Of a stretch of DNA of 64,000 nucleotides, positions 1 to 64,000 are shown in pieces (positions within the stretch are counted from its first letter, which is position 1; each line of letters opens with the position of its first letter). Position numbers and translations under genes: made by a program. Source of the stretch: an uncultured delta proteobacterium (GTDB taxonomy: Bacteria > Desulfobacterota > RBG-13-43-22); NCBI GenBank assembly GCA_963843145.1, contig CAWJJC010000023.1, positions 82,700 through 146,699 on the forward strand. The letters are read 5' to 3'. The notes beneath the pieces were generated by a model. The model ran no database searches and was not told where the DNA came from. It was given only the letters and a program-made list of their open reading frames with translations.

Positions 1-15
1 GGGGATTTAGAAGTT

Positions 16-2178
16 TTATCGGCCTTTCTCCGCCGATGGCCGGGCGGACTTTCTTATCCCGGGAGAAAACGACATCCTGGTTTTAGGGATCTCGCCTGAG
101 CCTCTCAACGACTGCGGCGACTGGGCCCCCACCAGGATGGACACATCATCCAACAGGAGGGCTGCTGAAAAATCTCCGGTAGGATCAGGGGCGATCTCCG
201 CCTTAAAGGTCAGATCCAAGGCTTTACCCTGAAAATTTGCCGGAATAGCTACCTTTCATTCGTCCAGCCGAAGAGTTCCTGGTTGCAAATCGTAGGTTTT
301 TATAGGGGTAGTGTCCAAGATAAACCTCCCCATAACTCCCTCCAATATTATCGTTGGAGTCGATCCAATACCAATAATCGAGCTCAGTGGCATCCGCGGG
401 AACAGTGATGCGTTGGGTGAGCGTGGCGACCTCAGCAGGATCTCCACCCAACCAGGCGGCATAAATTACCGCTATGATTAGAAATATCATAATCGGATAA
501 ATTGACAATTACAAATTCTTGCCAAGAATTAGCTCGAAGTGATTGCCCAGGTCCCATCCGGCCCGTTTTCAAAATCCCCGTTGCAAACGATTTGCTGGCA
601 GGCGCCTTTATCGTTCAAAACCACCGGCAAATAGACCCAATGGGTGACGGCGGTTTGCGGCGGGGACGGCGGAGGCGTTGGAGGTAACGGCGGAGGACTG
701 GACGTATAGACCACGTAATTGGCCGCATAGCCGATATTGGAAACATTTCTTTTTATTCGCATATAACCGGACTCACCCCAGCCGGTTCCCCAGGAATTCT
801 TCATGATCCAGGTATCGGTGGCATCGTCCCACCCAACCAGCACCACGGCATGGTTGACCTGCCCGGTCTTGCAAACATTTTTTTCATCGCTGGAAAAAAT
901 CCCCGAGCGATAACTGGAGAAGGCCGAACCGGCGCAAACAGCCGCAGCAACCGGCCCGTAGGTGGCGATGGCGTATTTAATGGCTTCCACCGAGGGCACC
1001 CCGTAAGAATTGCCCACATACTTCCAGCTTTCAATCTTCTGGTAATGGGCATGAGGAGGATTGCAGACGCTGTTGCTGGCGGTATAGGGAAAAAGGGTTT
1101 CCAGTACCGATCCCGCTTCGAGTTCACCGGACACCTTTTTGTCCTTGTGATAATCGTGGGCCCACCAGCCGCCATTGCAGCTCCAACCGCTGTCGTTGCA
1201 GGAAAGCAGATATTGCTCGGAAAGATCGGCTAATTCCCCCCCGCTGATCAACAGCTTGGCCTCCAAAGGTGCTACGGTGCCGAAGGCCCAACAGCTCCCG
1301 CAGGATCCCTGATTTTTGACGGGGGAGACATAATTCTGCCCATTCACGCTGCGCCAATCAAAGGAAGACGCCAATTGCAGCGAACCGGAGGCGATTTCCT
1401 CTCCTGGGGTAGTGGTAACCAGGGCTGCCGGGCGCCTCAACGGGGGGTTGGGATTACCTAAGTCGGCCACCAGGGCGATCTCGGGAACTTGAATGGTAGT
1501 CTTTCTTTTAGGGACCTGATCGCCCAACCAGGGCCGGCGGTAGGTAAACTGGACAGAGGTTTCAACATCCTCCAGTCCTTGCAAATAGATAATCTGGGTC
1601 ATGGGGGCACCCAATAGATCACTTTTGGACTCGAAAACGGCATCCCCCTGCTGAAGGACCTGTTGGGCATTCGCAGTCGTGAGTTCCCAGATAAACCCGG
1701 TCGAGGGATTGCTTTCCAAAATCACTGGGATGGACTCCCCTTTTTTGACCCTGCCAATCAGTTCCAGGGCCACCGGGCCATCGGTCAACGGGATGGTCGG
1801 ATCGGCGACGACAAAAATCACTTTTCTAAACTGATCCAACCCCTCGTTTCCCTGGAGAGTGATCGTATAGGTAAAGCCGGCATTTCTTTCCAGACTCCGG
1901 GATAAATGATAGGCTACCCGATGTGGTTGAACCTGTTCCTGGAGGGTTTGTCGAAGCTTCTGAACTATCCCTGATTCCTGCGCAGCCAAGTCCGGGCTGA
2001 AGGTGATGGCAATGTCCGCTTCCCAATCTTGAATCCCGGTTTGAATTAATTCACCAAAGCACTCTCCCGACCCGAAGGAGATCAATGTGATCAAAGTTAA
2101 AGAAAAGAAGAATGCCAACCCGCCCAACAGCCTCTTCAACGGGTTGAAGTTTTCACGAAAGCGATTGAAATTATTCAT
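16..2178 (-). CDS. Secreted papain-family (C1A) cysteine peptidase with an I42/chagasin inhibitor domain and a C-terminal CBM-like beta-sandwich; 3' part frameshifted across ORFs 529..2178, 224..508 and 16..219
   Basis: N-terminal hydrophobic signal. Chagasin loop ESNPSTGFIW. Catalytic motifs QGSCGSCWAF, NHAVVLVGW and WIMKNSWG. Pro-rich linker. NGDFENG...AWLGG...LLLDDVSI continues across the downstream frames. Confidence 0.85.
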
Positions 2179-2233
2179 AGTCGTTTATTAGGTGTAATTC
2201 CTGAGTTGCTTTTCCCTTATTTGCTCAGTACTC

Positions 2234-2260
2234 TTATCGGCATTTCCCGGACAAACTTAA
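2234..2260 (-). promoter_or_regulatory. Sigma28 (FliA)-type promoter upstream of the peptidase
   Basis: Minus strand reads TTAAGTTT-N11-GCCGATAA, against the consensus TAAAGTTT-N11-GCCGATAA. Confidence 0.6.
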
Positions 2261-2542
2261 ATCCTGTCCCGCCTTTTGCGGAGGTGGGATAAACCGCTCG
2301 AAATCGTTCCCCCGATCAGCCGGGTCGGGCTAAAACGAAAAAATTTCCTCACCGCTTTCATTTTATTGTCCGTTTTACCGATAAGGCCGGTAAAGGAGCG
2401 GACCAACTGTCTTTTTACAGAAAATTTGGAAAGTTAAGCAATCCTTGTGGTAGACCGGCGACGGGGTTGCCGCCGGGTTTCCGGCGCGCTTCCGGCCCGG
2501 GCATAATTCAAGACGCCGCCGACTGACGCGAAAGGGGGTACA

Positions 2543-4579
2543 TTGACCAGGCCGGATCATAGAAAAGGAAGAAAAGCCGGATTTTTTCGAATCAGGAGAG
2601 ATAAACCCTCAGCCTTGAATTTCAAGACCGATATATCCGAGCGGAGGCGCTTGGAGAAGGAGCTCAAAAGTTCGGAAAAATTCTATCGAACGTTGATTGA
2701 GAACGCCATCACCGGCGTATATCTGATGGAGCCTGGCCGGTTTATCTTTGTCAATCCGCGCTATTGCGAAATGAGCGGTTATTCTTCCGAGGAATTGCTT
2801 ATCCTGGATCCCTTGTCGCTGATCGCCCCGGACTATCGGGAAGAAATTAAATCCCGGTTGAACAAACGTTTCAGCGGGGAGGAACCCTGGGCCGAATACG
2901 AAACCCGAATGATATGCCGGGATGGCTCTTTTCGGGATATCCTCATCCGGGCCGTTCGGATCGAATATGACGGCCGGCCGATGGTTCTGGGCAATTTTTT
3001 CGACATCAGCAGCCGGAAACAGGCCGAAAGGGCGTTGGAAGAAAAGGAAAAGAAATTTCGTTTGCTCTACGAGGATGCCCCACTGGGATACCAGTCTCTG
3101 GATAAAGAAGGACGGCTGCTGGAAGTCAATAAGGCCTGGCTGGATCTATGGGATTACCGGCGCGATGAAGTCCTCGGCCGCTGGTTCGGGAATTTTCTGA
3201 CCCCGGAATCCCAAAAATTGTTCGCCGCCCGTTTTCCCTGCTCCGAAGGGAATGAAGCCCTTCACGGGGTGGAATTTGAAATTCTGCGTCGTGATGGGTC
3301 CTCCAGGACAATTGCCGTCACCGGACGAAGGAGCTTGGAACGCTCCGGCCAAATGAACCAGACCCATTGCATTATTCAGGATATAACCAATCGAACCCAA
3401 TTCGAACGACAGTTGCGCCAAGTCCAGAAAATGGAAGCCATCGGCACCCTGGCCGGAGGAATAGCTCATGATTTTAATAATCTGCTGGGGGCCATTCTTG
3501 GGTACGCGGATTTGGCCCTCCTGGGCGCCTCCGGCGACTCTTCCCTGCGACACAATCTGGAACAGATTCTCCAAGCCGGATTTCGGGCCAGAGGGTTGAC
3601 TAAACAAATATTAGCCTTCAGCCGGCAATCCGAGCAGGAGCGCAAACCCCTCCGGATCGGTCCGATTATCGAGGAAACCCTCAAGCTAATGAAGGCCTCC
3701 ATCCCTTCCACCATTAAAGTCCAGGCCCTTATTGCTGATGGAGAAGACCTGATCTTCGGAGACCCTACTCAAATCCATCAGGTCATCATGAACTTGTGCA
3801 CCAATGCGGCTCAGTCCATGCGTGACCAGGGGGGGATACTAAACGTGCGTTTGTTTCCCATTGAGATCCCTATAGAAGAGAAACATTGGCATCCCGATTT
3901 GTCAGCGGGCCCTTTTCTTAAGCTGGAAGTTGAAGACACCGGCCAAGGGATAGAGCCCAGATGGCTGGATAAGATTTTTGATCCCTTCTTCACCACTAAA
4001 GACCCCGGTGAGGGCACAGGAATGGGTCTGGCCGTAGTGCACGGGATTGTCAAAAGTCACGGTGGGATAATCGGCGTTGAATCCGAACCCGGGAAAGGCA
4101 GTCTTTTCACCGTTCTTCTCCCGAAAATCCAACACGAAACCCTACCTGAACCTATCGAAGTCAGTCCAATGCCCACTGGGCGGGAGAGGATCTTATTGAT
4201 TGACGATGAGGAGATTTTGGTCGACCTGGGGAAACAAATGCTGGAGTACCTGGGGTACCAGGTCACGACCCGAACCAGCAGCCTGGAGGCCCTGGAATTA
4301 TTCAAGAGCCAGGCCGACCGGTTCGATCTGGTCATAACCGATCACACCATGCCCCAGATGACCGGATTGGACCTGTCCAAGGCCCTGTTGGAGCTCAGGC
4401 CCGGAATCCCCATCCTCCTTTGCACGGGCTTTAGCGAAACCATCACCCCGCAGAAGGTTCAGGCCCTGGGCATTCGGGAATTAGTCATGAAACCGATCGT
4501 CTTTAAAGAATTGGCCGGAATCATCCGCCAGACATTAGACAAATATCAAATTCCGCTCCAACGTTCTTTAGCTCAATAG
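2543..4579 (+). CDS. PAS-PAS hybrid sensor histidine kinase/response regulator
   Basis: Two PAS/PAC repeats, H-box GIAHDFNN, N-box NLCTNA, G-boxes DTGQG/GTGMGL, receiver domain (LLIDDE...DHTMP...KP). Start codon uncertain. Confidence 0.92.
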
Positions 4580-4836
4580 ACATCTAATCCGTCAAGTTCT
4601 TGACTTAATCAAGCGTCTGGAAGGCTAGCGGACCAGCCCTTCGAGATTAACCTATTGAAATAAGGATATTATTAAAAATTTAATTTTTGGTACAATTCTT
4701 GAATAAATAGTATTAAGGTCAACGAAAGAAATATCTCCCTCGACTCGACCTTGAATCCCTTCCCTCTTCGGCCTGTCCGTTTGCGGATTGAAATCCCCGG
4801 GCAGGCCCTGCCTTTTGCTGAAAGACAAAAGAGTTT

Positions 4837-5247
4837 TCAGTCAGCGATCAGGTTGAATTCCAGGACTTGGATCTCTCCCGGGTCGAGGGAACCTTTGACC
4901 GGATGCGGACCCAAGCGGACTTTTTTTCCGATGAGTCCCATATCTGCCGTTTCCGGGTCTCTATTCACAATCAACCCCATCACCCAGGGTCCCTGTTCCA
5001 GCTCGACCAGGGCAAGAACATAGGGGGGTTGTTTGCCTTCCGGGGCTACCCGGATGACCGTGAAGGTGCGGATCGCGCCCTCCCCTTTAATCTCCGCCGG
5101 AAACAAGTTTGGCCCTCGGCAGGTTCGGCAGACTCCTTGAGGGGGAACGGTGTAGGTCCCGCAGGATGGGCAGTGCAACCCCAATAATTTTCCCTCCCTC
5201 AGGCCCTGCTGGTATTGCTCAAACGTTAAGGGATATTCCATCTTCAA
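4837..5247 (-). CDS. DUF35 Zn-ribbon/OB-fold protein (thiolase partner)
   Basis: CPSCG...CRTC zinc ribbon followed by OB fold (PYVLALVELEQGP). Overlaps the thiolase stop. Confidence 0.9.
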   Translation of the reverse strand: MKMEYPLTFEQYQQGLREGKLLGLHCPSCGTYTVPPQGVCRTCRGPNLFPAEIKGEGAIRTFTVIRVAPEGKQPPYVLALVELEQGPWVMGLIVNRDPETADMGLIGKKVRLGPHPVKGSLDPGEIQVLEFNLIAD

Positions 5248-6410
5248 CTCCTGAAAATGAGGTTGCAGACTGTTCCGAAATCTCCGCCCAGGGTGTCCAC
5301 CAGCCCCACCCGGGCTCCAGCCACCTGGCGGGCACCACTTTCCCCGCGCAGTTGTTCTACGATCTCCACCACCTGGGCCGCGCCGGTGGCCCCAATCGGA
5401 TGCCCCTTGGCCTTGAGGCCCCCCGAAGGATTAACCACCACCCTGCCCTTGAAGGTCGTCTCCCCTTTAGCCGCCGAGTCATGGGCTTGTCCGAAATCGT
5501 AAAAACCCAAACCCTCCAAGGCCAGGATTTCGGCAATGGTAAAACAATCATGGAGTTCCACCACATCGATATCCCGGGGAGTCAGTCCTGACTGCTCATA
5601 GGCTGCCTGAACCGAGGTTTCCCGGGCCTTGACCCGAGTCAGATCCTGCTGACGGTATAATGGTCCGGCCGAGGCCTGGCCCATCCCGACGATATAAACG
5701 GGTTTTTTCGTCAGCTTCCGGGCCGTCCCGGCCTCCGCGATGACCACCGCCGCCGCGCCGTCAGAAAAAGGGCAGCAATCCAACAACTGCAGGGGATCGG
5801 CCACCATCATTCCGGTCAGCACCGTTTCCGCCTGAATGATTTTCTGAAAATGGGCCTTGGGATTCAGGAATCCGTGGGAATGGTTTTTGACCGCCACCTC
5901 TGCCATGTTCCTCTTTAGAACCTCCAGGGGGATTCCATACTTGTGGGCGTACAGATGGGTAGCCATGGCAAAGACCCCTGGGAAAGTCAGCCCCACCGCC
6001 GACTCGTACTGGGCCTGGCAAGCCATGGCGAAGGTCCGGGTGGCCAGAGGCGTGCCCATTCGGGCGGCCCGTTCGGTACCCCCGGCCAGGACCAGGTCGT
6101 AAACCCCGGAGGCCACCAGCAGGGCCGCATGGCGTATGGCCACTGTAGCCGTGGCACAGGCCGATTCGAAGCGGGTGGCCGGGGCCGATACGGGCAGGCC
6201 TAGCTCCGCGTGGGCAAAGGGCGCCATGTGCAGTTGCCCCTCCTCAAAATCACCCAGACAGTTGCCGAAAAACAGAGCCTGCAACGCCTTGGGTTCCAGG
6301 TTGGATTGTCCAATAGCTTCCAGGCCCGCTTCGGCAAACATCTCCAGATTGCTCTTCCGGGAAATGCCGAATTTGGTCATCGCCGCCCCCACTACTGCAA
6401 CCTCCCTCAT
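5244..6410 (-). CDS. SCP2-type/archaeal-type thiolase (acetyl-CoA C-acyltransferase)
   Basis: ESACATA nucleophile, ELHDCF and GHPIGATG motifs. Confidence 0.92.
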   Translation of the reverse strand: MREVAVVGAAMTKFGISRKSNLEMFAEAGLEAIGQSNLEPKALQALFFGNCLGDFEEGQLHMAPFAHAELGLPVSAPATRFESACATATVAIRHAALLVASGVYDLVLAGGTERAARMGTPLATRTFAMACQAQYESAVGLTFPGVFAMATHLYAHKYGIPLEVLKRNMAEVAVKNHSHGFLNPKAHFQKIIQAETVLTGMMVADPLQLLDCCPFSDGAAAVVIAEAGTARKLTKKPVYIVGMGQASAGPLYRQQDLTRVKARETSVQAAYEQSGLTPRDIDVVELHDCFTIAEILALEGLGFYDFGQAHDSAAKGETTFKGRVVVNPSGGLKAKGHPIGATGAAQVVEIVEQLRGESGARQVAGARVGLVDTLGGDFGTVCNLIFRS

Positions 6411-6465
6411 GCACCCCTCCTATTCATAGTTCCTTTGTCCGGTATTCAACATCCTACGATCGGCT

Positions 6466-7233
6466 TTACTTCGCCCCCATCCTCAATCCGCCGTCCAAAC
6501 GGATCACTTCCCCATTCAATAGGGGGTTTTCAATGATCTGGGCCGCCAGCATGGCGAATTCCACCGGCCGTCCCAAACGTTTCGGGAAAAGGGTCATGTT
6601 GACCAGGGACTCATAGACCTTGGGAGACATGCCGGCCATCATGGGGGTTTCAAACAATCCGGGGGCGATCGTCACGATTCGAATCCCATAGTTGGCGAAC
6701 TCCCTGGCAATAGGCAGGGTCATACCGGCCACCCCTGCCTTGGAGGCGGCGTAAGCCGCCTGACCGAACTGGCCTTCATAGGCTGCGACTGAAGAGGTAT
6801 TTACCATCACGCCCTTTTCACCGTCCTCGTTAGGTTGATTTTTGTTGATCTGCTCGGCGGCCAGGAGGATCACGTTCATGGTGCCGATCAGGTTGATTTG
6901 GATTACCTGATTGAACCGGGCGATGTCCATCGGCCCCTCTTTTCCCAGCACCCTGCCGGGAGTGGCCACACCGGCACAGTTCACCACGAAATGGATAGCC
7001 CCGAAAACTTCCATGGTTTTGGAAATGGCCTCTTTCACGCTGGCCTCATCCGTCACATTGGTTTTACAGAACAGCGCATCTCCACCTAATTCGGAAGCCA
7101 CTTTTTCCCCCCGATCCTGGGCAAAGTCGAGGATCGACGCCTTGGCCCCTTTCCCCATTAAATAGCGCACCGTGGCCTGCCCCAAACCGGAAGCCCCGCC
7201 GCTGACCACGGCTACCCCACCCTTAATCTCCAT
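6466..7233 (-). CDS. SDR, type II 3-hydroxyacyl-CoA dehydrogenase (HSD17B10-like)
   Basis: SGGASGLG, NCAG, YAASK, LPIARE and NGEVIRLDG motifs. Confidence 0.92.
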   Translation of the reverse strand: MEIKGGVAVVSGGASGLGQATVRYLMGKGAKASILDFAQDRGEKVASELGGDALFCKTNVTDEASVKEAISKTMEVFGAIHFVVNCAGVATPGRVLGKEGPMDIARFNQVIQINLIGTMNVILLAAEQINKNQPNEDGEKGVMVNTSSVAAYEGQFGQAAYAASKAGVAGMTLPIAREFANYGIRIVTIAPGLFETPMMAGMSPKVYESLVNMTLFPKRLGRPVEFAMLAAQIIENPLLNGEVIRLDGGLRMGAK

Positions 7234-7320
7234 CTTCTTCCCCCTCTCTTCTGAATTAATGAAATATTATCAAACGTTATTATGAGGTTAGCTTCATTCC
7301 TGGTCCCATGAACCGGGGCT

Positions 7321-7349
7321 ATCATAGTAGGCTTATTTTGACAAGTCAA
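7321..7349 (-). promoter_or_regulatory. Sigma70-type promoter for the SDR-thiolase-DUF35 operon
   Basis: Minus strand reads TTGACT-N17-TATGAT. Confidence 0.55.
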
Positions 7350-7460
7350 GACGTTGCCGACTGGCCGGCGCCTTCGTTTTGACCTTTCGCTGACCTGAGA
7401 AGATCCGCGGTGGAGTGGATGGGGAACGATTTGAGGTGAAGGACAGATTTCAATAAGCGG

Positions 7461-8516
7461 TTAAAAACGAAAAAGGGAGGCCCCCCAGGTAAAACCGGCC
7501 CCAAAAGAGGTAGTCAGAACCAGATCGCCTCGTTTGATCCGATCGGAGCGGACCCCTTCATCCAGGGCCGTGGGAATGGTGGCCGCCGAGGTGTTGCCGT
7601 ACTTCTGAACGGTCAGGATCACCTTTTCCAGGGGGACTTCCATCAGCTTGGCCACGGCCTCGATGATCCGCAGATTGGCCTGGTGGGGAATAAACCAATC
7701 GATCTGCCGGCGGGAGATTCCACCTTCTTCCAGGGCGGCTTTCGAGGCTTCCGCCATGGAACGGACGGCATGTTTGAAGACCTCATGGCCCTTCATCTTT
7801 ACGTATTGGAGTCGCCGGTCGATCATCTCATGGGTCGGCGGGTTGAGCGAGCCGCCACCGGGGACATTCAGGAGTCCCCAAAGGTCGCCATCGGAATAGA
7901 TCCGGGTGGAAAGGAGTTCTCCCTCCCCTTTTCGGGTGAGCTGCCCCAGAACGACCGCTCCAGCCCCGTCTCCAAAAAGCACGCAGGTATTTCGATCCTC
8001 AAAATCGGTTCGGTGCGAAACGATCTCCCCCCCCACCACTAAGACTCGTTGATGGGATCCATCCTGCATAAACTTCTGGGCCACGGCCAGCCCGTATATG
8101 AATCCCGGGCAGGCGGCATTGATATCAAAAGCCACGGCCTTTTTGGCCCCAAGCCGGTGCTGGACTATGCAGCCCGCGGAAGGAGAGGGCATATCCGCCG
8201 TGGAGGTGCCGATAATAATCAGGTCCAGTTCCTTCGGAGAAACGCCCGCCATTTCCAGGGCTTTTTCCGCGGCCGGGACCGCGAGATCGCTCAGGGCCTG
8301 CCCGGGCAGAACCATCCTTCGTTCTTTAATTCCGGTCCGACTGACGATCCATTCGTTGGAGGTATTTACCAGGCCTTCGAAATAAGCGTTGGGGACGACC
8401 CGTTCGGGAATAAAGGATCCTGTCCCCAAAATGCGCACTTTCTTCAATTGAATGTCTTTCCCCCCATCGTCTTTGATGCTTTGAGAATTATTATCATTTG
8501 AAATACTATTTATCAA
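7461..8516 (-). CDS. fabH: 3-oxoacyl-ACP synthase III
   Basis: RTGIKERR, AACPGF, FGDGAGA, PHQAN and GNTSAA (Cys-His-Asn triad). The true start may be downstream of the ORF start. Confidence 0.93.
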   Translation of the reverse strand: MINSISNDNNSQSIKDDGGKDIQLKKVRILGTGSFIPERVVPNAYFEGLVNTSNEWIVSRTGIKERRMVLPGQALSDLAVPAAEKALEMAGVSPKELDLIIIGTSTADMPSPSAGCIVQHRLGAKKAVAFDINAACPGFIYGLAVAQKFMQDGSHQRVLVVGGEIVSHRTDFEDRNTCVLFGDGAGAVVLGQLTRKGEGELLSTRIYSDGDLWGLLNVPGGGSLNPPTHEMIDRRLQYVKMKGHEVFKHAVRSMAEASKAALEEGGISRRQIDWFIPHQANLRIIEAVAKLMEVPLEKVILTVQKYGNTSAATIPTALDEGVRSDRIKRGDLVLTTSFGAGFTWGASLFRF

Positions 8517-8594
8517 ATTATTTTTTTAAGCAAATAAACCCTTTGACAGGGATCCTCCCGGGTTGTTAGATTTAGCGCTCAGGCGGAAATTTTA

Positions 8595-9026
8595 ATGGAA
8601 ATCGGAGGGGATCGTATGACTTGTCATTTACACCACACCCATTTATTTGCTTCGGACCTAAACAAAACTATCCAATTTTATTCGGAATATTTTGACGGTC
8701 GGGTGGTGATGGACCTGGAGATGGCGGGTTCCAGAAATGTTTTCCTGAGCATCGGTCGGGGGAGGCTTCACTTTTATGACCAGGCCCCGAAGAATCCAGT
8801 CCGGGGGAATATCCACCACATAGGTATTCAAACCGACAACCTGGAGGGGATGGTCAAAAAACTCACCGCCGGAGGGGTGCCCTTAAAGAAAGGGATAACG
8901 GACTTTGGATTCTGGAAATACATCACGGTCCTGGCGCCGGACAACGTCCTGATTGAACTTTTTCAGGTCGACAAGACCCAGTTGTCGAAAGAACAGAGCG
9001 CCTATTTTAATCAAGACCATCCTTAA
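8595..9026 (+). CDS. VOC/glyoxalase family protein
   Basis: LHHTHL...HHIGI...PDNVLIELF metal-binding pattern. Confidence 0.85.
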   Translation: MEIGGDRMTCHLHHTHLFASDLNKTIQFYSEYFDGRVVMDLEMAGSRNVFLSIGRGRLHFYDQAPKNPVRGNIHHIGIQTDNLEGMVKKLTAGGVPLKKGITDFGFWKYITVLAPDNVLIELFQVDKTQLSKEQSAYFNQDHP

Positions 9027-9347
9027 AGGCTGTCGGCCTGGTCATAGCGCCGATAGGTCCGCCTTCATCTGTTGATGTATCCGCCCGCGATATTCGTGTA
9101 GACGGCCCGCGGGCCGCCAGCCGACCTGCAGCGACGAGCCGATTCATCCACCTCCACTCATCGTGGACTGATAATTGATGCACCGGAGCCGACCGACACG
9201 GTCAAGAGCCTGAAAATTCCTTTTTAATGGGTCTGGGAGGATTGCGGTCGACCGGCCCGATCAAACGCCCCAAGGCCGGTCCGGCGAAAGCGTATTACAC
9301 CAATTGAAATTATAATCGAAAGGGGAAAGTAAAGCTGAATTGGGCTG

Positions 9348-10035
9348 CTATACCATCAAATATTTCCTCTTGATTTCCTCGTTTGCCTCAAGCTCGGCCA
9401 CTGTACCACTGAAGCGCATGTGCCCGTTGTCGATTACATAGGCACGGCTGATTATCTTTAGGGCCGACCGGATATTCTGCTCAGAAAGCAAAATCGAAAT
9501 GCCAGCTTCTTTCAGCCGCAGGATTTGTTCCTCCAGGTTTTTGACGATGAGCGGGGCCAATCCCTCGGTGGGCTCGTCCAGGAGGAGGAGGTCGGGACTA
9601 CCCATGAGGGCCCTGGCGATGGTCAGCATCTGCTGCTCCCCCCCGACAGATGACCGGCCCGTCTGGTCCCGATCTCCCGGAGGGCCGGAAAAGGTCATAG
9701 ACCCGATCCTTGTTCCACTGGGACGACCGAGAGTGAACGATCTCCAGGTTGTCTTCCACGGACAGGTCGGCGAAGACCCGACGGTCGTCGGGCACATAGC
9801 CGATACCTTTGCGGAAGAGAGCATAGGGCTTTATGCCCCTAAGGTCTTCTCCATTGAACGAGATGGTCCCTTCCTTCGGAGGAGTAAGCCCCATGATGCT
9901 TCGCATGGTGGTGCTCTTGCCGGCGCCATTTCGGCCCAGGAGTCCCACCACCTCTCCCCTGGAGACGGTAAGGGAGATATCGAAAAGGACGTGACTCGAG
10001 CCGTAATAGGTATGGATGTGCTTTACATCAAGCAT
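9348..10035 (-). CDS. livF: Branched-chain amino acid ABC transporter ATPase (LivF-like), frameshifted near 9650-9700
   Basis: Walker A GRNGAGKST in ORF 9598..10035. GGEQQML and LLLDEPTEGL in ORF 9348..9824. Confidence 0.85.
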
Positions 10036-10778
10036 CCGTCGTCCCCTCCCAGATAGGCGTCCTGGACCGCCTGGTTGCAGCGCACTTCCTCGCAGGTACC
10101 CTGGATAATCGTTGCTCCCCTTACCATGACCATGATTCGACTGGCGATGCCGAAGACGATCTCCATGTCATGCTCGCAAAAAAGGATGGTCAGGCCCAGC
10201 TTCTCGGATATGGCCTTGATGAGGGCGATACACCGTGCCGTTTCCTCCGGGGCCATACCGGCCGTGGGCTCGTCAAGGATGAGAAACTCGGGATTCCCCC
10301 CTAGAGCCATGGCGATCTCCAGGACCTTTCGGTCTCCGTGGGAGAGCAATGCGGTGGTGCGGTTTTTCTTTTCTGCCAGTCCAACGTCCGACAGGATGCG
10401 ATGGGTCTCCTCCAAGGCCAGTTTCGAAGAAGGGGTGAACAGATTCCAGGTCTTCCGTTCCCGTGACAAGACGGCCACCTGGACGTTTTCGAAGACCGTC
10501 AGCCGCTGAAAGACATTGACGACCTGAAAGGACCGAGTCAGGCCTTTGCGGCAGACCTTGTGGGGCGGAAGCCCGGTAATGTCTTCGCCTTTGAAAAGGA
10601 TCCGTCCGGAATCGGATTTGATGATACCCGAAATCAGGTTGAAAAGGGTCGTCTTACCGGCCCCGTTGGGACCGATGACAGCCACGATCTCCCCTTGATT
10701 CACCTGCAAGTTAGCCTGGAATACGGCCTGGAACCCGTCGAAGGCTTTCGATAAGGACTCGACACGTAACATACTCAC
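10023..10778 (-). CDS. livG: Branched-chain amino acid ABC transporter ATPase (LivG-like)
   Basis: GPNGAGKTT, LSHG, LDEPTAG, EHDM and AYLG motifs. Confidence 0.92.
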   Translation of the reverse strand: MSMLRVESLSKAFDGFQAVFQANLQVNQGEIVAVIGPNGAGKTTLFNLISGIIKSDSGRILFKGEDITGLPPHKVCRKGLTRSFQVVNVFQRLTVFENVQVAVLSRERKTWNLFTPSSKLALEETHRILSDVGLAEKKNRTTALLSHGDRKVLEIAMALGGNPEFLILDEPTAGMAPEETARCIALIKAISEKLGLTILFCEHDMEIVFGIASRIMVMVRGATIIQGTCEEVRCNQAVQDAYLGGDDGCLM

Positions 10779-11716
10779 TCCTTGGCCGGTTTCAGCTTAC
10801 CTTCCCCCCAGCCCAGAACTCCGTCGGGCAGGAAGAAGATGACCAGCATGAAGATGATCCCGAGCACAAGTGCCCAGTAGCCCGTGTAGGTACTCACGAA
10901 GGTCCTGATGCCCACTATCAGGGAGGCCCCAAGCATGGGTCCCAGGAAGGTGAGCCATCCTCCGAGGAGGCACATAATGACCGTTTCCATGGAGAGGGTC
11001 CAAAAGAGCATATCGGGAAAAGCCGTATTGTCCACCACGACGAAGAGGGTCCCGGCCACCCCGGCAAAAAAGGCCACGATCACCAGGGTCAGGAGTTTAT
11101 GTCCTCGGACGTTGATGCCGATCATGGCCGACCTGACGGGGTTGTCCCGGATGCCCTGGAGGGCGCTGCCGAAGGGTGATTTCAAGATACGGTACATGGC
11201 CGTCATGGATAGAGCGGTGACCACGAGGGTAAAGTAATAGGCCCCTATGCCGGTAGAGATGATGTCGGGCACGGTAATGCCGTGGAGGCCGTCATCTCCG
11301 CCGGTAAAGGAGTACCAGCGGTAGACGACGACCCAGACCAGGGAGCCCAGCGAGATCTGCAGCATACCGAAGTAGAGTTTGGAGAGACGGATACAGATCA
11401 CCCCCATGATGAGGCCCAGGAACGCCGCCACCAGGGGCCCCACGACGAAACCCAGCCAAGGCGAGAAGCCTGTTTTGAGGATCATCAGGGCCGTCCCATA
11501 AGCGCCAATCCCATAAAAGACGGCATGATGGAGCTGGTAGATCCCTCCGAAACCCAGGGCCAGGTTGTTGCTGGTGGCCAGTAACCCGTAAAGGAGCATG
11601 ACCGAAAACAGATAGACGTAAAACCTGGGCAGAAAAAAAGGAACCAGACACAAAAAGGCCAGTCCGACGATCAATCCGATTTTTCCTTTTATGCTGAACA
11701 GACCTTGTGTGGCCAT
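10775..11716 (-). CDS. livM: Branched-chain amino acid ABC permease (LivM-like)
   Basis: Polytopic membrane protein with TGGDDG, SPFG...IRDN and PDG motifs. Confidence 0.9.
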   Translation of the reverse strand: MATQGLFSIKGKIGLIVGLAFLCLVPFFLPRFYVYLFSVMLLYGLLATSNNLALGFGGIYQLHHAVFYGIGAYGTALMILKTGFSPWLGFVVGPLVAAFLGLIMGVICIRLSKLYFGMLQISLGSLVWVVVYRWYSFTGGDDGLHGITVPDIISTGIGAYYFTLVVTALSMTAMYRILKSPFGSALQGIRDNPVRSAMIGINVRGHKLLTLVIVAFFAGVAGTLFVVVDNTAFPDMLFWTLSMETVIMCLLGGWLTFLGPMLGASLIVGIRTFVSTYTGYWALVLGIIFMLVIFFLPDGVLGWGEGKLKPAKE

Positions 11717-11729
11717 AGAGGGGCTCCTC

Positions 11730-12632
11730 CTACCAGGTTGACTTGAGTAATCCCGTGGGCCTGAGCAGGAGCACGACGACCACTGCCAGATAGGGGAAGA
11801 TGATGCCGAACTTGGGCCAGATCAGGATGCCCAGGGATTGGGTCAGTCCGAAGATGAGGGCCCCCAGGAGGGCCCCCCAGATGTTGCCCAGGCCACCCAT
11901 GATGACGATCAGGAAGGCCTCGATGATGAGCGTATGGTCCATCCCCAGGGTAACGCTTACCGTGGGGGCCACCAGGACCCCGCCCAAGCCGGCCAGAAAG
12001 CAGCCGATGACGAAGACTATTGCAAATATCCAGCTCACGTTGATACCAACGGCCCCGACCATCTCCCGGTCCACCGCGGCCGCCCGGGCGATCTTACCCA
12101 ACTTGGTTTTGTTGACCATGAGCCAGAGGGACACGGCGATGATGGGGCCGGCGACCAGGAGAAAGATATTGTACCTAGGGAAAGGAAGCCCCCCGAAAAG
12201 AGGCACGGCCCCCTGGAAGACCCGGGGGACGGGTACGGACTTGTACTCGCCCCCCCAGACCATTTTTACCAGGTCTCCGAAGACCAGGGAGAAGGCAAAG
12301 GTGAGCAGGATGAGCATCAGGTGTTCCCGCTCGTAGAGGAACTGGAAGATCCCCCGCTCAGACAGGAAGCTGATGAAGGCCACCGCCAGGGGTGCCAGGA
12401 GGAGGGCCATCCAGAAGCCAAAGCTCCCGCCGCCGAAGACCTTCGATACCGTGAAGGCCACAAAGGCGCCGATCATGTAGAGCGAACCATGGGCCACATT
12501 CGGTATCCGAAGTACTCCCAGGATGAGGCTCAGGCCTGATGAGACGATGAAAAGGATCGTCGTCCGGCTGAGGCCCACAAAGATCTGGCAGAGCACCGCC
12601 GGCGGGCATAGGGCATAAACAAGGTCCATCAC
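11730..12632 (-). CDS. livH: Branched-chain amino acid ABC permease (LivH-like)
   Basis: GLSLILG...NVAHG, TKLGK..RA and RPTGL motifs. Confidence 0.9.
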   Translation of the reverse strand: MMDLVYALCPPAVLCQIFVGLSRTTILFIVSSGLSLILGVLRIPNVAHGSLYMIGAFVAFTVSKVFGGGSFGFWMALLLAPLAVAFISFLSERGIFQFLYEREHLMLILLTFAFSLVFGDLVKMVWGGEYKSVPVPRVFQGAVPLFGGLPFPRYNIFLLVAGPIIAVSLWLMVNKTKLGKIARAAAVDREMVGAVGINVSWIFAIVFVIGCFLAGLGGVLVAPTVSVTLGMDHTLIIEAFLIVIMGGLGNIWGALLGALIFGLTQSLGILIWPKFGIIFPYLAVVVVLLLRPTGLLKSTW

Positions 12633-12655
12633 AGCACTCCCTGAACAGGTCCGGT

Positions 12656-13873
12656 TTAGGGCTTTCTCTGCTTCAAGATCTCGTCGCAGGTCGGCATATA
12701 GTCCTTGGCCGGTATGACCTGGGTATCCCCTGAGACGAGGAAAGGATATTTGGGGTCCTTTTTGGTGATGCCCCAGTACATGGGCAGCTCGAGCTGATGG
12801 TCACAGGCCCGGATGGTCAAGGGACCCACGGGTGAATCAAGGGTCATGCCCTCAAGGGCCTTGATGAAGGCCTCTTTATCCACCTTTCCGGCCTTTTTGA
12901 AACCTTCGGCGATGAACTCGGCCGTCATGTAACCGATCAGGGCCGTGGCCTTGGGATATCGCTTATAGGCCATATAGAACTCATCGGCAAAGGCCTTATT
13001 GGCCGGGGTATTGGGATAATAAAAGAGATACTGACTGGTCCCATAGACCCCTTCAGGGGCATTCAAACCCTGGGGCATCAGGGTTCCCAGTTCGGTGGCC
13101 GTGTGTTGATAGAAGGGCAGCTTCTGATTCAATCCCGTGGCCTTGGCCGCTTTCTGGAAGTTGACCATACCACCGCCGCCTGTGGCCACGATCAGGAAAT
13201 CGGGTTTGGCCGCCAGGATCTGGGTGATATAAGGGGTGAAATCAGCCTCCCCCACCTTCCACCAGGACTGTCCGAGGAGCTGGACCCCCGGTTTTAGTTT
13301 TTTCAGGTCGTTCCAGATGGCGTCTGCAATGGCGTGGCCGTACTCGTAGTCATCCCCACAGATCCAGTATTTGGTGTAGGGTTTTCTGGAAAGAGCCAGG
13401 GCTGTAGCCCGGCCGGCCATCTCGGTATTTTCATTCATATTGAAGACGTAACGGTGCCCCTTCTCCCCGATGATCTTCTCACTCTTGGCATAGGTGACGA
13501 AGAAGGGGATCTTCTCCTTTTTGGCCAAGTCCGATATGGCCAGGGCTGTGGCGCTGTTGATGGTCCCCACGAGAATATCGACGTTCTCTTTCATGACCAG
13601 TTCTTTGGCCATGGACAACCCGATATCGGGTTTGAACTTTTCATCCCGCGTGGTGTAGACGATCTTCCGGCCCAGGACCCCGCCTTTGGCATTGATCTTC
13701 TCCACGGCCAGCTTGAAGGCGTCAAGCATATCCTGGGTGTAAGCCGTGGCCGGACCCGTATAGGTGTCTACAATGCCCACCTTGATCGTGTCGGCGGCCT
13801 GGGAGGCCGGGCAAAAAAGAAAACCGGCGGCCAGGAAACTCACAAAAACTAAAAATACGAACAACCTTTTCAT
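12656..13873 (-). CDS. Liv-type ABC substrate-binding protein
   Basis: Signal peptide, IKVG, INAKGGVLGR and DYEYG motifs. Confidence 0.9.
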   Translation of the reverse strand: MKRLFVFLVFVSFLAAGFLFCPASQAADTIKVGIVDTYTGPATAYTQDMLDAFKLAVEKINAKGGVLGRKIVYTTRDEKFKPDIGLSMAKELVMKENVDILVGTINSATALAISDLAKKEKIPFFVTYAKSEKIIGEKGHRYVFNMNENTEMAGRATALALSRKPYTKYWICGDDYEYGHAIADAIWNDLKKLKPGVQLLGQSWWKVGEADFTPYITQILAAKPDFLIVATGGGGMVNFQKAAKATGLNQKLPFYQHTATELGTLMPQGLNAPEGVYGTSQYLFYYPNTPANKAFADEFYMAYKRYPKATALIGYMTAEFIAEGFKKAGKVDKEAFIKALEGMTLDSPVGPLTIRACDHQLELPMYWGITKKDPKYPFLVSGDTQVIPAKDYMPTCDEILKQRKP

Positions 13874-14000
13874 ACTAGTCCTCCTCTTCTCTATTTTCCC
13901 CGACGATTCTTTCCTTGGGGTGGAAATAGATTACCATATCAAACCATGGGTTGACCATCAGACCCTTTTGACTTTTTCGGAAAAAAGCTTGATAAATGAC

Positions 14001-15800
14001 TTACAACGGCACCTCGACCACTACCTGGGTCCCGATCTCCGGGCTTGACTTGACCCGAAAGGTCCCTCCCACGGCCAAGGCCCTTTCTTTCATGGTCATC
14101 ATTCCCCATCCCCCCTTGTCTTCCGAATGGGCGGCCAAGGCGGTGTCATAACCGATGCCGTTATCTTCCACCGAAAGGGTAACCTTCCCTTTCGTAACAC
14201 TTACGGTAACGACCACCGCCTCGGCCTTGGCATGCTTGACCACATTGGTCAAAGCCTCCTGGACGATCCGGAACAGGGCGTTTTCAACCGGCGGGGCAAA
14301 GCGAAGGTCAGGATCCCGGCCCCGGACCGTAATCCCAATGCCCGTCCTGGCGCCCCATTGCTTGGCATAAAGATCCAAAGCGGCCACCAGCCCGTAATCG
14401 TCAAGCACGGGGGACCTCAGGTCGCTCATCAGGTTCCGGACCCTCTCGGTGGTCTGTTTCACCAGGGTGATCGAATCGGTGATCCTTAATTGGACCAGCG
14501 AGGGTGTGTCCCGGGGGATCAGTGACTTGAATAGGTTCAGGTTGACACCCAAGATGGTCAGGTTTTGCCCTATTTGATCGTGCAACTCCCTGGATACGGC
14601 CTTCCGTCCCTTCTCTTCCGTTTCGGAGAGTCGCCAACCCAACCCGCGGAGCTGTTCCTGAGAAGCCTTCAAGGCTGTTTCTGTCCGTCTCCGAAACTGT
14701 ATGTTAATCAGGAGGACCGAGATAACCGCCAGTAAGGCGGCGCTAACGGCCAGGGCCGCGATGATAAGCTTCTTATGCCTTTGATAAAGGGTTTTCGGAT
14801 AATTCAGGACAATACTCTCGGCCGGCAATTGGTTCATTCCGATTTTAAACCGTTTGAGTTGATCGTAATCGAACATGGTCCGCTTGGGGGCTGTCCTTTC
14901 CACCGGAATATTGCGGACCCGGCCTCCCCGAAGTATCCGTAAGGCCTGCTTTCCGGCGGCCTTTCCCTGGGAATAACCGGTGGTCATTACACCGCCGACG
15001 ATGCCATGGCCGAGGTTGAAATCCCAGGGGCTGTAGATGGGCGCCGGTGAATTGCGGGAGAGGAGAGAAATGATCTCATCGTAGTCGAATTTCCGGCCCA
15101 CTTTGTCCTGGCTAAAAACGCCGTAAAGAATGACGCTTTGCGGCGGCAGGGCTCCCAGGACCTGAAAGATCTCCTTGGTATCCACGTCCTCCATTAAAAC
15201 AAACCGGATCGATCTCCCGAAGAGAGGGCTGATTCTTAGGAACTCTTCGTGGAGAGGGTATCCCCTGGTGGTCCACTCATTGATGAACACTATGTGCCGC
15301 GTCCGGGGATGCAGTTTCAGAATAAGGTCCATGTTGGCCTTCAGGTCGGCCTCCATGTTTACACCGGTGAAGTTACTGGCCTCCTTCAGCTCAGGTTCCC
15401 CGGCAACGTTGACGCCGGAGAAGACCACCGGGGTTCCCGGAAAAAGTCGGTCCCGGTATTTCAGCATAAACCGTAAGGCATTGGCGTCGGTGACACAGAT
15501 GCAATCGAATTTCAAACCTCGGTATTTGATCTGGTAGACGCGCAGCAGATCCCCGAAGGCCCGTTCGTAATGCATCCGTGCGGTATCCATGTACTCAACG
15601 TAGATCTGGTTCGGTCCTATGGCCTCTTTCAGGGCAGCCACAATGCCGGCATTCTGATCGTCGGTCCATTTGTAGCCTCGGTGAAAGGAGTGCAGGACAA
15701 ACACCTTTTGTAAAGGATTTTCTACGGCCAGGAGGGGAGAGACCAGGGAGGAAAAACCCAAGATGAAAATCAGGATCAGACTGCGACATAACCGGGGCAT
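14001..15800 (-). CDS. Membrane sensor histidine kinase (periplasmic ABC-substrate-binding-like domain plus HisKA_3/HATPase)
   Basis: Probable start MPRLCR with signal peptide, TM helix, RELHDQIGQ, QEALTNVVKHA and DNGIG motifs. Confidence 0.88.
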   Translation of the reverse strand: MPRLCRSLILIFILGFSSLVSPLLAVENPLQKVFVLHSFHRGYKWTDDQNAGIVAALKEAIGPNQIYVEYMDTARMHYERAFGDLLRVYQIKYRGLKFDCICVTDANALRFMLKYRDRLFPGTPVVFSGVNVAGEPELKEASNFTGVNMEADLKANMDLILKLHPRTRHIVFINEWTTRGYPLHEEFLRISPLFGRSIRFVLMEDVDTKEIFQVLGALPPQSVILYGVFSQDKVGRKFDYDEIISLLSRNSPAPIYSPWDFNLGHGIVGGVMTTGYSQGKAAGKQALRILRGGRVRNIPVERTAPKRTMFDYDQLKRFKIGMNQLPAESIVLNYPKTLYQRHKKLIIAALAVSAALLAVISVLLINIQFRRRTETALKASQEQLRGLGWRLSETEEKGRKAVSRELHDQIGQNLTILGVNLNLFKSLIPRDTPSLVQLRITDSITLVKQTTERVRNLMSDLRSPVLDDYGLVAALDLYAKQWGARTGIGITVRGRDPDLRFAPPVENALFRIVQEALTNVVKHAKAEAVVVTVSVTKGKVTLSVEDNGIGYDTALAAHSEDKGGWGMMTMKERALAVGGTFRVKSSPEIGTQVVVEVPL

Positions 15801-15810
15801 GGGGCCCTTC

Positions 15811-16476
15811 CTACTCCAGGGAGGTAAGCCCGTGCTGAATGGCAAATTTTACCAAGGCTGGGAGATCGTTTAAGCCCAGTTTCTGCATCAGGTGGCTCCG
15901 GTAGGTCTCCACGGTCTTCGGGGAAAGGAAGAGGCGTTCGGCAATCCTGACGTTGGATTTGCCTTCCACCAGGAGTTGGAGGATCTCCCGCTCCCGGGCG
16001 CTGAGGCTTGCCAAGGGCCCTTGGGTCTCGGCCATCTTCCGGTGACGCACATAGTCCCCCACGATGTTCTCAGAAATTTCGCTACAGAGAAAGATCTGCC
16101 CACAGTGGACCGTCCTGACGGCCTTTATCAGGTCCTCACCGGCCGACTCCTTGAGGATGTATCCCCTAGCCCCGGCCTTAAGGGCATCGAATATGTGCTG
16201 AGAGGTAGAGTACATGGAGAGGATGATCACCCTTACCCCGGGACAATCTCGGCATATCTGCCGGGTGGCTTCCACGCCGTTCAATTCCGGCATGGCGATG
16301 TCCATGAGAGCAATATGAGGGGAAAGTTTCACCACCTGCCTAACCGCTTCGCGTCCGTTATCGGCCTCGCCGATCACCTGGATATCGGGCTGGGTCTCCA
16401 GGAGCAGACGAAATCCTTCCCGCACAATCCGGTGATCGTCCGCCAGGAATACCTTGATGCTCACCACATTCGCCAT
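15811..16476 (-). CDS. NarL/LuxR-family response regulator
   Basis: LADDH...MDIAMP receiver and LSAREREIL...SPKTVETYR HTH. Confidence 0.93.
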   Translation of the reverse strand: MANVVSIKVFLADDHRIVREGFRLLLETQPDIQVIGEADNGREAVRQVVKLSPHIALMDIAMPELNGVEATRQICRDCPGVRVIILSMYSTSQHIFDALKAGARGYILKESAGEDLIKAVRTVHCGQIFLCSEISENIVGDYVRHRKMAETQGPLASLSAREREILQLLVEGKSNVRIAERLFLSPKTVETYRSHLMQKLGLNDLPALVKFAIQHGLTSLE

Positions 16477-16699
16477 AGCAGGCCTTGGAAGATTATAAAG
16501 GCAGTAGGCCGAACCCTGGAACTTACCATACCGCTGGTTCCTGCTCCGTTCCCGGTTTCGACGCAGGGCGTCGGCAATTGAAAATTATTCATAATAGTAC
16601 CTCCTTAAATTACAATAAGGAGGCTTATCGCCATGGGTAAAAAATTATGGTTCATTCCTTTTAAGATGTCAATCAGGAATGGAATGAGATCGATAGACT

Positions 16700-18288
16700 T
16701 CAGGTAAGGTCGGCTTCCATGCTCTGGTGGGGCTTGCCCCGGTAATCGAAGGCCTGTCCGACCGGTTTCCAGCCCAAGCGGGCAAAAAAGGGGATGTTTT
16801 CATCCTGAATCCGGGCGGTAAAGGTAGTGCAGCCTTTTCGCTTCACGGCGACCGCCTCTTGCACCAGGCGCTCCCCGGCGCCCTGAGGCGGAAGTCTTTT
16901 TGGATGGCCACCGGCCCCCGACCCTCGCCATTCTTTTGGATGGCCAACCTCCCACCGATCCAATGACCGTTTCCATCTACCGGGAAGACCCGCACCGTGC
17001 CGATAATTTGCCCCTCCATCTCAGCGATCAGATGGGTGCTTTTCCAATCGTTTTCGTCGGCATCCGTTTCCTGAAAGAGCCGCTGCTCGTCCACAAACAC
17101 CTGGTGACGAATTGCCGTCGCCCAGGTTAACTCCCGGCGGGTCCGGGAAGGGTGGCAGACGATTCGTTCGACCGGCTGTTCGTAAAAAGGCAGGGCCGAA
17201 CAGGCCCCGCAGCGGACACAGCCGGCCAAATTCTTTTTCGAGGACAGCCCTTTTCTGCTTAAAATCTCCGCCACCTTTTCGTAGATTTCCGTCATGATCC
17301 CGTGATCCGGAGGTAACGCTTTTTCCATTGCTGATCCGGGGATCGGCCGGAGTGGAACCACAAAAGGGAAGACCCCCAGATCGGCCAACCGCTCGCTGCC
17401 CTGGATGATCGAATCCTGCTCCTCACCCAGGCCGACGATCAGGAAACTGCTGACCTGATTGGGGCCGAAAAGCTCCACCGCCTCCTTCCAGGCCTTTACA
17501 TACCTTGACCGGCCGAAAGCCGCCTTAGCCGGAGCCAGGCGTTTCAGGACCTCCTGGTCAAAACTTTCAATATGAAGGCCGATCGTATCCACCCCCGCCG
17601 TCTTTAATAAAAGCAGGGCCTCCGGATCCGAGGGGGGAAGGCATTGGGCCTGAACGGGTAAGCCGGTTGTCTGTTTGATAGCGGCTGCGCAACGGGACAG
17701 GAGCTGAACCTCATCCCCCGGTAAAGACGCCGCTCCGGTGGTGAGGACCACCTGACGGATCCCGTCCAGTTCCTTGGCCTTCCGGGCCACTTCGGCTACC
17801 TGGTCCGGGGTTTTGCTGGGGAGTGTGGATTGGTTCCGAAGAGAAACCGCTATTCCACAAAAACGGCACTGCTGCTGGAATTGCCAGTGGTCGCAGGTCT
17901 GCAACACTGTCGTGGCCAGGCAATCCCGGCCATGGAGCAAAGCGATTTTCTTATAGGGGACCCCTTCCTGAGTTTGGAGGTCATAAAAGGCCGGAGGCGA
18001 AACCGGTTCTACCGTGCTTCTAAATTCTCCATTTTTGAAGATCCCATATCTATTTCCCGTGCGCTTCAAGGTATAGGGAGAATGAGGAACGTAATATCCG
18101 CTGACCGGAATCGAAACCGCCCGCCCTTGGATGACGAGGGTCCCCCCTTCAGCAGGACCGGCCCCGCCATTCCGTTGCAGGAGTCCCTCCTGGATCCGCA
18201 GACCTAGGCTTTGCAGTTCGGTAACCAGGCGCTGCGTGACCTTGGAATTTATTTCTGATTTCTCGGTGACCAAAAAAATTCTTCCCAA
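16700..18288 (-). CDS. MSMEG_0568-family radical SAM protein fused to an MSMEG_0567/Sll0786-type GNAT acetyltransferase (frameshift near 16885)
   Basis: KIALLHG.DCLATTVLQTC with Cx8CxxC, VSSFLIVGLGE and GCVRCGACS. Then IRHQVFVDEQ...GTVR...GGRLA, continuing into GAGERLV...FFARLGW in ORF 16700..16963. Confidence 0.85.
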
Positions 18289-18318
18289 AGTTCAACTGTT
18301 TAATTTAACATCCCATTT

Positions 18319-19101
18319 TCATTGATTCCCGGCCCTCTCTCTTATCAGGGATCTTTGATCTTTGAGCAGATTAAGGATGGTCCGGCGCAGGGTATTGAAT
18401 TCCGGATCGGTTCGATCCCGGGGCCGGGGCGATTCCACCTTCAATATGGTTTCAACCCGGGCCGGCCGAGGAGTCAGCACCACGATCTGATCGCTCAAGA
18501 AAACCGCCTCATCCACGTTGTGGGTGACAAAAAGGATCGTTTCCCCCCTTTTCTGCCAGATAGACAGAAGAAATTCCTGCATATCGTTCCGGGTCTGGCT
18601 GTCCAGGGAGGCAAAGGGTTCGTCCATGAGGACCACCCGCGGATTCATGATCAGGGTCCGGGCAATGGCCACCCGCTGTTGCATGCCGCCGGATAATTCC
18701 CGCGGATAATGGTGTTCAAAACCGGAAAGGCCGAAGATAGACAAGTACTTCCCGGCCAATCGTTCCCGGTCCGCTTTAACGATACCCTGCATCTCCAAAC
18801 CGAACTGGATATTCTCCAGGGTAGTCCTCCAGGGGAAAAGGGCATATTCCTGAAAGACCAGTCCGATGCCCTCGGTCCCGGGAAGAAGTTCCCGGTCATT
18901 CAGCACGACCTTTCCCGAAGTGGCTTTCTCCAGGCCGGACAATATTTTCAAGAGGGTCGTCTTCCCACAGCCGCTGGAACCAATAAAAGAAATAAACTGA
19001 CCGGACTCAAAACAGCAGGAAAGGTCCTGGAGTACCGGGATGGTTTCCCCCGGGTTCTTTCCCGGATAGCTTTTGGTAAGTTTACTCAGCGCTAAAGACA
19101 A
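18319..19101 (-). CDS. NitT/TauT-family ABC transporter ATPase
   Basis: GSSGCGKTT, LSGGMQQR, MDEPF and VTHNVDEA motifs. Confidence 0.93.
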   Translation of the reverse strand: MSLALSKLTKSYPGKNPGETIPVLQDLSCCFESGQFISFIGSSGCGKTTLLKILSGLEKATSGKVVLNDRELLPGTEGIGLVFQEYALFPWRTTLENIQFGLEMQGIVKADRERLAGKYLSIFGLSGFEHHYPRELSGGMQQRVAIARTLIMNPRVVLMDEPFASLDSQTRNDMQEFLLSIWQKRGETILFVTHNVDEAVFLSDQIVVLTPRPARVETILKVESPRPRDRTDPEFNTLRRTILNLLKDQRSLIRERAGNQ

Positions 19102-19112
19102 AAGAAGACCTT

Positions 19113-19913
19113 TTACTTCCAGGGAATCATTTTGGCCTCAAGCTGCCGGAGACCCACATCAATCAGCAGTCCGATCAACCCGATGACCAGCATACCGGCC
19201 AGAATCTCGTCCGAGCGCTGGATGTCCCGGGCGGTCATGATCATGTACCCCAATCCGTAGCCCTCCCGGACACCGGTGAACTCCGCGGCCACCAGGGTCA
19301 TCCAGCCGATCCCGATACCGATCCGCAACCCCACAAAAATGGAGGGAACGGAGCCGGGCAGGAGCACCTGGAGAAAGATATTCCGTTCCCTGGCCTGCAG
19401 GGTCCGGGCCGCCTCCACCAGGGTGGGGTTGATGGACAACACCCCGGAGATGGTATTCAGGAGAATAGGGAAAAAGGCACCCAGGAAAATGATGAAGGCC
19501 GCGGCCTGAATGCCGATGCCAAACCAGAGGATCGCAATGGGAATCCAGGCCAAAGGGGGGATGGGCCGGATTAGTTCGATCACCGGCCTGACCAGACCCC
19601 TGACCTTTTCAGACCAGCCCAAAACCAGCCCGAGGGGGATAGCGAGCACCACGGCGGCCAGGTAACCCCATCCGACGCGGTATAAACTATACAACACATG
19701 ATTATGCAACAGATGCCCGGGAGGCATGCCCTCCAGGACGAGTTCCTTTAATCCGGCCAGGATTTCCAGGGGAGCGGGGAGCTTGAACCGGGGGACAATC
19801 TCCAGCATGGAGACCAATTGCCAAAGGATGATCAACCCCAGAGGTAATACAAATTTTTCATATTTCATGGCTGCGGAACTCGTAATAAGCGACCCACCCA
19901 CCTTGAAATCCAA
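19113..19913 (-). CDS. NitT/TauT-family ABC permease
   Basis: RPIPPLAWIP, EAARTL and LVAAE motifs. Confidence 0.92.
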   Translation of the reverse strand: MDFKVGGSLITSSAAMKYEKFVLPLGLIILWQLVSMLEIVPRFKLPAPLEILAGLKELVLEGMPPGHLLHNHVLYSLYRVGWGYLAAVVLAIPLGLVLGWSEKVRGLVRPVIELIRPIPPLAWIPIAILWFGIGIQAAAFIIFLGAFFPILLNTISGVLSINPTLVEAARTLQARERNIFLQVLLPGSVPSIFVGLRIGIGIGWMTLVAAEFTGVREGYGLGYMIMTARDIQRSDEILAGMLVIGLIGLLIDVGLRQLEAKMIPWK

Positions 19914-19951
19914 AATTGGAAAAACATTTTACCTCATCCCGGATTAATGTC

Positions 19952-20027
19952 TGGTCCCCGGCGTTCGCCGGGGTGACGACCTTTAGCAGGCTCTCTTTGA
20001 CCGTCATTCCGGCGAAAGCCGGAATCC
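19952..20027. repeat. Pair of REP-like palindromic units (GTCATTCCGGCGAAAGCCGGAATCC type)
   Basis: Hairpins TGGTCCCCGGCGTTCGCCGGGGTGAC (19952-19977) and GTCATTCCGGCGAAAGCCGGAATCC (20003-20027) lie between the SBP and permease genes. Confidence 0.7.
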
Positions 20028-20065
20028 GATATGTCGTTTCTACGACGAGACCCTTAATAAATAGG

Positions 20066-21037
20066 CTACTTCTTCAAGACTTCCGCCAGGATCTCCTGGT
20101 TTAGAAATTCCCGAACGAAAGCCTGAGGGTTCTCCACCTTGATGTATTTCATCTGCGAGAGAAAATCCACGTATTCTTTTTCCCCCTCCACGCTGAGCTG
20201 ATAGGTATAGCGGACATTTTTTAAGGCCAAGGCAATGGTTTTCTCATCCAGTCCGGTGTATTTGACCCCTATTTTGACGGCCTCCTCCGGGTTCTGTCGA
20301 ATAAAATCCGTGGCCTTCACATGGGCCCGGACAAGTTTTTTTGCTGAGTCGGGCTGGGTCGCCAGAAATCTGGCCTCCACCGCTAGCACGCAGCAAGGAT
20401 GGTCCTTCCAGATGTCCCGGGAATAGGCCAGCACCCGGCCCACCCCCATGGTCTGGGCCTTGGCCGGAAAAGGTTCCCAGGCGATAAAGGCCTCCACCTG
20501 GTCGGTGCGCAGGGCCCCGATCATTTCCGGAGGCTTGATCACCAGGGTCTTGACTGACATTGTATCCATGTTGTTGTTAAGCAATGCTTTTTTGAATAGA
20601 AAGTCCTGGACCGTGGCGTGTCCGGGGATAGCCACGCTTTTCCCCGCCAGGTCCCTCACCTTTTGATAGGGGGAATCCTTTTTGACCACCAGGGCCGAAC
20701 CCTCGACATTGACCTGGGCCAGGACCACCACCCTGGCGGCCTTGTTGGCCACCGCTGTGGTAGCCGGCGCCTCACCCACATAGCCCGCGTCCAGGGCCCC
20801 GGCGGCAAAGGCGCTCATCAGTTCCGGACCGGCCTTGAAGATCCCGGCCACTTGGACATCCAATCCTTCCCGAGCATAAAATCCTTTCTCCAAAGCCACC
20901 CAGCAGGGCAGGTGGTGGATATCATTTTGGAGATAGGCTATACGGATCGGCTTTTTATCGGCGCCTTCGGGTATCCCCTGAATCAGCAACATGAAAAACA
21001 ACGCCGCCAAGCCCATGAAAGGTTTCTTCAGTTTCAT
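20066..21037 (-). CDS. NitT/TauT-family ABC substrate-binding protein
   Basis: Signal peptide, IRIAY, VALEKGFY, WEPF and HPCC motifs. In an operon with the permease and ATPase. Confidence 0.9.
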   Translation of the reverse strand: MKLKKPFMGLAALFFMLLIQGIPEGADKKPIRIAYLQNDIHHLPCWVALEKGFYAREGLDVQVAGIFKAGPELMSAFAAGALDAGYVGEAPATTAVANKAARVVVLAQVNVEGSALVVKKDSPYQKVRDLAGKSVAIPGHATVQDFLFKKALLNNNMDTMSVKTLVIKPPEMIGALRTDQVEAFIAWEPFPAKAQTMGVGRVLAYSRDIWKDHPCCVLAVEARFLATQPDSAKKLVRAHVKATDFIRQNPEEAVKIGVKYTGLDEKTIALALKNVRYTYQLSVEGEKEYVDFLSQMKYIKVENPQAFVREFLNQEILAEVLKK

Positions 21038-21043
21038 AGCAAG

Positions 21044-22210
21044 CTATTTTCCTTCCTTGACAATTTTCCCCAGGATCTTCCCTCGATTTATCTTGTCCAC
21101 CAGGGTGGGCTTCCTTAAATGCGACCTGACCAAATCCAGCACCCGGGAATTAAATAGATCCTTCCGGTTTTGAAATTCAGCGAGGTCTTTCAAATCCCGC
21201 AAGAGGGAGACCGCCTCATCATATCGTTTCGGTTGTTTGGTGGCAATGAGTTCTTCCACCTTGTTCCAAAGAATGCCTTCCTTGTTGACTAGAGACTCGA
21301 GATACTTTTTTCGTTTTTCAGCCTCTTCTTTTTTGCGCCTGGCCAAATCACGGGCCTTCTTTTCGGCCTCAATCCTTTTCCTTTCCGCAGCCAGAATTTC
21401 GGCCCGGGCCCTGATCTGACCGGCAGTCCTTCGGGGTCCTTTGACCGGCTTTATATCTCCGCGCAGTTTCCGCCTGGCTTGTTGTCGAAGTTCCACCAGG
21501 CAATGCGGGTTGTCCCCTTCGACCAGTCGCAAGAGAAGCATGTCTTTTTCTTGACTCGGTAGACTTAGAACCCACTTTCCGAATTCTTCCTGCGATAAGC
21601 CGATAGCCTGCTCGCCGGGACTGGTTTCCGCTGCCGCCGCAATGAGGTCCCTGGAGAGACGCAGGAAATCGGCGAGTCGATCCAGGGAAGCGTTAAGGGT
21701 TTTTAGACCACCTGGAACAGGTGGCTCCAACTCGTCATCCTCAATCGCCTCCGATTGCACATCGCCCAGCCAGCCAAGGTATAAGGCTCGATAATCTCCG
21801 GACATTAAATCGGCCCGTAGCGGCAAAAGAGATGCCAGCCAGCCATCCCCCTCGGCCCACTCACCTTCCTCATCCTCGGACTGAAAAGTCAGAAGGATTT
21901 TATCCCCTTTCGAATAACAGGACAGAGTTTCACCCTCAGAGTAGGGCTCTATGGTCTCTGGATCGAACAGTTTTATGGGTAGTCCCAACATAAGATGGTG
22001 AGACCCCCAATTGGCGAGGTAAAGAAAAGCATCAAAATATTGCTCCAGCCACTTTTCCGGATTACCCTTGAAGTCGCCAAAACTGTAATCCACAATGAAG
22101 CTGCTCGCCGTGATCTGGGCGCGGGAAGAGTAGGCCCTCAGATCGGATATCTGCTCCGGCGTCAGCGGCCAATCCACGGCTTGAAATTCGTAGTACTGAT
22201 ACTCGCTCAT
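21044..22210 (-). CDS. Conserved hypothetical protein with C-terminal coiled coil (MSEYQYYEF-type)
   Basis: Intact 388-aa ORF with recognisable N-terminus (SEYQYYEF..D.PLT, YFDAFLYLANWG). Function unknown. Confidence 0.7.
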   Translation of the reverse strand: MSEYQYYEFQAVDWPLTPEQISDLRAYSSRAQITASSFIVDYSFGDFKGNPEKWLEQYFDAFLYLANWGSHHLMLGLPIKLFDPETIEPYSEGETLSCYSKGDKILLTFQSEDEEGEWAEGDGWLASLLPLRADLMSGDYRALYLGWLGDVQSEAIEDDELEPPVPGGLKTLNASLDRLADFLRLSRDLIAAAAETSPGEQAIGLSQEEFGKWVLSLPSQEKDMLLLRLVEGDNPHCLVELRQQARRKLRGDIKPVKGPRRTAGQIRARAEILAAERKRIEAEKKARDLARRKKEEAEKRKKYLESLVNKEGILWNKVEELIATKQPKRYDEAVSLLRDLKDLAEFQNRKDLFNSRVLDLVRSHLRKPTLVDKINRGKILGKIVKEGK

Positions 22211-22250
22211 GATCCGGTTTCCTCAAGGTCTTCGCCGTCAAGAGGAGAGG

Positions 22251-23288
22251 TCATGAATTAACCCATCCTTCCGCCTGAAGTCGATCCCAAGCTATCCGAA
22301 TGTGATCGGGTTTAAAGATCCGACGCTTTCTATCGTTCCAAGCGGCCATGGCTGAAACGGCGGAATCGGAATCGACGGCTTCGCCGTCGTGGACCGACAG
22401 CCAGTGCACCGAGGCGAGCAGTTCCAGGCCGTAAGGAGTCTCAAACCCATCTACCAGGTCGGCCACTTTTTCAAGTTTTTCATTAGCTTCATGGTGGCTC
22501 TGGAGGAATCCATCGGCTTTTTCCCCGGATTTAGGCAACAACTCAATCTCGACATCCGGTTTCTGGGTGTCGCCATATCCCCTGATATAATGTCCTTCGA
22601 GCACTTCCAGAACTTTGTTTAGATTATGCGCGTACGGCCCGTAAAAATGCTTCACATAACGCAGCCGCAAATCCAGTCCCGATTCTTGGAGGAAGTAGGC
22701 CAGTTTCTGAATTTCCAGCAGGGTCAACCGGTAGGCATATCGGGCATATTGCTGCATAAGCTTTATAAACAATGCCCGGGCGATGGTCATACGTGGTTTC
22801 GCTGTTCCTACCGGCATCTGTTCAGCCTTCGGCGCGCCCTTGGGTTCATAAAGTCTCACCTTAACTTCCGGCAGGGAAGAGAAGGCTTGTTCGATCATGG
22901 ACCGAACTCGCTTCCAGTCCAGACCACCCAGGCCGCATCCCAAAGGTGGGATGGCGATAGACCTGATATTCCGTTCCTTCACTTCTTTCACCAGGTCCTC
23001 TAATCCGGCCACAATATCTTCGTAACGACTGCGCCCCTTCCAGTGGCGCTTTGTGGGGAAATTAACGATAAAACGTGGGTTAAACATTTGCCCGATTTCA
23101 AAAATAAACATGTGTCCGATTTTAACATCTTCGTGCCGGCAGGCTGTTTCATAGGCCTTGAAATTTTCAGGGAAGGCCTTCTTGAATTGCAGGGCAATGC
23201 CCTTCCCCATAACGCCGACGCAGTTGACGGTATTAACCAGAGCCTCCGCATCGGCGGTCAAAATATTCCCCAGAGTTAATTCGATCAT
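22251..23288 (-). CDS. darG: DarG antitoxin (macrodomain DNA ADP-ribosylglycohydrolase plus C-terminal domain)
   Basis: NTVNCVGVMGKGIA, NFPTK, PPLGCGLGGL, IQKLAYF, YGPYA and GFETPYGLELLASVHW motifs. Confidence 0.93.
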   Translation of the reverse strand: MIELTLGNILTADAEALVNTVNCVGVMGKGIALQFKKAFPENFKAYETACRHEDVKIGHMFIFEIGQMFNPRFIVNFPTKRHWKGRSRYEDIVAGLEDLVKEVKERNIRSIAIPPLGCGLGGLDWKRVRSMIEQAFSSLPEVKVRLYEPKGAPKAEQMPVGTAKPRMTIARALFIKLMQQYARYAYRLTLLEIQKLAYFLQESGLDLRLRYVKHFYGPYAHNLNKVLEVLEGHYIRGYGDTQKPDVEIELLPKSGEKADGFLQSHHEANEKLEKVADLVDGFETPYGLELLASVHWLSVHDGEAVDSDSAVSAMAAWNDRKRRIFKPDHIRIAWDRLQAEGWVNS

Positions 23289-23300
23289 TTCCGCCTCTCC

Positions 23301-23944
23301 TTATGAATAATACCATTGCCGGCAAATATCCACTGGTGTTTGTATTCCATATTTCGCAAGAATGCTTTCCACCTGCACCTTGATGCCACCGTTTATCACC
23401 CCGATGCGGGCGATAACCTCCCAGGGGCAGAATCGATAAACAAGAAATTCAGCCTGCTTTCGTCGCTGGCGGTCCATGTCCGCAATGGTATCTGCCCAAT
23501 AACTCCGCATAAACCACGTCCCAATCAATTTGGTTAAAATTCGTAACATTATCAAACCATTGGGTAAAGGCGGCAATTCCATGTCCGTCCGAGAACACGA
23601 AATCCAATTGGGCCTGGTTAATCGCCTCCACTGTAGATACCAAGTAGATCAGCGGTTCTTGGCCCTCTACGTAACCTTCAACCTGCCCCGTCTTTAATCT
23701 CAACAGCATTGGCGAACGTGGACCAAAATAAAAGGCCACATAATCGTGAACCGTCCCAGCCGACTCCGCAGCGGATGGGGCGGGCCCGTCTTACTTGCTG
23801 GATCCCGATATCGTGAATCGTTCGATAAACCCGCCCATCGTTTGGCGTATGGTTGGGCGCATGCATCCCGCCTCGCTCCAGACAAACCGATAGGTTGTCC
23901 AGGTGCATCAAACGATAGATAGGGGTTGGGCGGGGCACGGTCAT
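23301..23944 (-). CDS. darT: DarT ssDNA ADP-ribosyltransferase toxin (DUF4433), split by two +1 frameshifts
   Basis: IYRLMHLDNL; HDYVAFYFGPRSPML...FSDGHG; RRKQAEFLV...WYY, spread over three frames directly upstream of darG. Confidence 0.88.
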
Positions 23945-23963
23945 CAGGGGGTAACCTTTAGAA

Positions 23964-26900
23964 TTACTTTTCGTTAATATTCTCAGAGGCCCTAATTATT
24001 TCCTGAAGATCCACAAGATGCTTTTCTTTGAACTTAATTTCGCATCTTTGCCCGCACATCATTATCGCCAAAATGGGTTCAACATCGCCACCTTCCAAAC
24101 CTGTCTTGTATCTCTCTATTTGGAACAAGATATCTTTTGCCTCTATTGCACCATGTTGCCATTTTGCAAAATGGTCCGCACAAAGACATAGGGCATTGCC
24201 GGAGGTATCAAAAGCCCGTGCAACTTTTCGGGGAACAATATAGTTTGCCACAAAAAATGGGTGGCCATCTCTCTCAGGGAATGTCGTGCCGCATATCTGA
24301 CAGTTTCCACCATACATCTCTGTCAAATATTCCCTAACCTGATCGTCCGGTCCTTCGAGTAACATGCGAATAGTTATTTTGCGCCTCTCATTAGCATTTG
24401 GTTCATGTTGGAGATGTTTAAAATGGCCATCATAGCTTTTATCACGCCGTCTAACAGGGTTTTTCACAGTACCGTCATCTATATTTTGGTCGTTTAACTC
24501 CGTTCTCCCTAACCTATTAAAACTCTGAACCAATTCGTTTTTAAAATCTGTTTCTCCAGGAGCAGTTTCATCTGTTTTTTTTCTCTCTTCTAACACACCT
24601 GGTTGTATTCTTTTTCTAAATTCTGCAAGTAATTCCGGGTGCCTCTCAAGTTCTCTTGCCACTTCAATTATTTCCTGTGATATTCCTGCCTCTTCCGCGA
24701 GCTTGGCTACTAGCGCCTTCTTCATGCCTAATTGATTAGCAAGTTTTTCATCCCGAATATATGATTCCGGAAGATCATCAAGGCTGATATCCTCCGGCTT
24801 GTAAAAATTTCCATCCCGCTTTGGCAACCATGCAGTTTCTATTAATAATCGGCCAAAATCACTAGAAATGCGTTCGTTCTTTTTGCTATTTTCATACGTT
24901 TGCCTTGAGGAAGTCTCAACAATTCCGCGAATGCATAATAAGTTTGGACTGGCGATTGCATTCCATATAAAAGAACTCTTTTCTATATTTGGATTAGCAA
25001 TAGCATGTTCTAGTCCGTCTACTCGAATTTCCAGATCAAACCCGCTTAATCCTCGTACGTGGAACCCGTGGTCATTTCTTATAGATACATAACCTAAATT
25101 ATTTGGTTCTTTTTTCTGAATGCGAATGTTGCCTTTTACTCCTAAATCGCTGAAAAGGTTCAATGCGGCTTCTGTATAATCTGCACATACAAAACCAATT
25201 CTAAGATTTCCAGAAAAGTACGTTTCTACTCCCTTGTTTTTAAAATAGACCTCGTTTGGTTTTCTGTAGTTTGTCGCCCCTATACCAGGTGAAACGGAAA
25301 GGATAAAAGATGTTTCTTGCAATTTCTGCCGCAATCTCCGCTTCTTTTCCTCGGAGTCTGTTTCATAGGCATGCACAATCTTTTCTATGTCTCGCCGATG
25401 TTCATCGATAGGTACTGAAGATATATATTTGGGAAGTATTTGCTCCATAACCTCTGCCACAATATCTAACTCCGGAATACCTAATTCTTTTAGGAATTGA
25501 TGGGCATCTTCTTGCCGAGCTATTTCAAATTTTACTAATGGAAGGGAATTCTGAGTATCTAGTTCATTAGCCAAATAGGCGTTTGGCGAGTCGTCTTCCT
25601 GGAATGGCCTAACATGAGAACCATCTTGCAGACGAATGAACTTCTTTGACCGAAGTGGACCAGCCGGGCTCCAGTAGCTAGTCGTTGGTTTCCATAGAGC
25701 ATTTAGATTACCCACATATTTGTAAAATATTATCATCCATTCATCAGATTGCATTTCAAGGAAATTTGACGTTAATTTTCGGACAAATCCCTCAGGAGTT
25801 ATTTCTTCCACTCCACATTCTTTTGTGAGATATTTATACAAGTTGGGGGTCTTACCTTCTGTAATTTCCCCGGATAGCCACCTGTGATCACCTTCGGATA
25901 GGATCAGATTCCTTAGTTGATCGACAGAAAGAAGCTTTCTTAGTTCAGAACCGCGTGCAAGTAGTCCGTTTCTTGCCGAGATAAAATATTTTTCGTCATC
26001 ACATGGTAATAACTCATGGTCCCTGAAAGCTTCCCAGACAGCCTGGTTTATAGGATAGAATAAGTCGTATTCGTTGATGTCTTTAATACTTTTCGCTAAA
26101 GTTTCGAGAAATTCGTTTTTTAATAAGCCCAATTCCTTTATACGGGAAAGTCCTCCTACAACTAGTTTTGCTACGCATTGCATTAGCCATCGGTTCCAAG
26201 AAGTACCTCTTTTAAAGTCCTCACGTGAACTCGTTAAAATAAAATCTGCATTTATTATGAATGGAAAACCTGTATCTGATCTTACGGGCAAATAGGCAAA
26301 TATCTTCCCCCCGCCTTCTTTGTCTTCATTAAGAGGAAATACGATAGACACATCACGTTCCTTAATGTCTATTCTCTTTTCATGATGGATATCTTCCGGC
26401 TTTTCAAAACTTTCATTGAATAATATGAATTCTCTATTATTAGAAAAAGATATTCCCTGTTGTTCTCCCTTGACTAAAATCTGAACTAATGGCGACTTAG
26501 AATCATCTTTTCGAATACTCAGGCTATTACCACTATCTGAAATAATGCGTATTTCTTTTATCTTCGACAAGAATAAAATAGTCTCTGGTTCAATGTCCCT
26601 TAGCATCTCCTCGATTTTAGAATAACTAAAATCTGCTTTATCCAATGGCAATATAATTGTGGTTTGAGTTGGATCGATCTTTCCTATAGGGAGATCAATC
26701 CACCGTGGCACGATGTAACCAAGTCCAGTTTCTCCATCATGCTCTGGCAAACTAAATTGGTATCCACCTGAAATCACATATGGATTTGAAGTAATTCGAA
26801 AAACTGATTTAAACCCTATCCCCTTCTCTCCTATATACCCCTGGATCTTACTTTTTGTTGTCTTCCCGACCGCGCAAAGAGCATCTACATTTTTTGAGGA

Positions 26901-27176
26901 AAAGCCGATTTCGTTATTCTGAATAATTAGTGTCCCGTCTGATCCATTTGATTTGGTAACTGCGGTTTTCATTAGCCAAAAGGAAATAAAAGGGCCAACA
27001 TTCCCATAGGAATTGTCTTCTGCATTCTGGATTAGCTCGAAGATGAAATGTGTGTCCTTACTATAGAGGTCTTCCGCAAGGGCTTTAATTGAATTATTCA
27101 GGCTATCCTTAATGCGTTGGCTTGCTTGAAAATCATTTCGAATTTTTCTGATATGTTCCTGCTGATCATGACTCAT
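23964..27176 (-). CDS. Sacsin/NOV-like GHKL ATPase protein with C-terminal HNH-like domain
   Basis: ELIQNAED, NNEIGFS, IGEKGIGFKSVF and FIINADF..SSRE. C-terminal CQICG...NALCLCADH. ATG lies 1 nt after the helicase stop. Visibly AT-rich. Confidence 0.82.
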   Translation of the reverse strand: MSHDQQEHIRKIRNDFQASQRIKDSLNNSIKALAEDLYSKDTHFIFELIQNAEDNSYGNVGPFISFWLMKTAVTKSNGSDGTLIIQNNEIGFSSKNVDALCAVGKTTKSKIQGYIGEKGIGFKSVFRITSNPYVISGGYQFSLPEHDGETGLGYIVPRWIDLPIGKIDPTQTTIILPLDKADFSYSKIEEMLRDIEPETILFLSKIKEIRIISDSGNSLSIRKDDSKSPLVQILVKGEQQGISFSNNREFILFNESFEKPEDIHHEKRIDIKERDVSIVFPLNEDKEGGGKIFAYLPVRSDTGFPFIINADFILTSSREDFKRGTSWNRWLMQCVAKLVVGGLSRIKELGLLKNEFLETLAKSIKDINEYDLFYPINQAVWEAFRDHELLPCDDEKYFISARNGLLARGSELRKLLSVDQLRNLILSEGDHRWLSGEITEGKTPNLYKYLTKECGVEEITPEGFVRKLTSNFLEMQSDEWMIIFYKYVGNLNALWKPTTSYWSPAGPLRSKKFIRLQDGSHVRPFQEDDSPNAYLANELDTQNSLPLVKFEIARQEDAHQFLKELGIPELDIVAEVMEQILPKYISSVPIDEHRRDIEKIVHAYETDSEEKKRRLRQKLQETSFILSVSPGIGATNYRKPNEVYFKNKGVETYFSGNLRIGFVCADYTEAALNLFSDLGVKGNIRIQKKEPNNLGYVSIRNDHGFHVRGLSGFDLEIRVDGLEHAIANPNIEKSSFIWNAIASPNLLCIRGIVETSSRQTYENSKKNERISSDFGRLLIETAWLPKRDGNFYKPEDISLDDLPESYIRDEKLANQLGMKKALVAKLAEEAGISQEIIEVARELERHPELLAEFRKRIQPGVLEERKKTDETAPGETDFKNELVQSFNRLGRTELNDQNIDDGTVKNPVRRRDKSYDGHFKHLQHEPNANERRKITIRMLLEGPDDQVREYLTEMYGGNCQICGTTFPERDGHPFFVANYIVPRKVARAFDTSGNALCLCADHFAKWQHGAIEAKDILFQIERYKTGLEGGDVEPILAIMMCGQRCEIKFKEKHLVDLQEIIRASENINEK

Positions 27177-27177
27177 C

Positions 27178-30100
27178 TTAGACACCCTGTTCCACAATTA
27201 AGACCCCATGAGCAACTGGATCAGAAATAAGTTCTGCTCTCTCCATAGCAATATCCAACTCCTGGATACGTCGAGCGTAATCGGCCTCCGCCGCTGTAAT
27301 TTGAGACTGGCGCATCCTTTGGATTTTCTCATCGTTGGCTTGCTTAAGCTGTTCTTCAAGAAGCGAGATCCGCGCACGATGGCTCGTTGCCAGGCTTTCC
27401 CTTCGGTACGCGGCTAATTCCTGAGTTCGCCTTTGATGTTTGGCACGGGCTTCGGACCACAAAATATAATGTTGAGTATCCAAATCATCCCATTTAGAGG
27501 AGCAATCCTCCCCGGGTTTATCCATCGGGGCCTCTTTTGCTTTTTCAAGCAGGCCTGGAAAGGTGTGCTGTAATCATTTGCGAAGAGGCAATCGGCTGTA
27601 GTATCAAGTCCTCCTTAATGCCGTGGAATCGCCATTGATAGATCGCAAATTCGTATCTACCTTCCGGGACATCATTGCTCTTTGCCTTCAAGGCGGTGAC
27701 GATTCGTTCCCTGGTATCAAGCGACATGGCTGCCTGTTTCACCAGGGGATGGGTGGGCATAATGAAAAACAGCCTCCGGATACTGAATAGCGCACTCGGA
27801 CTCGAAGGTAACGGACAGATGGGGATTCCCGCCCTTTGAGCCAGTTCTCCCATTCCCGAAAAGCTGAAATGTTTTGTCTGGGGAGTTGTTGGAAGTCACG
27901 CAAGAGACTGCTTCGGGCCTCTTGCGAAAGACGCAGTGTTTTCAAAGGCTTTTCGCCGAGAATGAATTCCTGCTCTTTTCCGCAGGTTTGCTGAAGATAA
28001 AAAGTGACCAGCCTGTGTATCGACGCCGGCAGACAACCAGAAGCTTGACGCCTCTTCGATCTCCTTCTTCATCTGGTCCTCGGGGAGGCGGATCCCGAAG
28101 AGTTCCAATTGCCTCTGTTCGAGTTCTTCTTGCTCCTGGATCAAGCGAATCTTGTTATCTGCCAATTGCTGGAGCTTTGAACTGCGCTCGGCATCACTAA
28201 GAAAAAAATTCTCTGCGATGTTGCGGATTTCCTTGGTGATTTCCCCAAGTATTTCTTCGCTGCCGCCCAAGGCATGGTTAAACACCCCTATCCGGACCAG
28301 ACAGCGTTCATAGATATCCGCATCGACCGTCCCCGGCGTAATCAGATTGAAAATGGCGACGCTCTCGCTCTTCTGGCCCTTTCGATCCAGACGGCCGATC
28401 CTTTGCTCCACCCGCATCGGATTCCAAGGGAGATCATAGTTCACCAGGCAATCACAGAACTGGTAATCCAATCCTTCACAGCCAATTTCTGAAAACAGCA
28501 GAACGTCAAGACACTCGTCAAGGTCTCGCCGCTTCGCAAAACGGTCACGAAATTCTAAACGCGTCTTCATCCGGTGTTCCACCATGGATCAGCCCAACCC
28601 GGAAACCGTCCGCCTGGAGATGGTCATAAAGGTAGTGAAGGGTATGCCGAAAGCTGCTGAAAAGCATCACCTTATTGTTCGGCAGGCTTTGCTTGTCCCG
28701 GATGATCTGGCGGAGGGCTTCAAGCTTGGGGTCATCCGGGTCGAGGTTCCGCGCTTTCTCCAGGATGGTTTGAATGCGTGATTCTAAAAGGCCAATAGCG
28801 TCGCCTTGTGGGAGCCGATTCCGTGTTGTCAGCTTCATCCCAAGACTAATTCATCCAGATGCCGGTTGAGGATGTCCCCCAGGAAAGGGGCTAGACCGAA
28901 AAGGCAACTGGCCGCCTGACGGCGGATCGTGGTCATCATGAACTTGACATTGACATCCCCGTGAAGCTTGCCGAATATCTCCGCCTGAATCTGGAGTAGA
29001 TCGTCATGCAATTGTTTCTGGGCCGGGGTGAATTCAACAGCAACGGTTTCAGGCCTTCGTATGGTGAAGTCGCCGATATCGCGCCGGCGTGTCCGGTTGA
29101 TTATCCCTGAAAAGGTATGCAGGGCTTCGAGGTCGGTTATAAGCTGCACCCGCTCCTCTAAGGCGATTTTTCCTTCCGAGAGCCGATTTCGTATCCGATT
29201 GAATTCAGGATTATATCTGAGAATGGCCTGGCCCCAGGAGGTAGCCGCAGCTTCATCCAGTGCGGCAGTGGCCCCAACAGTCCAATCCGGCTCCTGAGCC
29301 CGAGCCAGGTTAACCGCCTGGTTAATAAACGGATTCGGTTCGGCCATATGCTCATAGCTTTCCTGGTCGATAATCAGATCCGGACGCAGGGTGTTCAACA
29401 AAACAAAAAGATCATGGCTGCCGAGCTGGATGGGTGTTCCCGATAAAAATAACACCGCCTCGGCGTGGTCACAGAAGAACCTCACGGCCTTATGGCTGAA
29501 GGTGTCTTGATTCCGGATGTGGTGGGCCTCATCCACGATGACCAGATCAAAGCGTGGAGGTGGATCCAGATCCAGGAGCCCTTTTTTTCGCTTTCTTTTC
29601 CGGTCAGGCCCCGAACCATAAAGGAGTGCCTCGTCGAACAACGAATAGGGAACAATCACTCTCTGGTGCTGCTCAGGCCAGACCCCATCCAGATCCATCT
29701 CGTTGATGCAATATCGTAAGGTACTGCCGTCGAGATGAGTGAAGCGCTCCTCAAATCGTTTCATCTCATTCTGCCATTTGCGCTCGATAACCAGCGGTCG
29801 CGGGCAGATAATCAGAATAGAACGGAGGTCGCGCCGGGCCTGCAGCTCCCGAAGAATTAACCCCGCTTCAATGGTCTTGCCCACACCTACACCGTCGGCA
29901 ATCAGTAATCTTGGACGGTCCGCCCTGATAAATCGAAGCACCGGCCTGAACTGATAAGGGATGAAATCAACTCGAGCGGCATTTAGAGAATAAAGTGTGG
30001 ATAGTCCCGGATATCGAATCTGTAACGCGGTGAGGTAGGCGTGGAACTGATCACAGGGCAAGAAATGAAATTCCTCTCCCCCCAGTTCTTCAGCCTTAAG

Positions 30101-30784
30101 TTGGGACCCATAGTACGTCTGCGTCTCGTTTTCGATGAATACCTTATAGCGGTTTTCCGGCTTTCCGGGCACCATAGCAACCACCGCGCCCCGGAGAGCA
30201 GGATTTGATTTCAGGGATACAATCTGCCCCGGTTCAAACTCAAACCCTTGATTTATCTTATCCTGAGATAGTTGTTGCTCAATGGTTTCTCCCTGGGGAG
30301 AGAAAGGCATTTCCATGGCCAACAGGGAGGTCTTGGTAGCCCGCACTTTTTGGATTAAACTTTCATCCGCCTCAATGACCGTAGCAAAACGTTGCAGGGT
30401 GTCCAAGTCGCGGTAGACGTCATCAACCGGGAACCCTTCTGTTCCAGCATGCGCCCATCGGTTACGAACGGTCTGCATTTCCTTGACAAAATGGCGAGCT
30501 TCGGGGGTCAGGTCAAACTTTGATGATATCTGGTACCAGTTTTGGTCGAAGACTCGAAGCAGGGCGGCTAGGTCCAAAGCTGTCAGTGACCCTATTTTTT
30601 GTTGTTCTATTCGGCGTTGTTGCTGGATCGATAGGTTATTGACAACGAGTTGTTTCCACCAGCCCTCATGAAGGGAGGGAAGAACTTTCTCCAGAAACAA
30701 GGCAAGCTGCCCGGCGACCTCTTTCAAAAGAGTGGTCATGGAGCCTTCGAGGTGGTTGGATTCAAATGACATGATCTGGCCCAT
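27178..30784 (-). CDS. SNF2/RapA-DrmD-like helicase with N-terminal Swt1-like HEPN domain; 3' half broken by several frameshifts
   Basis: DLAALLRV...RNRWAH (HEPN RxxxxH), [29 protein letters not shown] and [19 protein letters not shown] across ORFs 28835..30784, 28545..28838, 27896..28585 and smaller pieces down to 27178. Confidence 0.85.
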
Positions 30785-31020
30785 GCGGAATATATTTCTT
30801 TCCCGGCTACCTTTTTACAGGTAATCGTTCTATAGCTCGGCTTACCAGAAACATTGATTTCTTAGGAATCGTGCCTCCAATCGGAACGTTCCTAATTCAG
30901 CGTTACTATGGAGAAAGAAGGGCTTACTGAATAAGATTGCCCACATTATTATGAAATTCGGCAACTTTGTCTATCGGTTTTATCCGTTTTTCAGCAATAG
31001 AACCCATAAACGGATCCTCC

Positions 31021-31764
31021 TCAGGCACTGATCACCTCATAATAGTGATTGGGAACCATCCCGGCAAACAGCACCGCTCCCGGGCAGGGGACGACATATT
31101 TTTTTTTGAACGATGATCCGATGATATTATAGAATTCCAGGCAGGCCGAGCAGACCGTTCGGGTTTTGCCCAGGGAATAGGGCACGGAGTGGCCGTCCTC
31201 CGGGACCTGATAGGCCGGTTCGATGAAGTTGGCGTGATTGGCGCAGTGGCCGATGAACAATTCTTCGAAGGTCAGGCCCTGAAGACCCATGACCTTCATC
31301 CATCTCCGCTGTTCTTCCCGCGCGTCGGCCCCGATAGTCTCCCATTCCTCCGGCCGGGAATACTGGTAGCTTTCCCGTTGGATCAAGGCCCGTTGTTTTT
31401 CTCCATCCGGCAATCGGGGTGGATGGAAGGAAGAGTTTCGGATAAGGACCGAGGGCGCCGGGGCGACGTCCGGCAGGAGAACGGAACTGACCACCAGGGT
31501 CTGGCCCCGTCGGGGGGAATGGCGGTACCAGGAAAACTGCCTTCGGCACAAATCATAGTTGTCCCAGACCTCCGGGGCCACCAGGCCGATTTCAATCCGG
31601 CGCGACAGGGGCAGGCAGACCGCCTTTTTGACCTCGGTGACCGCCAGGTCGCTTCGGCCCAGAGACTGTCTCAGACCTTCGACCTCCGGCCCGGGGATCC
31701 AATAGACATATTTGCAAAAAGGTTTGATGGTTCCGTCCTTCCCCGATCGGGCAAAACCTCCCAA
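31021..31764 (-). CDS. Hypothetical protein with Cys-rich C-terminus
   Basis: 247-aa ORF with HCANH, CSAC and VPCPG motifs. Start uncertain. Confidence 0.6.
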   Translation of the reverse strand: MGGFARSGKDGTIKPFCKYVYWIPGPEVEGLRQSLGRSDLAVTEVKKAVCLPLSRRIEIGLVAPEVWDNYDLCRRQFSWYRHSPRRGQTLVVSSVLLPDVAPAPSVLIRNSSFHPPRLPDGEKQRALIQRESYQYSRPEEWETIGADAREEQRRWMKVMGLQGLTFEELFIGHCANHANFIEPAYQVPEDGHSVPYSLGKTRTVCSACLEFYNIIGSSFKKKYVVPCPGAVLFAGMVPNHYYEVISA

Positions 31765-31887
31765 AAATATTTGAAATATTTTTTGCTGTAAAAAAAACCA
31801 CTTAACAGATTTAAAGATAACGTCTTTTAATTTAGATTCTTGCCTCCATGGTTAGAGATAAATTCTCAAAAGAATGGAGGTAAGAAT

Positions 31888-32307
31888 CTAAGCGCCGTGC
31901 CAATCTTCCAAGATCAACCCCGAGAAGTTGCCATAGTCTTTGCTATTTCTGGTCACCAGGGTTAATCCGTTGGTAACGGCGATCGCGGCGATCTGGCCAT
32001 CCACAAAGGACGGCGGCTTACCGGACAGGGATAGGCGGGCCCTTTCGAGGGCATGCCAGCGGGCGGCTTGTTCATCATAAGGGAGTATGGGCAGATTTCT
32101 TGAAATAACTTCTTCGAGAAACAGCTCCAGTATTTCCCTCTTTCGTGACTGAGGCATCTGGTAGCAACCAAACTGCAATTCATGCCAGACCGGTGCGGCC
32201 GTGACCAGCTCTTGTTGGTATTGCCGGCATCTTTCCTCCACCCCCCGGTCCGGATTGGGTTTAACCAATTCAGAAATAAAATTGGTATCTAAGAGGTATT
32301 TCATCAA
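31888..32307 (-). CDS. vapC: VapC PIN-domain toxin
   Basis: YLLDTNFISE, DGQIAAIA and LVTRN..DY motifs. Confidence 0.93.
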   Translation of the reverse strand: MMKYLLDTNFISELVKPNPDRGVEERCRQYQQELVTAAPVWHELQFGCYQMPQSRKREILELFLEEVISRNLPILPYDEQAARWHALERARLSLSGKPPSFVDGQIAAIAVTNGLTLVTRNSKDYGNFSGLILEDWHGA

Positions 32308-32585
32308 TCCAAGTCGACCGACCGGCCCACCGTATTGTCCCGAAGGTTGGACAAATCCCGATCTTCAATGACAATGCCCTCGGAGATCATAATGTTCCGA
32401 ACCTTTCCCAAGGCCTCCCAAAGCCCCTGGCCTTTCTGCTGCAACCTTTGGTAATCCCTTTGAGGAACCACCGCCGCCACAGCCCGGCCATGACGAGTGA
32501 TCTCCACGATGGAGCCCTGTTCCACTTCATGAATAATCGCCGGGAGCTTATTCTTGGCCTCAGCCACCGAAACCCTTCTGTTCAT
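32304..32585 (-). CDS. Phd/YefM-family antitoxin
   Basis: VAEAKNKL...ITRHGRAVA. Overlaps the vapC start. Confidence 0.92.
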   Translation of the reverse strand: MNRRVSVAEAKNKLPAIIHEVEQGSIVEITRHGRAVAAVVPQRDYQRLQQKGQGLWEALGKVRNIMISEGIVIEDRDLSNLRDNTVGRSVDLD

Positions 32586-32598
32586 CCCTCACCGCCTC

Positions 32599-33051
32599 TT
32601 TAGTACGAAAATAGAACCCGGCGCCACTCGGGCATTCATCAATAATTAATAATTAACAATTGATTATTAATATTAATGTCAAAAACTAAGGCTTATGTCT
32701 GCCCCTTTATTTTCATGCTTCGGGGTGCCCGCCCCGGGCATGGTGGTTTAGTACGAAAATACCGCCAGCCCCGGTCATTGCGAGCGGAGCGAAGCAATCC
32801 CCATCGACAGCCTAGGGGAACTCGGGAGCCAGTTGGGGGATTGCTTCGTCGCTCCACTTCTCGCAATGACGTCTTTGCTGGCTAGTCCGTGCATTTTCAT
32901 GCTTCGGGGGTGCCCCGCAGCGGGGCATGGGGGTTTAATTGGAAAATATTATAGCTATAATTATAGCCATGTCAAGTATTCTATGGAAGCATTCAGGATG
33001 TCCTGAGCCAATTCTTGGGGATTGCTTCGTCGCTTCACTCCTCGCAAAGAC
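32599..33051. repeat. Composite REP/MITE-like repeat nest
   Basis: TTTAGTACGAAAATA at 32599 and 32747. ATTTTCATGCTTCGGGG..GGGCATGG at 32709 and 32893. Inverted pair GTCATTGCGAG..GAAGCAATCC / GGATTGCTTCG..CTCGCAATGAC at 32774-32870. A further half copy at 33017-33051. Confidence 0.75.
32948..32975 (-). promoter_or_regulatory. Consensus sigma70 promoter with palindromic operator, probably for phd-vapC
   Basis: TTGACA-N16-TATAAT on the minus strand, with the perfect palindrome GCTATAATTATAGC (32954-32967) in the spacer. Confidence 0.7.
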
Positions 33052-33087
33052 AGATTGGGGAACTTTTTGCGGATCCAGCACCGTTTA

Positions 33088-34494
33088 TCAGCCGGCCTTT
33101 TTTATAAGCGATTCCTCGACCAGGCAGCTCAGATCCTTCATGACCAGCGGGGAATCCAGGGCCTTGATCCCCACCTGGAGCCCGGCGTAACAAAAGGGGC
33201 AGGCCGATATCAGTTCACTAGCCCCGGTAGCCTCCGCCTCCCTGACCCGCTCCTGGGCCATTTTGTTTTGAATATCCGGATAGCCTGACTTCAGACCGCC
33301 CCCGGCCCCGCAGCAGCGGGAGTAGGGACCGCTCCGGGACATCTCGACCAGTTCCAGCCCCGGAATGGCTTCCATGAGCACCCGCGGGTCCTCAAACACG
33401 CCACTGGCCCGTCCCAAATGGCAGGGATCGTGGTAGGTGACCTTTCGTTCCAACGGTTGAACAAAGGGCAGCTTTTTATCTTCCAGCAGTCGCCGGAGAA
33501 ATTCGACGGTATGGAGCACTTCAAAATTCAGCTTTCCCACCTTGGGGTAGTCTTCCTTGATGGTCTTGAAACAACCGGAACAGGAGCTGACCAGGGTCTG
33601 GATGCCCAGGGAATTGAGCTGCCGGATATTATCGCCGGCGATCCGTTCGAATTCCGGGTCCCCCATGCGCAGCAGCACGCTGCCGCAGCACTTTTCCTCT
33701 CCCCCCAGGACGCCGTAGTCGACTCCCAGGCTCTCCAGGATATTCAGGGTGCTGATAGCGATCTGTTTCACGTTGACGTCATAAACGGCCGTACATCCCA
33801 GGAAAAGCAGGGTCTTGGCCCCGGTCTTTTTGATCTCCCGCGGCGGGGCGATCAGGACATTGTCCTTCTGCGCCCGCCGGGCCCACTTGGTCCGACCGGC
33901 CCGAGGCTGCTGCCAGGGATTGTCGTAGGCCTTGACGCTTTTGACCAGGACCTTCTGCGGTTCCAGCGGCCCATAGCCGGCGGTGACGACCAGGCGGCGA
34001 ATGTCTTCCCAGAGGCTGACCGTATCGATGTTGGCCGGGCAGACAATCTGGCATTGCCCGCAGGTGGAGCATTCGTATAAATTTTGAACAAAGGCGTCGA
34101 TTTCCGGTTGGCCGATCTCCTGGTAGCGAAAAACAGCTCCCAAAAGTTTCTTGAGCGGCGCGCTTACCTTCTCCTGCTTCATGATCCGGGTCAGAAGCGA
34201 TCGTTGGGTTTTAACAATATGCAGAAAATCGGTGATCTTCTTCCGGGGGATGATCTGCTCCCGGGGGTCTTGGTCGTGCACGGGGCACCAGTTCAGGCAT
34301 TCGCCGCAACGGGTGCAGGCCTCGAGCTGAATCAACCGGGACGCGGACAGATTGAAAAGAGGGAGCTCCCGGATCGGCTCGGGACGCGCCTCGGTCACCG
34401 ATTCCTCCGGCTTCGATGGAATTGGCCCCATCGGTGATTTTTGGTCGACGGTTTCAACCAGAACTTCTTCGGTCATTATACTTTCTCGTAACAA
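33088..34494 (-). CDS. HdrD/GlpC-like Fe-S protein with two CCG domains
   Basis: CTRCGECLNWCP, CSTCGQCQIVCP, KCCG, YHDPCHLGR, RCCGAGGG and ACPFC motifs. Confidence 0.9.
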   Translation of the reverse strand: MLRESIMTEEVLVETVDQKSPMGPIPSKPEESVTEARPEPIRELPLFNLSASRLIQLEACTRCGECLNWCPVHDQDPREQIIPRKKITDFLHIVKTQRSLLTRIMKQEKVSAPLKKLLGAVFRYQEIGQPEIDAFVQNLYECSTCGQCQIVCPANIDTVSLWEDIRRLVVTAGYGPLEPQKVLVKSVKAYDNPWQQPRAGRTKWARRAQKDNVLIAPPREIKKTGAKTLLFLGCTAVYDVNVKQIAISTLNILESLGVDYGVLGGEEKCCGSVLLRMGDPEFERIAGDNIRQLNSLGIQTLVSSCSGCFKTIKEDYPKVGKLNFEVLHTVEFLRRLLEDKKLPFVQPLERKVTYHDPCHLGRASGVFEDPRVLMEAIPGLELVEMSRSGPYSRCCGAGGGLKSGYPDIQNKMAQERVREAEATGASELISACPFCYAGLQVGIKALDSPLVMKDLSCLVEESLIKKAG

Positions 34495-34750
34495 TCAACA
34501 TTTTGTAAAAATAGGGTCAAACTGCTCAGCCGAACGTTGGGGGGTGGGTGAATTCCCGAATCATCGACCCAACCGGCTTCACCCCCTCCCTAACCCTCGT
34601 CAAGGGGGAGGGAACAAGAAGCCGGCGGCGACATGGCCGCTGCCTTAATCGTCAGGCACTTTGGACACTTTAATTATTTCCATCCTGTACATCCAGTCGC
34701 CCAACCTTTGTCCTGCCTTGGTCTGTTTTGTCGGTGACAAAAAATCCAGG

Positions 34751-36268
34751 TTATCCCTTCTTCCTATATTGAGACACCAGGCTCAGCGGCGTCACGAAAA
34801 TATGCTTGAGCTTTCCGTAAGGCAAATAGGCCACCAGCAGCGCCCCCAGGACGGCGTGGGCATACCAGAAGTACACATAGGCAACAGGCCAGTCCGCCGG
34901 CAACCAGGCAAATAACCGGGAAAGCAGGTAGCCCACAAACGAATAGGCCGCCTTTCCCGGGGGAATCCCGGTTACCAGGATACGGGCGCCCTCCAGGAAA
35001 AACCCCACCAGCACCAGGGCCCCCAGAATGGCCAGGGCCCAGTTGTCTTTCCATTCACTAATGACCTGAGGGGGCTTCACGACCAACCGTTGAATGACCG
35101 AGGCCGCCAAACCCGCCAGGATGAACAGTCCCAGAAGGTCATTGGTCAGGGCCACGAAGGGATGGTTCTTGTCGATCAGGGCATAGGCCAGCACGCCGCC
35201 GGGTTTAAAAAAATAGGAAAAATGGGTCAACAAGGCCAGCCCGAACCGCAACAGGATGGCGTAGTAAATCAGGGAGTGGATGGACCAGCGTTTGACGCTC
35301 TCCTGCAGAATCCGCCGCTGGAGCAGCACATCAAAGAAGAACGTCTTGAGTAGGGCCCCGCATTCCCGGGAAAAGACAACGGACCAGGCCGCTTCCGATC
35401 CCAGGCTGATTTTTCGGTGGATCGATTTTTCCTCTCCCTGAACACTCCCGCTTATCCAGAACATCCCCGTCAACAGGAGACCCAGGCCAAAGAGGACCAA
35501 GGCCGCCCAGAAAATGGGATGCCCGACGGCGATCGGGGCATAGTGGCAGGGCAGGCAGAGCAGGCTTTTCGCAGGTAGGACCGCCGCTGCCGCCCCCACT
35601 TTATTCCCCGGCACATGGCAACGTTGACAGAACTCCGTACTTCGGGTATCCGGCAGGCGATGGTCGGTCAGCGCCATGGGGCTCCCCCAGGCATCGAGCC
35701 GGGAAAGAACCACCCGGTCTATGGATTTATTGAGTACCACCGCCTTTGACTGCCGGTGGCAGGCCTGGCAGCTTACCCGCAGATGGGGATCATGGGCCGC
35801 GCCTTCCCCGTGGACCGTATGGCAGGAGAGGCACTGGGCCCCCACCCGGGTCCGATGCGGCGAGCGGGCCACGTCGGTATGACAGGCCAGACAGGCCACC
35901 ATCCGGTGGCGGTTGCCGACAAAGGATTCGGGGGTTACCTGCAAGGAGACCGCGGTTTCGCCCCAGCTTCGTTTCAGGCCTTCCCGGGCGTGACACTCGA
36001 AACACAGGGCTTGGATAGCCAGGGCCCCTTCATTACTCTGGATGTTCGGCCGGCGGTGGCAATCCAGGCAGACCCGTTCCTTTCCCTCCGCCATGACCGG
36101 CATGGAAACCGGCGCCTCCGCCCACCCGCTCCGAACTCCCAGGACGCACCCGAGCACAGCCGTCAGCAGCAGGAACCCCAGTAGATTTTTTATATCTTTT
36201 TTTTGCATTTTGAAATTTACGCTTGGCCTTTGAACTATCGATTCCTCTCCTGCTGCACTTCTTCCCAC
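34751..36268 (-). CDS. Heptaheme cytochrome c fused to a NarI/DsrM-like membrane cytochrome b
   Basis: Seven CxxCH motifs, then TM helices with HSLIYY, GFFLEG and HA...YLPYGKLKHIF. The real start is probably MQKKDIK. Confidence 0.85.
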   Translation of the reverse strand: MGRSAAGEESIVQRPSVNFKMQKKDIKNLLGFLLLTAVLGCVLGVRSGWAEAPVSMPVMAEGKERVCLDCHRRPNIQSNEGALAIQALCFECHAREGLKRSWGETAVSLQVTPESFVGNRHRMVACLACHTDVARSPHRTRVGAQCLSCHTVHGEGAAHDPHLRVSCQACHRQSKAVVLNKSIDRVVLSRLDAWGSPMALTDHRLPDTRSTEFCQRCHVPGNKVGAAAAVLPAKSLLCLPCHYAPIAVGHPIFWAALVLFGLGLLLTGMFWISGSVQGEEKSIHRKISLGSEAAWSVVFSRECGALLKTFFFDVLLQRRILQESVKRWSIHSLIYYAILLRFGLALLTHFSYFFKPGGVLAYALIDKNHPFVALTNDLLGLFILAGLAASVIQRLVVKPPQVISEWKDNWALAILGALVLVGFFLEGARILVTGIPPGKAAYSFVGYLLSRLFAWLPADWPVAYVYFWYAHAVLGALLVAYLPYGKLKHIFVTPLSLVSQYRKKG

Positions 36269-36939
36269 TCCCCCGGGTGCTCGTGTTCCATCCTCTCCGG
36301 AGTGGTCTTCCCGTTGAAAATGGATTTGTCCAGCGGATAGACCTCCGGACGCAGATGGGCGGTCACCCCATGCACCACGAATTTCAAGGCCACGGCCAAC
36401 AGGGCTTCATAGAGATGAAGAACCCGGGCCAGGTTGATAAAATATCCGGGCATCCACCCGCTGAAAAACACCGGAAACCAGAGCACCAGCCCGGTCAGGC
36501 CCATGGTGTTCATCCCCACCAGCATGGCCCAATAATCCAGTTTCTCCCAGTAGGTGAACCGGTTAAATCGCGGCGGGCGGCCTTTCCCCAGAAAGTATTT
36601 GATATGGGCCAGGAGATCCTTCAGATCTTGGCTTCCGGGAAAGGCCGATTGGGGCCCGGTCAGGCGCCCTTTTAACACGCCCTTGAAATAGATCAGCCAA
36701 CCCAGATGGATCACCACCCCGCTGTAGGTGATCACCGCCCAGAAGCGGTGCCAGTATCCGGTCCAACCCGGGCCACCCCATAGGCCGACGATCCACTGGG
36801 CCCAGGCCTGGGAACTGAATTTAAGGGGAAAACCGGTCAGGGCCAGGCCGATAAACCCCACCATGATGACCCAGTGCAGCAGGCGGTGAATAACCGGAAA
36901 CCGGATCAACGAATGGTTTTCCTGACGGTTGACGGTCAT
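36235..36939 (-). CDS. FdnI-like cytochrome b/b6 membrane subunit
   Basis: Starts MTVNRQ (ATGA overlap). RF..IHRLLHW, LTGFPLKF, HRFWA, RFTYWEKLDYWA and LHLYEALLA motifs. Confidence 0.88.
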   Translation of the reverse strand: MTVNRQENHSLIRFPVIHRLLHWVIMVGFIGLALTGFPLKFSSQAWAQWIVGLWGGPGWTGYWHRFWAVITYSGVVIHLGWLIYFKGVLKGRLTGPQSAFPGSQDLKDLLAHIKYFLGKGRPPRFNRFTYWEKLDYWAMLVGMNTMGLTGLVLWFPVFFSGWMPGYFINLARVLHLYEALLAVALKFVVHGVTAHLRPEVYPLDKSIFNGKTTPERMEHEHPGEWEEVQQERNR

Positions 36940-37793
36940 GGCCGGCGCCTTTTCAGTTTTTCGTGCAGCTCCCGCAGCAACCAGATAAAACTGTGTCCAT
37001 AGAAAAAAGCCACCAACGTGATGACCAGTACCAGCATAACCAGGGTCACCGTTTGGATCACTCCGACCCGTGATTTCTGATCCCGGTCTTTTTCGGTCAA
37101 GCCCCGGGTGGTGGCGTGGATGACAAAGGTGGCGAACTGTTCGCGGGCCTGGGGGTGGCAGCGTTGACAGGCCTCCAGGGCAGCCTTTTGGTCTTTCAAG
37201 GACAGGCACTGATGGGCCCCGTGGCAGTCGGTGCAGTAAGCGGAGTTGATCTTTCCTAGATAGACGCCCTTTTTCCCATGGGAATTTTCCAGGTAGGAGG
37301 CCGCTTGGGCCGGATGGCAGGAACCGCAGGTAGCGGTCATCTCCCGCCCGAGTTCGAGTCGCGACCGGTGGGCCTTCCCATAATGGGAGGAATGGCAATT
37401 CCCGCAGGTGGGGGCCGGGGATTTCTTGGGGTCGACCGGCGTTCCGGCGAGGGCTTCGGCTTTTTCTTTCTGCAGGGCCTGGGCGTGGACGCCGGACAGA
37501 GTGCGCTTATATCCCGGACGATGGCAAGTTTGGCAGCGGCTGTACTCATAGACCCGGGAGGCCTCCCTTTGGAGGAAGCGGGGATCGCCGGCCTCCGGAT
37601 GGACCTTCCCCGGCTCTTTCATGTTTCCGTGACAGGCTTCACAGTTCATCGTCCCGTGGGCCGAACCTGAAAAACGGCTGAGATCAATGAACCAAGTGGC
37701 GTCGGGGGGAAGCGCATTGGCCTGGAGCGAGGACACCGCCAGCAGGCTGCCGATAATAAGAATTAGGCTGAAGCGAACTCGCGCCGCATTCAT
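36936..37793 (-). CDS. Hexaheme cytochrome c with C-terminal membrane anchor
   Basis: Signal peptide. CEACH, CQTCH, CGNCH, CGSCH, CTDCH and CQRCH. C-terminal TM helix. Confidence 0.9.
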   Translation of the reverse strand: MNAARVRFSLILIIGSLLAVSSLQANALPPDATWFIDLSRFSGSAHGTMNCEACHGNMKEPGKVHPEAGDPRFLQREASRVYEYSRCQTCHRPGYKRTLSGVHAQALQKEKAEALAGTPVDPKKSPAPTCGNCHSSHYGKAHRSRLELGREMTATCGSCHPAQAASYLENSHGKKGVYLGKINSAYCTDCHGAHQCLSLKDQKAALEACQRCHPQAREQFATFVIHATTRGLTEKDRDQKSRVGVIQTVTLVMLVLVITLVAFFYGHSFIWLLRELHEKLKRRRP

Positions 37794-38970
37794 AGGGCGG
37801 CATTTCTCCTGGTCTCGAAATAAACGCCCAGAAAATCCCTGGATAAGGCCGTTAATTGGTGGAAGATCTCCTCCGCCAGCGAGGTGGTCTCCTCTTTTCG
37901 ATCCAGATGATTTTTCAGCCGACGTACGGTTTCGGTTAGGGATCGAGCGGTTTCAATCACCCCCTGGGACCGTTCCGGAATAATCAGACGGCCGACCTTT
38001 TCCAGGGGTACCAGGCGCTTCCAAAGGGCCTCCAGAAATACCCGCATCTTCAGGGGCTCGTAGGCCTTTGTGCCGATCTTCCAGACAATGGGGACCTGTT
38101 CGATCCCCGAAACGACGATCCGGGCGTTGCTTAATTCCCTTTTGACCGCCCGATTCCATTCGCCGGCCGAACGGCGTTCGAGGACCGTCCTCTCCTCGGC
38201 AGGCCGATCCGCTGGGCCGGAATTTTTGGGCTGCTCGAACCCGATCGTATCGATCAGCAGTTGATTGGCTTTATGGAAATAGGGATGTTCCAGGTGGGGC
38301 CCGCACAGATAGAAGGATCCGGATCCCATCCTTTTTCGAATCACCGCCGCCTTCCCGATCAGGGTTTCCCGGGCCAGTGCTTGATCGACCAGAAAAACCG
38401 TTTTCTCGGTAAACCCGCTGTAATAGGCCAAGGGTTCAACGGGGTCGCTGGCCAGCATGGCCGGCCCGCCGTAAAGGGGTGCCGGAAAGGTGCCGGCCCC
38501 GGCAAAGGGCGCCTGGCCGTTGGCGGAAATCCGGACCGCCTCTCGAACCGGGTGAAAAATAAAGGAGCACCCATAGGGGAGGCTGAACTTTTCCTTGAAT
38601 CTCCGGGGTTCGGGCAGCACCGCGGTCAGGTTGTTGATCCGGGCCTCGACAAAATTGAACCGGTCCAGGGGTTTCTTCGACGACCGCAAAGGCAGGTAGG
38701 CCCCGGCGCAGGAACCCAGATAAAGTCCCCCCCCCGGACCCAGTCTTCTATCCGGGAGGCCCCCTCCACCCCCAACCCTTCGGCCAGGGCGAAGGTGTCC
38801 CCTCCGGAAAGGGCCAGAACACTCACCCGGTTCAAAGCGCCGGCCCTGATCAGGTCCTCGTTCAAAAAGGACAGATCAAAAAGGCCGAAGCGTTCGAAAA
38901 GGTCCACAAACCAGAGCCAGGAATGGGAACTGCCGCGTCCGGTGTAGATGGCTATCGAAGGGGGTTTCAA
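37790..38970 (-). CDS. BPL-N (class I glutamine amidotransferase-like) domain protein, frameshifted at a G/C run near 38730
   Basis: IAIYTGRG, LSGGD, reconstructed GGLYLGSCAGAYL, YGGP and GPHLE motifs. Confidence 0.75.
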
Positions 38971-39099
38971 ATCAAGACCTTGTTCCTAATAGCGACATAA
39001 ATAAATGGAAAGGCTATTTAATCTCCAATTCACCCACCCCCCAACGTTCAGGACGCCCTTCGGCCCTGATCTCAAAGCCGAAGAGCTGACGTCGAAGGT

Positions 39100-39255
39100 C
39101 CCCTCCCTTGGAGGGAGGGGGTGAGGTTTCGGTGATTTGTAATTTGGTCATTTGAGTTTGTTTCGGCCTGCGACGAGCCCTTCGACAAGCTCAGGGCCTT
39201 GAGTTTACCGAAAGGCTCAGCCGAGTCGATTTCGTGCTTCGAATTTCAGATTTAA
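39100..39255. repeat. REP-like hairpins and heptamer repeats
   Basis: CCCTCCCTTGGAGGGAGGG, GCCCTTCGACAAGCTCAGGGC and degenerate TTTCG/TTTG heptamer runs. A related hairpin lies at about 34580-34612. Confidence 0.55.
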
Positions 39256-39297
39256 GGATCACCCCGGATTTCATGAATCAACAGATTTTGGGACTGG

Positions 39298-40605
39298 TTA
39301 ACAAATGTCTCCTATCACCTGTTCCAGTATCTCCGAGGTAAACTCCATCCCGGTCCCGATGCCCGCCAGTTCCAGTAATTTTTCCTCACTCAGTTCCGGC
39401 GCCATTAGCGCAAAGATGGGGTGAATCCCGAAGATATACGCCAGGGCTTGCCGGCGCACCCACCAGCCCTCATCGGCCGGCACTCCGAAGTCGACGAAGA
39501 TCGGCTTCAGGGGCACCCCGGGACTGAAGGGGGTCGGTCCCACACCTTCCGGCGTTCCCTGCAGCCCCGGCAGCGACTTAAGAATGCCCTCCGCCTCTTT
39601 TTGACCGGACTTCAGGCTCAGTTCCGAAACGGCCGCCGGGTCGATTCCCGCTCGGGCACAGGCCTTCATTATCCGGCCGGAATCAAGGGCCGAAAGGCCC
39701 ATTTTCTGAAACCCGATCATCCCGTAAAGATCGGTTAATAAAAAGCCCGGCTCCCCCTTTTCCGGTTCCTCCAGCCTTCGAGGATCTTCATCCAGAAAAA
39801 GAAAAGTATTGGTAGCATAGGGCGTGTTGAAACAGGACTTGTGACGGTGAATGACCGGGACCAGCCACTCGGCCGTTGGGCCTTCCCCCAGGGCGGCCGC
39901 CATTTCCGCGATCCCCTTTTTACCGGCCCAAGGGCCCTGCTTCACGTTGGTCAGCAGGTCCCGACATGCTTCGATGAACGCCTCGGGGTCGGCTAATTCC
40001 AGCAGACCCATGCCTCGGACGGCTATCCCCTTCAATTTTTTTTCTCCGAACCGGCCGCCGAAGCCCCATCGATCCCCGCTGCCCCAGTAATTGTTGATGA
40101 GCTGGCCCAGGGAAGACCCGGCTTCACCGGACGGCCCGATGGCCAATACCTGGATGAGGTCATCCCCTAACGTCTGGCGGATGCCATCCGTAACCGTCCA
40201 GGTATCCTGGCCCCACAATTCTTCGGCCGGTTGAATATCCAGGATACCGTCGTGGAGCCACAGATACACCGGCTTGGCCGAGGCCCCTTTGATGACCAGA
40301 TAATCAAAACCCGAAAACTTGAATTCCATACCCATATATAATGTCAAGGGGGCATGGGCGATTTTTCCGGTCAGGGGACTCTTGGCGGTTACCAACCCCA
40401 GGGCCGCCCCTGGAACCAGGGTCCCGGTCAACAACCCGGATCCAATTACGATAGGATCTTCCTTCTCAAAGCGCCGATATAATTGGGTGGTAATGCCGGC
40501 ACCGCCGATCTTTTCCTGAACCAGACTGTTTTCCAGTTCTTCTTCGATCACCTCGGCTTTTCCTAAATCTACGATGGCGATTTTATTCGCAGCTAAGTAT
40601 TCCAT
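39298..40605 (-). CDS. Aldehyde:ferredoxin oxidoreductase-like protein (N-terminal domain intact, shortened and degenerate C-terminus)
   Basis: IGGAG, GLLTGT, AKSPLTG, GFDYLVIKGASAKPVYL, IGPSGE and G..FGEKKLKGIAVRG motifs. Confidence 0.8.
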   Translation of the reverse strand: MEYLAANKIAIVDLGKAEVIEEELENSLVQEKIGGAGITTQLYRRFEKEDPIVIGSGLLTGTLVPGAALGLVTAKSPLTGKIAHAPLTLYMGMEFKFSGFDYLVIKGASAKPVYLWLHDGILDIQPAEELWGQDTWTVTDGIRQTLGDDLIQVLAIGPSGEAGSSLGQLINNYWGSGDRWGFGGRFGEKKLKGIAVRGMGLLELADPEAFIEACRDLLTNVKQGPWAGKKGIAEMAAALGEGPTAEWLVPVIHRHKSCFNTPYATNTFLFLDEDPRRLEEPEKGEPGFLLTDLYGMIGFQKMGLSALDSGRIMKACARAGIDPAAVSELSLKSGQKEAEGILKSLPGLQGTPEGVGPTPFSPGVPLKPIFVDFGVPADEGWWVRRQALAYIFGIHPIFALMAPELSEEKLLELAGIGTGMEFTSEILEQVIGDIC

Positions 40606-40617
40606 GGGATTTCTCCT

Positions 40618-40968
40618 TTAATCTAAATAAATGGCGTCCACCGGGCAGAACTGCAGGCACAAGGGACCCCCTTCGCGGTCCTGGCAGAGGTCGCAGGGTT
40701 CACGAAGCAGCATGGGTTTGGCTGAGGCATCCCCCTTGGATTTTTCATCGACTTCACCGATTTTTTTAACCTCCAGCCCTTCCGGCCGGGCAATGACCAG
40801 GTTTTCCTCTTCTTTCAGAATGACCCCAAAATAATCTTTTTTTTCTTTGGTCCGGTAGGTGACGATGCAAGCCGAGAGCAAGGCAAAGGCATCGTCCCGA
40901 TGATACCCGCAGGCCATCTCGCAGGCCATGCAGGCCGTACATTTTAACGGATCGATTTTGACTCCCAT
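40618..40968 (-). CDS. 4Fe-4S ferredoxin-type subunit
   Basis: CTACMACEMAC and CDLC...CLQFCPVDAI motifs. Confidence 0.85.
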   Translation of the reverse strand: MGVKIDPLKCTACMACEMACGYHRDDAFALLSACIVTYRTKEKKDYFGVILKEEENLVIARPEGLEVKKIGEVDEKSKGDASAKPMLLREPCDLCQDREGGPLCLQFCPVDAIYLD

Positions 40969-41159
40969 GTCAGGTCTCCTTTGACGGACTTTTTACCAGT
41001 CGATAAATTTATGGAACATTTATATAAAAGGTCTATTAAAAAAGTCAAACAAAAACAGTATAAAAAATATAATTATTATGATATTTCACTTGACACCGCC
41101 GTTTTCCTTTGTCTAAGATAGCCGCGAAAGCCTACCCCAATAAATCAGGAAGGTTCCCT

Positions 41160-42050
41160 TTGTTCCAGGCAGCCAGCAAAAGCCATAAAATCTCTGATCA
41201 GATTATAGATCAGTTCCGGGACGCCATCCTTTCCGGTCAATTGAAACCCGGCGAAAAAGTAGCCTCGGAAAAAGAGCTGACGCTCCAGTTCGGGGTCAGC
41301 AAAGCCACCCTCCGCGAGGCCCTTCGCGTCCTGGAGGCCATGGGCCTGATCGAAATCCGCAAAGGGACGGCCGGGGGGGCCTTTGTCGCCGGAGTCGACA
41401 TGCGGGCCACGTTAAACAGCCTAGTCAACTTCCTCCGCTTCGAAAAGATCTCCGTCAGGGAAATCACCATGTTCCGTTATCTGATCGAGCCCACGGTCGC
41501 CGGAATCGCCGCCACCGGGATCACGGATAAGGACATATTCAATCTGAGAAAAATCATCGGACGGACCGTCACCAAGGGTAAAAATGAGGTTTCCAAGGAA
41601 ATCGGATTTCATCGCTATCTGGCCCGCATGGTGGACAACACCCTACTGAATCTGATTATCGATTTTGTTGATAATATCCTGGGGACGTTCAAAACCGAAT
41701 TGGAGCTCAAGGAAAATTTTTACCGGAGTGTCCGGACCTCCCATCGATATATATTGGAATGCATGATCCAGAAAGACCCCATCGCCGCTGCGGTCGCCAT
41801 GGGCAACGACCTGATCGAGGTCGGCAACTATCTGGCTGAGGTCACTAAAACCGCGCCGTTCGACCCCCAGGAACTCCCCCAGTTCTGGTCCTCCGATCAC
41901 TGGCACCTGCTCCTGAACCCGGGAGCCCGGGTGGTAGCCGAGGGAGATCCGCTGATGAAAAACCGGGGGGTTATTTTGAAGCGGGTGGGGGCCAGCCCGC
42001 TGTATCTGGCTTCCCAACCCCCGACCGGCCTAACCAAGGGTTCGTTATAG
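41160..42050 (+). CDS. FadR/GntR-family transcriptional regulator
   Basis: LKPGEKVASEKELTLQFGVSKATLREAL wHTH plus FCD domain. TTG start after AGGAAGG. Confidence 0.9.
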   Translation: MFQAASKSHKISDQIIDQFRDAILSGQLKPGEKVASEKELTLQFGVSKATLREALRVLEAMGLIEIRKGTAGGAFVAGVDMRATLNSLVNFLRFEKISVREITMFRYLIEPTVAGIAATGITDKDIFNLRKIIGRTVTKGKNEVSKEIGFHRYLARMVDNTLLNLIIDFVDNILGTFKTELELKENFYRSVRTSHRYILECMIQKDPIAAAVAMGNDLIEVGNYLAEVTKTAPFDPQELPQFWSSDHWHLLLNPGARVVAEGDPLMKNRGVILKRVGASPLYLASQPPTGLTKGSL

Positions 42051-42147
42051 TTATTCATTTCCGCAACCCAAAAACGATAACAGCGGTTTTGGAAAGAGAT
42101 TAAATAATGCCCAAAAAAACAAAGACCACCTACGGGGAGGATAAGAT

Positions 42148-43665
42148 ATGGCAGACAAACATTTAAAGTATTGTGTCAACAACGAGTGGAGGGAATCCAG
42201 CACCGGCAAATGTATGCCGGTGACGAATTCCAGCACGGGAGAGATTATGGCGGAGGCCCCTTGCTGTACCGTTGACGAAGTGGAAAGCGCCGTGGCGGCG
42301 GCTAAAGCGGCCTTCCCGAAATGGTCGAGCAAGTCCGTGCAACAGCGAACCGAGTTAATGTTCCATTTCCGTCAGCTTCTGGAGGCCCATCTGGAGGAGT
42401 TGACTCTTTCGGTTTCCATGGAGCTAGGCAAAAACCTGGATGAAGCCCGCGGGGATATCCTTAAAAGCATCGAGGTGGTGGAGCTGGCCTGCGCCGCTCC
42501 CGTGCTCATGCAGGGCGACGCCCTGATGAACGTTTCCACCGGGCACGATACGGTCATGTACCGCGAGCCGATCGGCGTTTTTGCGGGTATCGTTCCCTTC
42601 AACTTCCCGTCCATGATCCCCTTCGGCTGGATGATTCCCCTGTGTATCACCATGGGCAACACCTTTGTCCTCAAGGCGGCCAGTTTGACGCCTCAGACCG
42701 CGGTGAGGGTTTTGGAGCTGCTCATCCAAGCCGGAATGCCCCCCGGGGTGGTGAACCTGGTGACCTGCAGCCGCGATGAAGCGGGACTGCTTCTCAAGCA
42801 TCCAGACGTCCGGGGGATTTCTTACGTCGGGTCCACTGCGGTGGGCCGCCATATTTATGCCACGGCCGCCGCCCACGGCAAAAGAGTTCAAGCCCTTTGC
42901 GAGGCCAAAAACCACGCCCTGGTCATGCGCGATGCCGCGCTGGAGCGCTCCGCTTTAGGGATCATCAATTCGACCTTCGGCTGCGCCGGCATGCGCTGCA
43001 TGGCCTTGCCGGTCCTCTGCGTGGAAGAGGCCTGCGCCGACGAATTCCTGGGTTACCTGATCAAGTTCGCCAAGGAGCGCAAGGTCGGATGCGCCTACCA
43101 TCCTGATACGGAACTAGGACCGGTGGTCTCCGCGGAGCATAAGCAATCGGTTATCGACTGGATCAACAAGGGGGTCGCCGAGGGCGCAGAACTGGTTCTC
43201 GACGGAAGGGACATCGTCGTCCCCGGGTTTGAAAACGGTCACTACCTCGGCCCCACCATTCTCGATCAGGTCAAACCGGGGATGCGCGTGGGCGATTCCG
43301 AGGTTTTCGGTCCGGTGACCTGTATCAAACGGGTCAAGGATTTCGAAGAAGGCCTGGCCATCATGAACGCCAACCCCTTTGCCAACGGTTCGGCCATCTT
43401 TACTCAAAACGGCTATTACGCCAGGGAATTCACCCGGAGGACCGACGCCGGTATGGTCGGGGTCAATGTAGGCATTCCCGTGCCCATCTCTTACTTCCCC
43501 TTTTCCGGACACAAGCAGTCCTTTTTCGGCGACCTGCATGTCATGGGCCGAGACGGGGTGGCCTTTTACACAGAATCCAAATGTGTCACCTCCCGCTGGT
43601 TCGGCGAAGTAGAGAAAAAAGAGACCAAGATCAGCACCTGGGAGGGGACCATCGCCCGAAAATAG
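42148..43665 (+). CDS. mmsA: CoA-acylating (methyl)malonate-semialdehyde dehydrogenase
   Basis: PFNFPSM, YVGST, GKRVQA..EAKNH, FGCAGMRCMA and GMVGVNVGIPVP..FPFSG.K.SFFGDLH motifs. Confidence 0.92.
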   Translation: MADKHLKYCVNNEWRESSTGKCMPVTNSSTGEIMAEAPCCTVDEVESAVAAAKAAFPKWSSKSVQQRTELMFHFRQLLEAHLEELTLSVSMELGKNLDEARGDILKSIEVVELACAAPVLMQGDALMNVSTGHDTVMYREPIGVFAGIVPFNFPSMIPFGWMIPLCITMGNTFVLKAASLTPQTAVRVLELLIQAGMPPGVVNLVTCSRDEAGLLLKHPDVRGISYVGSTAVGRHIYATAAAHGKRVQALCEAKNHALVMRDAALERSALGIINSTFGCAGMRCMALPVLCVEEACADEFLGYLIKFAKERKVGCAYHPDTELGPVVSAEHKQSVIDWINKGVAEGAELVLDGRDIVVPGFENGHYLGPTILDQVKPGMRVGDSEVFGPVTCIKRVKDFEEGLAIMNANPFANGSAIFTQNGYYAREFTRRTDAGMVGVNVGIPVPISYFPFSGHKQSFFGDLHVMGRDGVAFYTESKCVTSRWFGEVEKKETKISTWEGTIARK

Positions 43666-43687
43666 TCCTTAAACAAAGGAGGATTTT

Positions 43688-45118
43688 ATGCATGTCACCA
43701 ACAAAGATGCCGTTTTAAATGAGTTAGCCTCTATCGTAGGCCCCAAGAATGCCACCGCCTCCAAGCATATCCGCTATGCCTACTCCTACGACATGTCCTT
43801 CGTGCAGCCCAAGCTTCCGGACTACGTGGTCATGGCCACCACCGTGGATCAGATCCAGGCCGTCCTGAAACTGGCCAACCGGGAGAAGATTCCGGTGGTG
43901 CCCTACACGGCCGGGACCAACATTGGGGGTCTGACTATCCCGGAACGGGGGGGGATCATCCTGGACCTGAAACGGATGAATAAGATCCTTAAAATCGACA
44001 CCGAATCCCATTATGCCGTTATCGAACCGGGGGTCTCCCATGCCCAGTTGGCTAGTGCCCTTTACAAACATAACCTGCGCTTTGGTTGGCCGGTGGGTCC
44101 CCCCTCGGCTTCGGTTTCTTCCTGCGCTATTAACCATGGTATTGGCGGCTTAAATGCCCGCTATGGCCTGAACAGCCAGGAAATAACCAGTATGGAAGTG
44201 GTCTTGCCCTCCGGAGAGCTGGTTCGCGTCGGGTCTTGCGCCATCAATCCCGAGGCCTGGCATAGTGTGTTGCCCATGCCCCAACTGGACGGCCTGTTTA
44301 AAGGCTGGCTGGGCACCACCGGAGTAGTGACCAAACTGGGCATCACGGTCCACCCCATCCCGCCGGTTCTGAAGGTCTTTACCGTCTCCTGCGAGAAGGT
44401 GGAAGACATGGTCTCCTACATGATGAATCTGAGCACCTATGAGATTTGTGACGACCTGACGGCCGTCTCCTGGTGGCTGGCTCAGGTGCCCATCCCCTAT
44501 CCCTACAAACCCAAACCGGACACAGCCAGCGAATGGTTTTGTTTTGCCAACACCAATTCCTTTACCGAAAAGGAAAAGGAGGCCCGGGAAGAAATATGGC
44601 AGACGGTAGTCGAGGAGGAAAAGAAAAAAGGCACCTCCCTTCAGGTAACCCAATACCCGGAAGAGGCCCTGCGGGCCCGGACGCAGCTTCCCAGCCAGAT
44701 CGTGGGCTCCACCAAAAACTACTGCAAACAGGGCGGTGCGGGGATTTCCTGGCCAGGCACCTTTACCCCAGCCAATAAATGGGCCCCGGTTTATACCGAC
44801 TGGAAGAAAATCCTGATGGAACACAACCTGTCTCCCTCAGTTCGCATGAGCATGTACCGGGGTGTCCACTACGGTATGCTCCGGGCCATGATCCCCTTCA
44901 ACAAGAAAAACCCCCAGGAAACCGAAAACGCCCGGCAGGCGATAGTCGAGTGTCTCAAGGTCGACCTGGACCACGGCGGCATGCCCTATAAGCCGCCGGT
45001 GGATTTTGCCCGAGAGATCAACAAACGGGCCCATCCCGGGTATCTGATCTTGTTGAAAAAGGTGAAAAAGCTTCTGGACCCGAACGATATCATGAATCCG
45101 GGAAAATTAGGAATTTGA
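43688..45118 (+). CDS. FAD-binding oxidoreductase (GlcD/D-lactate dehydrogenase-like, VAO family)
   Basis: PDYVV, GTN, DLKRMN, GTTGVVTK and C-terminal KKLLDPNDIMNPGK motifs. Confidence 0.88.
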   Translation: MHVTNKDAVLNELASIVGPKNATASKHIRYAYSYDMSFVQPKLPDYVVMATTVDQIQAVLKLANREKIPVVPYTAGTNIGGLTIPERGGIILDLKRMNKILKIDTESHYAVIEPGVSHAQLASALYKHNLRFGWPVGPPSASVSSCAINHGIGGLNARYGLNSQEITSMEVVLPSGELVRVGSCAINPEAWHSVLPMPQLDGLFKGWLGTTGVVTKLGITVHPIPPVLKVFTVSCEKVEDMVSYMMNLSTYEICDDLTAVSWWLAQVPIPYPYKPKPDTASEWFCFANTNSFTEKEKEAREEIWQTVVEEEKKKGTSLQVTQYPEEALRARTQLPSQIVGSTKNYCKQGGAGISWPGTFTPANKWAPVYTDWKKILMEHNLSPSVRMSMYRGVHYGMLRAMIPFNKKNPQETENARQAIVECLKVDLDHGGMPYKPPVDFAREINKRAHPGYLILLKKVKKLLDPNDIMNPGKLGI

Positions 45119-45229
45119 TCACCCGCCGTCGGTGATCGGCTGACCGGCGGCGGGTCCTGGCCGGTAATCCGGCACCGCCCCCAGCCTGTCTTTTATCAGC
45201 CCAAGGCCTTTGAGGAATCGCTACGGGCC

Positions 45230-46578
45230 ATGAGGGAGGAACGATTGATGAAATGGAATATTCCCACGCTGGAGGAACTGGAAGACGATATCTGGCAATG
45301 CACGGCCTGCGGGACCTGCAAGGTGGCCTACGATTACGGCCCCCCTTCCCAATGCCGGGAAATCTGTCCCTCGGGAACCGAATTTGGTTTCGAGGGGTTT
45401 ATGGCCTCCAAAGGCAAGATCGCCTTTGCCCGTGGTATGTTGAGCGGAGAACTCGAATGGGATGATGAACTGCTGGACGCCCTTTATAGATGCACGATCT
45501 GCGCCGGCTGCCAGAACCAGTGCCAACTGGACCATAAACCCCATCATCCCCGAAATTTTCGAAGCCATGCGCCGCAAGGCGGTGGAAGACGGGGTAGGGC
45601 CTATGCCGGCCCAGAAGGTCATTGCCCAGTCCATGCGGAGCTATGACAATCCCTACCAGGGCCCCCGACGGGTTCGATTGGATTGGACCCGGCCCTTCAA
45701 GAAGGAAAAGCAGAAACCCATCAAGAATATCACTCAAAGAACCGGCGCCCGTCCTCTTCTTTGTCGGTTGCACCGGCGCCTACAATGTCCCGGCCCGGGT
45801 GATGCCTCAGGCCACGGCCTCCATCTTCCGAAACTGGGAGTGGATTTCGGCATCCTGGGTGAAAACGAACTCTGCTGCGGCTCCACGGCCATGCGCTTGG
45901 GGGATGCCGAGGCCTTTAAACGGATGGCCGAAGCCAATCTGCAGACCTTCAAAACACTGCATGAGAGCAAGGGGTGGAGACGATCGTCACCTCCTGCGCC
46001 GGCTGCTATCGGGCCATCCTTAAGGATTACGCCCTGGCCGCTGGATATGCGAGGACCTGATGGAGGGGAATCAAGGTGATCCATATGACCCAATTTCTCA
46101 ACGAATTCATCCAGGCCGGCCAATTGCACATGTTCCAGGCCAGTCCCGATGAAAGTCACCTACCATGATCCCTGCCACGCGGGCCGGCATTTGAACAAAT
46201 ACCTGGTGGACGAAGACGGCTCCCAACTCTGGCCCGGAGCCTATATCAGCCTGAACGAGGAGGACTGTCTCTATGATATTCCCGCGGGACCTCCTCAAGG
46301 CCATCCCCGGCATCGAGCTGGTCGAGATGGAACGGACCCGGGCCAATTCCTTCTGCTGCGGAGGAGGCGGCGGGGTCATGACCGGTTTCCCGGATTGGGC
46401 CCAGCGCAATGCCGCCCTTCGCGTCCAGGAAGGGTTGGAAACCGGCGCCGAACATATGGTTTCCATCTGCCCTTTCTGCCATTTTAATTTGAACCAGGGC
46501 GCCCAGGCCATCGGCAGCACTATGAAACTTTTCGACCTGATCGAGTTGATTGACCAGGCGCTTCCCGAAAAGTCATAA
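45230..46578 (+). CDS. GlcF/HdrD-like Fe-S CCG-domain protein, broken by several frameshifts
   Basis: CTACGTC, CTICAGCQNQC, LCCG, YHDPCHAGR, FCCGGGGG and ICPFC across five overlapping ORFs. Confidence 0.8.
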
Positions 46579-46712
46579 ATCAGACGGTAATCTTCAATTT
46601 AGCCTGAAAATCGATAAGGGGGGGGTGATTTATCCTTAATTAACCGTTTTTGGTAAAAAAGGGCCTAGTGATTCATTCACCATAACTTTTTTGACGAATA
46701 CGAGGAGGGGAT

Positions 46713-48029
46713 ATGGAAACCAAAAAAGGTACGCCGGCAGTACAGAATAAAGAGCCCAAAGGGGTCAATCGTCGTGATTTTTTAAAGACCACCTTAGCCG
46801 GGGCGGCAGGACTCTCCCTAAGTTCCTGGGTGACTACTCCGTTCACCTACGGAGCGGAAAAACCGATTAAGTTGGGCCAGATTCAGGAGTTGACCGTGGG
46901 GGCCACCACCTATGGCTATTGGTTCGACAGGACCGCCAAGGCAGCCGTCGCCAAGCTGAACGCCGAAGGCGGCATCGCCGGCCGTCCAATCGAGTTGATC
47001 ACCCTGGATACCAAATTTAATCCGGCCTGGGGCACCAGCATGTTCAAAAAGCTGATCTTGGAGGATAAAGCGGATTTCATTATGGGCTCCGTTCACTCCG
47101 GGGTTCAGAAAGCCTGCTTCCCGTTGGCTCAGCAGTACAAAATCCCTTATTTCGGGGGAGGGGCCATGACCGCCGATTTCACCCGAAAAGACGCCATCCC
47201 CTACTATATTCGCATCCACACCCACGCCTTGATGCAGGCCACCGCCGGCTGGAAGTGGGGGTTCGACAATCTGGGCAAAAAATGGACCTTCTTGGTGGCC
47301 GATTACGCCTGGGGCCATTCACTGGCCAACGAATTCGGCAGTTTAATCAAAGCCGCCGGCGGCAAGGTCCAGGTCATCCCGGCCCCGCAGGCCACCAAGG
47401 ACTTCGTGCCTTTCCTGCAGAAAGTCGAGCCCGATACGGAAGTGCTGTTCACCGCCTTCCTGGGAGCGGCGGCCCTGGGCTCCCTGCGACAAACCGTGGA
47501 GCTGGGACTGCACAAACGGCTGAAACGCTACACCGTCATCTGCGGGACCGACGGCGTCGGCCAGGAGGAAGTGGGCAAGGAATCCGCCGGGGCCTACTTC
47601 ATCGAATATTATCCCCGCTTTGCGGACCAGGTCCCCAAGGAATTGCAGGCCTATGACAAGGCCTACCGCAAGGCCATCAACCTGGGGGACAACGGACACG
47701 AGGTAGGCAACCCCAAAAACACCGCCACCCTATCCCACTGCTGGACCATGTGGACCGTGCCTTACATGTTAAAGCTGGCCGTGGAGCAGTCCGGCTGGAA
47801 AGACAGCTCCAAAAACCCGGACCTGATCAAGGCCTTTTGCGGCCTTAAGATCAAAGCCGGCCCTTGGGCGCCTCAAGGAGACCTGGTCATGCGGGAAGAG
47901 GATCACCAGGGCTTCCATGATCACTACATCTCCGAAGTAACGCCGGACTTGAAGCTCAAGGTGATCAGCCGGATCCCCAAGGAAAAAGTGATGTACAAAC
48001 CTGATGTCGACTTGAGAGGGAAGGCCTAA
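46713..48029 (+). CDS. Tat-exported Liv-type ABC substrate-binding protein
   Basis: NRRDFLK Tat motif, NAEGGIAGRPIEL and ADYAWG. Confidence 0.9.
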   Translation: METKKGTPAVQNKEPKGVNRRDFLKTTLAGAAGLSLSSWVTTPFTYGAEKPIKLGQIQELTVGATTYGYWFDRTAKAAVAKLNAEGGIAGRPIELITLDTKFNPAWGTSMFKKLILEDKADFIMGSVHSGVQKACFPLAQQYKIPYFGGGAMTADFTRKDAIPYYIRIHTHALMQATAGWKWGFDNLGKKWTFLVADYAWGHSLANEFGSLIKAAGGKVQVIPAPQATKDFVPFLQKVEPDTEVLFTAFLGAAALGSLRQTVELGLHKRLKRYTVICGTDGVGQEEVGKESAGAYFIEYYPRFADQVPKELQAYDKAYRKAINLGDNGHEVGNPKNTATLSHCWTMWTVPYMLKLAVEQSGWKDSSKNPDLIKAFCGLKIKAGPWAPQGDLVMREEDHQGFHDHYISEVTPDLKLKVISRIPKEKVMYKPDVDLRGKA

Positions 48030-48135
48030 CACTTCGCCTTCCCCTTTCGGTTCATTCCCGCCGGCAGGGGGCCTTCCGGCATCGCCGGCCCCCTGCCGAC
48101 ACCCTGATAATCACTAGCGCGGAGATCCAAAGAGC

Positions 48136-48987
48136 GTGCTTGCCAACATCACCATCGCTTTGCTCAATGGCGTGATCTGGGGTTTGATCATGGCCCTGAT
48201 CGCCCTGGGCCTGAATATGATTTTCGGCCTCCTCCACATCATCAACATGGCCCACGGCGCCCTGTATATGCTGGGAGCGGTTGCCGGATGGTATGTCATT
48301 GAGACTACAGGAAATTTTTGGGCCGCCCTGTTTATCGCCCCGCTGATTATCGGGGCCGTCGGCCTGGTCATCGAGCGGGGCCTGCTGCGCACCATTGAAG
48401 ACCAGCCCCTGATGACCATCATTTGCACCTTCGGCATCATGTTGGCCGTCCAGCACTTGGCCTTGATGATCTTTGGAGGGACCCCCCGTCGCATGGCCTC
48501 CCCGATTACCTATCGCTTCGCCTTGTTCGATCTGCAATACCCCCTGATGCGGATCGTTATCGCCCTGATTTCGCTGGCCCTCATGGCCGCCTTGTGGTTT
48601 TTCATCAATCGAACCAAATACGGCATGTGGATGCGGGCCGTGGTCCAGGACCGCGACATGGCCGTCGCCCTGGGCATTCCGGTTCACAAGGTGTATATGT
48701 GGACCTTTGTGCTCGGTTCGGGACTGGCCGCCTTCTCCGGGGTACTGGCCGCCCCGATCGTGGCCGTGGAATTCATGATGGGCCGCGAGGTCCTGATCAT
48801 GGCCTTTATCATCGTTATCGTGGGCGGCATGGGCAGCCTGGAAGGTTCGGTGGTGGCCGCCATTATCATTTCCCTGATCCAGGGCGTCGGCTCCCTGTTC
48901 GTCCCCCCGGCCCTGGCCACGGTCTTTTCCCTGGCCTTCATGATCATCGTGCTGCTGATCCGTCCGCAAGGACTGTTCGGCGATTAG
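48136..48987 (+). CDS. livH: LivH-like ABC permease
   Basis: GLNMIFG...NMAHG and RPQGLFG motifs. Confidence 0.9.
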   Translation: MLANITIALLNGVIWGLIMALIALGLNMIFGLLHIINMAHGALYMLGAVAGWYVIETTGNFWAALFIAPLIIGAVGLVIERGLLRTIEDQPLMTIICTFGIMLAVQHLALMIFGGTPRRMASPITYRFALFDLQYPLMRIVIALISLALMAALWFFINRTKYGMWMRAVVQDRDMAVALGIPVHKVYMWTFVLGSGLAAFSGVLAAPIVAVEFMMGREVLIMAFIIVIVGGMGSLEGSVVAAIIISLIQGVGSLFVPPALATVFSLAFMIIVLLIRPQGLFGD

Positions 48988-49947
48988 AGGTATCCCGTGC
49001 TCTTAAAAAGGAAAACTCCCCGGCCTTCTTGCTGGGTTTTGGATTGGTCCTGTTGGTCCTGGCGGCCCTGCCCTTCACCATGGGACTTTTCTTTCAGACC
49101 TTTGTCACCGAAATTTTAATCTGGGTCCTTTTCGCCCTTTCCTTTGATCTGATCTTCGGGTATACCGGCCTCCTGAGCTTCGGCCAGGCCCTTTTTTTTG
49201 GTGTGGGCGGCTATACCGTCGGCATCCTGATCCTCAAGCTGGGGTGGTCCACCGGGACCGGCTTTCTCTTTTCGATATTCGTGCCCATGATTTTTGCCTG
49301 GTTTGTGGGTTATTTTTCGGTCAGGCTGACCGGCATTCACTTTGTCATTATTACCCTGATCTTCGCCCTGATCGGCAGTACCATCGGAGAGACTTGGAGC
49401 GTCGGTTACCGGCGGGGCCGATGGCCTGGTTTTTCCGGTCACCCCGATCCACTTCGGCCTGTTCCAGGTTGATCTGATGGATATCAAGTCGAATTATTAC
49501 TTCGCCCTGATCATTGTCGCCCTCTCCTACCTTCTCTTGCGCCGGATAGTTCAGTCGCCTTTGGGGAAAGTTCTTATTGCCATCCGGGAAAACGAAGACC
49601 GGGCCCGCTTGATCGGCTATTCCGTGGAACGCTACAAGTTGATCGCCTTTGTCATCGCCGGGGCCTTCTCCGGACTGGCCGGCGGCTTATACAGTCTAAC
49701 GCTTAAATATTCCTCGGCCAACTTCCTGCACTGGTCGGTTTCCGGGCATGCGGTGGTCTACACTATTGTCGGGGGCATGGGGACCCTGATCGGTCCCGTC
49801 CTAGGCACCGCTTTGATCATGTCCCTGGAACACTATCTAATCGATATTTTGGAGGGAACGGAACTCATCATCGGAATCGTACTGGTAGCGATGATTCTGC
49901 TCGCCCCTCAAGGTATCGTCGGGCTTCTAAAAAGAAAGGGACGTTGA
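48988..49947 (+). CDS. livM: LivM-like ABC permease (start uncertain; frameshift near 49400-49440)
   Basis: GYTGLLSFGQA in ORF 48423..49472. SPLG...IRENE..A and PQG in ORF 49477..49947. Confidence 0.8.
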
Positions 49948-50697
49948 GTGACGGCATCCAGCGCTGAAACCATATTGGAAGTGATGGAGGTCACCAAATC
50001 CTTCGGGGGGCTCCTGGCCATTAATCAGGCGAACCTGTCGGTCAAGAAAGGAGAGTTGCGAGCCCTGATCGGACCCAACGGGGCCGGGAAGACCACCATG
50101 TTGAATCTGATTACCGGGATCTTCCCCGTTTCCAGCGGTCAGATCCGCTTCAAAAACCAGGACATCACTCGGCTGAGTCCGGATAAAATCTCCCATCGAG
50201 GCCTGGCCCGGACCATGCAGATCACCAGTCTCTTTTCCGGGTTGACCGTCTACGAAAATATCTGGGCGGCCGTCCAGTCCCGGAAAAGATTTTTGAATCC
50301 CTTCATCAAGGCCAGTCGCTGGCAGGATGTGCGTGAGAAAACGGAAGCCATGCTGGAGCTGACCGGGCTTCAGGATAAAGCCGACTGGATTTGTTCCAAC
50401 CTATCCTACGGGGAGCAGCGGATCCTGGAAATGGGGATTGCCCTGGGCACGGAACCGGACCTGCTGCTCCTGGACGAACCGACCGCCGGACTGAGCACCC
50501 AGGAATCCATGGCCCTGGTGATAAAGATGCGGGCCATGCTTTCCGGGCAGACCATTATCCTGGTGGAGCACGATATGGGGGTGGTCATGCAGTTGGCCGA
50601 TTACATATCGGTGCTTCATTATGGGGAAATCCTGGTGGAAGGAACGCCCCAGGCCATTAAGGAAAATGAAGAAGTAAAGAAAGTCTATCTGGGTTAA
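49948..50697 (+). CDS. livG: LivG-like ABC ATPase
   Basis: GPNGAGKTT, LSYG, LDEPTAG, EHDM and VYLG motifs. Confidence 0.92.
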   Translation: MTASSAETILEVMEVTKSFGGLLAINQANLSVKKGELRALIGPNGAGKTTMLNLITGIFPVSSGQIRFKNQDITRLSPDKISHRGLARTMQITSLFSGLTVYENIWAAVQSRKRFLNPFIKASRWQDVREKTEAMLELTGLQDKADWICSNLSYGEQRILEMGIALGTEPDLLLLDEPTAGLSTQESMALVIKMRAMLSGQTIILVEHDMGVVMQLADYISVLHYGEILVEGTPQAIKENEEVKKVYLG

Positions 50698-50702
50698 TCG
50701 CC

Positions 50703-51404
50703 ATGCTGAAAGTTAACGGGATCGATTGTTATTACGGGAAAAGCCACGTGTTGCACCAGGCCACCCTGGAGGTGCGGGAAAACGCCCTGGTGGGTCTGGT
50801 GGGCCGAAATGGGGTCGGCAAGACCACCATGCTGAAAGCCATCATGGGCATGGTCCCGCCCGCCAACGGGGATATCCGGTTTCTGGGGGCCTCCCTTTCC
50901 GGTCTGCCGAATTATAAAATTCCCCGGCAAGGGATCGCCTATGTGCCCCAGGGGAGGCATCTTTTTCCGAAGCTGACGGTTATGGAGAACCTGCAAATCC
51001 CCATCGTTCAAGGCGAGCTGGACCCTTCCAAATTGGAGGAAATATTCGGATACTTTCCCCGGCTGAAAGAGCGCCTCAAACAAAAAGCCGGTACCCTTTC
51101 CGGGGGGGAACAGCAGATGCTGGCCGTCGGCCGGGCACTGATTACCAAGCCGAAACTGATCCTGCTGGATGAGCCCACCGAAGGGCTGATGCCGCTCCTG
51201 GTCAAATTGATCAGTGAAACCGTCCAGGCCATCAACAAGCGAGGAACGGCGATCCTCTTGGTCGAGCAGAACCTGAAGACCCTCAAGGATATTTGTGACC
51301 GGATCTATATTATGGAAAAAGGGGCCGTGGTCTATGAAGGGTCACCGGATGAACTGGAAGCGACCCCGGAGATCCAGGAACGGTACCTGAGCGTTAAGGT
51401 ATAA
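50703..51404 (+). CDS. livF: LivF-like ABC ATPase
   Basis: GRNGVGKTT, LSGGEQQML and LDEPTEGL motifs. Confidence 0.92.
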   Translation: MLKVNGIDCYYGKSHVLHQATLEVRENALVGLVGRNGVGKTTMLKAIMGMVPPANGDIRFLGASLSGLPNYKIPRQGIAYVPQGRHLFPKLTVMENLQIPIVQGELDPSKLEEIFGYFPRLKERLKQKAGTLSGGEQQMLAVGRALITKPKLILLDEPTEGLMPLLVKLISETVQAINKRGTAILLVEQNLKTLKDICDRIYIMEKGAVVYEGSPDELEATPEIQERYLSVKV

Positions 51405-51434
51405 AGAACCGCACCTCCGGGCGCGGTTCTTTAT
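51401..51434 (+). terminator. Hairpin/putative terminator after the Liv operon
   Basis: ATAAAGAACCGC-loop-GCGGTTCTTTAT. Confidence 0.5.
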
Positions 51435-51472
51435 GAAGCCCCCCAACAGGGGGAGAACGATCCTGAAGCGGG

Positions 51473-52285
51473 GTGAAAGGCGGGGTGGTTATTAGTTTGA
51501 ATAATACCCTACGATTGGTCGGGGTTGCTTTTTGCCTGATGGGATTGTTCCCCGGCTGGTTGTCCGGGGAGGAATTCGAAGCCGTATCCTGTAAAGGCCG
51601 GTCCTTATGGGTTAAACGGGACCCTGCGACCCGATCGCCGCTGATCATCCGAAGTCTCCGGGGCCCACTCCTGAAGGTGAAATCCGGGTTCCCCGCCAAC
51701 CGGTCGCAGGCCGTCGCTAGTGGACTCGAACTGGTCGCCTTTCTGGAACCGTTGATTCCGATTAAGCCCGGTCAACTTAAGTTCAAATCGGCCGTGAAAA
51801 TCGAAGGATCCTGGTTCATCAGCTTCTGGCAGACGGAAAAAAATTATATCGTCTACGGCTCTTCTCTGGGCTACAGCATCGATCCCGGGGGCCTCATTCA
51901 ATCCGTCGGGGCCGTGCTTTATCCGGATATCCCCATTCCGGAAAAAATGGTGGTTTCCCGAAAACAGGCCCTGGAAAAGGCCAAGAGCGGCATTAAAGAT
52001 TTTCGACAAAAGAACTACCGTTTGTTAGCCGAGAATATTCTGATTTTTCCGGATCGGGAGGCCCGGCCGATTCGCTATTACCAGGTCTACGCCTTCAATT
52101 TCTTTACACCGGAGAAGGCTCGGCATCCGGGTACAGCCGAGGCCGGCCTGGGCTTATTCGTAGATACCCAAACCGGGAACATCGTGGATCGCCAGACTCT
52201 TTTTAAACCCTTGGGCTGTTGCGTGCCGGAGGAAGGCCCTCCACTGAACACCCAAGAACTTTATAAATCTCTAATCGGGAAATAA
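51473..52285 (+). CDS. Secreted protein resembling an FTP+PepSY propeptide without a catalytic domain
   Basis: Signal peptide; FWQ...VYGS.L..SIDPGG.I; VSRKQALEKA; FVDTQTGNIV. No HExxH motif. Confidence 0.55.
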   Translation: MKGGVVISLNNTLRLVGVAFCLMGLFPGWLSGEEFEAVSCKGRSLWVKRDPATRSPLIIRSLRGPLLKVKSGFPANRSQAVASGLELVAFLEPLIPIKPGQLKFKSAVKIEGSWFISFWQTEKNYIVYGSSLGYSIDPGGLIQSVGAVLYPDIPIPEKMVVSRKQALEKAKSGIKDFRQKNYRLLAENILIFPDREARPIRYYQVYAFNFFTPEKARHPGTAEAGLGLFVDTQTGNIVDRQTLFKPLGCCVPEEGPPLNTQELYKSLIGK

Positions 52286-52309
52286 AAACCACCAAGGAGG
52301 AAAAACGCC

Positions 52310-53326
52310 ATGACTTTAAAAGAACGAGTGTTGAATCGTCTTCAGGGCAAAGAAGTGGATATGACCCCGGTGGGTTGCACCACAACCTATGGGGTGGTGG
52401 ATTTCATGAAAAAATGCGGCTTCGAGCGACCCCAGGCCGATACCGATCCGCTGGCTATGACCGAACTGGCCCTGGCCGGGCACACCTATGGCGGCTTCGA
52501 GTGGGTCAAAGCCATGGGTTGGGACATCGCGGCCTTGAGCGAGGCCCTGGGCTGCGAGTTGGGGACACCGAGGATCGACCGGCAGTATTATATCAATTCT
52601 TTCCCCTACGCGGAGGGCGTGGATCGTCTGGAATTCCCCTCCGACTTCCTCTCCCGCGGCCGCTTCCCGGCTTTTAAAGAACACCTGAAACTCCTTAAAG
52701 ATCGGGTGGGCGATCGGATGGCCATTTTCGGTGAAACCGAAGGGGCCTTTACCTCTGCCGCCAATCTGGTGGGTCCCGAACAATTTATCAAATGGGCCAT
52801 CAAAAAGCCCGATCAGGTGGCCAAAACGTTGGAAGTCACCAAACAGGCGGCCGTCGCCGCCGCCAACTTTGCCTTTGACAACGGGGTTGATTTTTTCGTC
52901 TTTGCCGAGCCGACTTCCGGACCGGCCCTGCTGAATCCCCGGATCTACGAAAAGCTGGTGTTGCCCGTGGAAAAGGAGATCGTCAGCCAATGCCAAGGGC
53001 CGGTGGTGTTGCACATCTGCGCCGATACCGATCCGATCATTGATTTCATGTGCCAGACCGGAGCGGCCGGAATCAGTATCGAGGAAAAGGCCGATTTAAA
53101 GCGGGCCGTGGAAATCGCCCACCGTTATGGGGTCAAGGTCTTCGGGAATGTGGCCACGGCCACCACCATTTTTAACGGCACTCCGGAGGAGGTTTACCGG
53201 GAAGCGATCACCGCCCTGGAAAACGGGACCGACTTTCTTTGCCCGGGTTGCGGCATCGCCCCCGGCTCTCCGCTGGAAAACATCGTCCAGATGAAAAAGG
53301 CCCGGGATGACTTCTATAACCAATGA
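52310..53326 (+). CDS. MtaA/CmuA-family (UroD-fold) corrinoid methyltransferase 1
   Basis: MTLKERVL, SEALGC, GRF, LHICAD, FGNV and PGCGI (Zn HxC...C). Confidence 0.9.
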   Translation: MTLKERVLNRLQGKEVDMTPVGCTTTYGVVDFMKKCGFERPQADTDPLAMTELALAGHTYGGFEWVKAMGWDIAALSEALGCELGTPRIDRQYYINSFPYAEGVDRLEFPSDFLSRGRFPAFKEHLKLLKDRVGDRMAIFGETEGAFTSAANLVGPEQFIKWAIKKPDQVAKTLEVTKQAAVAAANFAFDNGVDFFVFAEPTSGPALLNPRIYEKLVLPVEKEIVSQCQGPVVLHICADTDPIIDFMCQTGAAGISIEEKADLKRAVEIAHRYGVKVFGNVATATTIFNGTPEEVYREAITALENGTDFLCPGCGIAPGSPLENIVQMKKARDDFYNQ

Positions 53327-53386
53327 AAAGCTCAAAATATTCTGGCTCGAATTCGAAACTCGAAATCCGAATAAGGAGGAAACGTA

Positions 53387-54067
53387 ATGGCTTCAGAAGA
53401 AAGAACCCAAGAGATCATAAAGGGACTTCAGCAGGCGGTAATTGAATTTGACGAGGACAAGACCAGGGAATTGGCGCAGGCCTCCATCGATGAAGGAGTG
53501 GACCCTTTTCTGGCCACGATGGAAGGTCTGGCTGAAGGAATGATTCAGGTGGGCGATCTGTATAATAAAAAAGAGTACTTTGTCTCGGAACTCCTGTTGT
53601 GCGCCGACGCCCTTTATGCGGGACTGGATTTACTCAAACCGGCTATTGTGGCCTCCGGAAGAATTAGTGAGGCCAAAGGCTCTATCGTCTTGGGCGTGGT
53701 GGAAGGCGATGTCCACGATATCGGCAAGAATCTGATCAAGATGATGTTCGATGTGGCCGGCTGGACCGTCTACGATCTGGGCAAGGATGTTCCTTTGGAA
53801 AAATTTGTCGAAGAACAACTGCGGACCGATTCGGATATCGTCGGACTTTCGGCTTTGATGACTACCAGCATGATCAGTATGCCGGAAATCGTCAAGAAGC
53901 TGAAAGAGAAAAATCCCAAGGTTCGGATTATGCTGGGCGGCGCTCCGATAACGCCTGAAACCGTGGAAAAATACGGCGCCGACGGGTACGCCAAGGACGC
54001 GGGGACGGCCGTGGATGAAGCCATCAAATTGATCAAAATGTTGAGGACCGAGGAAAAGACCAAATAG
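53387..54067 (+). CDS. Corrinoid (cobalamin-binding) protein, MtaC/MtbC-like
   Basis: B12 cap domain, GDVHDIGKN, GLSALMTT, GGAP and GADGY motifs. Confidence 0.95.
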   Translation: MASEERTQEIIKGLQQAVIEFDEDKTRELAQASIDEGVDPFLATMEGLAEGMIQVGDLYNKKEYFVSELLLCADALYAGLDLLKPAIVASGRISEAKGSIVLGVVEGDVHDIGKNLIKMMFDVAGWTVYDLGKDVPLEKFVEEQLRTDSDIVGLSALMTTSMISMPEIVKKLKEKNPKVRIMLGGAPITPETVEKYGADGYAKDAGTAVDEAIKLIKMLRTEEKTK

Positions 54068-54082
54068 GAAGGAGCAGTCTTT

Positions 54083-57000
54083 ATGGCGAGTGGTGAAAAT
54101 GAAAAATGCCTGGTCATTTTTCAGCCCTCAGGTTGCCGAGGATATGTCGATAGAGGCAAGACCCTTAAACAGGCCTCCGTGGCCCTGGGCGTGGACATCG
54201 AGGGGGTCTGCGGTGAACAGGCCATTTGCGGAACCTGCAAGGTCCGGATTGAGGAAGGGGAGTTTGAAAAGTACGGGGTCCGTTCCGGCCGGGAGAGCAT
54301 CTCGGCTATGGGCCCCTCCGAAAGAAAATTTTTTAATTTACGCCAGGTGGATGAAGGCTATCGCCTGGCCTGTCAGGCCCAGATCCTCAACGACGTGGTT
54401 ATTTTCGTCCCGGAAGAAAGCCGCATGGGGAAGCAGGTGGTCCGCAAGGCCGCTACCTCGCGGCCCATTGCCGTCAAACCGGTGGTCCGAAAATATACCC
54501 TCGCCCTGGTCAAAGCCACCCTGAAGGATAATCTCGGAGACTGGGAACGAGTGTCCGCGGCGCTGGAGACCCAATACGGGCTCAAGGACCTGACCATCGA
54601 TTATGAAGCCCTCATGTTCTTGCAAGACCTGGTCCGGCAAGGAGAGTGGAAGATTACCGTTTCGGTCTGGCACGGCAAAGAGGTCATCCGGGTTGAGCCG
54701 GGGTTTAATGAAAAAAGCTACGGACTGGCGGTCGACGTGGGCACCTCCACGGTGGCCGGATATCTATGTGATCTGTCCGACGGCACGGTGGTGGCTACCG
54801 CCTCCATGATGAATCCCCAGATCGTCTACGGGGAAGATGTCATGTCCCGGATCAGCTACACCATGACCAACCCCGAAGGCCTGGAGATCTTAAACCAGGC
54901 CATTATCGACGGCCTGAACAATATCGCCGCCGAGGTGGCCGAAAGCGCCGGCATCAAACGCCAGGATATCCTGGATATGTCCCTGGTGGGCAATACCTGT
55001 ATGCATCATATTTACCTGAACATCAATCCCCGCTATATCGGTCGTTCCCCCTTTCCCCCCAGTCTGCATCATTCCCTGGACGTCAAGGCTCGTGATTTCG
55101 GCTTCAAGATCCCCCAGGAAAAAGAGCGGGAAGAGAAGGGCAAGTACGCCCCTTGTCGGGTGGAATGTCCGGCCGGGGTCAATGTAGACGACTTTCTATA
55201 TCTCATCGCCCAACGTAAATTCAGGGAGGCCCTGGAATTGGTCCGCCTTTCCTACCCCTTTCCCGGGGTCTGCGGACGGGTCTGCACCCATCCCTGTGAA
55301 CAAATTTGTGAAAGGGGAAAGGTGGATGAGCCCATCTCCATTCGGGCGGCCCATCGTTTCCTGAGCGATTTTGAATTGGCTGCGGGAAGGGAAAAGGCTA
55401 CTCCGGTGGAACTAAAAAAAGAGGCCCCCATCGCCGTGGTCGGATCAGGACCGGCCGGTCTGGCTTGTGCCTATGACCTGATCAATCGAGGATATCCGGT
55501 AACGGTATTTGAAGCCCAGTCCCAGGCCGGAGGAATGATGCGTTACGGCATCCCGGAATACCGGCTGCCCAAACGTATTTTGGATGATGAAGTCCGTTAT
55601 ATTGAAGAACTGGGCCTGGAGATCAGGACCAATACCCCGGTAAAAAACCTGAAGGATCTTTTCGATCAGGAGTATAAAGCCGTCTTCCTGGCCACCGGGA
55701 CCTGGAAAAGTCAAAAATTAAATGTTCCCGGGGAGGAAAGCCCGGGGGTGATGATGGCCCTCGACCTGCTCCGGGAGGTCAATTCAGGGGCGAAGGTCGA
55801 ATTAAGCGGAAAAGTAGCCGTGGTCGGAGGCGGCAGCGTGGCCGTTGACGCGGCTCGAATGGCCAAACGGTTGGGTGCCCGGGAAGTCCATCTGATCTGC
55901 CTGGAGTCCGACGACCTCACCTGCCAAGATCGGATGCCGGCCCAGGATTTGGAAATCGACCAAGCCCGCGAAGAGGGTGTGATCGTTCATCCCTCTCTGG
56001 GCGTCGGCGCCATCGTGGTCGACCAAGGCCGGGTCAGCGCCGTGGAAACCATAGGCTGTGTATCGGTCTACGATGACCGGGGACGGTTTGCGCCCCAGTT
56101 TTCCGAAGAACCGGCTCTCCCTATTGCCGTGGAGACCGTCATTGTGGCCATAGGCCAGAGGGCCGAAGAAGACCTCTTTCCCGATTTGGCCCGCCAGCCT
56201 TCGGGCAGCATCCAGGTGGATGAAAACACCTTTGAGACCAGCGTCCCGGGCGTCTTTGCCGGTGGAGACGGGGCCAGCGGACCAGCCAATGTCATCAAGG
56301 CCGTTCGGGCCGGCAAGGAAGCGGCCATCTCCATCGAACTTTATCTGACCGGAAAGGACATGAAGGAAGACCGCCCTAAAGCGCTCAAGGCCGTAGAAGA
56401 AATTCCCAAAGAAGGGGTCAAGAAAGAAGTCCGACAGATTGCCCCCGTACTGGCCCTGGATAAGCGTCAGGGCTTTGACGAGGTGGAAATAGGCTTTGAA
56501 GAAGCTCAGGTGATTCCGGAGGCGATTCGCTGTCTTCATTGCGCCGTTTATGCCCAGAAGGAGGCCTTCGAAGAAAAAGAGGCCCATGGCTGGGGGATCA
56601 AGATCGCCCCCGGTGCCTATGTCCATTGCCTGCCGATTGAGGCCGGCTTTGTGGGCGCCGATAATGTAGGCGTGCTGATCGCCGAAGCCCCTTATCATCA
56701 GGACTCCCTGGAGCTGATTATCGATATCGGCACCAACGGAGAAATCATTCTGGGCAATAAGGACCGCTTGATCTCCGCTTCCTGCGCCACCGGACCGGCC
56801 TTTGAGGGGGCCCAACTGCGTTTCGGTATGCGGGCCGCACCGGGGGCCATTGAAAAGATAGCGATCGATAAAGAAACCAAGGAAGTGCGGTTTAAGGTCA
56901 TTGATGAATCCCGCTGGAACACCGAAATGAAACCGGAGGAGATCAAGGCCAAGGGCATTTGCGGATCGGGGATCATCGACGCCCTGCCCCAGCTCTTCCT

Positions 57001-57535
57001 GGCCGGAATTATCGATAAATCCGGAAAGTTTAATAAAAATATGGAACACCCTCGCTTACGCTATTCAGGGGATCAATATGAGTATGTCATCGCCTGGACC
57101 CAGGAGACCTCCATCGGCCAGGACGTGGTCGTCTGTCAGGACGACATCCGGGCCATCCAGCTCGGTAAGGCGGCCATGTATGCCGGCAGCAGAATCCTCA
57201 TGGAAACCCTGGGTATCGAAAAAGTGGACAAGGTCATATTAGCCGGGGCCTTCGGAAGCTACATCGACAAACTTTCGGCGGCCGTGCTGGGAATGTTCCC
57301 GGATTGCGACCCCAAGAATGTCTATTCCGTGGGCAACGCCGCCGGTGACGGGGCCCGGATGGCCTTGCTCAATGCGGACAAACGTCTGGAAGCCGATAAC
57401 TATGCCCGGAAGGTGGAATACATCGAATTGACCCTTTCTCCGAAATTCGAAAAGATGTTCGCCCATTCCATGTGGATTCCGCACATGAAGGATGCCTTCC
57501 CCAACCTGCAGGAATTCCTGCCACCCAAGAAATAA
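54083..57535 (+). CDS. RACo/AcsV-type ATP-dependent corrinoid reductive activator (2Fe-2S plus ASKHA) with an inserted GltD/NfnB-like FAD/NAD(P)H/Fe-S module
   Basis: RACo motifs CGEQAICGTC..RLACQ, AVDVGTST, IDIGTNGE, GPAFEG, GICGSG and LAGAFG. Insert motifs APCRVECP, CGRVCTHPCE, GSGPAG, GGGSVA, FAGGD and RCLHC. Confidence 0.9.
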   Translation: MASGENEKCLVIFQPSGCRGYVDRGKTLKQASVALGVDIEGVCGEQAICGTCKVRIEEGEFEKYGVRSGRESISAMGPSERKFFNLRQVDEGYRLACQAQILNDVVIFVPEESRMGKQVVRKAATSRPIAVKPVVRKYTLALVKATLKDNLGDWERVSAALETQYGLKDLTIDYEALMFLQDLVRQGEWKITVSVWHGKEVIRVEPGFNEKSYGLAVDVGTSTVAGYLCDLSDGTVVATASMMNPQIVYGEDVMSRISYTMTNPEGLEILNQAIIDGLNNIAAEVAESAGIKRQDILDMSLVGNTCMHHIYLNINPRYIGRSPFPPSLHHSLDVKARDFGFKIPQEKEREEKGKYAPCRVECPAGVNVDDFLYLIAQRKFREALELVRLSYPFPGVCGRVCTHPCEQICERGKVDEPISIRAAHRFLSDFELAAGREKATPVELKKEAPIAVVGSGPAGLACAYDLINRGYPVTVFEAQSQAGGMMRYGIPEYRLPKRILDDEVRYIEELGLEIRTNTPVKNLKDLFDQEYKAVFLATGTWKSQKLNVPGEESPGVMMALDLLREVNSGAKVELSGKVAVVGGGSVAVDAARMAKRLGAREVHLICLESDDLTCQDRMPAQDLEIDQAREEGVIVHPSLGVGAIVVDQGRVSAVETIGCVSVYDDRGRFAPQFSEEPALPIAVETVIVAIGQRAEEDLFPDLARQPSGSIQVDENTFETSVPGVFAGGDGASGPANVIKAVRAGKEAAISIELYLTGKDMKEDRPKALKAVEEIPKEGVKKEVRQIAPVLALDKRQGFDEVEIGFEEAQVIPEAIRCLHCAVYAQKEAFEEKEAHGWGIKIAPGAYVHCLPIEAGFVGADNVGVLIAEAPYHQDSLELIIDIGTNGEIILGNKDRLISASCATGPAFEGAQLRFGMRAAPGAIEKIAIDKETKEVRFKVIDESRWNTEMKPEEIKAKGICGSGIIDALPQLFLAGIIDKSGKFNKNMEHPRLRYSGDQYEYVIAWTQETSIGQDVVVCQDDIRAIQLGKAAMYAGSRILMETLGIEKVDKVILAGAFGSYIDKLSAAVLGMFPDCDPKNVYSVGNAAGDGARMALLNADKRLEADNYARKVEYIELTLSPKFEKMFAHSMWIPHMKDAFPNLQEFLPPKK

Positions 57536-57549
57536 GGAGGAACAGTCAT

Positions 57550-58581
57550 ATGGGAACAGAAATGAGTGCCAGAGAACGGGTCCTCAAGCTTTTTAAAAAA
57601 GAAAAAGTCGATCGATTGCCGATCTTCAGCGGCATGGGAAATATCACTGTTACGGGTCTGGAACCCACCCAGTGGAACTTTGCTGAACTGCATCTGGATG
57701 CGGAAAAGATGGCTAAAATAGCCGCCTCGACTTCACAGTTGTTTGGTTTTGAATGTGCGGTGGTCCCTTTTGATATGGGGGTGGAGGCCGAGGCCTTGGG
57801 GGCGGGAGTTAATTATTATGCCCATCGTACCGATATCGTCTACCCGACGATTACCAAAAAATTAGCTGACAAATTCGATGACTTGAAGATTCAGATACCG
57901 GACTGGTCAAATGCCGGAAGAATTCCTTTGGTAGCCAAGGCCATTCAGCGCTTAAAAGAGGAAGTAGGGGATACCCTGGCCATAGGGGCTTGGGTCCTCG
58001 GTCCTTATACCTTGGCCGCTCAGTTGACCGATATGGGAGACCTGGCCAAAGCCGCTCTGAAGAAGACCGCCCAAGTGGAGGAGGTCTTAATGCAACTGGC
58101 CGAGGCGATTATTCAAATAGCCCGAATCTACCGACAGGCGGGCGCCGATTATATTACCGTCCGGGAAATGGGCGGCGGACCGGATATTATCAGCCCCCGA
58201 ATATTCAAGAAATTAATTCAGCCCCCCTTGGCCAAAATATTTGCCGCCCTGGAATCACCCAAGATCCTGCACATCTGCGGCAGCACCGATATGATTATTG
58301 AACAGATGGCCGAGTGCGGGGCCGATGGCTTGAGCGTAGATCAGAAGAACACCCTGGCTGAAACCAGGAATAAAATCGGATCGGAGATGCTCCTGTTCGG
58401 CAACTTTGACCCCTATGGGACCCTGGTTACGATGAACGCCGAGGAAGTGGATCAAGTCGTCAAAAACTGTTTCGAGGCCGGGATCAACGCCCTCTGGCCG
58501 GGATGTGATCTTTGGCCGGATTTAAAAAAAGAGAACTTTCAGGCCCTGATGGCCGCCGCCCTGAAATATGGGAAACAATAA
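57550..58581 (+). CDS. MtaA/CmuA-family (UroD-fold) corrinoid methyltransferase 2
   Basis: ATG after AAGGAGG. MSARERV, VPFDMGVEAEALG, GRIP, GPYTLA, LHICG and PGCD motifs. Confidence 0.9.
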   Translation: MGTEMSARERVLKLFKKEKVDRLPIFSGMGNITVTGLEPTQWNFAELHLDAEKMAKIAASTSQLFGFECAVVPFDMGVEAEALGAGVNYYAHRTDIVYPTITKKLADKFDDLKIQIPDWSNAGRIPLVAKAIQRLKEEVGDTLAIGAWVLGPYTLAAQLTDMGDLAKAALKKTAQVEEVLMQLAEAIIQIARIYRQAGADYITVREMGGGPDIISPRIFKKLIQPPLAKIFAALESPKILHICGSTDMIIEQMAECGADGLSVDQKNTLAETRNKIGSEMLLFGNFDPYGTLVTMNAEEVDQVVKNCFEAGINALWPGCDLWPDLKKENFQALMAAALKYGKQ

Positions 58582-58672
58582 CTGTCCTCTGCCCCGGATG
58601 CGGCTTGGTTCCCCGTTCGCCAAAGGCCTGGCTCGCTGACTTCAAAGACAGTCTGCTTTTTTGTCCCCACAA

Positions 58673-58706
58673 AAAAGGGGCCGGGATTAATTTCCCGGCC
58701 CCTTTT
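58673..58706. terminator. Bidirectional intrinsic terminator between convergent genes
   Basis: AAAAGGGGCCGGGA-loop-TCCCGGCCCCTTTT. Confidence 0.8.
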
Positions 58707-58812
58707 AACTGGCGCTAGTCAATGGCGCACCGTCCACTGCCAAAATTCGGGATTAAGACCTTTTTCAGGAAATCCTAAAGAAAGGGCTACCCGCCTCCCG
58801 GTAAACCAGCCG

Positions 58813-59436
58813 TTACTTGGGCGGCTGTTTTTCGATCACCTGAACCTTCATTTCCACCCGTTCATTGGGGTTGTCCTGCTTGTCCCGAGGCTGGCTGACG
58901 ATCTTGTCGACTACGTCCATCCCGGAAGTCACCTGGCCGAAGGCCGTGTATTGCCTGTCAAGGAAGGGGGCGTCGGCCACGCAGATGAAAAACTGGGACC
59001 CGGCGCTGTCGGGATCGGCCGACCGCGCCATGGAAAGTATCCCCCGTTTGTGGGCGGTCGGGTTGAATTCGGCCTTCACGTTATAGCCCGGACCGCCCAT
59101 CCCGTGCCTTTTCCGATCGGGATCCTTGGTATTGGGGTCGCCTCCCTGGATCATGAAACCCGGAATAACCCGGTGAAAGGTGGTCCCGTCATAAAATCCT
59201 TTTTTGGCCAATTCAATGAAATTATTCACATGATTGGGCGCGACTTCCGGGAAAAACTTGAGTTCGATCTTTCCAAACTTGGTTTCAATAACTGCCTTGG
59301 TATCCGTCATTTTCTTAATTTCCTCCTTGGAAAAATGTTTAAATCGAGTTTCGGCCACAACCAGAACCGGAATCAAGCATAAGGGAATACAAAGAAGTTT
59401 TCTCCATAGGCTTTTCATCTGACACTCCTTCAGCAA
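58813..59436 (-). CDS. Cyclophilin-type peptidyl-prolyl cis-trans isomerase
   Basis: FHRVIPGFMIQGGDP, SMAR and SAGSQFFI motifs. N-terminal signal-like stretch. Confidence 0.95.
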   Translation of the reverse strand: MLKECQMKSLWRKLLCIPLCLIPVLVVAETRFKHFSKEEIKKMTDTKAVIETKFGKIELKFFPEVAPNHVNNFIELAKKGFYDGTTFHRVIPGFMIQGGDPNTKDPDRKRHGMGGPGYNVKAEFNPTAHKRGILSMARSADPDSAGSQFFICVADAPFLDRQYTAFGQVTSGMDVVDKIVSQPRDKQDNPNERVEMKVQVIEKQPPK

Positions 59437-59712
59437 ATTTTAGTATTGCTATAGTAAGGATGAGATTCCAGGCCGTCAAGTAAATTTCAAGGAACGAATC
59501 TAATTTTCTATCCACCGGAGCCTTCTGAAGAGGACCGAAAATGAAAGGGCCGCACCCGGTTAAAAACGAGAAGCGGTGACCGGAATTCACCATTGGAATC
59601 CGCCGGCGCCATTCCCATAAAAGATGTTGTATATAAATCTTTAAATGGGATAAAATAATTACCTTAAAATTCCGATTTCAGATTCATACCAAAAATTCAA
59701 AGGAGGGAAATT

Positions 59713-60356
59713 ATGAAAAAAAATGTTCTCGTATTTCGGCATTTCAATTGGTTTTTCTTAGTCACCCTGGTCCTGGCGACCGGCTTGGTTTTAAACTCCC
59801 CCCCGCTCTGGGACAGGTAAAAAAACCCCTCGTTGATCTGAACAGCGCCTCTGAAAAAGACCTGGAAGCGCTGCCGGGCGTGGGCCCGGCTACGGCCAAG
59901 AAGATCGTGGCCGGACGCCCTTATAAATCGGCGGATGAGTTGAAAAAAGCCGGTTTAAACAATAAGGTCGTTGAATCTTTAAAGCCTCTGGTGACGGTCG
60001 GCCCGGCCTCGTCAGCCCCTGCTCCCACCAAGGCCGCCAACCCCGCTGCCCCGTCTAAAGAAACCCCGCTGGCCAAAGAAAAAGCCGCCAAAGAGCCGGC
60101 GGCCAAGGGGAAAGCCTCCCAGGAACCCGCCGGCAAAGGAAAAAACCCGGCGCCAGTCAAACTGGCCCCCGGTCAAAAGGTGAACCTCAACTCGGCCGAC
60201 AAGGCTACGCTGGAAGCCCTTCCGGAAATTGGGCCGGTCCTGGCCCAAGCTATCATCGATGGACGGCCTTATACCAAAATCGAGGACGTGATGAAGGTGA
60301 AGGGGATCAAGGAAGGCAAGTTCGGCAAGATTAAGGATTTGATTACCGTAAAATAA
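59713..60356 (+). CDS. ComEA-like secreted helix-hairpin-helix DNA-binding protein (frameshift at the C-run near 59800)
   Basis: ATG at 59713 after AGGAGG gives a signal peptide. Two VDLN.A...LEALP.VGP..A..I HhH domains joined by an Ala/Lys/Pro linker. Confidence 0.85.
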
Positions 60357-60502
60357 TGAATTTTTCTTTCTCCTAGAAAGAAAAATTCATAAGGGAAGCA
60401 GTGTTCCCACTCCCCGTCGACCGCCAAAAACAGCGGCCTTCGGGGAGTGCCCTTCCTAAACCCATACCGTTCCCAAATTAACCGTTCAAAAACCTGGTTA
60501 CC

Positions 60503-61570
60503 GTGGCTTTCCCCATCGATAAGAAAATAGTTTTTTTCGGCTGTCTCCTGGATAGCGACGAACGTTACGATGCCCTGCAGGAGAAGCTCGCTGCGATAGA
60601 CCGGGGGGAAACCCTTGGCGCCCCTTATCAGTCCGTTCTTTCCCTGGTCACCCCTGAGCTGGACCCCCTCCGCTGGGAATCCAAGGGGCTGATCCCCATC
60701 CCGGACTGGCTTCACCCTCTTCCGCCGGATTCCAGCAAACCGCAATTAACCTCCTCCGAGATCATCACCTTTATCGACCGAAACGGCTGCCGGAAATCGG
60801 CCGAGGAAGCAGGCCGGTTTGTTGAAGAAAAAGTCTTTCCCCATATCCCCTGCCTCATCGCCGTGGATCATTGTTTGACGGGGGGGGTCTATCGTCGGGT
60901 GGCGGAGAGATACGCCCCGGAGGAAACAGCCCTGGTCATCCTGGATTCCCACACCGATGCCCTGCCCATGAGTATCCTGGCCCCGGCCCTCCAGTATGAT
61001 GCCGAGAATAACCCGGCTTCGGTGCATGATCCTGAAGACCCCCTGTTATACGGTCGGCCCGATTCGTATAATGCCGGATCTTTCCTTTATCACCTGCTGA
61101 TCGACGGAGTGGTCCTCCCCCGGAACCTTTACCTCCTGGGAATCAGCGATTATCCCCCCAAACAGGCCTTCCGCCTGAAAGATGAGCGGATAAAGAATTT
61201 CGTTAATTTCTACCGGGAATTAAAAAATGCCGGAGTGAACCTGGTAACCAAGGACGAACTATTGAATTCGCCCTCTCGGACACGCCGAATCCTGAAGGGA
61301 ATCAAGACGCCCTATCTCTATCTTTCGGTGGATATGGATATCGGGGCCCGCAATGCCCTGGAGGGCGTTCGCTTCCTGGATCGGCAGGGCCTCAACGAAC
61401 AGCAGCTTTTTCGACTGATTGGATATCTGAGAGATGTATTGGATAGCGGAGTGAAGCTGGCCGGGTTGGACCTGACCGAATTCAATCCCCGAAAGGCGGG
61501 TCTGGATCAAACCTACCCCATTGCCGCCCGAATAATCAAGCAACTTCTGGCGACGGATTATTCCTCTTAG
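60503..61570 (+). CDS. Arginase/ureohydrolase-family protein
   Basis: VDH, LDSHTD, LSVDMD and DLTEFNP motifs. Confidence 0.8.
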   Translation: MAFPIDKKIVFFGCLLDSDERYDALQEKLAAIDRGETLGAPYQSVLSLVTPELDPLRWESKGLIPIPDWLHPLPPDSSKPQLTSSEIITFIDRNGCRKSAEEAGRFVEEKVFPHIPCLIAVDHCLTGGVYRRVAERYAPEETALVILDSHTDALPMSILAPALQYDAENNPASVHDPEDPLLYGRPDSYNAGSFLYHLLIDGVVLPRNLYLLGISDYPPKQAFRLKDERIKNFVNFYRELKNAGVNLVTKDELLNSPSRTRRILKGIKTPYLYLSVDMDIGARNALEGVRFLDRQGLNEQQLFRLIGYLRDVLDSGVKLAGLDLTEFNPRKAGLDQTYPIAARIIKQLLATDYSS

Positions 61571-61600
61571 CTGGGTTTAAAAAAAATGGGGCTCGATCGT

Positions 61601-62257
61601 TTAGGATATCTTCTCCTTGACGTTAATATCCTGCACGCTTTTGGCGACCGATTCGAATAAATCGGAAGCTTTTTCAATGTGGTTGGTCATGGTCTTTTGC
61701 AAATCTCTTTTCAACTTCAGGAGGGCCTCTCGTTTCCTTTTGTCAATTTTTACATTGGGCTTATAAAAAAGATCATGCTCAATTTCGGACCAAGCGTGAT
61801 ACAAGGCGGAAGTCAATTGGATTTCGCATTTCAGCCCTTTAAATCTTTTATATTCACCCAAAATTAATCTTTTTCTGCCGAATTTTGCCCTCACATGGGT
61901 CGCTCGGTAACCCTTTTTCTTATGACGTTCTTCCAACTTAAGTTTCTGGGATGTAAATTCCTTGAATAGGTCGGAGACGAATCTTTTTTTGTCGCTTTCC
62001 AAATAAAAAACAATCCGAATCCCCGCCAGGTCGTCGATGTCACTTAATTTTTTATAATTTTTCCCTTCCTCGTTCTTTTTGGCTATTTTCTCCGTTAGGC
62101 TATCCAAGGACTTTACGCGATAGGAAATTTGGTATTTGTACTTTTTATCCACGAGCAAATAGACCAGGAGGTTTTTCATGGTCACACAAAAATCATGGTA
62201 TAAAGACCACTTCTCCCTATACTCTTCAATTATACTTTGAAAATCGATAGCCTTCAT
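61601..62257 (-). CDS. Small alarmone synthetase (RelA/SpoT synthetase domain only)
   Basis: RVKSLDSLTEK, DLAGIRIV, GYRATH and EIQL...HAWSEIEHD..YK motifs. AT-rich. Confidence 0.88.
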   Translation of the reverse strand: MKAIDFQSIIEEYREKWSLYHDFCVTMKNLLVYLLVDKKYKYQISYRVKSLDSLTEKIAKKNEEGKNYKKLSDIDDLAGIRIVFYLESDKKRFVSDLFKEFTSQKLKLEERHKKKGYRATHVRAKFGRKRLILGEYKRFKGLKCEIQLTSALYHAWSEIEHDLFYKPNVKIDKRKREALLKLKRDLQKTMTNHIEKASDLFESVAKSVQDINVKEKIS

Positions 62258-62392
62258 CTGGTTGCCTTTAGAAATCTCCTCAAGGATGGACCAAGTATAA
62301 AATGGGCCGAATGAGGGGTCAAGGAGTAAAAATAGGGAAGAATGGGGGATCTCAGGGGTTTTGAACCGAATAAGATTCCCAACAAATAGACC

Positions 62393-62420
62393 TTGCCTTC
62401 AACTTCTTTTTTGATAGAAT
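62393..62420 (+). promoter_or_regulatory. Sigma70 extended -10 promoter for the sRNA candidate
   Basis: TTGCCT-N16-TAGAAT with TG at the extended -10 position. Confidence 0.55.
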
Positions 62421-62427
62421 TATTCCC

Positions 62428-62546
62428 GGTGAGCATTGACTGCTGGTCCAAATACCGGGATTGAGACCCTGCCTCGGGGCGTCAGGACCTGATCCTGATC
62501 ATCAGGAGCGCCATCTCATTTGCAGCGATGCTCACCACTTTTTTTT
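62428..62546 (+). ncRNA. Unidentified structured small RNA candidate (about 110-120 nt)
   Basis: Terminal stem GGTGAGCATTG(A)CTGC / GCAGCGATGCTCACC, internal hairpins and a trailing T8. The stem begins 7 nt after the -10 box. Confidence 0.5.
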
Positions 62547-62587
62547 GACGCTTCGCCCTTTTGGGTGGGTATCCCCCAGATCTGGTC

Positions 62588-62800
62588 TGGCCGTGGGGTC
62601 TCGGCGAAAGGGTTTCCCAGAGGTACTCCGGACTTTGAATCCGGGCCGAAGTTACTAATTTTATTTAAAGCAGGCCCATACTCAGAGTATTTTGATGCCT
62701 CCTGGGCTGGCCCTGCCTCCTGGAAAATTTGAAAATAAGAGGGCCGGGTTAGAACCTAAAAAGCGATATGGAAAACCCTTTCGCCGAGACCCCACGGCCA
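62588..62800. repeat. 28-bp perfect inverted repeat pair (MITE-like or invertible segment)
   Basis: TGGCCGTGGGGTCTCGGCGAAAGGGTTT (62588-62615) and its reverse complement (62773-62800). Confidence 0.8.
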
Positions 62801-62897
62801 CGGAGGCCCGAATTCAGGTTAATCTGCCCTATATTGTGGCCACCCACTCAAAAGGGCGAACAACCACTTTTTTGACCAGGAGATTGGAGAAAAAAAG

Positions 62898-63701
62898 ATG
62901 AATGGTACCAGCACCTTCCCTTATCTGGACTTACGGGAAGTCAGCTTTGCGCTGAACGGGACCCGGATACTGGATACCGTCTCCTGGAAAGTCGAACCCG
63001 GGGAACACTGGGCTATCCTCGGGCCCAACGGGGCCGGGAAAACGACACTGCTCAAAATAGTCTGCGGCTACCTCTGGCCCAATGCCGGGGGGGCGGTTTA
63101 TCGAAAAGGGGAAACGTTAATCGACTTAAGTCAACTGCGGCGAAGCATCGGCTGGGTGACCTCCACCTTGGCCGACGAAATACCCGTCCGGGAATCGGTG
63201 CTGGACACGGTCGTCTCCGGGAAATATGCCCAGATCGGTCTGCTCGAATACCCGTGGGAACCCATCCCGGCTCAAGTTTATGAAAAAGCGCGGGCTTGCT
63301 TGAAGGATCTGGGCTGCGAAGCCTTGACCTCCCACCCCTTCGGGACCCTCTCTCAGGGCGAGCAGCAGAAGGTCCTGGTCTGCCGGGCTCGGATGACCGA
63401 CCCCTACCTCATTATTCTGGATGAGCCCTGCGCCGGTATGGATCCGGGAGCGCGGGAAGTATTTCTATCCTCCCTTTCAGCCATCCAAAATATCAAGGAG
63501 CTCCCCAGCTTGGTCTATGTCACCCACCATGTGGAAGAGATTTTGCCCCTATTCAAGAAGACTTTACTCCTTAAAAGCGGCCGAATCATCCGCAGCGGAG
63601 TTACGGAGGAGGTGCTTTCCGCATCAACCCTGAAGCAACTCTACGGCGTTTCCCTGCAGTTACTAAAAAAGAAGGGCCGTTACTGGCCCATTCCGGAGTG
63701 A
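62898..63701 (+). CDS. Orphan ABC transporter ATP-binding protein (ModF/YlmA-like)
   Basis: WAILGPNGAGKTT, LSQGEQQ, LDEPCAG and VTHHVEEI motifs. Confidence 0.9.
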   Translation: MNGTSTFPYLDLREVSFALNGTRILDTVSWKVEPGEHWAILGPNGAGKTTLLKIVCGYLWPNAGGAVYRKGETLIDLSQLRRSIGWVTSTLADEIPVRESVLDTVVSGKYAQIGLLEYPWEPIPAQVYEKARACLKDLGCEALTSHPFGTLSQGEQQKVLVCRARMTDPYLIILDEPCAGMDPGAREVFLSSLSAIQNIKELPSLVYVTHHVEEILPLFKKTLLLKSGRIIRSGVTEEVLSASTLKQLYGVSLQLLKKKGRYWPIPE

Positions 63702-64000
63702 CCCAAAGCCTTTCATCTAGGAGGGATCAAGCGAAGTGGATCCATCCTCCTTCTTCGCTTCCTTGCTTCCCCCAAGCAAACCATCCTGAAAGGGAGCGCA
63801 TAGGGAGGTAGTGATAAAAAAACCACCCTGGTCATCGAAGGCCACCCCATTATAATTCCCTTGACAATCGGAAAGGCTGTGCTATCCCTTAGGGCATAGT
63901 TCCGAACCACCTCTGCTCTAATTGACCAGATCTTACGCGGACTAACTATGCGTGATTAGTCACAATGTAAGATTTTCTCTTCTCAAGTATTTATTGAGAT

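Follow-up and report, generated by a model that had tools for sequence, protein, structure and literature searches.

Genes and domains of the stretch

Five genes, all on the minus strand, span positions 21044-30784 of the window, the 64,000-nt stretch of contig CAWJJC010000023.1 that was analyzed. From upstream to downstream, they encode an SNF2 helicase, a sacsin-type ATPase, the toxin DarT, the antitoxin DarG and a 388-aa hypothetical protein (Table 1), with intergenic gaps of 1, 19, 12 and 40 nt, as claimed in a first-pass annotation that had proposed an undescribed five-gene defense operon. The domain calls of that annotation also hold (HEPN_Swt1, SNF2 and Helicase_C; SACS/GHL ATPase; DarT; DarG; a family-less 388-aa protein), and the vapBC pair that it placed just upstream is present as a vapBC-like Phd/YefM-PIN module.

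Table 1 Features of the five-gene stretch and its upstream flank (window positions).
Feature	Positions	Strand	Basis
Orphan conserved hypothetical, 388 aa	21044-22210	-	No known family
darG, macrodomain antitoxin, intact	22251-23288	-	NCBIfam, PADLOC
darT, DNA ADP-ribosyltransferase toxin, three frames	23301-23944	-	Pfam DarT, PADLOC, NCBIfam
darT pieces	23678-23944, 23449-23739, 23301-23582	-	
Tiamat-like sacsin-type GHL ATPase, intact ORF	23964-27197	-	PADLOC TmtA, Pfam SACS, NCBIfam P_loop_sacsin
C-terminal HNH-like (beta-beta-alpha-metal) domain, CQIC ... ANYIVPRK ... LCLCADHF	23967-24350	-	Profile-PDB comparison, Foldseek
Bergerat-fold ATP-binding core, ELIQNAEDN, NNEIGF, GEKGIGFKS	26763-27101	-	SACS PF25794, residues 33-145
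DrmD-like SNF2 helicase, N-terminal Swt1-type HEPN	27178-30784	-	Pfam and PADLOC on pieces
Helicase ORF pieces (five)	28835-30784, 28545-28838, 27896-28585, 27545-27853, 27178-27525	-	
Helicase_C C-lobe, split over two frames	28376-28727	-	PF00271
SNF2 ATPase N-lobe, GVGKT and DEAH motifs	29339-29911	-	PF00176, 2.8e-18, residues 292-482
HEPN_Swt1 domain, Rx4H motif (RNRWAH)	30374-30718	-	PF18731, 8.7e-18, residues 23-137
Promoter-like site, 10/12 matches, within the 236-nt gap preceding the helicase	30945-30973	-	Consensus scan
Phd/YefM antitoxin (32304-32585) and PIN/VapC toxin (31888-32307)	31888-32585	-	Pfam PIN, PhdYeFM; TIGR01552

Intact homologs of the helicase are single ORFs of 1185-1227 aa. 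The Rx4H motif of the HEPN domain is conserved in the consensus of the helicase alignment (A4), in which helicase residues G298-T302 and D416/E417 are invariant, and the C-lobe profile is divided between piece 2 (profile positions 2-53) and piece 3 (61-110). PMC3710099 lists a Swt1-type HEPN domain fused to a SWI2/SNF2 ATPase as ‘active’ in its Table 1.

The ATPase comprises 1077 aa from a TTG start, or 1070 aa from an ATG at 27176, and has at least 2242 homologs. It was expected at first that DarTG alone would be called as a known defense system; PADLOC also calls TmtA (Tiamat) on this protein (PDLC03972, 4.6e-101; residues 13-809 against profile positions 4-809 of 1302), and SACS (PF25794, 2.8e-13) and NCBIfam P_loop_sacsin (66.5 bits, cutoff 50) matched as well. 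Its Bergerat motif residues are invariant in the ATPase alignment (A1). SACS was the sole Pfam match, and neither NOV_C nor a PD-(D/E)xK nuclease was detected in the protein. For the C-terminal domain, the profile of alignment A3 matched the TagI HNH restriction endonuclease in the PDB (6ghs, E 0.012), and Foldseek with the AF2 model (pLDDT 77.5) retrieved TagI (probability 1.00) and EcoKMcrA (0.99) in addition to the HNH domains of Cap5 and Cas9. When ‘ANYIVP’ of the ATPase is aligned with ‘GAHIRP’ of TagI, a Tyr falls on the TagI His, which we take to be the catalytic position of HNH enzymes; many family members carry Tyr, Ser or similar residues there. An AT-rich core, initially ascribed to the operon, is real but confined to this gene, whose GC content is 0.394, whereas the helicase gene has 0.516 and the remaining window 0.548.

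The intact DarG scored 479.1 bits with NCBIfam antitoxin_DarG (cutoff 250) and 8.1e-138 with PADLOC DarG. The three DarT pieces cover positions 1-50, 62-135 and 134-201 of the Pfam DarT profile, each remaining below the 150-bit NCBIfam equivalog cutoff, and tblastn with intact DarT from two plasmids placed the window gene in frames -1, -2 and -3. For the 388-aa protein, which has at least 3810 homologs, no family was found in Pfam, PADLOC, NCBIfam or PHROG, and its model gave no PDB or BFVD match at E ≤ 0.001. Upstream, the PIN toxin (40.9 bits, cutoff 23.6) and PhdYeFM antitoxin (43.7 bits, cutoff 29.8) genes overlap by 4 nt; VapC equivalog models on the toxin stayed below their cutoffs.

Genomic context and extent of the conserved unit

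Tight packing extends beyond the five genes. Downstream, the hypothetical is followed after 6 nt by a gene for an ABC substrate-binding protein, and intergenic distances from -35 to 30 nt occur commonly across the 23 minus-strand genes listed for 5244-36268. Because packing is as tight across the neighborhood, spacing and co-orientation provide no evidence for a five-gene unit. As initially noted, none of the four intergenic gaps contains a terminator-like site, in a scan that was itself at chance level (14 sites found versus 15.5 ± 3.9 in shuffles). The only good promoter-like site lies upstream of the helicase, with a regional site count not above shuffles. Since the gaps lack terminator-like sites and this sole promoter-like site precedes the helicase, the five genes could be co-transcribed here, and local functional coupling could also exist.

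We compared the locus to 80 related loci, the best tblastn matches fetched with the ATPase alignment in one scan of species-representative genomes; the window’s own genome is absent from this set. According to tblastn of the window’s proteins, the helicase adjoins the ATPase in 44 of the 80 loci and its 3′ end alone lies beside the ATPase in six more, bearing out the proposed helicase/GHKL module as a strongly conserved pair. The rest comprise two loci without upstream flank, one without a helicase (L017) and 27 distant homologs (26-40% identity) without a helicase. Among the 51 closer loci with upstream sequence, 50 thus have the helicase or its 3′ end adjacent. All-against-all clustering of the ORFs in these loci yielded the ATPase and the helicase as the only widely shared families, and no methyltransferase family recurred next to the pair. 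Many of 42 neighbor ORFs scanned with Pfam are housekeeping genes, with the pair flanked by PGM and Mur ligase genes in L022, rpoB/rpoC in L006 and dnaE in L008; in other loci, unrelated defense genes flank it, and cultured Rhizobium and Ensifer also carry it on plasmids. Within the pair, the HEPN domain is missing from 18 of the 44 helicases, 42 of 43 loci show a lower GC content in the ATPase gene than in the helicase gene, and sequence identity is 44.5% for the ATPase versus 69.0% for the helicase. Judged by these sequence comparisons, the pair is a conserved two-gene system in which the helicase is directly followed by an ATPase with a predicted HNH-like domain replacing the usual PD-(D/E)xK nuclease.

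Co-occurrence of all five genes, set beforehand as the refutation test for the operon, was not found: DarT, DarG, the 388-aa hypothetical, a 247-aa upstream ORF and vapBC are present beside the pair in 0 of the 80 related loci. One undescribed five-gene system, in which HEPN, HNH and DarT would be the effectors of a helicase/GHKL sensor and DarT would mark DNA, would accord with the single strand, short terminator-free gaps and defense-type domains in all parts. We nevertheless consider it extremely improbable, given the 0/80 count, the location of the pair between housekeeping genes elsewhere, the independent occurrence of the hypothetical and of DarTG, the continuation of the tight spacing into the ABC transporter gene and the coverage of the ATPase by a named-system model (TmtA). 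Five-gene arrangements could exist as rarities outside the 80 loci. Profile scans confirmed that the locus lacks a methyltransferase, as first stated; the accompanying idea that DarT marks DNA instead of methylation finds no support, with the pair occurring without DarT and no methyltransferase family recurring beside it. What stands of the operon claim are its genes, domains and spacings, but not the five-gene unit.

The remaining genes have contexts of their own. A Nostoc plasmid carries DarTG alone, while on a Meiothermus plasmid it separates hsdS from hsdR within a type I R-M operon, with similarly tight spacing; DarTG forms a cassette complete in itself that is also nested within other defense operons. 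The 388-aa hypothetical, which in seven of seven plasmid contexts is accompanied by neither DarTG nor the helicase or sacsin gene, belongs to neither the pair nor DarTG and represents a large orphan family in varied contexts. Along the lines of the Meiothermus case, DarTG, perhaps with the 388-aa gene, might have inserted at the 3′ end of the pair operon and be co-transcribed in a local facultative partnership, which would agree with a 19-nt gap before darT that lacks both a terminator-like and a 10/12 promoter-like site. Such a partnership seems unlikely, as only the present locus shows the arrangement, against 0/80 elsewhere, DarT is frame-broken in the assembly, and the promoter and terminator scans that bear on the putative co-transcription are at chance level. 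Just as doubtful is that DarTG would stabilize the island as a cassette for addiction or back-up abortive infection, in the way it acts when it lies within other defense operons.

We therefore favor, with a probability of roughly 80%, a defense-island mosaic of independent modules that are by chance co-oriented in a tightly packed minus-strand region: the helicase/Tiamat-like ATPase pair, the DarT/DarG cassette, the solitary hypothetical and the Phd-VapC pair upstream. Within the 9.7-kb stretch, the helicase/ATPase pair is the only multi-gene unit besides DarTG. The defense island is an ordinary one, with a core formed by an already known gene pair of putative defense function.

Frame breaks in the helicase and DarT genes

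Two of the five genes, encoding the helicase and DarT, have no continuous ORF in the assembly. The helicase contains about six frame changes (near 28846, 28812, 28562, 28030, 27850 and 27545), all in its 3′ 1.3 kb, and DarT contains two. A total of 1978 nt in these two genes holds eight of the window's 12 detected frame junctions, where a uniform rate would give 0.37 (Poisson P about 6e-9). This clustering argues for a decaying island in which the breaks are real, the pair and the toxin are dead and the ATPase, DarG and hypothetical survive. Helicase decay is also seen elsewhere, with only the 3′ end left in L016, none in L017 and split helicase ORFs in several loci. TA pairs commonly lose the toxin while keeping the antitoxin, a fate to which a broken DarT beside an intact DarG would correspond. 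We regard decay as possible but not favored. The +1/-2 type accounts for eleven of the 12 junctions (binomial P 0.003), and a non-exhaustive search beyond the five-gene stretch identified housekeeping-type genes broken in the same way (ABC ATPase, LivM-like permease and GlcF-like Fe-S protein), a pattern that points to systematic, erroneous insertions in the assembly. In addition, the pieces between breaks are 55-86% identical to intact homologs and contain only frameshift-induced stops. Insertion-type sequence errors are, thus, more likely than decay.

Proposed action and relation to known systems

For the pair, analogy with Bacillus cereus Tiamat suggests that the GHL ATPase may clamp or sense nucleic acid in an ATP-gated manner, and the SNF2 motor would, likewise by analogy, move along DNA. 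Because of the Tyr at the TagI His position, the HNH-like end probably does not cut and would instead bind DNA or a partner. The HEPN domain, with its intact Rx4H motif, could by analogy be an RNase effector shutting down the infected cell, and no methylation mark would take part. Since many helicases lack HEPN and many family members have the TagI His replaced, the effector step would not be uniform across the family. The pair could also be viewed as an autonomous, methylation-free defense that, on the same two grounds, has no recognizable nuclease in many lineages. Foreign DNA would then be trapped or silenced as the proteins clamp and translocate at the expense of ATP, a reading modeled on eukaryotic MORC-type GHKL ATPases, which work with SNF2 remodelers. 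We rate this as distinctly improbable; if true, the ATPase gene, rich in AT and diverging fast, would supply specificity as an exchangeable cassette.

Hma is a helicase-methylase-ATPase system, and MORC/paraMORC GHKL systems occur in R-M contexts. Both resemble the locus in an SNF2-type helicase and a GHKL-type ATPase in a defense context. Unlike Hma, it contains no methyltransferase, and the PADLOC HmaA model matches the helicase more weakly than DrmD does (2.1e-13 versus 9.1e-57); an Hma identity was rejected on both counts. DISARM comes closer through DrmD, the SNF2 helicase of its class 1, with an intact helicase homolog (L022) aligning to PADLOC DrmD (PDLC02623, 1.9e-116; residues 181-1154 against profile positions 3-968 of 1040), but the homolog reached 319.8 bits with NCBIfam DISARM_DrmD, below the equivalog cutoff of 610. 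A weaker cross-match of the DrmA model (PDLC02572, 1.6e-21) fell on the helicase itself only. Of the 14 ORFs scanned at 21044-32585, none is a separate gene for DrmA, DrmB, DrmC or a methylase, nor did any of these families recur in the 80 related loci, and a DISARM identity was, therefore, also rejected. DrmD is not known to have a HEPN domain. By its sequence, the helicase appears DrmD-like, related to DrmD without being an equivalog. The DarTG system is matched by adjacent DarT and macrodomain DarG, the latter above its equivalog cutoff, but DarT is in three frames here and the other genes are not tied to DarTG (0/80 loci).

PrrC/RloC-type HEPN RNases are described, in the portion of PMC3710099 consulted, as a ‘fail-safe’ attached to R-M ATPases. 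In terms of that description, the motor subunit of the locus, as a DNA-directed defense system, similarly carries a fused HEPN RNase, and RNase release upon failure of the DNA arm would be a workable model for the pair by analogy. In contrast to PrrC/RloC, the locus lacks an R-M partner, nothing in it points to an anticodon nuclease, and HEPN is dispensable in 18/44 loci.

The closest relative is Tiamat, originally described, reportedly, as a single-gene anti-phage GHL ATPase-nuclease (TmtA). The ATPase shares with it the sacsin-type Bergerat ATPase and the middle region (residues 13-809) but differs in its HNH-like domain, with the TmtA match ending at 809/1302 and no NOV_C or PD-(D/E)xK nuclease detected, and in not being solitary by gene context, the helicase tie holding in 50/51 testable closer loci. 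Tiamat sensu stricto was rejected because the C-terminal nuclease is absent and the helicase neighbor conserved. Two preprints (bioRxiv 10.64898/2026.09.30.754977 and 10.64898/2026.09.30.755639), in the text available from them, describe B. cereus Tiamat as ATPase plus DNase and, in one of the two, a Tiamat/sacsin clade separate from MORC, a Tiamat-like Type IV-A having an HNH-like fold without catalytic residues and a Type IV-B neighborhood with a helicase fused to a nuclease, Swi/Snf being among the partner helicases. The initial view that the combination matches no named system is, thus, overtaken, with part of it matching Tiamat and its pairing with helicase-nuclease fusions appearing in this 2026 work as far as that text goes. 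Measured against the same text, the ATPase resembles Type IV-A in an HNH-like fold that replaces the nuclease and misses catalytic residues, while the HEPN_Swt1-SNF2 helicase 1 nt upstream resembles Type IV-B. From these descriptions, which do not state the Type IV-B helicase to be SNF2 plus HEPN, we infer that the pair is the preprint’s Type IV-B.

Gene arrangement and reading frames in the window

All five genes are encoded on the minus strand; read from 30784 towards 21044, they are helicase, ATPase, darT, darG and 388-aa gene. The first-pass annotation had interpreted them as a candidate undescribed five-gene defence operon on the basis of tight spacing, an AT-rich core and a toxin–antitoxin pair just upstream. 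Our measurements returned the same intergenic gaps (1, 19, 12 and 40 nt) and the upstream pair, which is vapBC-like. The AT-rich core is also real but confined to the ATPase gene (GC content 0.394 versus 0.516 for the helicase gene and 0.548 for the remaining window). In spacing and strand, however, the arrangement does not exceed chance for this neighbourhood, because similar gaps occur throughout 5244–36268, where gaps of −35 to 30 nt are frequent among 23 tabulated minus-strand genes, and because a downstream ABC transporter gene begins 6 nt past the 388-aa gene. The observation is, thus, real but ordinary for its neighbourhood. A scan of 20000–32700 identified 17 promoter-like sites (14.0 ± 3.7 in shuffles) and 14 terminator-like sites (15.5 ± 3.9 in shuffles), with none of the latter in the four intergenic gaps. 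Since these counts stayed at shuffle level, they were used neither for nor against an operon.

Features of the window discussed in the text
Feature	Position	Strand	Remarks
SNF2 helicase with N-terminal Swt1-type HEPN	from 30784	-	five ORF pieces: 649, 97, 229, 102 and 115 aa
Sacsin-type GHL ATPase	23964-27197	-	1077 aa; reading frame intact
darT		-	three pieces
darG	22251-23288	-	intact
388-aa protein	21044-22210	-	no match in Pfam, PADLOC, NCBIfam or PHROGs
Phd/YefM-PIN pair	31888-32585		upstream of helicase
Three overlapping ORFs	31021-31791	both	0.75 kb between vapC and helicase; no family match
247-aa ORF	31021-31764		no family in Pfam, PADLOC, NCBIfam or PHROG
Broken ABC ATPase	9601-10167 and 9351-9830	-	housekeeping-type
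Broken LivM-like permease	48399-49469 and 49477-49947	+	housekeeping-type
Broken GlcF-like Fe-S/CCG protein	45119-46575	+	three frames
RACo-type protein	54083-57535	+	1150 aa

Two of the five genes are broken. Intact helicase homologues are single ORFs of 1185–1227 aa, and tblastn of one of them (from related locus L022) against the window revealed six frame changes between ~28846 and 27545, with the first 1.9 kb free of them. DarT contains two frame changes; its pieces, read in frames −1, −2 and −3, match intact DarT proteins, QAEFL segment included, and together span the entire Pfam profile. A search for broken genes elsewhere in the window, directed at suspicious regions only, added the ABC ATPase, the permease and the Fe-S/CCG protein. 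All but one of the 12 junctions (11) shift the frame by +1 (or −2; binomial P = 0.003). This one-sided bias, together with the broken housekeeping genes, points to an insertion-prone consensus and looks like a systematic assembly error of the insertion type. Eight of the 12 junctions fall within 1978 nt of helicase and darT, where 0.37 would be expected (Poisson P ~6e-9). Such clustering could reflect real decay or else low local read support, as might arise where strains differ in a defence island.

Between vapC and the helicase, the sequence may encode nothing or hold a broken gene; its 247-aa ORF, for which ESM Atlas recognition fell under the mark (best score 0.84), was left unassigned and is perhaps no gene. 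Elsewhere in the window, the RACo-type protein combines linker, middle and C-terminal ASKHA domains with Fer2, Fer4_20 and a Pyr_redox_2 flavoprotein module, a fusion that is unusual for a corrinoid activase; its neighbours encode URO-D-like methyltransferases and a B12-binding protein.

The conserved unit among related loci

Alignment of the ATPase with 26 homologues led to 80 related loci from species-representative genomes, each with up to 10 kb on either side, against which all 14 window proteins were searched by tblastn. The helicase adjoins the ATPase at ≥40% identity in 44 of the 80 loci. Six more contain the helicase 3′ end alone, five of them at a contig edge (L009, L010, L027, L036 and L043), two (L001 and L012) have no upstream sequence, and 27 harbor distant ATPase homologues (26–40% identity, with the N-terminal 350–810 residues in common) without such a helicase. 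In none of the 80 loci did tblastn detect DarT, DarG, VapC, Phd, the 388-aa protein or the 247-aa upstream ORF. All-versus-all clustering of the complete ORF set from these loci agreed: only two families were widespread, the ATPase (80 loci and the window) and the helicase (the window and 52 loci), while all remaining clusters covered at most ten loci each and mainly represented Poribacteria synteny.

The flanks of the pair vary. It occurs amid housekeeping genes, such as RtcB and oxidoreductase genes (L004), PGM and Mur ligase genes (L022), dnaE (L008) or rpoB/rpoC (L006), as well as beside unrelated defence genes encoding a Gabija-like OLD protein and UvrD (L037), type I restriction–modification (R-M) systems (L039 and L048), SIR2 and UvrD (L053) or a PLD-helicase (L047). 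A Pfam scan of 42 neighbour ORFs in the related loci identified no recurrent methyltransferase. Co-occurrence counts, ORF clustering and varied flanks, therefore, indicate a conserved unit of two genes; the comparison of loci shows the helicase–ATPase pair to be the unit, one that requires no methylase. A five-gene defence system is not supported. The core of the locus instead combines a DrmD-like HEPN–SNF2 helicase with a Tiamat-like Type IV protein, located beside a DarTG cassette, an orphan gene and the vapBC-like pair.

In this sample, the pair is known from Thermodesulfobacteriota, Poribacteria, Chloroflexota, Cloacimonadota, methanogens and rhizobial plasmids. The plasmids belong to cultured Rhizobium bangladeshense (strain BLR175, plasmid p2) and Ensifer adhaerens and carry the genes under the annotations ‘helicase-related protein’ and ‘hypothetical protein’.

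Several loci deviate from the simple pair. Of the helicase, L016 retains just the last ~98 codons (9676–9969) before the ATPase gene despite 10 kb of upstream sequence, and in L017 the 10 kb preceding the ATPase gene contain no helicase; both are possible cases of motor-gene loss. In three Poribacteria loci, helicase and ATPase are separated by an inserted gene for an AAA_15/AAA_21 (OLD/AriA/GajA-like) ATPase (L018, 7893–9581; L020, 7831–9588; L026, 7652–9670). Some loci have an additional, third gene behind the pair; in L039 (14557–18000) and on the Ensifer plasmid L091 (15264–18653), it codes for a fusion of an SF1 helicase with a TM0106-type RecB-like nuclease. A second Tiamat-like gene lies directly 3′ of the pair in L003 and L021, and the helicase of L042 has one Tiamat-like gene per side.

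The accompanying genes were followed separately. DarG scored 479.1 bits against a cut-off of 250, and DarG-like genes occur in 139 plasmid records. Two of these contexts were examined: a Nostoc plasmid with a bare DarT–DarG pair and a Meiothermus plasmid (L089, 116–11973) with the type I R-M operon hsdM, DUF262, hsdS, DarT, DarG, AAA ATPase, DUF4276 and hsdR. DarTG nested in the latter operon shows that this cassette inserts into other defence operons. Both contexts were without the 388-aa gene. The 388-aa family comprises at least 3810 proteins and has no Pfam model; the best 120 of these homologues are 50–86% identical to the window protein and all unnamed. It is present in 26 plasmid records, and in all seven plasmid contexts examined the gene stood without DarTG, helicase or sacsin gene, surrounded by toxin–antitoxin, AIPR, HNH, TnpB or metabolic genes, for example, ndvB. 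An AlphaFold2 (AF2) model of the protein (pLDDT 76.9) had no match at E ≤ 0.001 in PDB or BFVD, and ESM Atlas returned unnamed clusters only. The kinase-like top matches, with TM scores near 0.1, were discarded. As a very large and well-conserved family, it may merit a study of its own.

Domain architecture of the helicase and the ATPase

The intact L022 helicase matched the PADLOC DrmD profile PDLC02623 nearly end to end (1.9e-116; residues 181–1154, profile 3–968 of 1040), where PADLOC results are HMM matches rather than system calls. Its 319.8 bits lie below the NCBI DrmD cut-off of 610, and we, therefore, term it DrmD-like and not DrmD. Two known systems were considered and rejected: a partial DISARM locus with a genuine DrmD, given the score under the equivalog cut-off and the absent partner genes, and Hma, given the absent methylase and the weaker HmaA match.

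The HEPN Rx4H motif reads RNRWAH in the window helicase and is kept in the family consensus. Counterparts of the first 150–180 residues of the window helicase were present in 23 loci and missing from 18, with three loci assignable to neither group. The HEPN-less helicases measure 1020–1055 aa (L003–L007, L011, L013–L015, L018, L020, L021, L023–L025, L031, L032 and L045) and come from 17 Poribacteria or unclassified metagenome-assembled genomes (MAGs) and one Thermodesulfovibrio MAG (L045). In L022 and L004, one example of either kind, Pfam agreed on HEPN presence and absence, respectively. Comparison across the helicase family, thus, shows HEPN to be an accessory, variable domain.

On the Rhizobium and Ensifer plasmids, an ORF of 176–184 aa overlaps the start of a HEPN-less helicase (L090, 8423–8953; L091, 8397–8951). 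Tried as a split-off HEPN, it had no match in Pfam, NCBIfam or PADLOC; it could be a split-off N-terminal module.

The ATPase matched PADLOC TmtA (Tiamat) PDLC03972 with 4.6e-101 (residues 13–809, profile 4–809 of 1302), and its Bergerat motifs are invariant in the alignment with 26 homologues. Whereas Tiamat carries a nuclease at the C-terminus, the last ~130 residues are different here and HNH-like. A profile of 18 ATPase C-termini retrieved the HNH restriction endonuclease TagI (PDB 6ghs; E 0.012). When the final 250 residues were modelled with AF2 (pLDDT 77.5), the best Foldseek matches were TagI (E 4.4e-3, probability 1.00), EcoKMcrA (probability 0.99), and CBASS Cap5 and Cas9 HNH domains, none at E ≤ 0.001. 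TagI GAHIRP aligns with ANYIVP in the window ATPase. The His at this position is kept in L036, L038, L039 and L047 and missing in many homologues, so that comparison shows the His position, as aligned to TagI, to vary across the family. Many ATPases that partner HEPN-less helicases (18 loci) have no His there, which leaves such pairs without a recognisable nuclease.

The two genes also differ in composition and conservation. In 42 of 43 loci (within L002–L053), GC content of the ATPase gene is below that of the adjoining helicase (mean difference 6.8 points), and in 36 of 37 it is below that of the flanks, while helicase GC equals flank GC. The AT-rich core is, therefore, a family trait and no local oddity. 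Identity to the window copies is 69.0% for the helicase versus 44.5% for the ATPase (17 loci with full-length ATPase alignment), and helicase identity is the higher in 44 of 44 loci. Low GC and weaker conservation suggest that the motor is stable, whereas the ATPase next to it evolves fast or is exchangeable.

Proposed function and relation to Tiamat-like systems

According to the available portion of an October 2026 preprint (bioRxiv 10.64898/2026.09.30.754977), Bacillus cereus Tiamat hydrolyzes ATP, nicks duplex DNA and cuts single-stranded DNA. Swt1-type HEPN fused to a SWI2/SNF2 ATPase is listed as an ‘active’ architecture in the accessible part of PMC3710099, which proposes that such HEPN domains serve DNA-directed systems as RNase fail-safes. 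If Tiamat and these HEPN–motor fusions are a guide, the GHL ATPase might be a nucleic-acid clamp or sensor gated by ATP, its HNH-like end would bind DNA or the partner, the SNF2 motor would translocate, and HEPN, where present, would cleave RNA and lead to abortion of infection. Complex prediction for L022 helicase residues 840–1201 (alignment A4) with ATPase residues 620–1028 (alignment A5) gave 0.00 in both runs and is evidence neither way. A search of proteins of 2103–5000 aa with the helicase C-terminal region returned no helicase–ATPase fusions, which is weak evidence.

The failure of the five-gene unit spares costly cloning of the wrong construct and leaves a two-gene module that is clean and widely distributed. 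Because plasmids from cultured Rhizobium and Ensifer carry it intact, this module can be tested directly.

In the available preprint text (10.64898/2026.09.30.754977), the commonest neighbours of Tiamat-like genes are helicases, Swi/Snf included, often nuclease-fused, as in the Tiamat-like subtype Type IV-B; the same text contains no occurrence of DarT or DarG and reports no experimental test of the pair subtype. We infer from this portion that IV-B is exactly the present helicase–ATPase family. Together with the PMC3710099 entries as accessible, the preprint indicates that the pair has already been catalogued. In this module, a DISARM-type motor is coupled to an ATPase related to plant NO VEIN and human sacsin, and through this kinship the mechanism of the module bears on that ATPase clade generally.

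Follow-up and report, generated by a model that had tools for sequence, protein, structure and literature searches.

A RACo-type corrinoid activase gene with a circularly permuted GltD/NfnL-like module inserted between its ATPase lobes: a putative NAD(P)H- and ATP-driven activase

The locus described here, part of a stretch of 64,000 nucleotides (the window), raises the question of whether an activase of corrinoid proteins can supply its own electrons. The physiological donor of RACE-type activators has not been pinned down, and the known enzymes need an added reductant, for which PMC6739815 names ferredoxin and flavodoxin as examples only; a natural fusion offers a concrete, testable answer for one lineage. 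An earlier, sequence-only reading had proposed an intact 1150-aa frame in which a RACo sequence is interrupted, inside its ASKHA ATPase, by a GltD/NfnB-like module, and the same layout was recovered by Pfam and by alignment to RACo (PDB 3zyy):

54083..57535, + strand: whole fused corrinoid reductive activase gene, an open frame of 1150 aa
54146..54382, + strand: N-terminal, plant-type [2Fe-2S] ferredoxin domain (Pfam Fer2, aa 22-100; ligands C43, C49, C52, C97)
54455..54712, + strand: RACo linker (Pfam PF17650, RACo_linker, aa 125-210)
54719..55117, + strand: first ASKHA lobe (Pfam Raco_middle, aa 213-345), containing the phosphate-1 motif D218-x-G-T
55091..55111, + strand: upstream copy of a doubled host heptad, R-D-F-G-F-K-I (aa 337-343)
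55112..56584, + strand: inserted circularly permuted GltD/NfnL-like module (aa 344-834), with predicted FAD, two [4Fe-4S] clusters and an NAD(P)H site
55118..55381, + strand: Fe-S helical domain of the insert (Pfam Fer4_20, aa 346-433)
55430..56314, + strand: FAD and NAD(P)H Rossmann domains of the insert (Pfam Pyr_redox_2, aa 450-744)
55898..55906, + strand: C606-L-E at the end of NAD(P) beta-2, with a 5-residue insertion directly after
56528..56542, + strand: R-C817-L-H-C820, the CxxC half of a split cluster motif at the C-terminal end of the insert, seen in the translation and in alignments
56585..56605, + strand: downstream, decayed copy of the host heptad, H-G-W-G-I-K-I (aa 835-841)
56585..57508, + strand: remainder of the ASKHA ATPase (aa 835-1142; Pfam RACo_C_ter, 877-1142)

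The start ATG is preceded by GGAAGGAG and lies 15 nt downstream of the stop of a corrinoid-protein gene. The RACo linker, middle and C-terminal families (PF17650, PF17651, PF14574) all exceed their Pfam cut-offs, as do the two families of the insert (PF14691, 74.9 bits; PF07992, 115.8 bits), and the Raco_middle match ends at profile position 133 of 163. Since 3zyy aligns in two stretches (aa 11-328 and 839-1141, chain residues 6-322 and 335-629), about 500 extra residues stand at a single point, and this point is inside the ASKHA fold, because the phosphate-1 motif precedes the insert and D881-I-G-T-N-G-E and G1055-A-F-G, both in the second ATPase part, follow it. As read from these domains, the gene is a complete RACo-type activase with a GltD/NfnL-like module of about 490 residues between the two ATPase lobes.

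The [2Fe-2S] domain, linker and ASKHA ATPase are shared end-to-end (E 3.8e-101) with RACo of Carboxydothermus hydrogenoformans (3zyy, 4c1n) and with bacterial O-demethylase RACE or activating enzymes, which are likewise found beside a corrinoid protein and methyltransferases. However, 3zyy has 631 aa, in agreement with the earlier remark that characterized activators are about half this size, and the fused protein has some 490 residues more between the ASKHA lobes; furthermore, the partner of RACo is CoFeSP, whereas the fused gene neighbors a small B12-binding corrinoid protein, and the scan of window ORFs revealed no CoFeSP genes. Among full-length NCBIfam models, matches to the AcsV model NF040756 (CoFeSP-specific activase; 418.3 bits, cut-off 800), the RamA model TIGR04270 (archaeal methylamine activase; 116 bits, cut-off 500) and the PRK12771 model (423.5 bits, cut-off 516) were all below cut-off.

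The motifs on which the earlier reading relied are all present in the translation, namely A-P-C358-x3-C362-P, C397-G-R-V-C401-x-H-P-C405-E, the two Rossmann motifs GSGPAG (G454-x-G-x-x-G) and GGGSVA (G582-x-G-x-x-A), FAGGD at 725-729 (G-G-D729), RCLHC, and CLE in place of YRR. By sequence, the closest solved matches to the insert are large subunits of NfnABC/Stn (9bov, 338 bits; 9n5u, 302; 8oh5, 285), which carry FAD and [4Fe-4S] clusters and present the same permutation, with R-C-L-x-C at the C-terminal end and the cassette within a larger host, although the host subunit there, which is NuoG/Fdh-like, belongs to a bifurcating complex and beta-2 has Y-R-R. NfnB/NfnL of NfnSL, GltD and the N-terminal part of dihydropyrimidine dehydrogenase have fold and cofactor motifs in common with the insert, but these are separate subunits, each with partners of its own, and their CxxC segment is N-terminal, right before P-C-x3-C-P (residues 15-44 and then 46 of 4ylf_B). 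In alignments to 9bov_A, 8oh5_C and 9n5u_A versus 4ylf_B and 5vj7_A, the CxxC segment of the insert falls at the C-terminal end of a module embedded in its host, by which the insert is recognizable as a circular permutation of NfnB with the break point within the Cys motif.

The same kind of module was said to be inserted in HdrA to form HdrL, and the cassette was indeed found in HdrA-like proteins (P0164, P0183, P0200, P0212, P0241, P0251, P0264); HdrL is a glutamate-synthase fusion that may accept electrons from NADH (PMC2702500). In other fusions the GltD cassette stands beside FlpD, DHO_dh, TPP or CCG domains. In all of these, HdrL included, host and reaction are unlike those of the fused activase, and there is no ATPase among them. 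Full-text literature searches gave no description of a RACo-GltD fusion, in keeping with the earlier statement that no characterized example was known; PMC5770442 and PMC5736913, which these searches brought up, deal with other subjects.

Could such an architecture be an artifact? An assembly chimera had been named as one outcome that would undo the proposal, and this reading, together with that of a pseudogene, has a negligible probability and is ruled out by homologue architecture, motif conservation and dN/dS. The matches listed, 120 of 120 at 60-91% identity and from independent NCBI, JGI, ENA and Logan assemblies, contain both RACo and GltD-type domains, and the fused architecture is present at four genome loci of three lineages. 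Among the 120 best database matches, 118 were full-length homologues, over which conservation was counted, and all 118 have the same architecture, with invariant [2Fe-2S] ligands (C43, C49, C52, C97) and ASKHA motifs (D218-x-G, D881-I-G-T-N-G-E, G-A-F-G). There is no GC break at the insert junctions, and dN/dS values of 0.08-0.15 (against locus L001, 0.147 for the insert and 0.084 for the N-terminal host part) denote purifying selection, to which the insert, too, is subject. Of the best 150 matches in a set of 1.84 billion representatives at 50% identity, P0088 alone spans the full length, so that the fused family is a single tight cluster; in the ESM Atlas, likewise, there is one cluster, with 201 members. 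The hosts are uncultured sulfate-reducer-like Thermodesulfobacteriota, Dehalococcoidia and Peptococcaceae, all with methyl-transfer gene clusters.

Conservation extends to the predicted cofactor sites of the insert. C358, C362, C401, C405, C817, C820 and E406 are invariant (118/118), and C409 is Cys in 117/118. The position of C397, the eighth candidate [4Fe-4S] ligand, is Cys in 75/118 and Leu in 43/118 homologues; a non-Cys fourth cluster ligand is known in the GltD/NfnL-type family. The glycines of both dinucleotide motifs are conserved in all 118, and A587 and the aspartate of G-G-D in 117 each. Beta-2 is less uniform, since C-L-E replaces Y-R-R there in 56 of the 118 homologues, Y-R-R being found in the other half of the family and in solved NADPH enzymes. 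NADH is usually favored where beta-2 ends in an acidic residue; however, the glycine motif GxGxxA, which the insert also carries, is linked to NADP(H) in PMC7483475. These conflicting signals would be compatible with either NADH or NADPH.

The earlier reading had also pointed to a duplicated junction with copies 1494 nt apart, a claim that stands at the protein level and throughout the family, but not as a DNA repeat. The 8-mer TCAAGATC occurs at 55104-55111 and 56598-56605, with this spacing, but chance alone predicts 2.5 copies in the window against the 3 present, and at least 3 arise in 46 of 100 shuffles. In a comparison of 88 sequences, canonical relatives have a single K-A-R-D-L-G-L-K-I segment, whereas in the fused forms R-D-x-G-[LI]-K-I stands on either side of the insert, as is also seen in the 118 homologues; at the level of aligned residues, the duplication of a 7-residue host segment on both flanks of the insert is real. 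Moreover, the module has been lost from L006, a sequence placed within the fused clade, which kept the junction scars in an open 698-aa frame, and this open frame suggests that the activase core may work without the module. The family is a clear case of domain insertion, with permuted cassette ends meeting at one Fe-S cluster, a doubled target segment and a later, scarred deletion.

With regard to genomic context, the fused gene lies in a methyl-transfer cluster together with the following genes:

52310..53326, + strand: MtaA/CmuA-family (URO-D fold) corrinoid methyltransferase, from family and PDB matches
53387..54067, + strand: corrinoid protein (B12-binding_2 and B12-binding) with a D-V-H-D-I-G motif (DxHxxG), the presumed substrate
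57550..58581, + strand: second MtaA/CmuA-family methyltransferase, its likely start being ATG 57550, after AAGGAGG (the mechanical ORF begins at 57472)

The order in the window is therefore MtaA-like methyltransferase, corrinoid protein, fused gene and MtaA-like methyltransferase, with gaps of 14-15 nt. Other fused loci read corrinoid protein, fused gene (L001); URO-D, corrinoid protein, fused gene, MtrH, URO-D (L002); URO-D, corrinoid protein, fused gene (L003); and fused gene, MtrH, URO-D and, further on, corrinoid protein (L004). In L005, the closest relative without the fusion, the genes follow the order of the fused clusters (URO-D, corrinoid protein, RACo, MtrH, URO-D), so that the fused form takes the place of the canonical activase in situ. 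Split forms lend the link between activase and module no support, as no GltD-like ORF of 150 aa or more turned up in flanks of about 6 kb at any of 76 loci with non-fused RACo.

Against the PDB, the two methyltransferases match MtaA 4ay7 at 231 and 162 bits, the sole match with E <1e-5 except that the second also has weak uroporphyrinogen decarboxylase matches; neither matches any Desulfitobacterium O-demethylase chain, so that an O-demethylase cluster was rejected. MtaA-like enzymes are of the thiol-methylating type, and GltD cassettes are joined to many different redox partners; hence the protein might be bifunctional, its module performing a separate redox reaction such as the reduction of a thiol/disulfide co-substrate of these methyltransferases. 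We give this a small chance, because unrelated activities would hardly be combined through insertion in an ATPase loop with a cluster at the boundary, nothing in the insert goes beyond NfnL by way of a substrate-binding domain, and the fused form substitutes for canonical RACo in otherwise identical clusters.

We favor instead, with moderate confidence, an activase that has its own electron-input module and that uses NAD(P)H and ATP to reduce Co(II) to Co(I) in the adjoining corrinoid protein. A permuted NfnL/GltD-type cassette between the ASKHA lobes suggests that the activase gained such a module and, since the flavin/Fe-S module within the ATPase fold would oxidize NAD(P)H, its electrons probably come from within the enzyme itself. 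This self-sufficient function is plausible in view of synteny, thermodynamics and the conservation of the cofactor sites, and ferredoxin or flavodoxin would then be dispensable. Weighing against it are the scores below cut-off with the full-length NCBIfam models, the lack of GltD-like ORFs at the 76 non-fused loci, the open frame of L006 and the conflicting dinucleotide signals. A hydride would pass from NAD(P)H to the FAD of the insert, and the FAD would deliver single electrons to the two [4Fe-4S] clusters, one of which, at the host/insert boundary, would be ligated by both insert ends. The electron would then reach the N-terminal [2Fe-2S] domain and, with ATP on the ASKHA domain, the Co(II) of the corrinoid protein, regenerating Co(I). 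An analogous function is known from MetH, whose cob(II)alamin is reactivated by methionine synthase reductase, or by flavodoxin reductase and flavodoxin, with NADPH electrons and a two- to one-electron flavoprotein step; the folds are unrelated, and the uphill step is achieved there through S-adenosylmethionine methylation, versus ATP in the case proposed here. If the proposal is true, B12-dependent methyltransferases could be reactivated in vitro by NAD(P)H and ATP alone, replacing Ti(III) citrate or a ferredoxin system.

The potential of NAD(P)H is about -320 mV. In PMC6739815, the activase [2Fe-2S] cluster is placed at -330 mV, and ATP is stated to shift the Co(II)/Co(I) couple from -530 to -250 mV. 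By these values, NAD(P)H is enough without bifurcation.

The AF2 model of the fused protein has a mean pLDDT of 92.4, with values <50 only at residues 1-6 and in two junction linkers (aa 345-349 and 826-836). In Foldseek, the model matches RACo 3zyy across the insert (TM-score on target 0.71-0.85), and the insert matches NfnB 4ylf_B (TM-score on target 0.79, rmsd 2.3 A), as well as 5jca_L and 6s6s. The pTM is only 0.63, so the relative domain placement is uncertain, and prediction of a complex between Fer2 (aa 1-118) and the insert (aa 346-834), in the presence of two [4Fe-4S] and one [2Fe-2S], gave runs of 0.59, 0.00 and 0.00 against a mark of 0.32, which weighs neither way. At this pTM the model gives no confident electron path, a point in favor of an external low-potential donor (ferredoxin or flavodoxin) feeding the [2Fe-2S] cluster, with the insert acting as an NAD(P)H/NAD(P)+ sensor or gate, or as an electron-draining safety valve. 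The canonical activase core is complete, the L006 frame stays open without the module, and an insert between the ASKHA lobes could affect closure of the ATPase. Nevertheless, we consider this role unlikely, since the Fe-S ligands of the insert are conserved and would be needless in a pure dinucleotide sensor, and since in the closest solved relatives, NfnABC, the same permuted cassette accepts hydride from NADPH and passes electrons singly to an Fe-S chain, according to PMC11829005.

The earlier reading had added that NAD(P)H oxidation was possibly bifurcating, and this part of it is not supported. The FAD of the insert would then split electrons as in NfnSL, one going to Co(II) and the other to a higher-potential acceptor, with less or no need for ATP. 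Indeed, the insert is homologous to bifurcating NfnL/NfnB (4ylf_B, 5jca_L), and the [2Fe-2S] cluster of the polypeptide completes a cofactor set like that of NfnSL minus the second flavin. However, in the nearest solved permuted cassettes (338 and 285 bits) the FAD is a plain NADPH entry point and not the bifurcation site, according to PMC11829005; neither an NfnS/PyrK-like partner (FAD and [2Fe-2S]; 20 and 33 ORFs) nor an evident high-potential acceptor gene was found among the window ORFs scanned; the ATPase motifs are retained in 118/118; and bifurcation is not required by the thermodynamics outlined above. We regard it as having a slim chance. A very slight one is given to a combined scheme in which ATP-driven lobe closure gates electron injection while the NfnL-type FAD and the [2Fe-2S] cluster split the NAD(P)H electron pair, yielding the Co(II)-reducing electron; since the cassette occupies the hinge of the two ASKHA lobes, where a predicted [4Fe-4S] cluster would bridge the junction, closure could gate injection mechanically. 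If true, one polypeptide would join flavin-based bifurcation with ATP-coupled electron transfer.

[quoted passage not shown] Upstream, the ORF at 51473-52285 (270 aa), which matches no Pfam or NCBIfam family and is unrelated to a 285-aa ORF of L003, falls in the Atlas into its own 'hypothetical' cluster with a weak FTP/PepSY lead.

The open frame at 54083..57535 (+) encodes 1150 residues, in which Pfam identified the following domains:

aa 22-100, + strand: Fer2
aa 125-210, + strand: RACo_linker
aa 213-345, + strand: Raco_middle, stopping at profile position 133 of 163
aa 346-433, + strand: Fer4_20
aa 450-744, + strand: Pyr_redox_2
aa 877-1142, + strand: RACo_C_ter

The solved canonical activator RACo 3zyy (631 aa) aligned with this protein in two pieces, aa 11-328 with chain residues 6-322 and aa 839-1141 with 335-629, so that a complete RACo is broken at a single point by about 500 residues. 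Since ASKHA motifs lie on both sides of the break (the phosphate-1 motif D218-x-G-T upstream; D881-I-G-T-N-G-E and G-A-F-G downstream), the insert falls within the ATPase fold, between its lobes. The domain order and the two-piece alignment bear out the sequence-only reading of a RACo with a GltD/NfnB-like module inserted in its ASKHA ATPase, and every motif listed there was found in the translation. No step in GC content was seen at the insert junctions, and an AF2 model (80-row alignment) reached a mean pLDDT of 92.4 and a pTM of 0.63, with pLDDT below 50 only at residues 1-6 and in the junction linkers (aa 345-349 and 826-836).

The fused activase is real, widespread and uncharacterised, and its candidate function is specific. 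An assembly chimera, the artefact that might have undone the earlier interpretation, is excluded, because the same architecture recurs in independent assemblies and in four fused genome loci. In a large protein collection, 120 homologues were listed at 60-91% identity, every one with RACo, Fer4_20 and Pyr_redox_2; they came from NCBI, JGI, ENA and Logan assemblies, from taxa including Deltaproteobacteria, Desulfobacteraceae, Chloroflexota and Peptococcaceae, and bore generic labels only ("DUF4445", "ASKHA domain-containing", "FAD-dependent oxidoreductase"). At 50% clustering the fused family is one representative, and among the best 150 of 1.84 billion 50%-identity representatives the full length was spanned only by P0088; the ESM Atlas held a single cluster of 201 members. 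Among the best 80 loci listed from species-representative genomes, at least four were fused:

L001, fused, partial: Thermodesulfobacteriota
L002, fused: Syntrophales
L003, fused: Desulfobacteraceae
L004, fused: Dehalococcoidia

Cofactor and nucleotide positions were checked in an alignment of the 118 full-length homologues among those listed, two partial ones being omitted. The four [2Fe-2S] cysteines, the insert residues C358, C362, C401, C405, C817, C820 and E406, the glycines of both dinucleotide motifs and the ASKHA motifs, T221 aside, were invariant in all 118. Single exceptions occurred at each of C409, A587 and D729, three at E410 and nine at T221 (to Ser), and at position C397 a Cys was present in 75 homologues, the other 43 having Leu. 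In a comparison with L001, which is 87% identical, the N-terminal host part gave a dN/dS of 0.084, the insert one of 0.147.

RACo also occurs in other fusions, carrying at the C-terminus either a URO-D methyltransferase-like domain (P0128, P0136, P0142, P0174 and P0191, about 850-910 aa) or a cyclic-nucleotide-binding domain (P0121, 784 aa), and the GltD cassette is joined to many hosts; both partners and the principle of insertion were therefore known. These hosts include HdrA-like proteins, as the sequence-only reading had stated for HdrL, an HdrA-like host of the cassette (PMC2702500). The combination of RACo with an inserted GltD cassette was described in none of the papers found by full-text searches, in agreement with the earlier remark that no characterised example was known. 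DUF4445/RamA-like proteins are read as B12 reactivators of methionine synthase in an excerpt of PMC5764234, and an excerpt of PMC10418091 places them in mlp methyltransferase clusters; neither excerpt mentions the fusion.

The window gene lies in a tight, operon-like row with the following genes:

52310-53326: MtaA/CmuA-family methyltransferase
53387-54067: corrinoid protein with a DxHxxG motif
from the probable start ATG 57550, directly after the fused activase: second MtaA-family methyltransferase

The gaps flanking the activase measure 14-15 nt and contain ribosome-binding sites. MtaA (4ay7) was the best PDB match of both methyltransferases, the second of which also gave weak uroporphyrinogen decarboxylase matches. 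In other lineages too, the fused loci stand in clusters that encode URO-D-type methyltransferases together with MtrH and a corrinoid protein. L005, the closest non-fused relative among the matches listed, has its genes in the same order, a 660-aa RACo occupying the position of the fused gene, which argues that the fused protein substitutes for the canonical activase. A split form, with an adjacent separate GltD-like gene, was found in 0 of 76 non-fused loci. Upstream of the row is a Liv-type ABC transporter whose second, LivM-like permease (48423-49947, +) appears in two ORFs of different frames, 48423-49472 matching profile positions 5-95 and 49477-49947 positions 136-268, possibly through a frameshift or a sequencing error. 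The stretch from the transporter to the first methyltransferase contains a 270-aa ORF (51473-52285, +) that matched no Pfam or NCBIfam family; in the Atlas it is related only to a "hypothetical" cluster of 50 members, most frequent in Thermodesulfobacteriota, and beyond that there is just a weak FTP/PepSY lead.

The insert alone best matched the NfnL-like middle domain of NfnABC/Stn transhydrogenase large subunits (9bov_A, 338 bits; 9n5u_A, 302; 8oh5_C, 285), followed by stand-alone NfnB/NfnL, GltD and DPD, and a fold search returned 4ylf_B (TM-score on target 0.79, rmsd 2.3 A). In stand-alone NfnB (4ylf_B, 5vj7_A) a segment that closes with R-C-L-Q-C fills residues 15-44, just before P-C-x3-C-P at residue 46, whereas in the window protein (aa 793-822), as in NfnABC/Stn subunits, it stands last in the module, at its C-terminus. 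As these alignments show, the insert is a circular permutation relative to stand-alone NfnB: the module is cut open within one Cys motif, its first and last residues share one Fe-S site, and, since its ends meet, it is suited to loop insertion. The motif thus predicts a [4Fe-4S] cluster at the host/insert junction, a placement for which we assume the ligation patterns of the GltD/NfnL family.

NAD(P)H has a potential of about -320 mV. In a bacterial activating enzyme, according to an excerpt of PMC6739815, the [2Fe-2S] cluster lies at -330 mV and ATP lifts the Co(II)/Co(I) couple from -530 mV up to -250 mV; for the donor, the excerpt says only "e.g., ferredoxin or flavodoxin". On these potentials the cluster could be charged by NAD(P)H, and the bifurcation that the sequence-only reading had entertained is unneeded. 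NADPH is bound beside an FAD in the homologous cassette of Caldicellulosiruptor NfnABC (PMC11829005, in excerpt). From motifs and analogy we consider it moderately probable that electrons would pass from NAD(P)H to the insert FAD, on to two [4Fe-4S] clusters, to the [2Fe-2S] cluster and finally to Co(II) of the corrinoid protein, with ATP acting as in RACo. The model pTM of 0.63 and the finding of no split form in the 76 non-fused loci count against this preferred route.

Two insert types differ at the end of the NAD(P) beta-2 strand. Y-R-R-S, also found in the matched solved NADPH enzymes, was present in 61 of the 118 homologues, and C-L-E-S with a 5-residue insertion, as in the window protein (55898-55906), in 56, with an S-L-E variant in one more. 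An acidic residue at this position usually favours NADH. The acidic C-L-E motif may point to NADH, as hinted at earlier, but the glycine motif of the window protein is GxGxxA, which an excerpt of the Stn paper ties to NADP(H) (PMC7483475), so that the two signals conflict. A tree built solely from the inserts, to which 10 free GltD-like modules served as outgroups, parted the two types by a branch with 99% support, and a one-clade grouping, named post hoc after tree inspection, was disfavoured by the AU test (delta lnL 74.7, p 0.012). The inserts of the two types are about 53% identical, no more than either is to free GltD-like modules, whereas the host parts are about 72% identical and group together, suggesting that either the insert evolves faster than the host or the module was exchanged. 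P0059 carries Y-R-R-S and was placed with the C-L-E clade.

Canonical relatives have one K-A-R-D-L-G-L-K-I...P-G-A-Y-V-H segment, and fused forms have R-D-x-G-[LI]-K-I twice, ahead of and behind the insert. Many fused members keep this pair well (R-D-W-G-L-K-I and R-D-I-G-I-K-I); the window copies, R-D-F-G-F-K-I and H-G-W-G-I-K-I, have decayed. The duplicated junction noticed from the sequence, the TCAAGATC pair, reflects this family-wide heptad duplication at the DNA level, but is not significant as an 8-mer alone. In a tree of host columns only (36 rows, 648 columns; IQ-TREE quick, LG+G4), 19 of 20 fused sequences formed a clade with the module-less relative L006 (99% SH-aLRT support); the remaining one, P0116, fell in an unresolved fork beside non-fused Dehalococcoidales sequences. 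The AU test did not reject a single clade of all fused sequences plus L006 (delta lnL 0.97, p 0.46) and rejected a fused clade excluding it (delta lnL 101, p 1.2e-5). L006 encodes a 698-aa RACo (5015-7111, +) that keeps both junction flanks and the first linker residues, with only about 50 residues between the flanks; nested as it is within the fused clade, it represents a natural deletion of the flavoprotein module, a loss that is, by tree position and sequence, secondary. An open frame can thus be maintained without the module, which counts against the preferred NAD(P)H-driven model. The neighbours of L006 are TRAP transporter genes and a URO-D methyltransferase.

Elsewhere in the window, a clear DarG antitoxin (DNA ADP-ribosyl glycohydrolase; 22251-23288, -; 479 bits against a cut-off of 250) is adjoined by a 388-aa ORF (21044-22210), and positions 23964-27197 encode a protein of 1077 aa with a sacsin-like ATPase domain. 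Adjacent ORFs of 649 and 229 aa (27896-30784, -) correspond to separate portions of DrmD, the SNF2-like helicase of DISARM, suggesting that this defence gene is split or broken. The match of a 435-aa ORF (39298-40605, -) to aldehyde:ferredoxin oxidoreductase is confined to the N-terminal domain, a sign of possible truncation; close by, the + strand encodes a GntR regulator, an aldehyde dehydrogenase of the methylmalonate-semialdehyde type, a GlcD-like FAD oxidase and a protein with a CCG domain. At 33088-37398 (-), a TfrB/TmcB/DsrK-like CCG Fe-S protein, a multihaem cytochrome-like ORF and a cytochrome b-like subunit are typical of sulfate-reducer electron transfer, which fits a Thermodesulfobacteriota origin.
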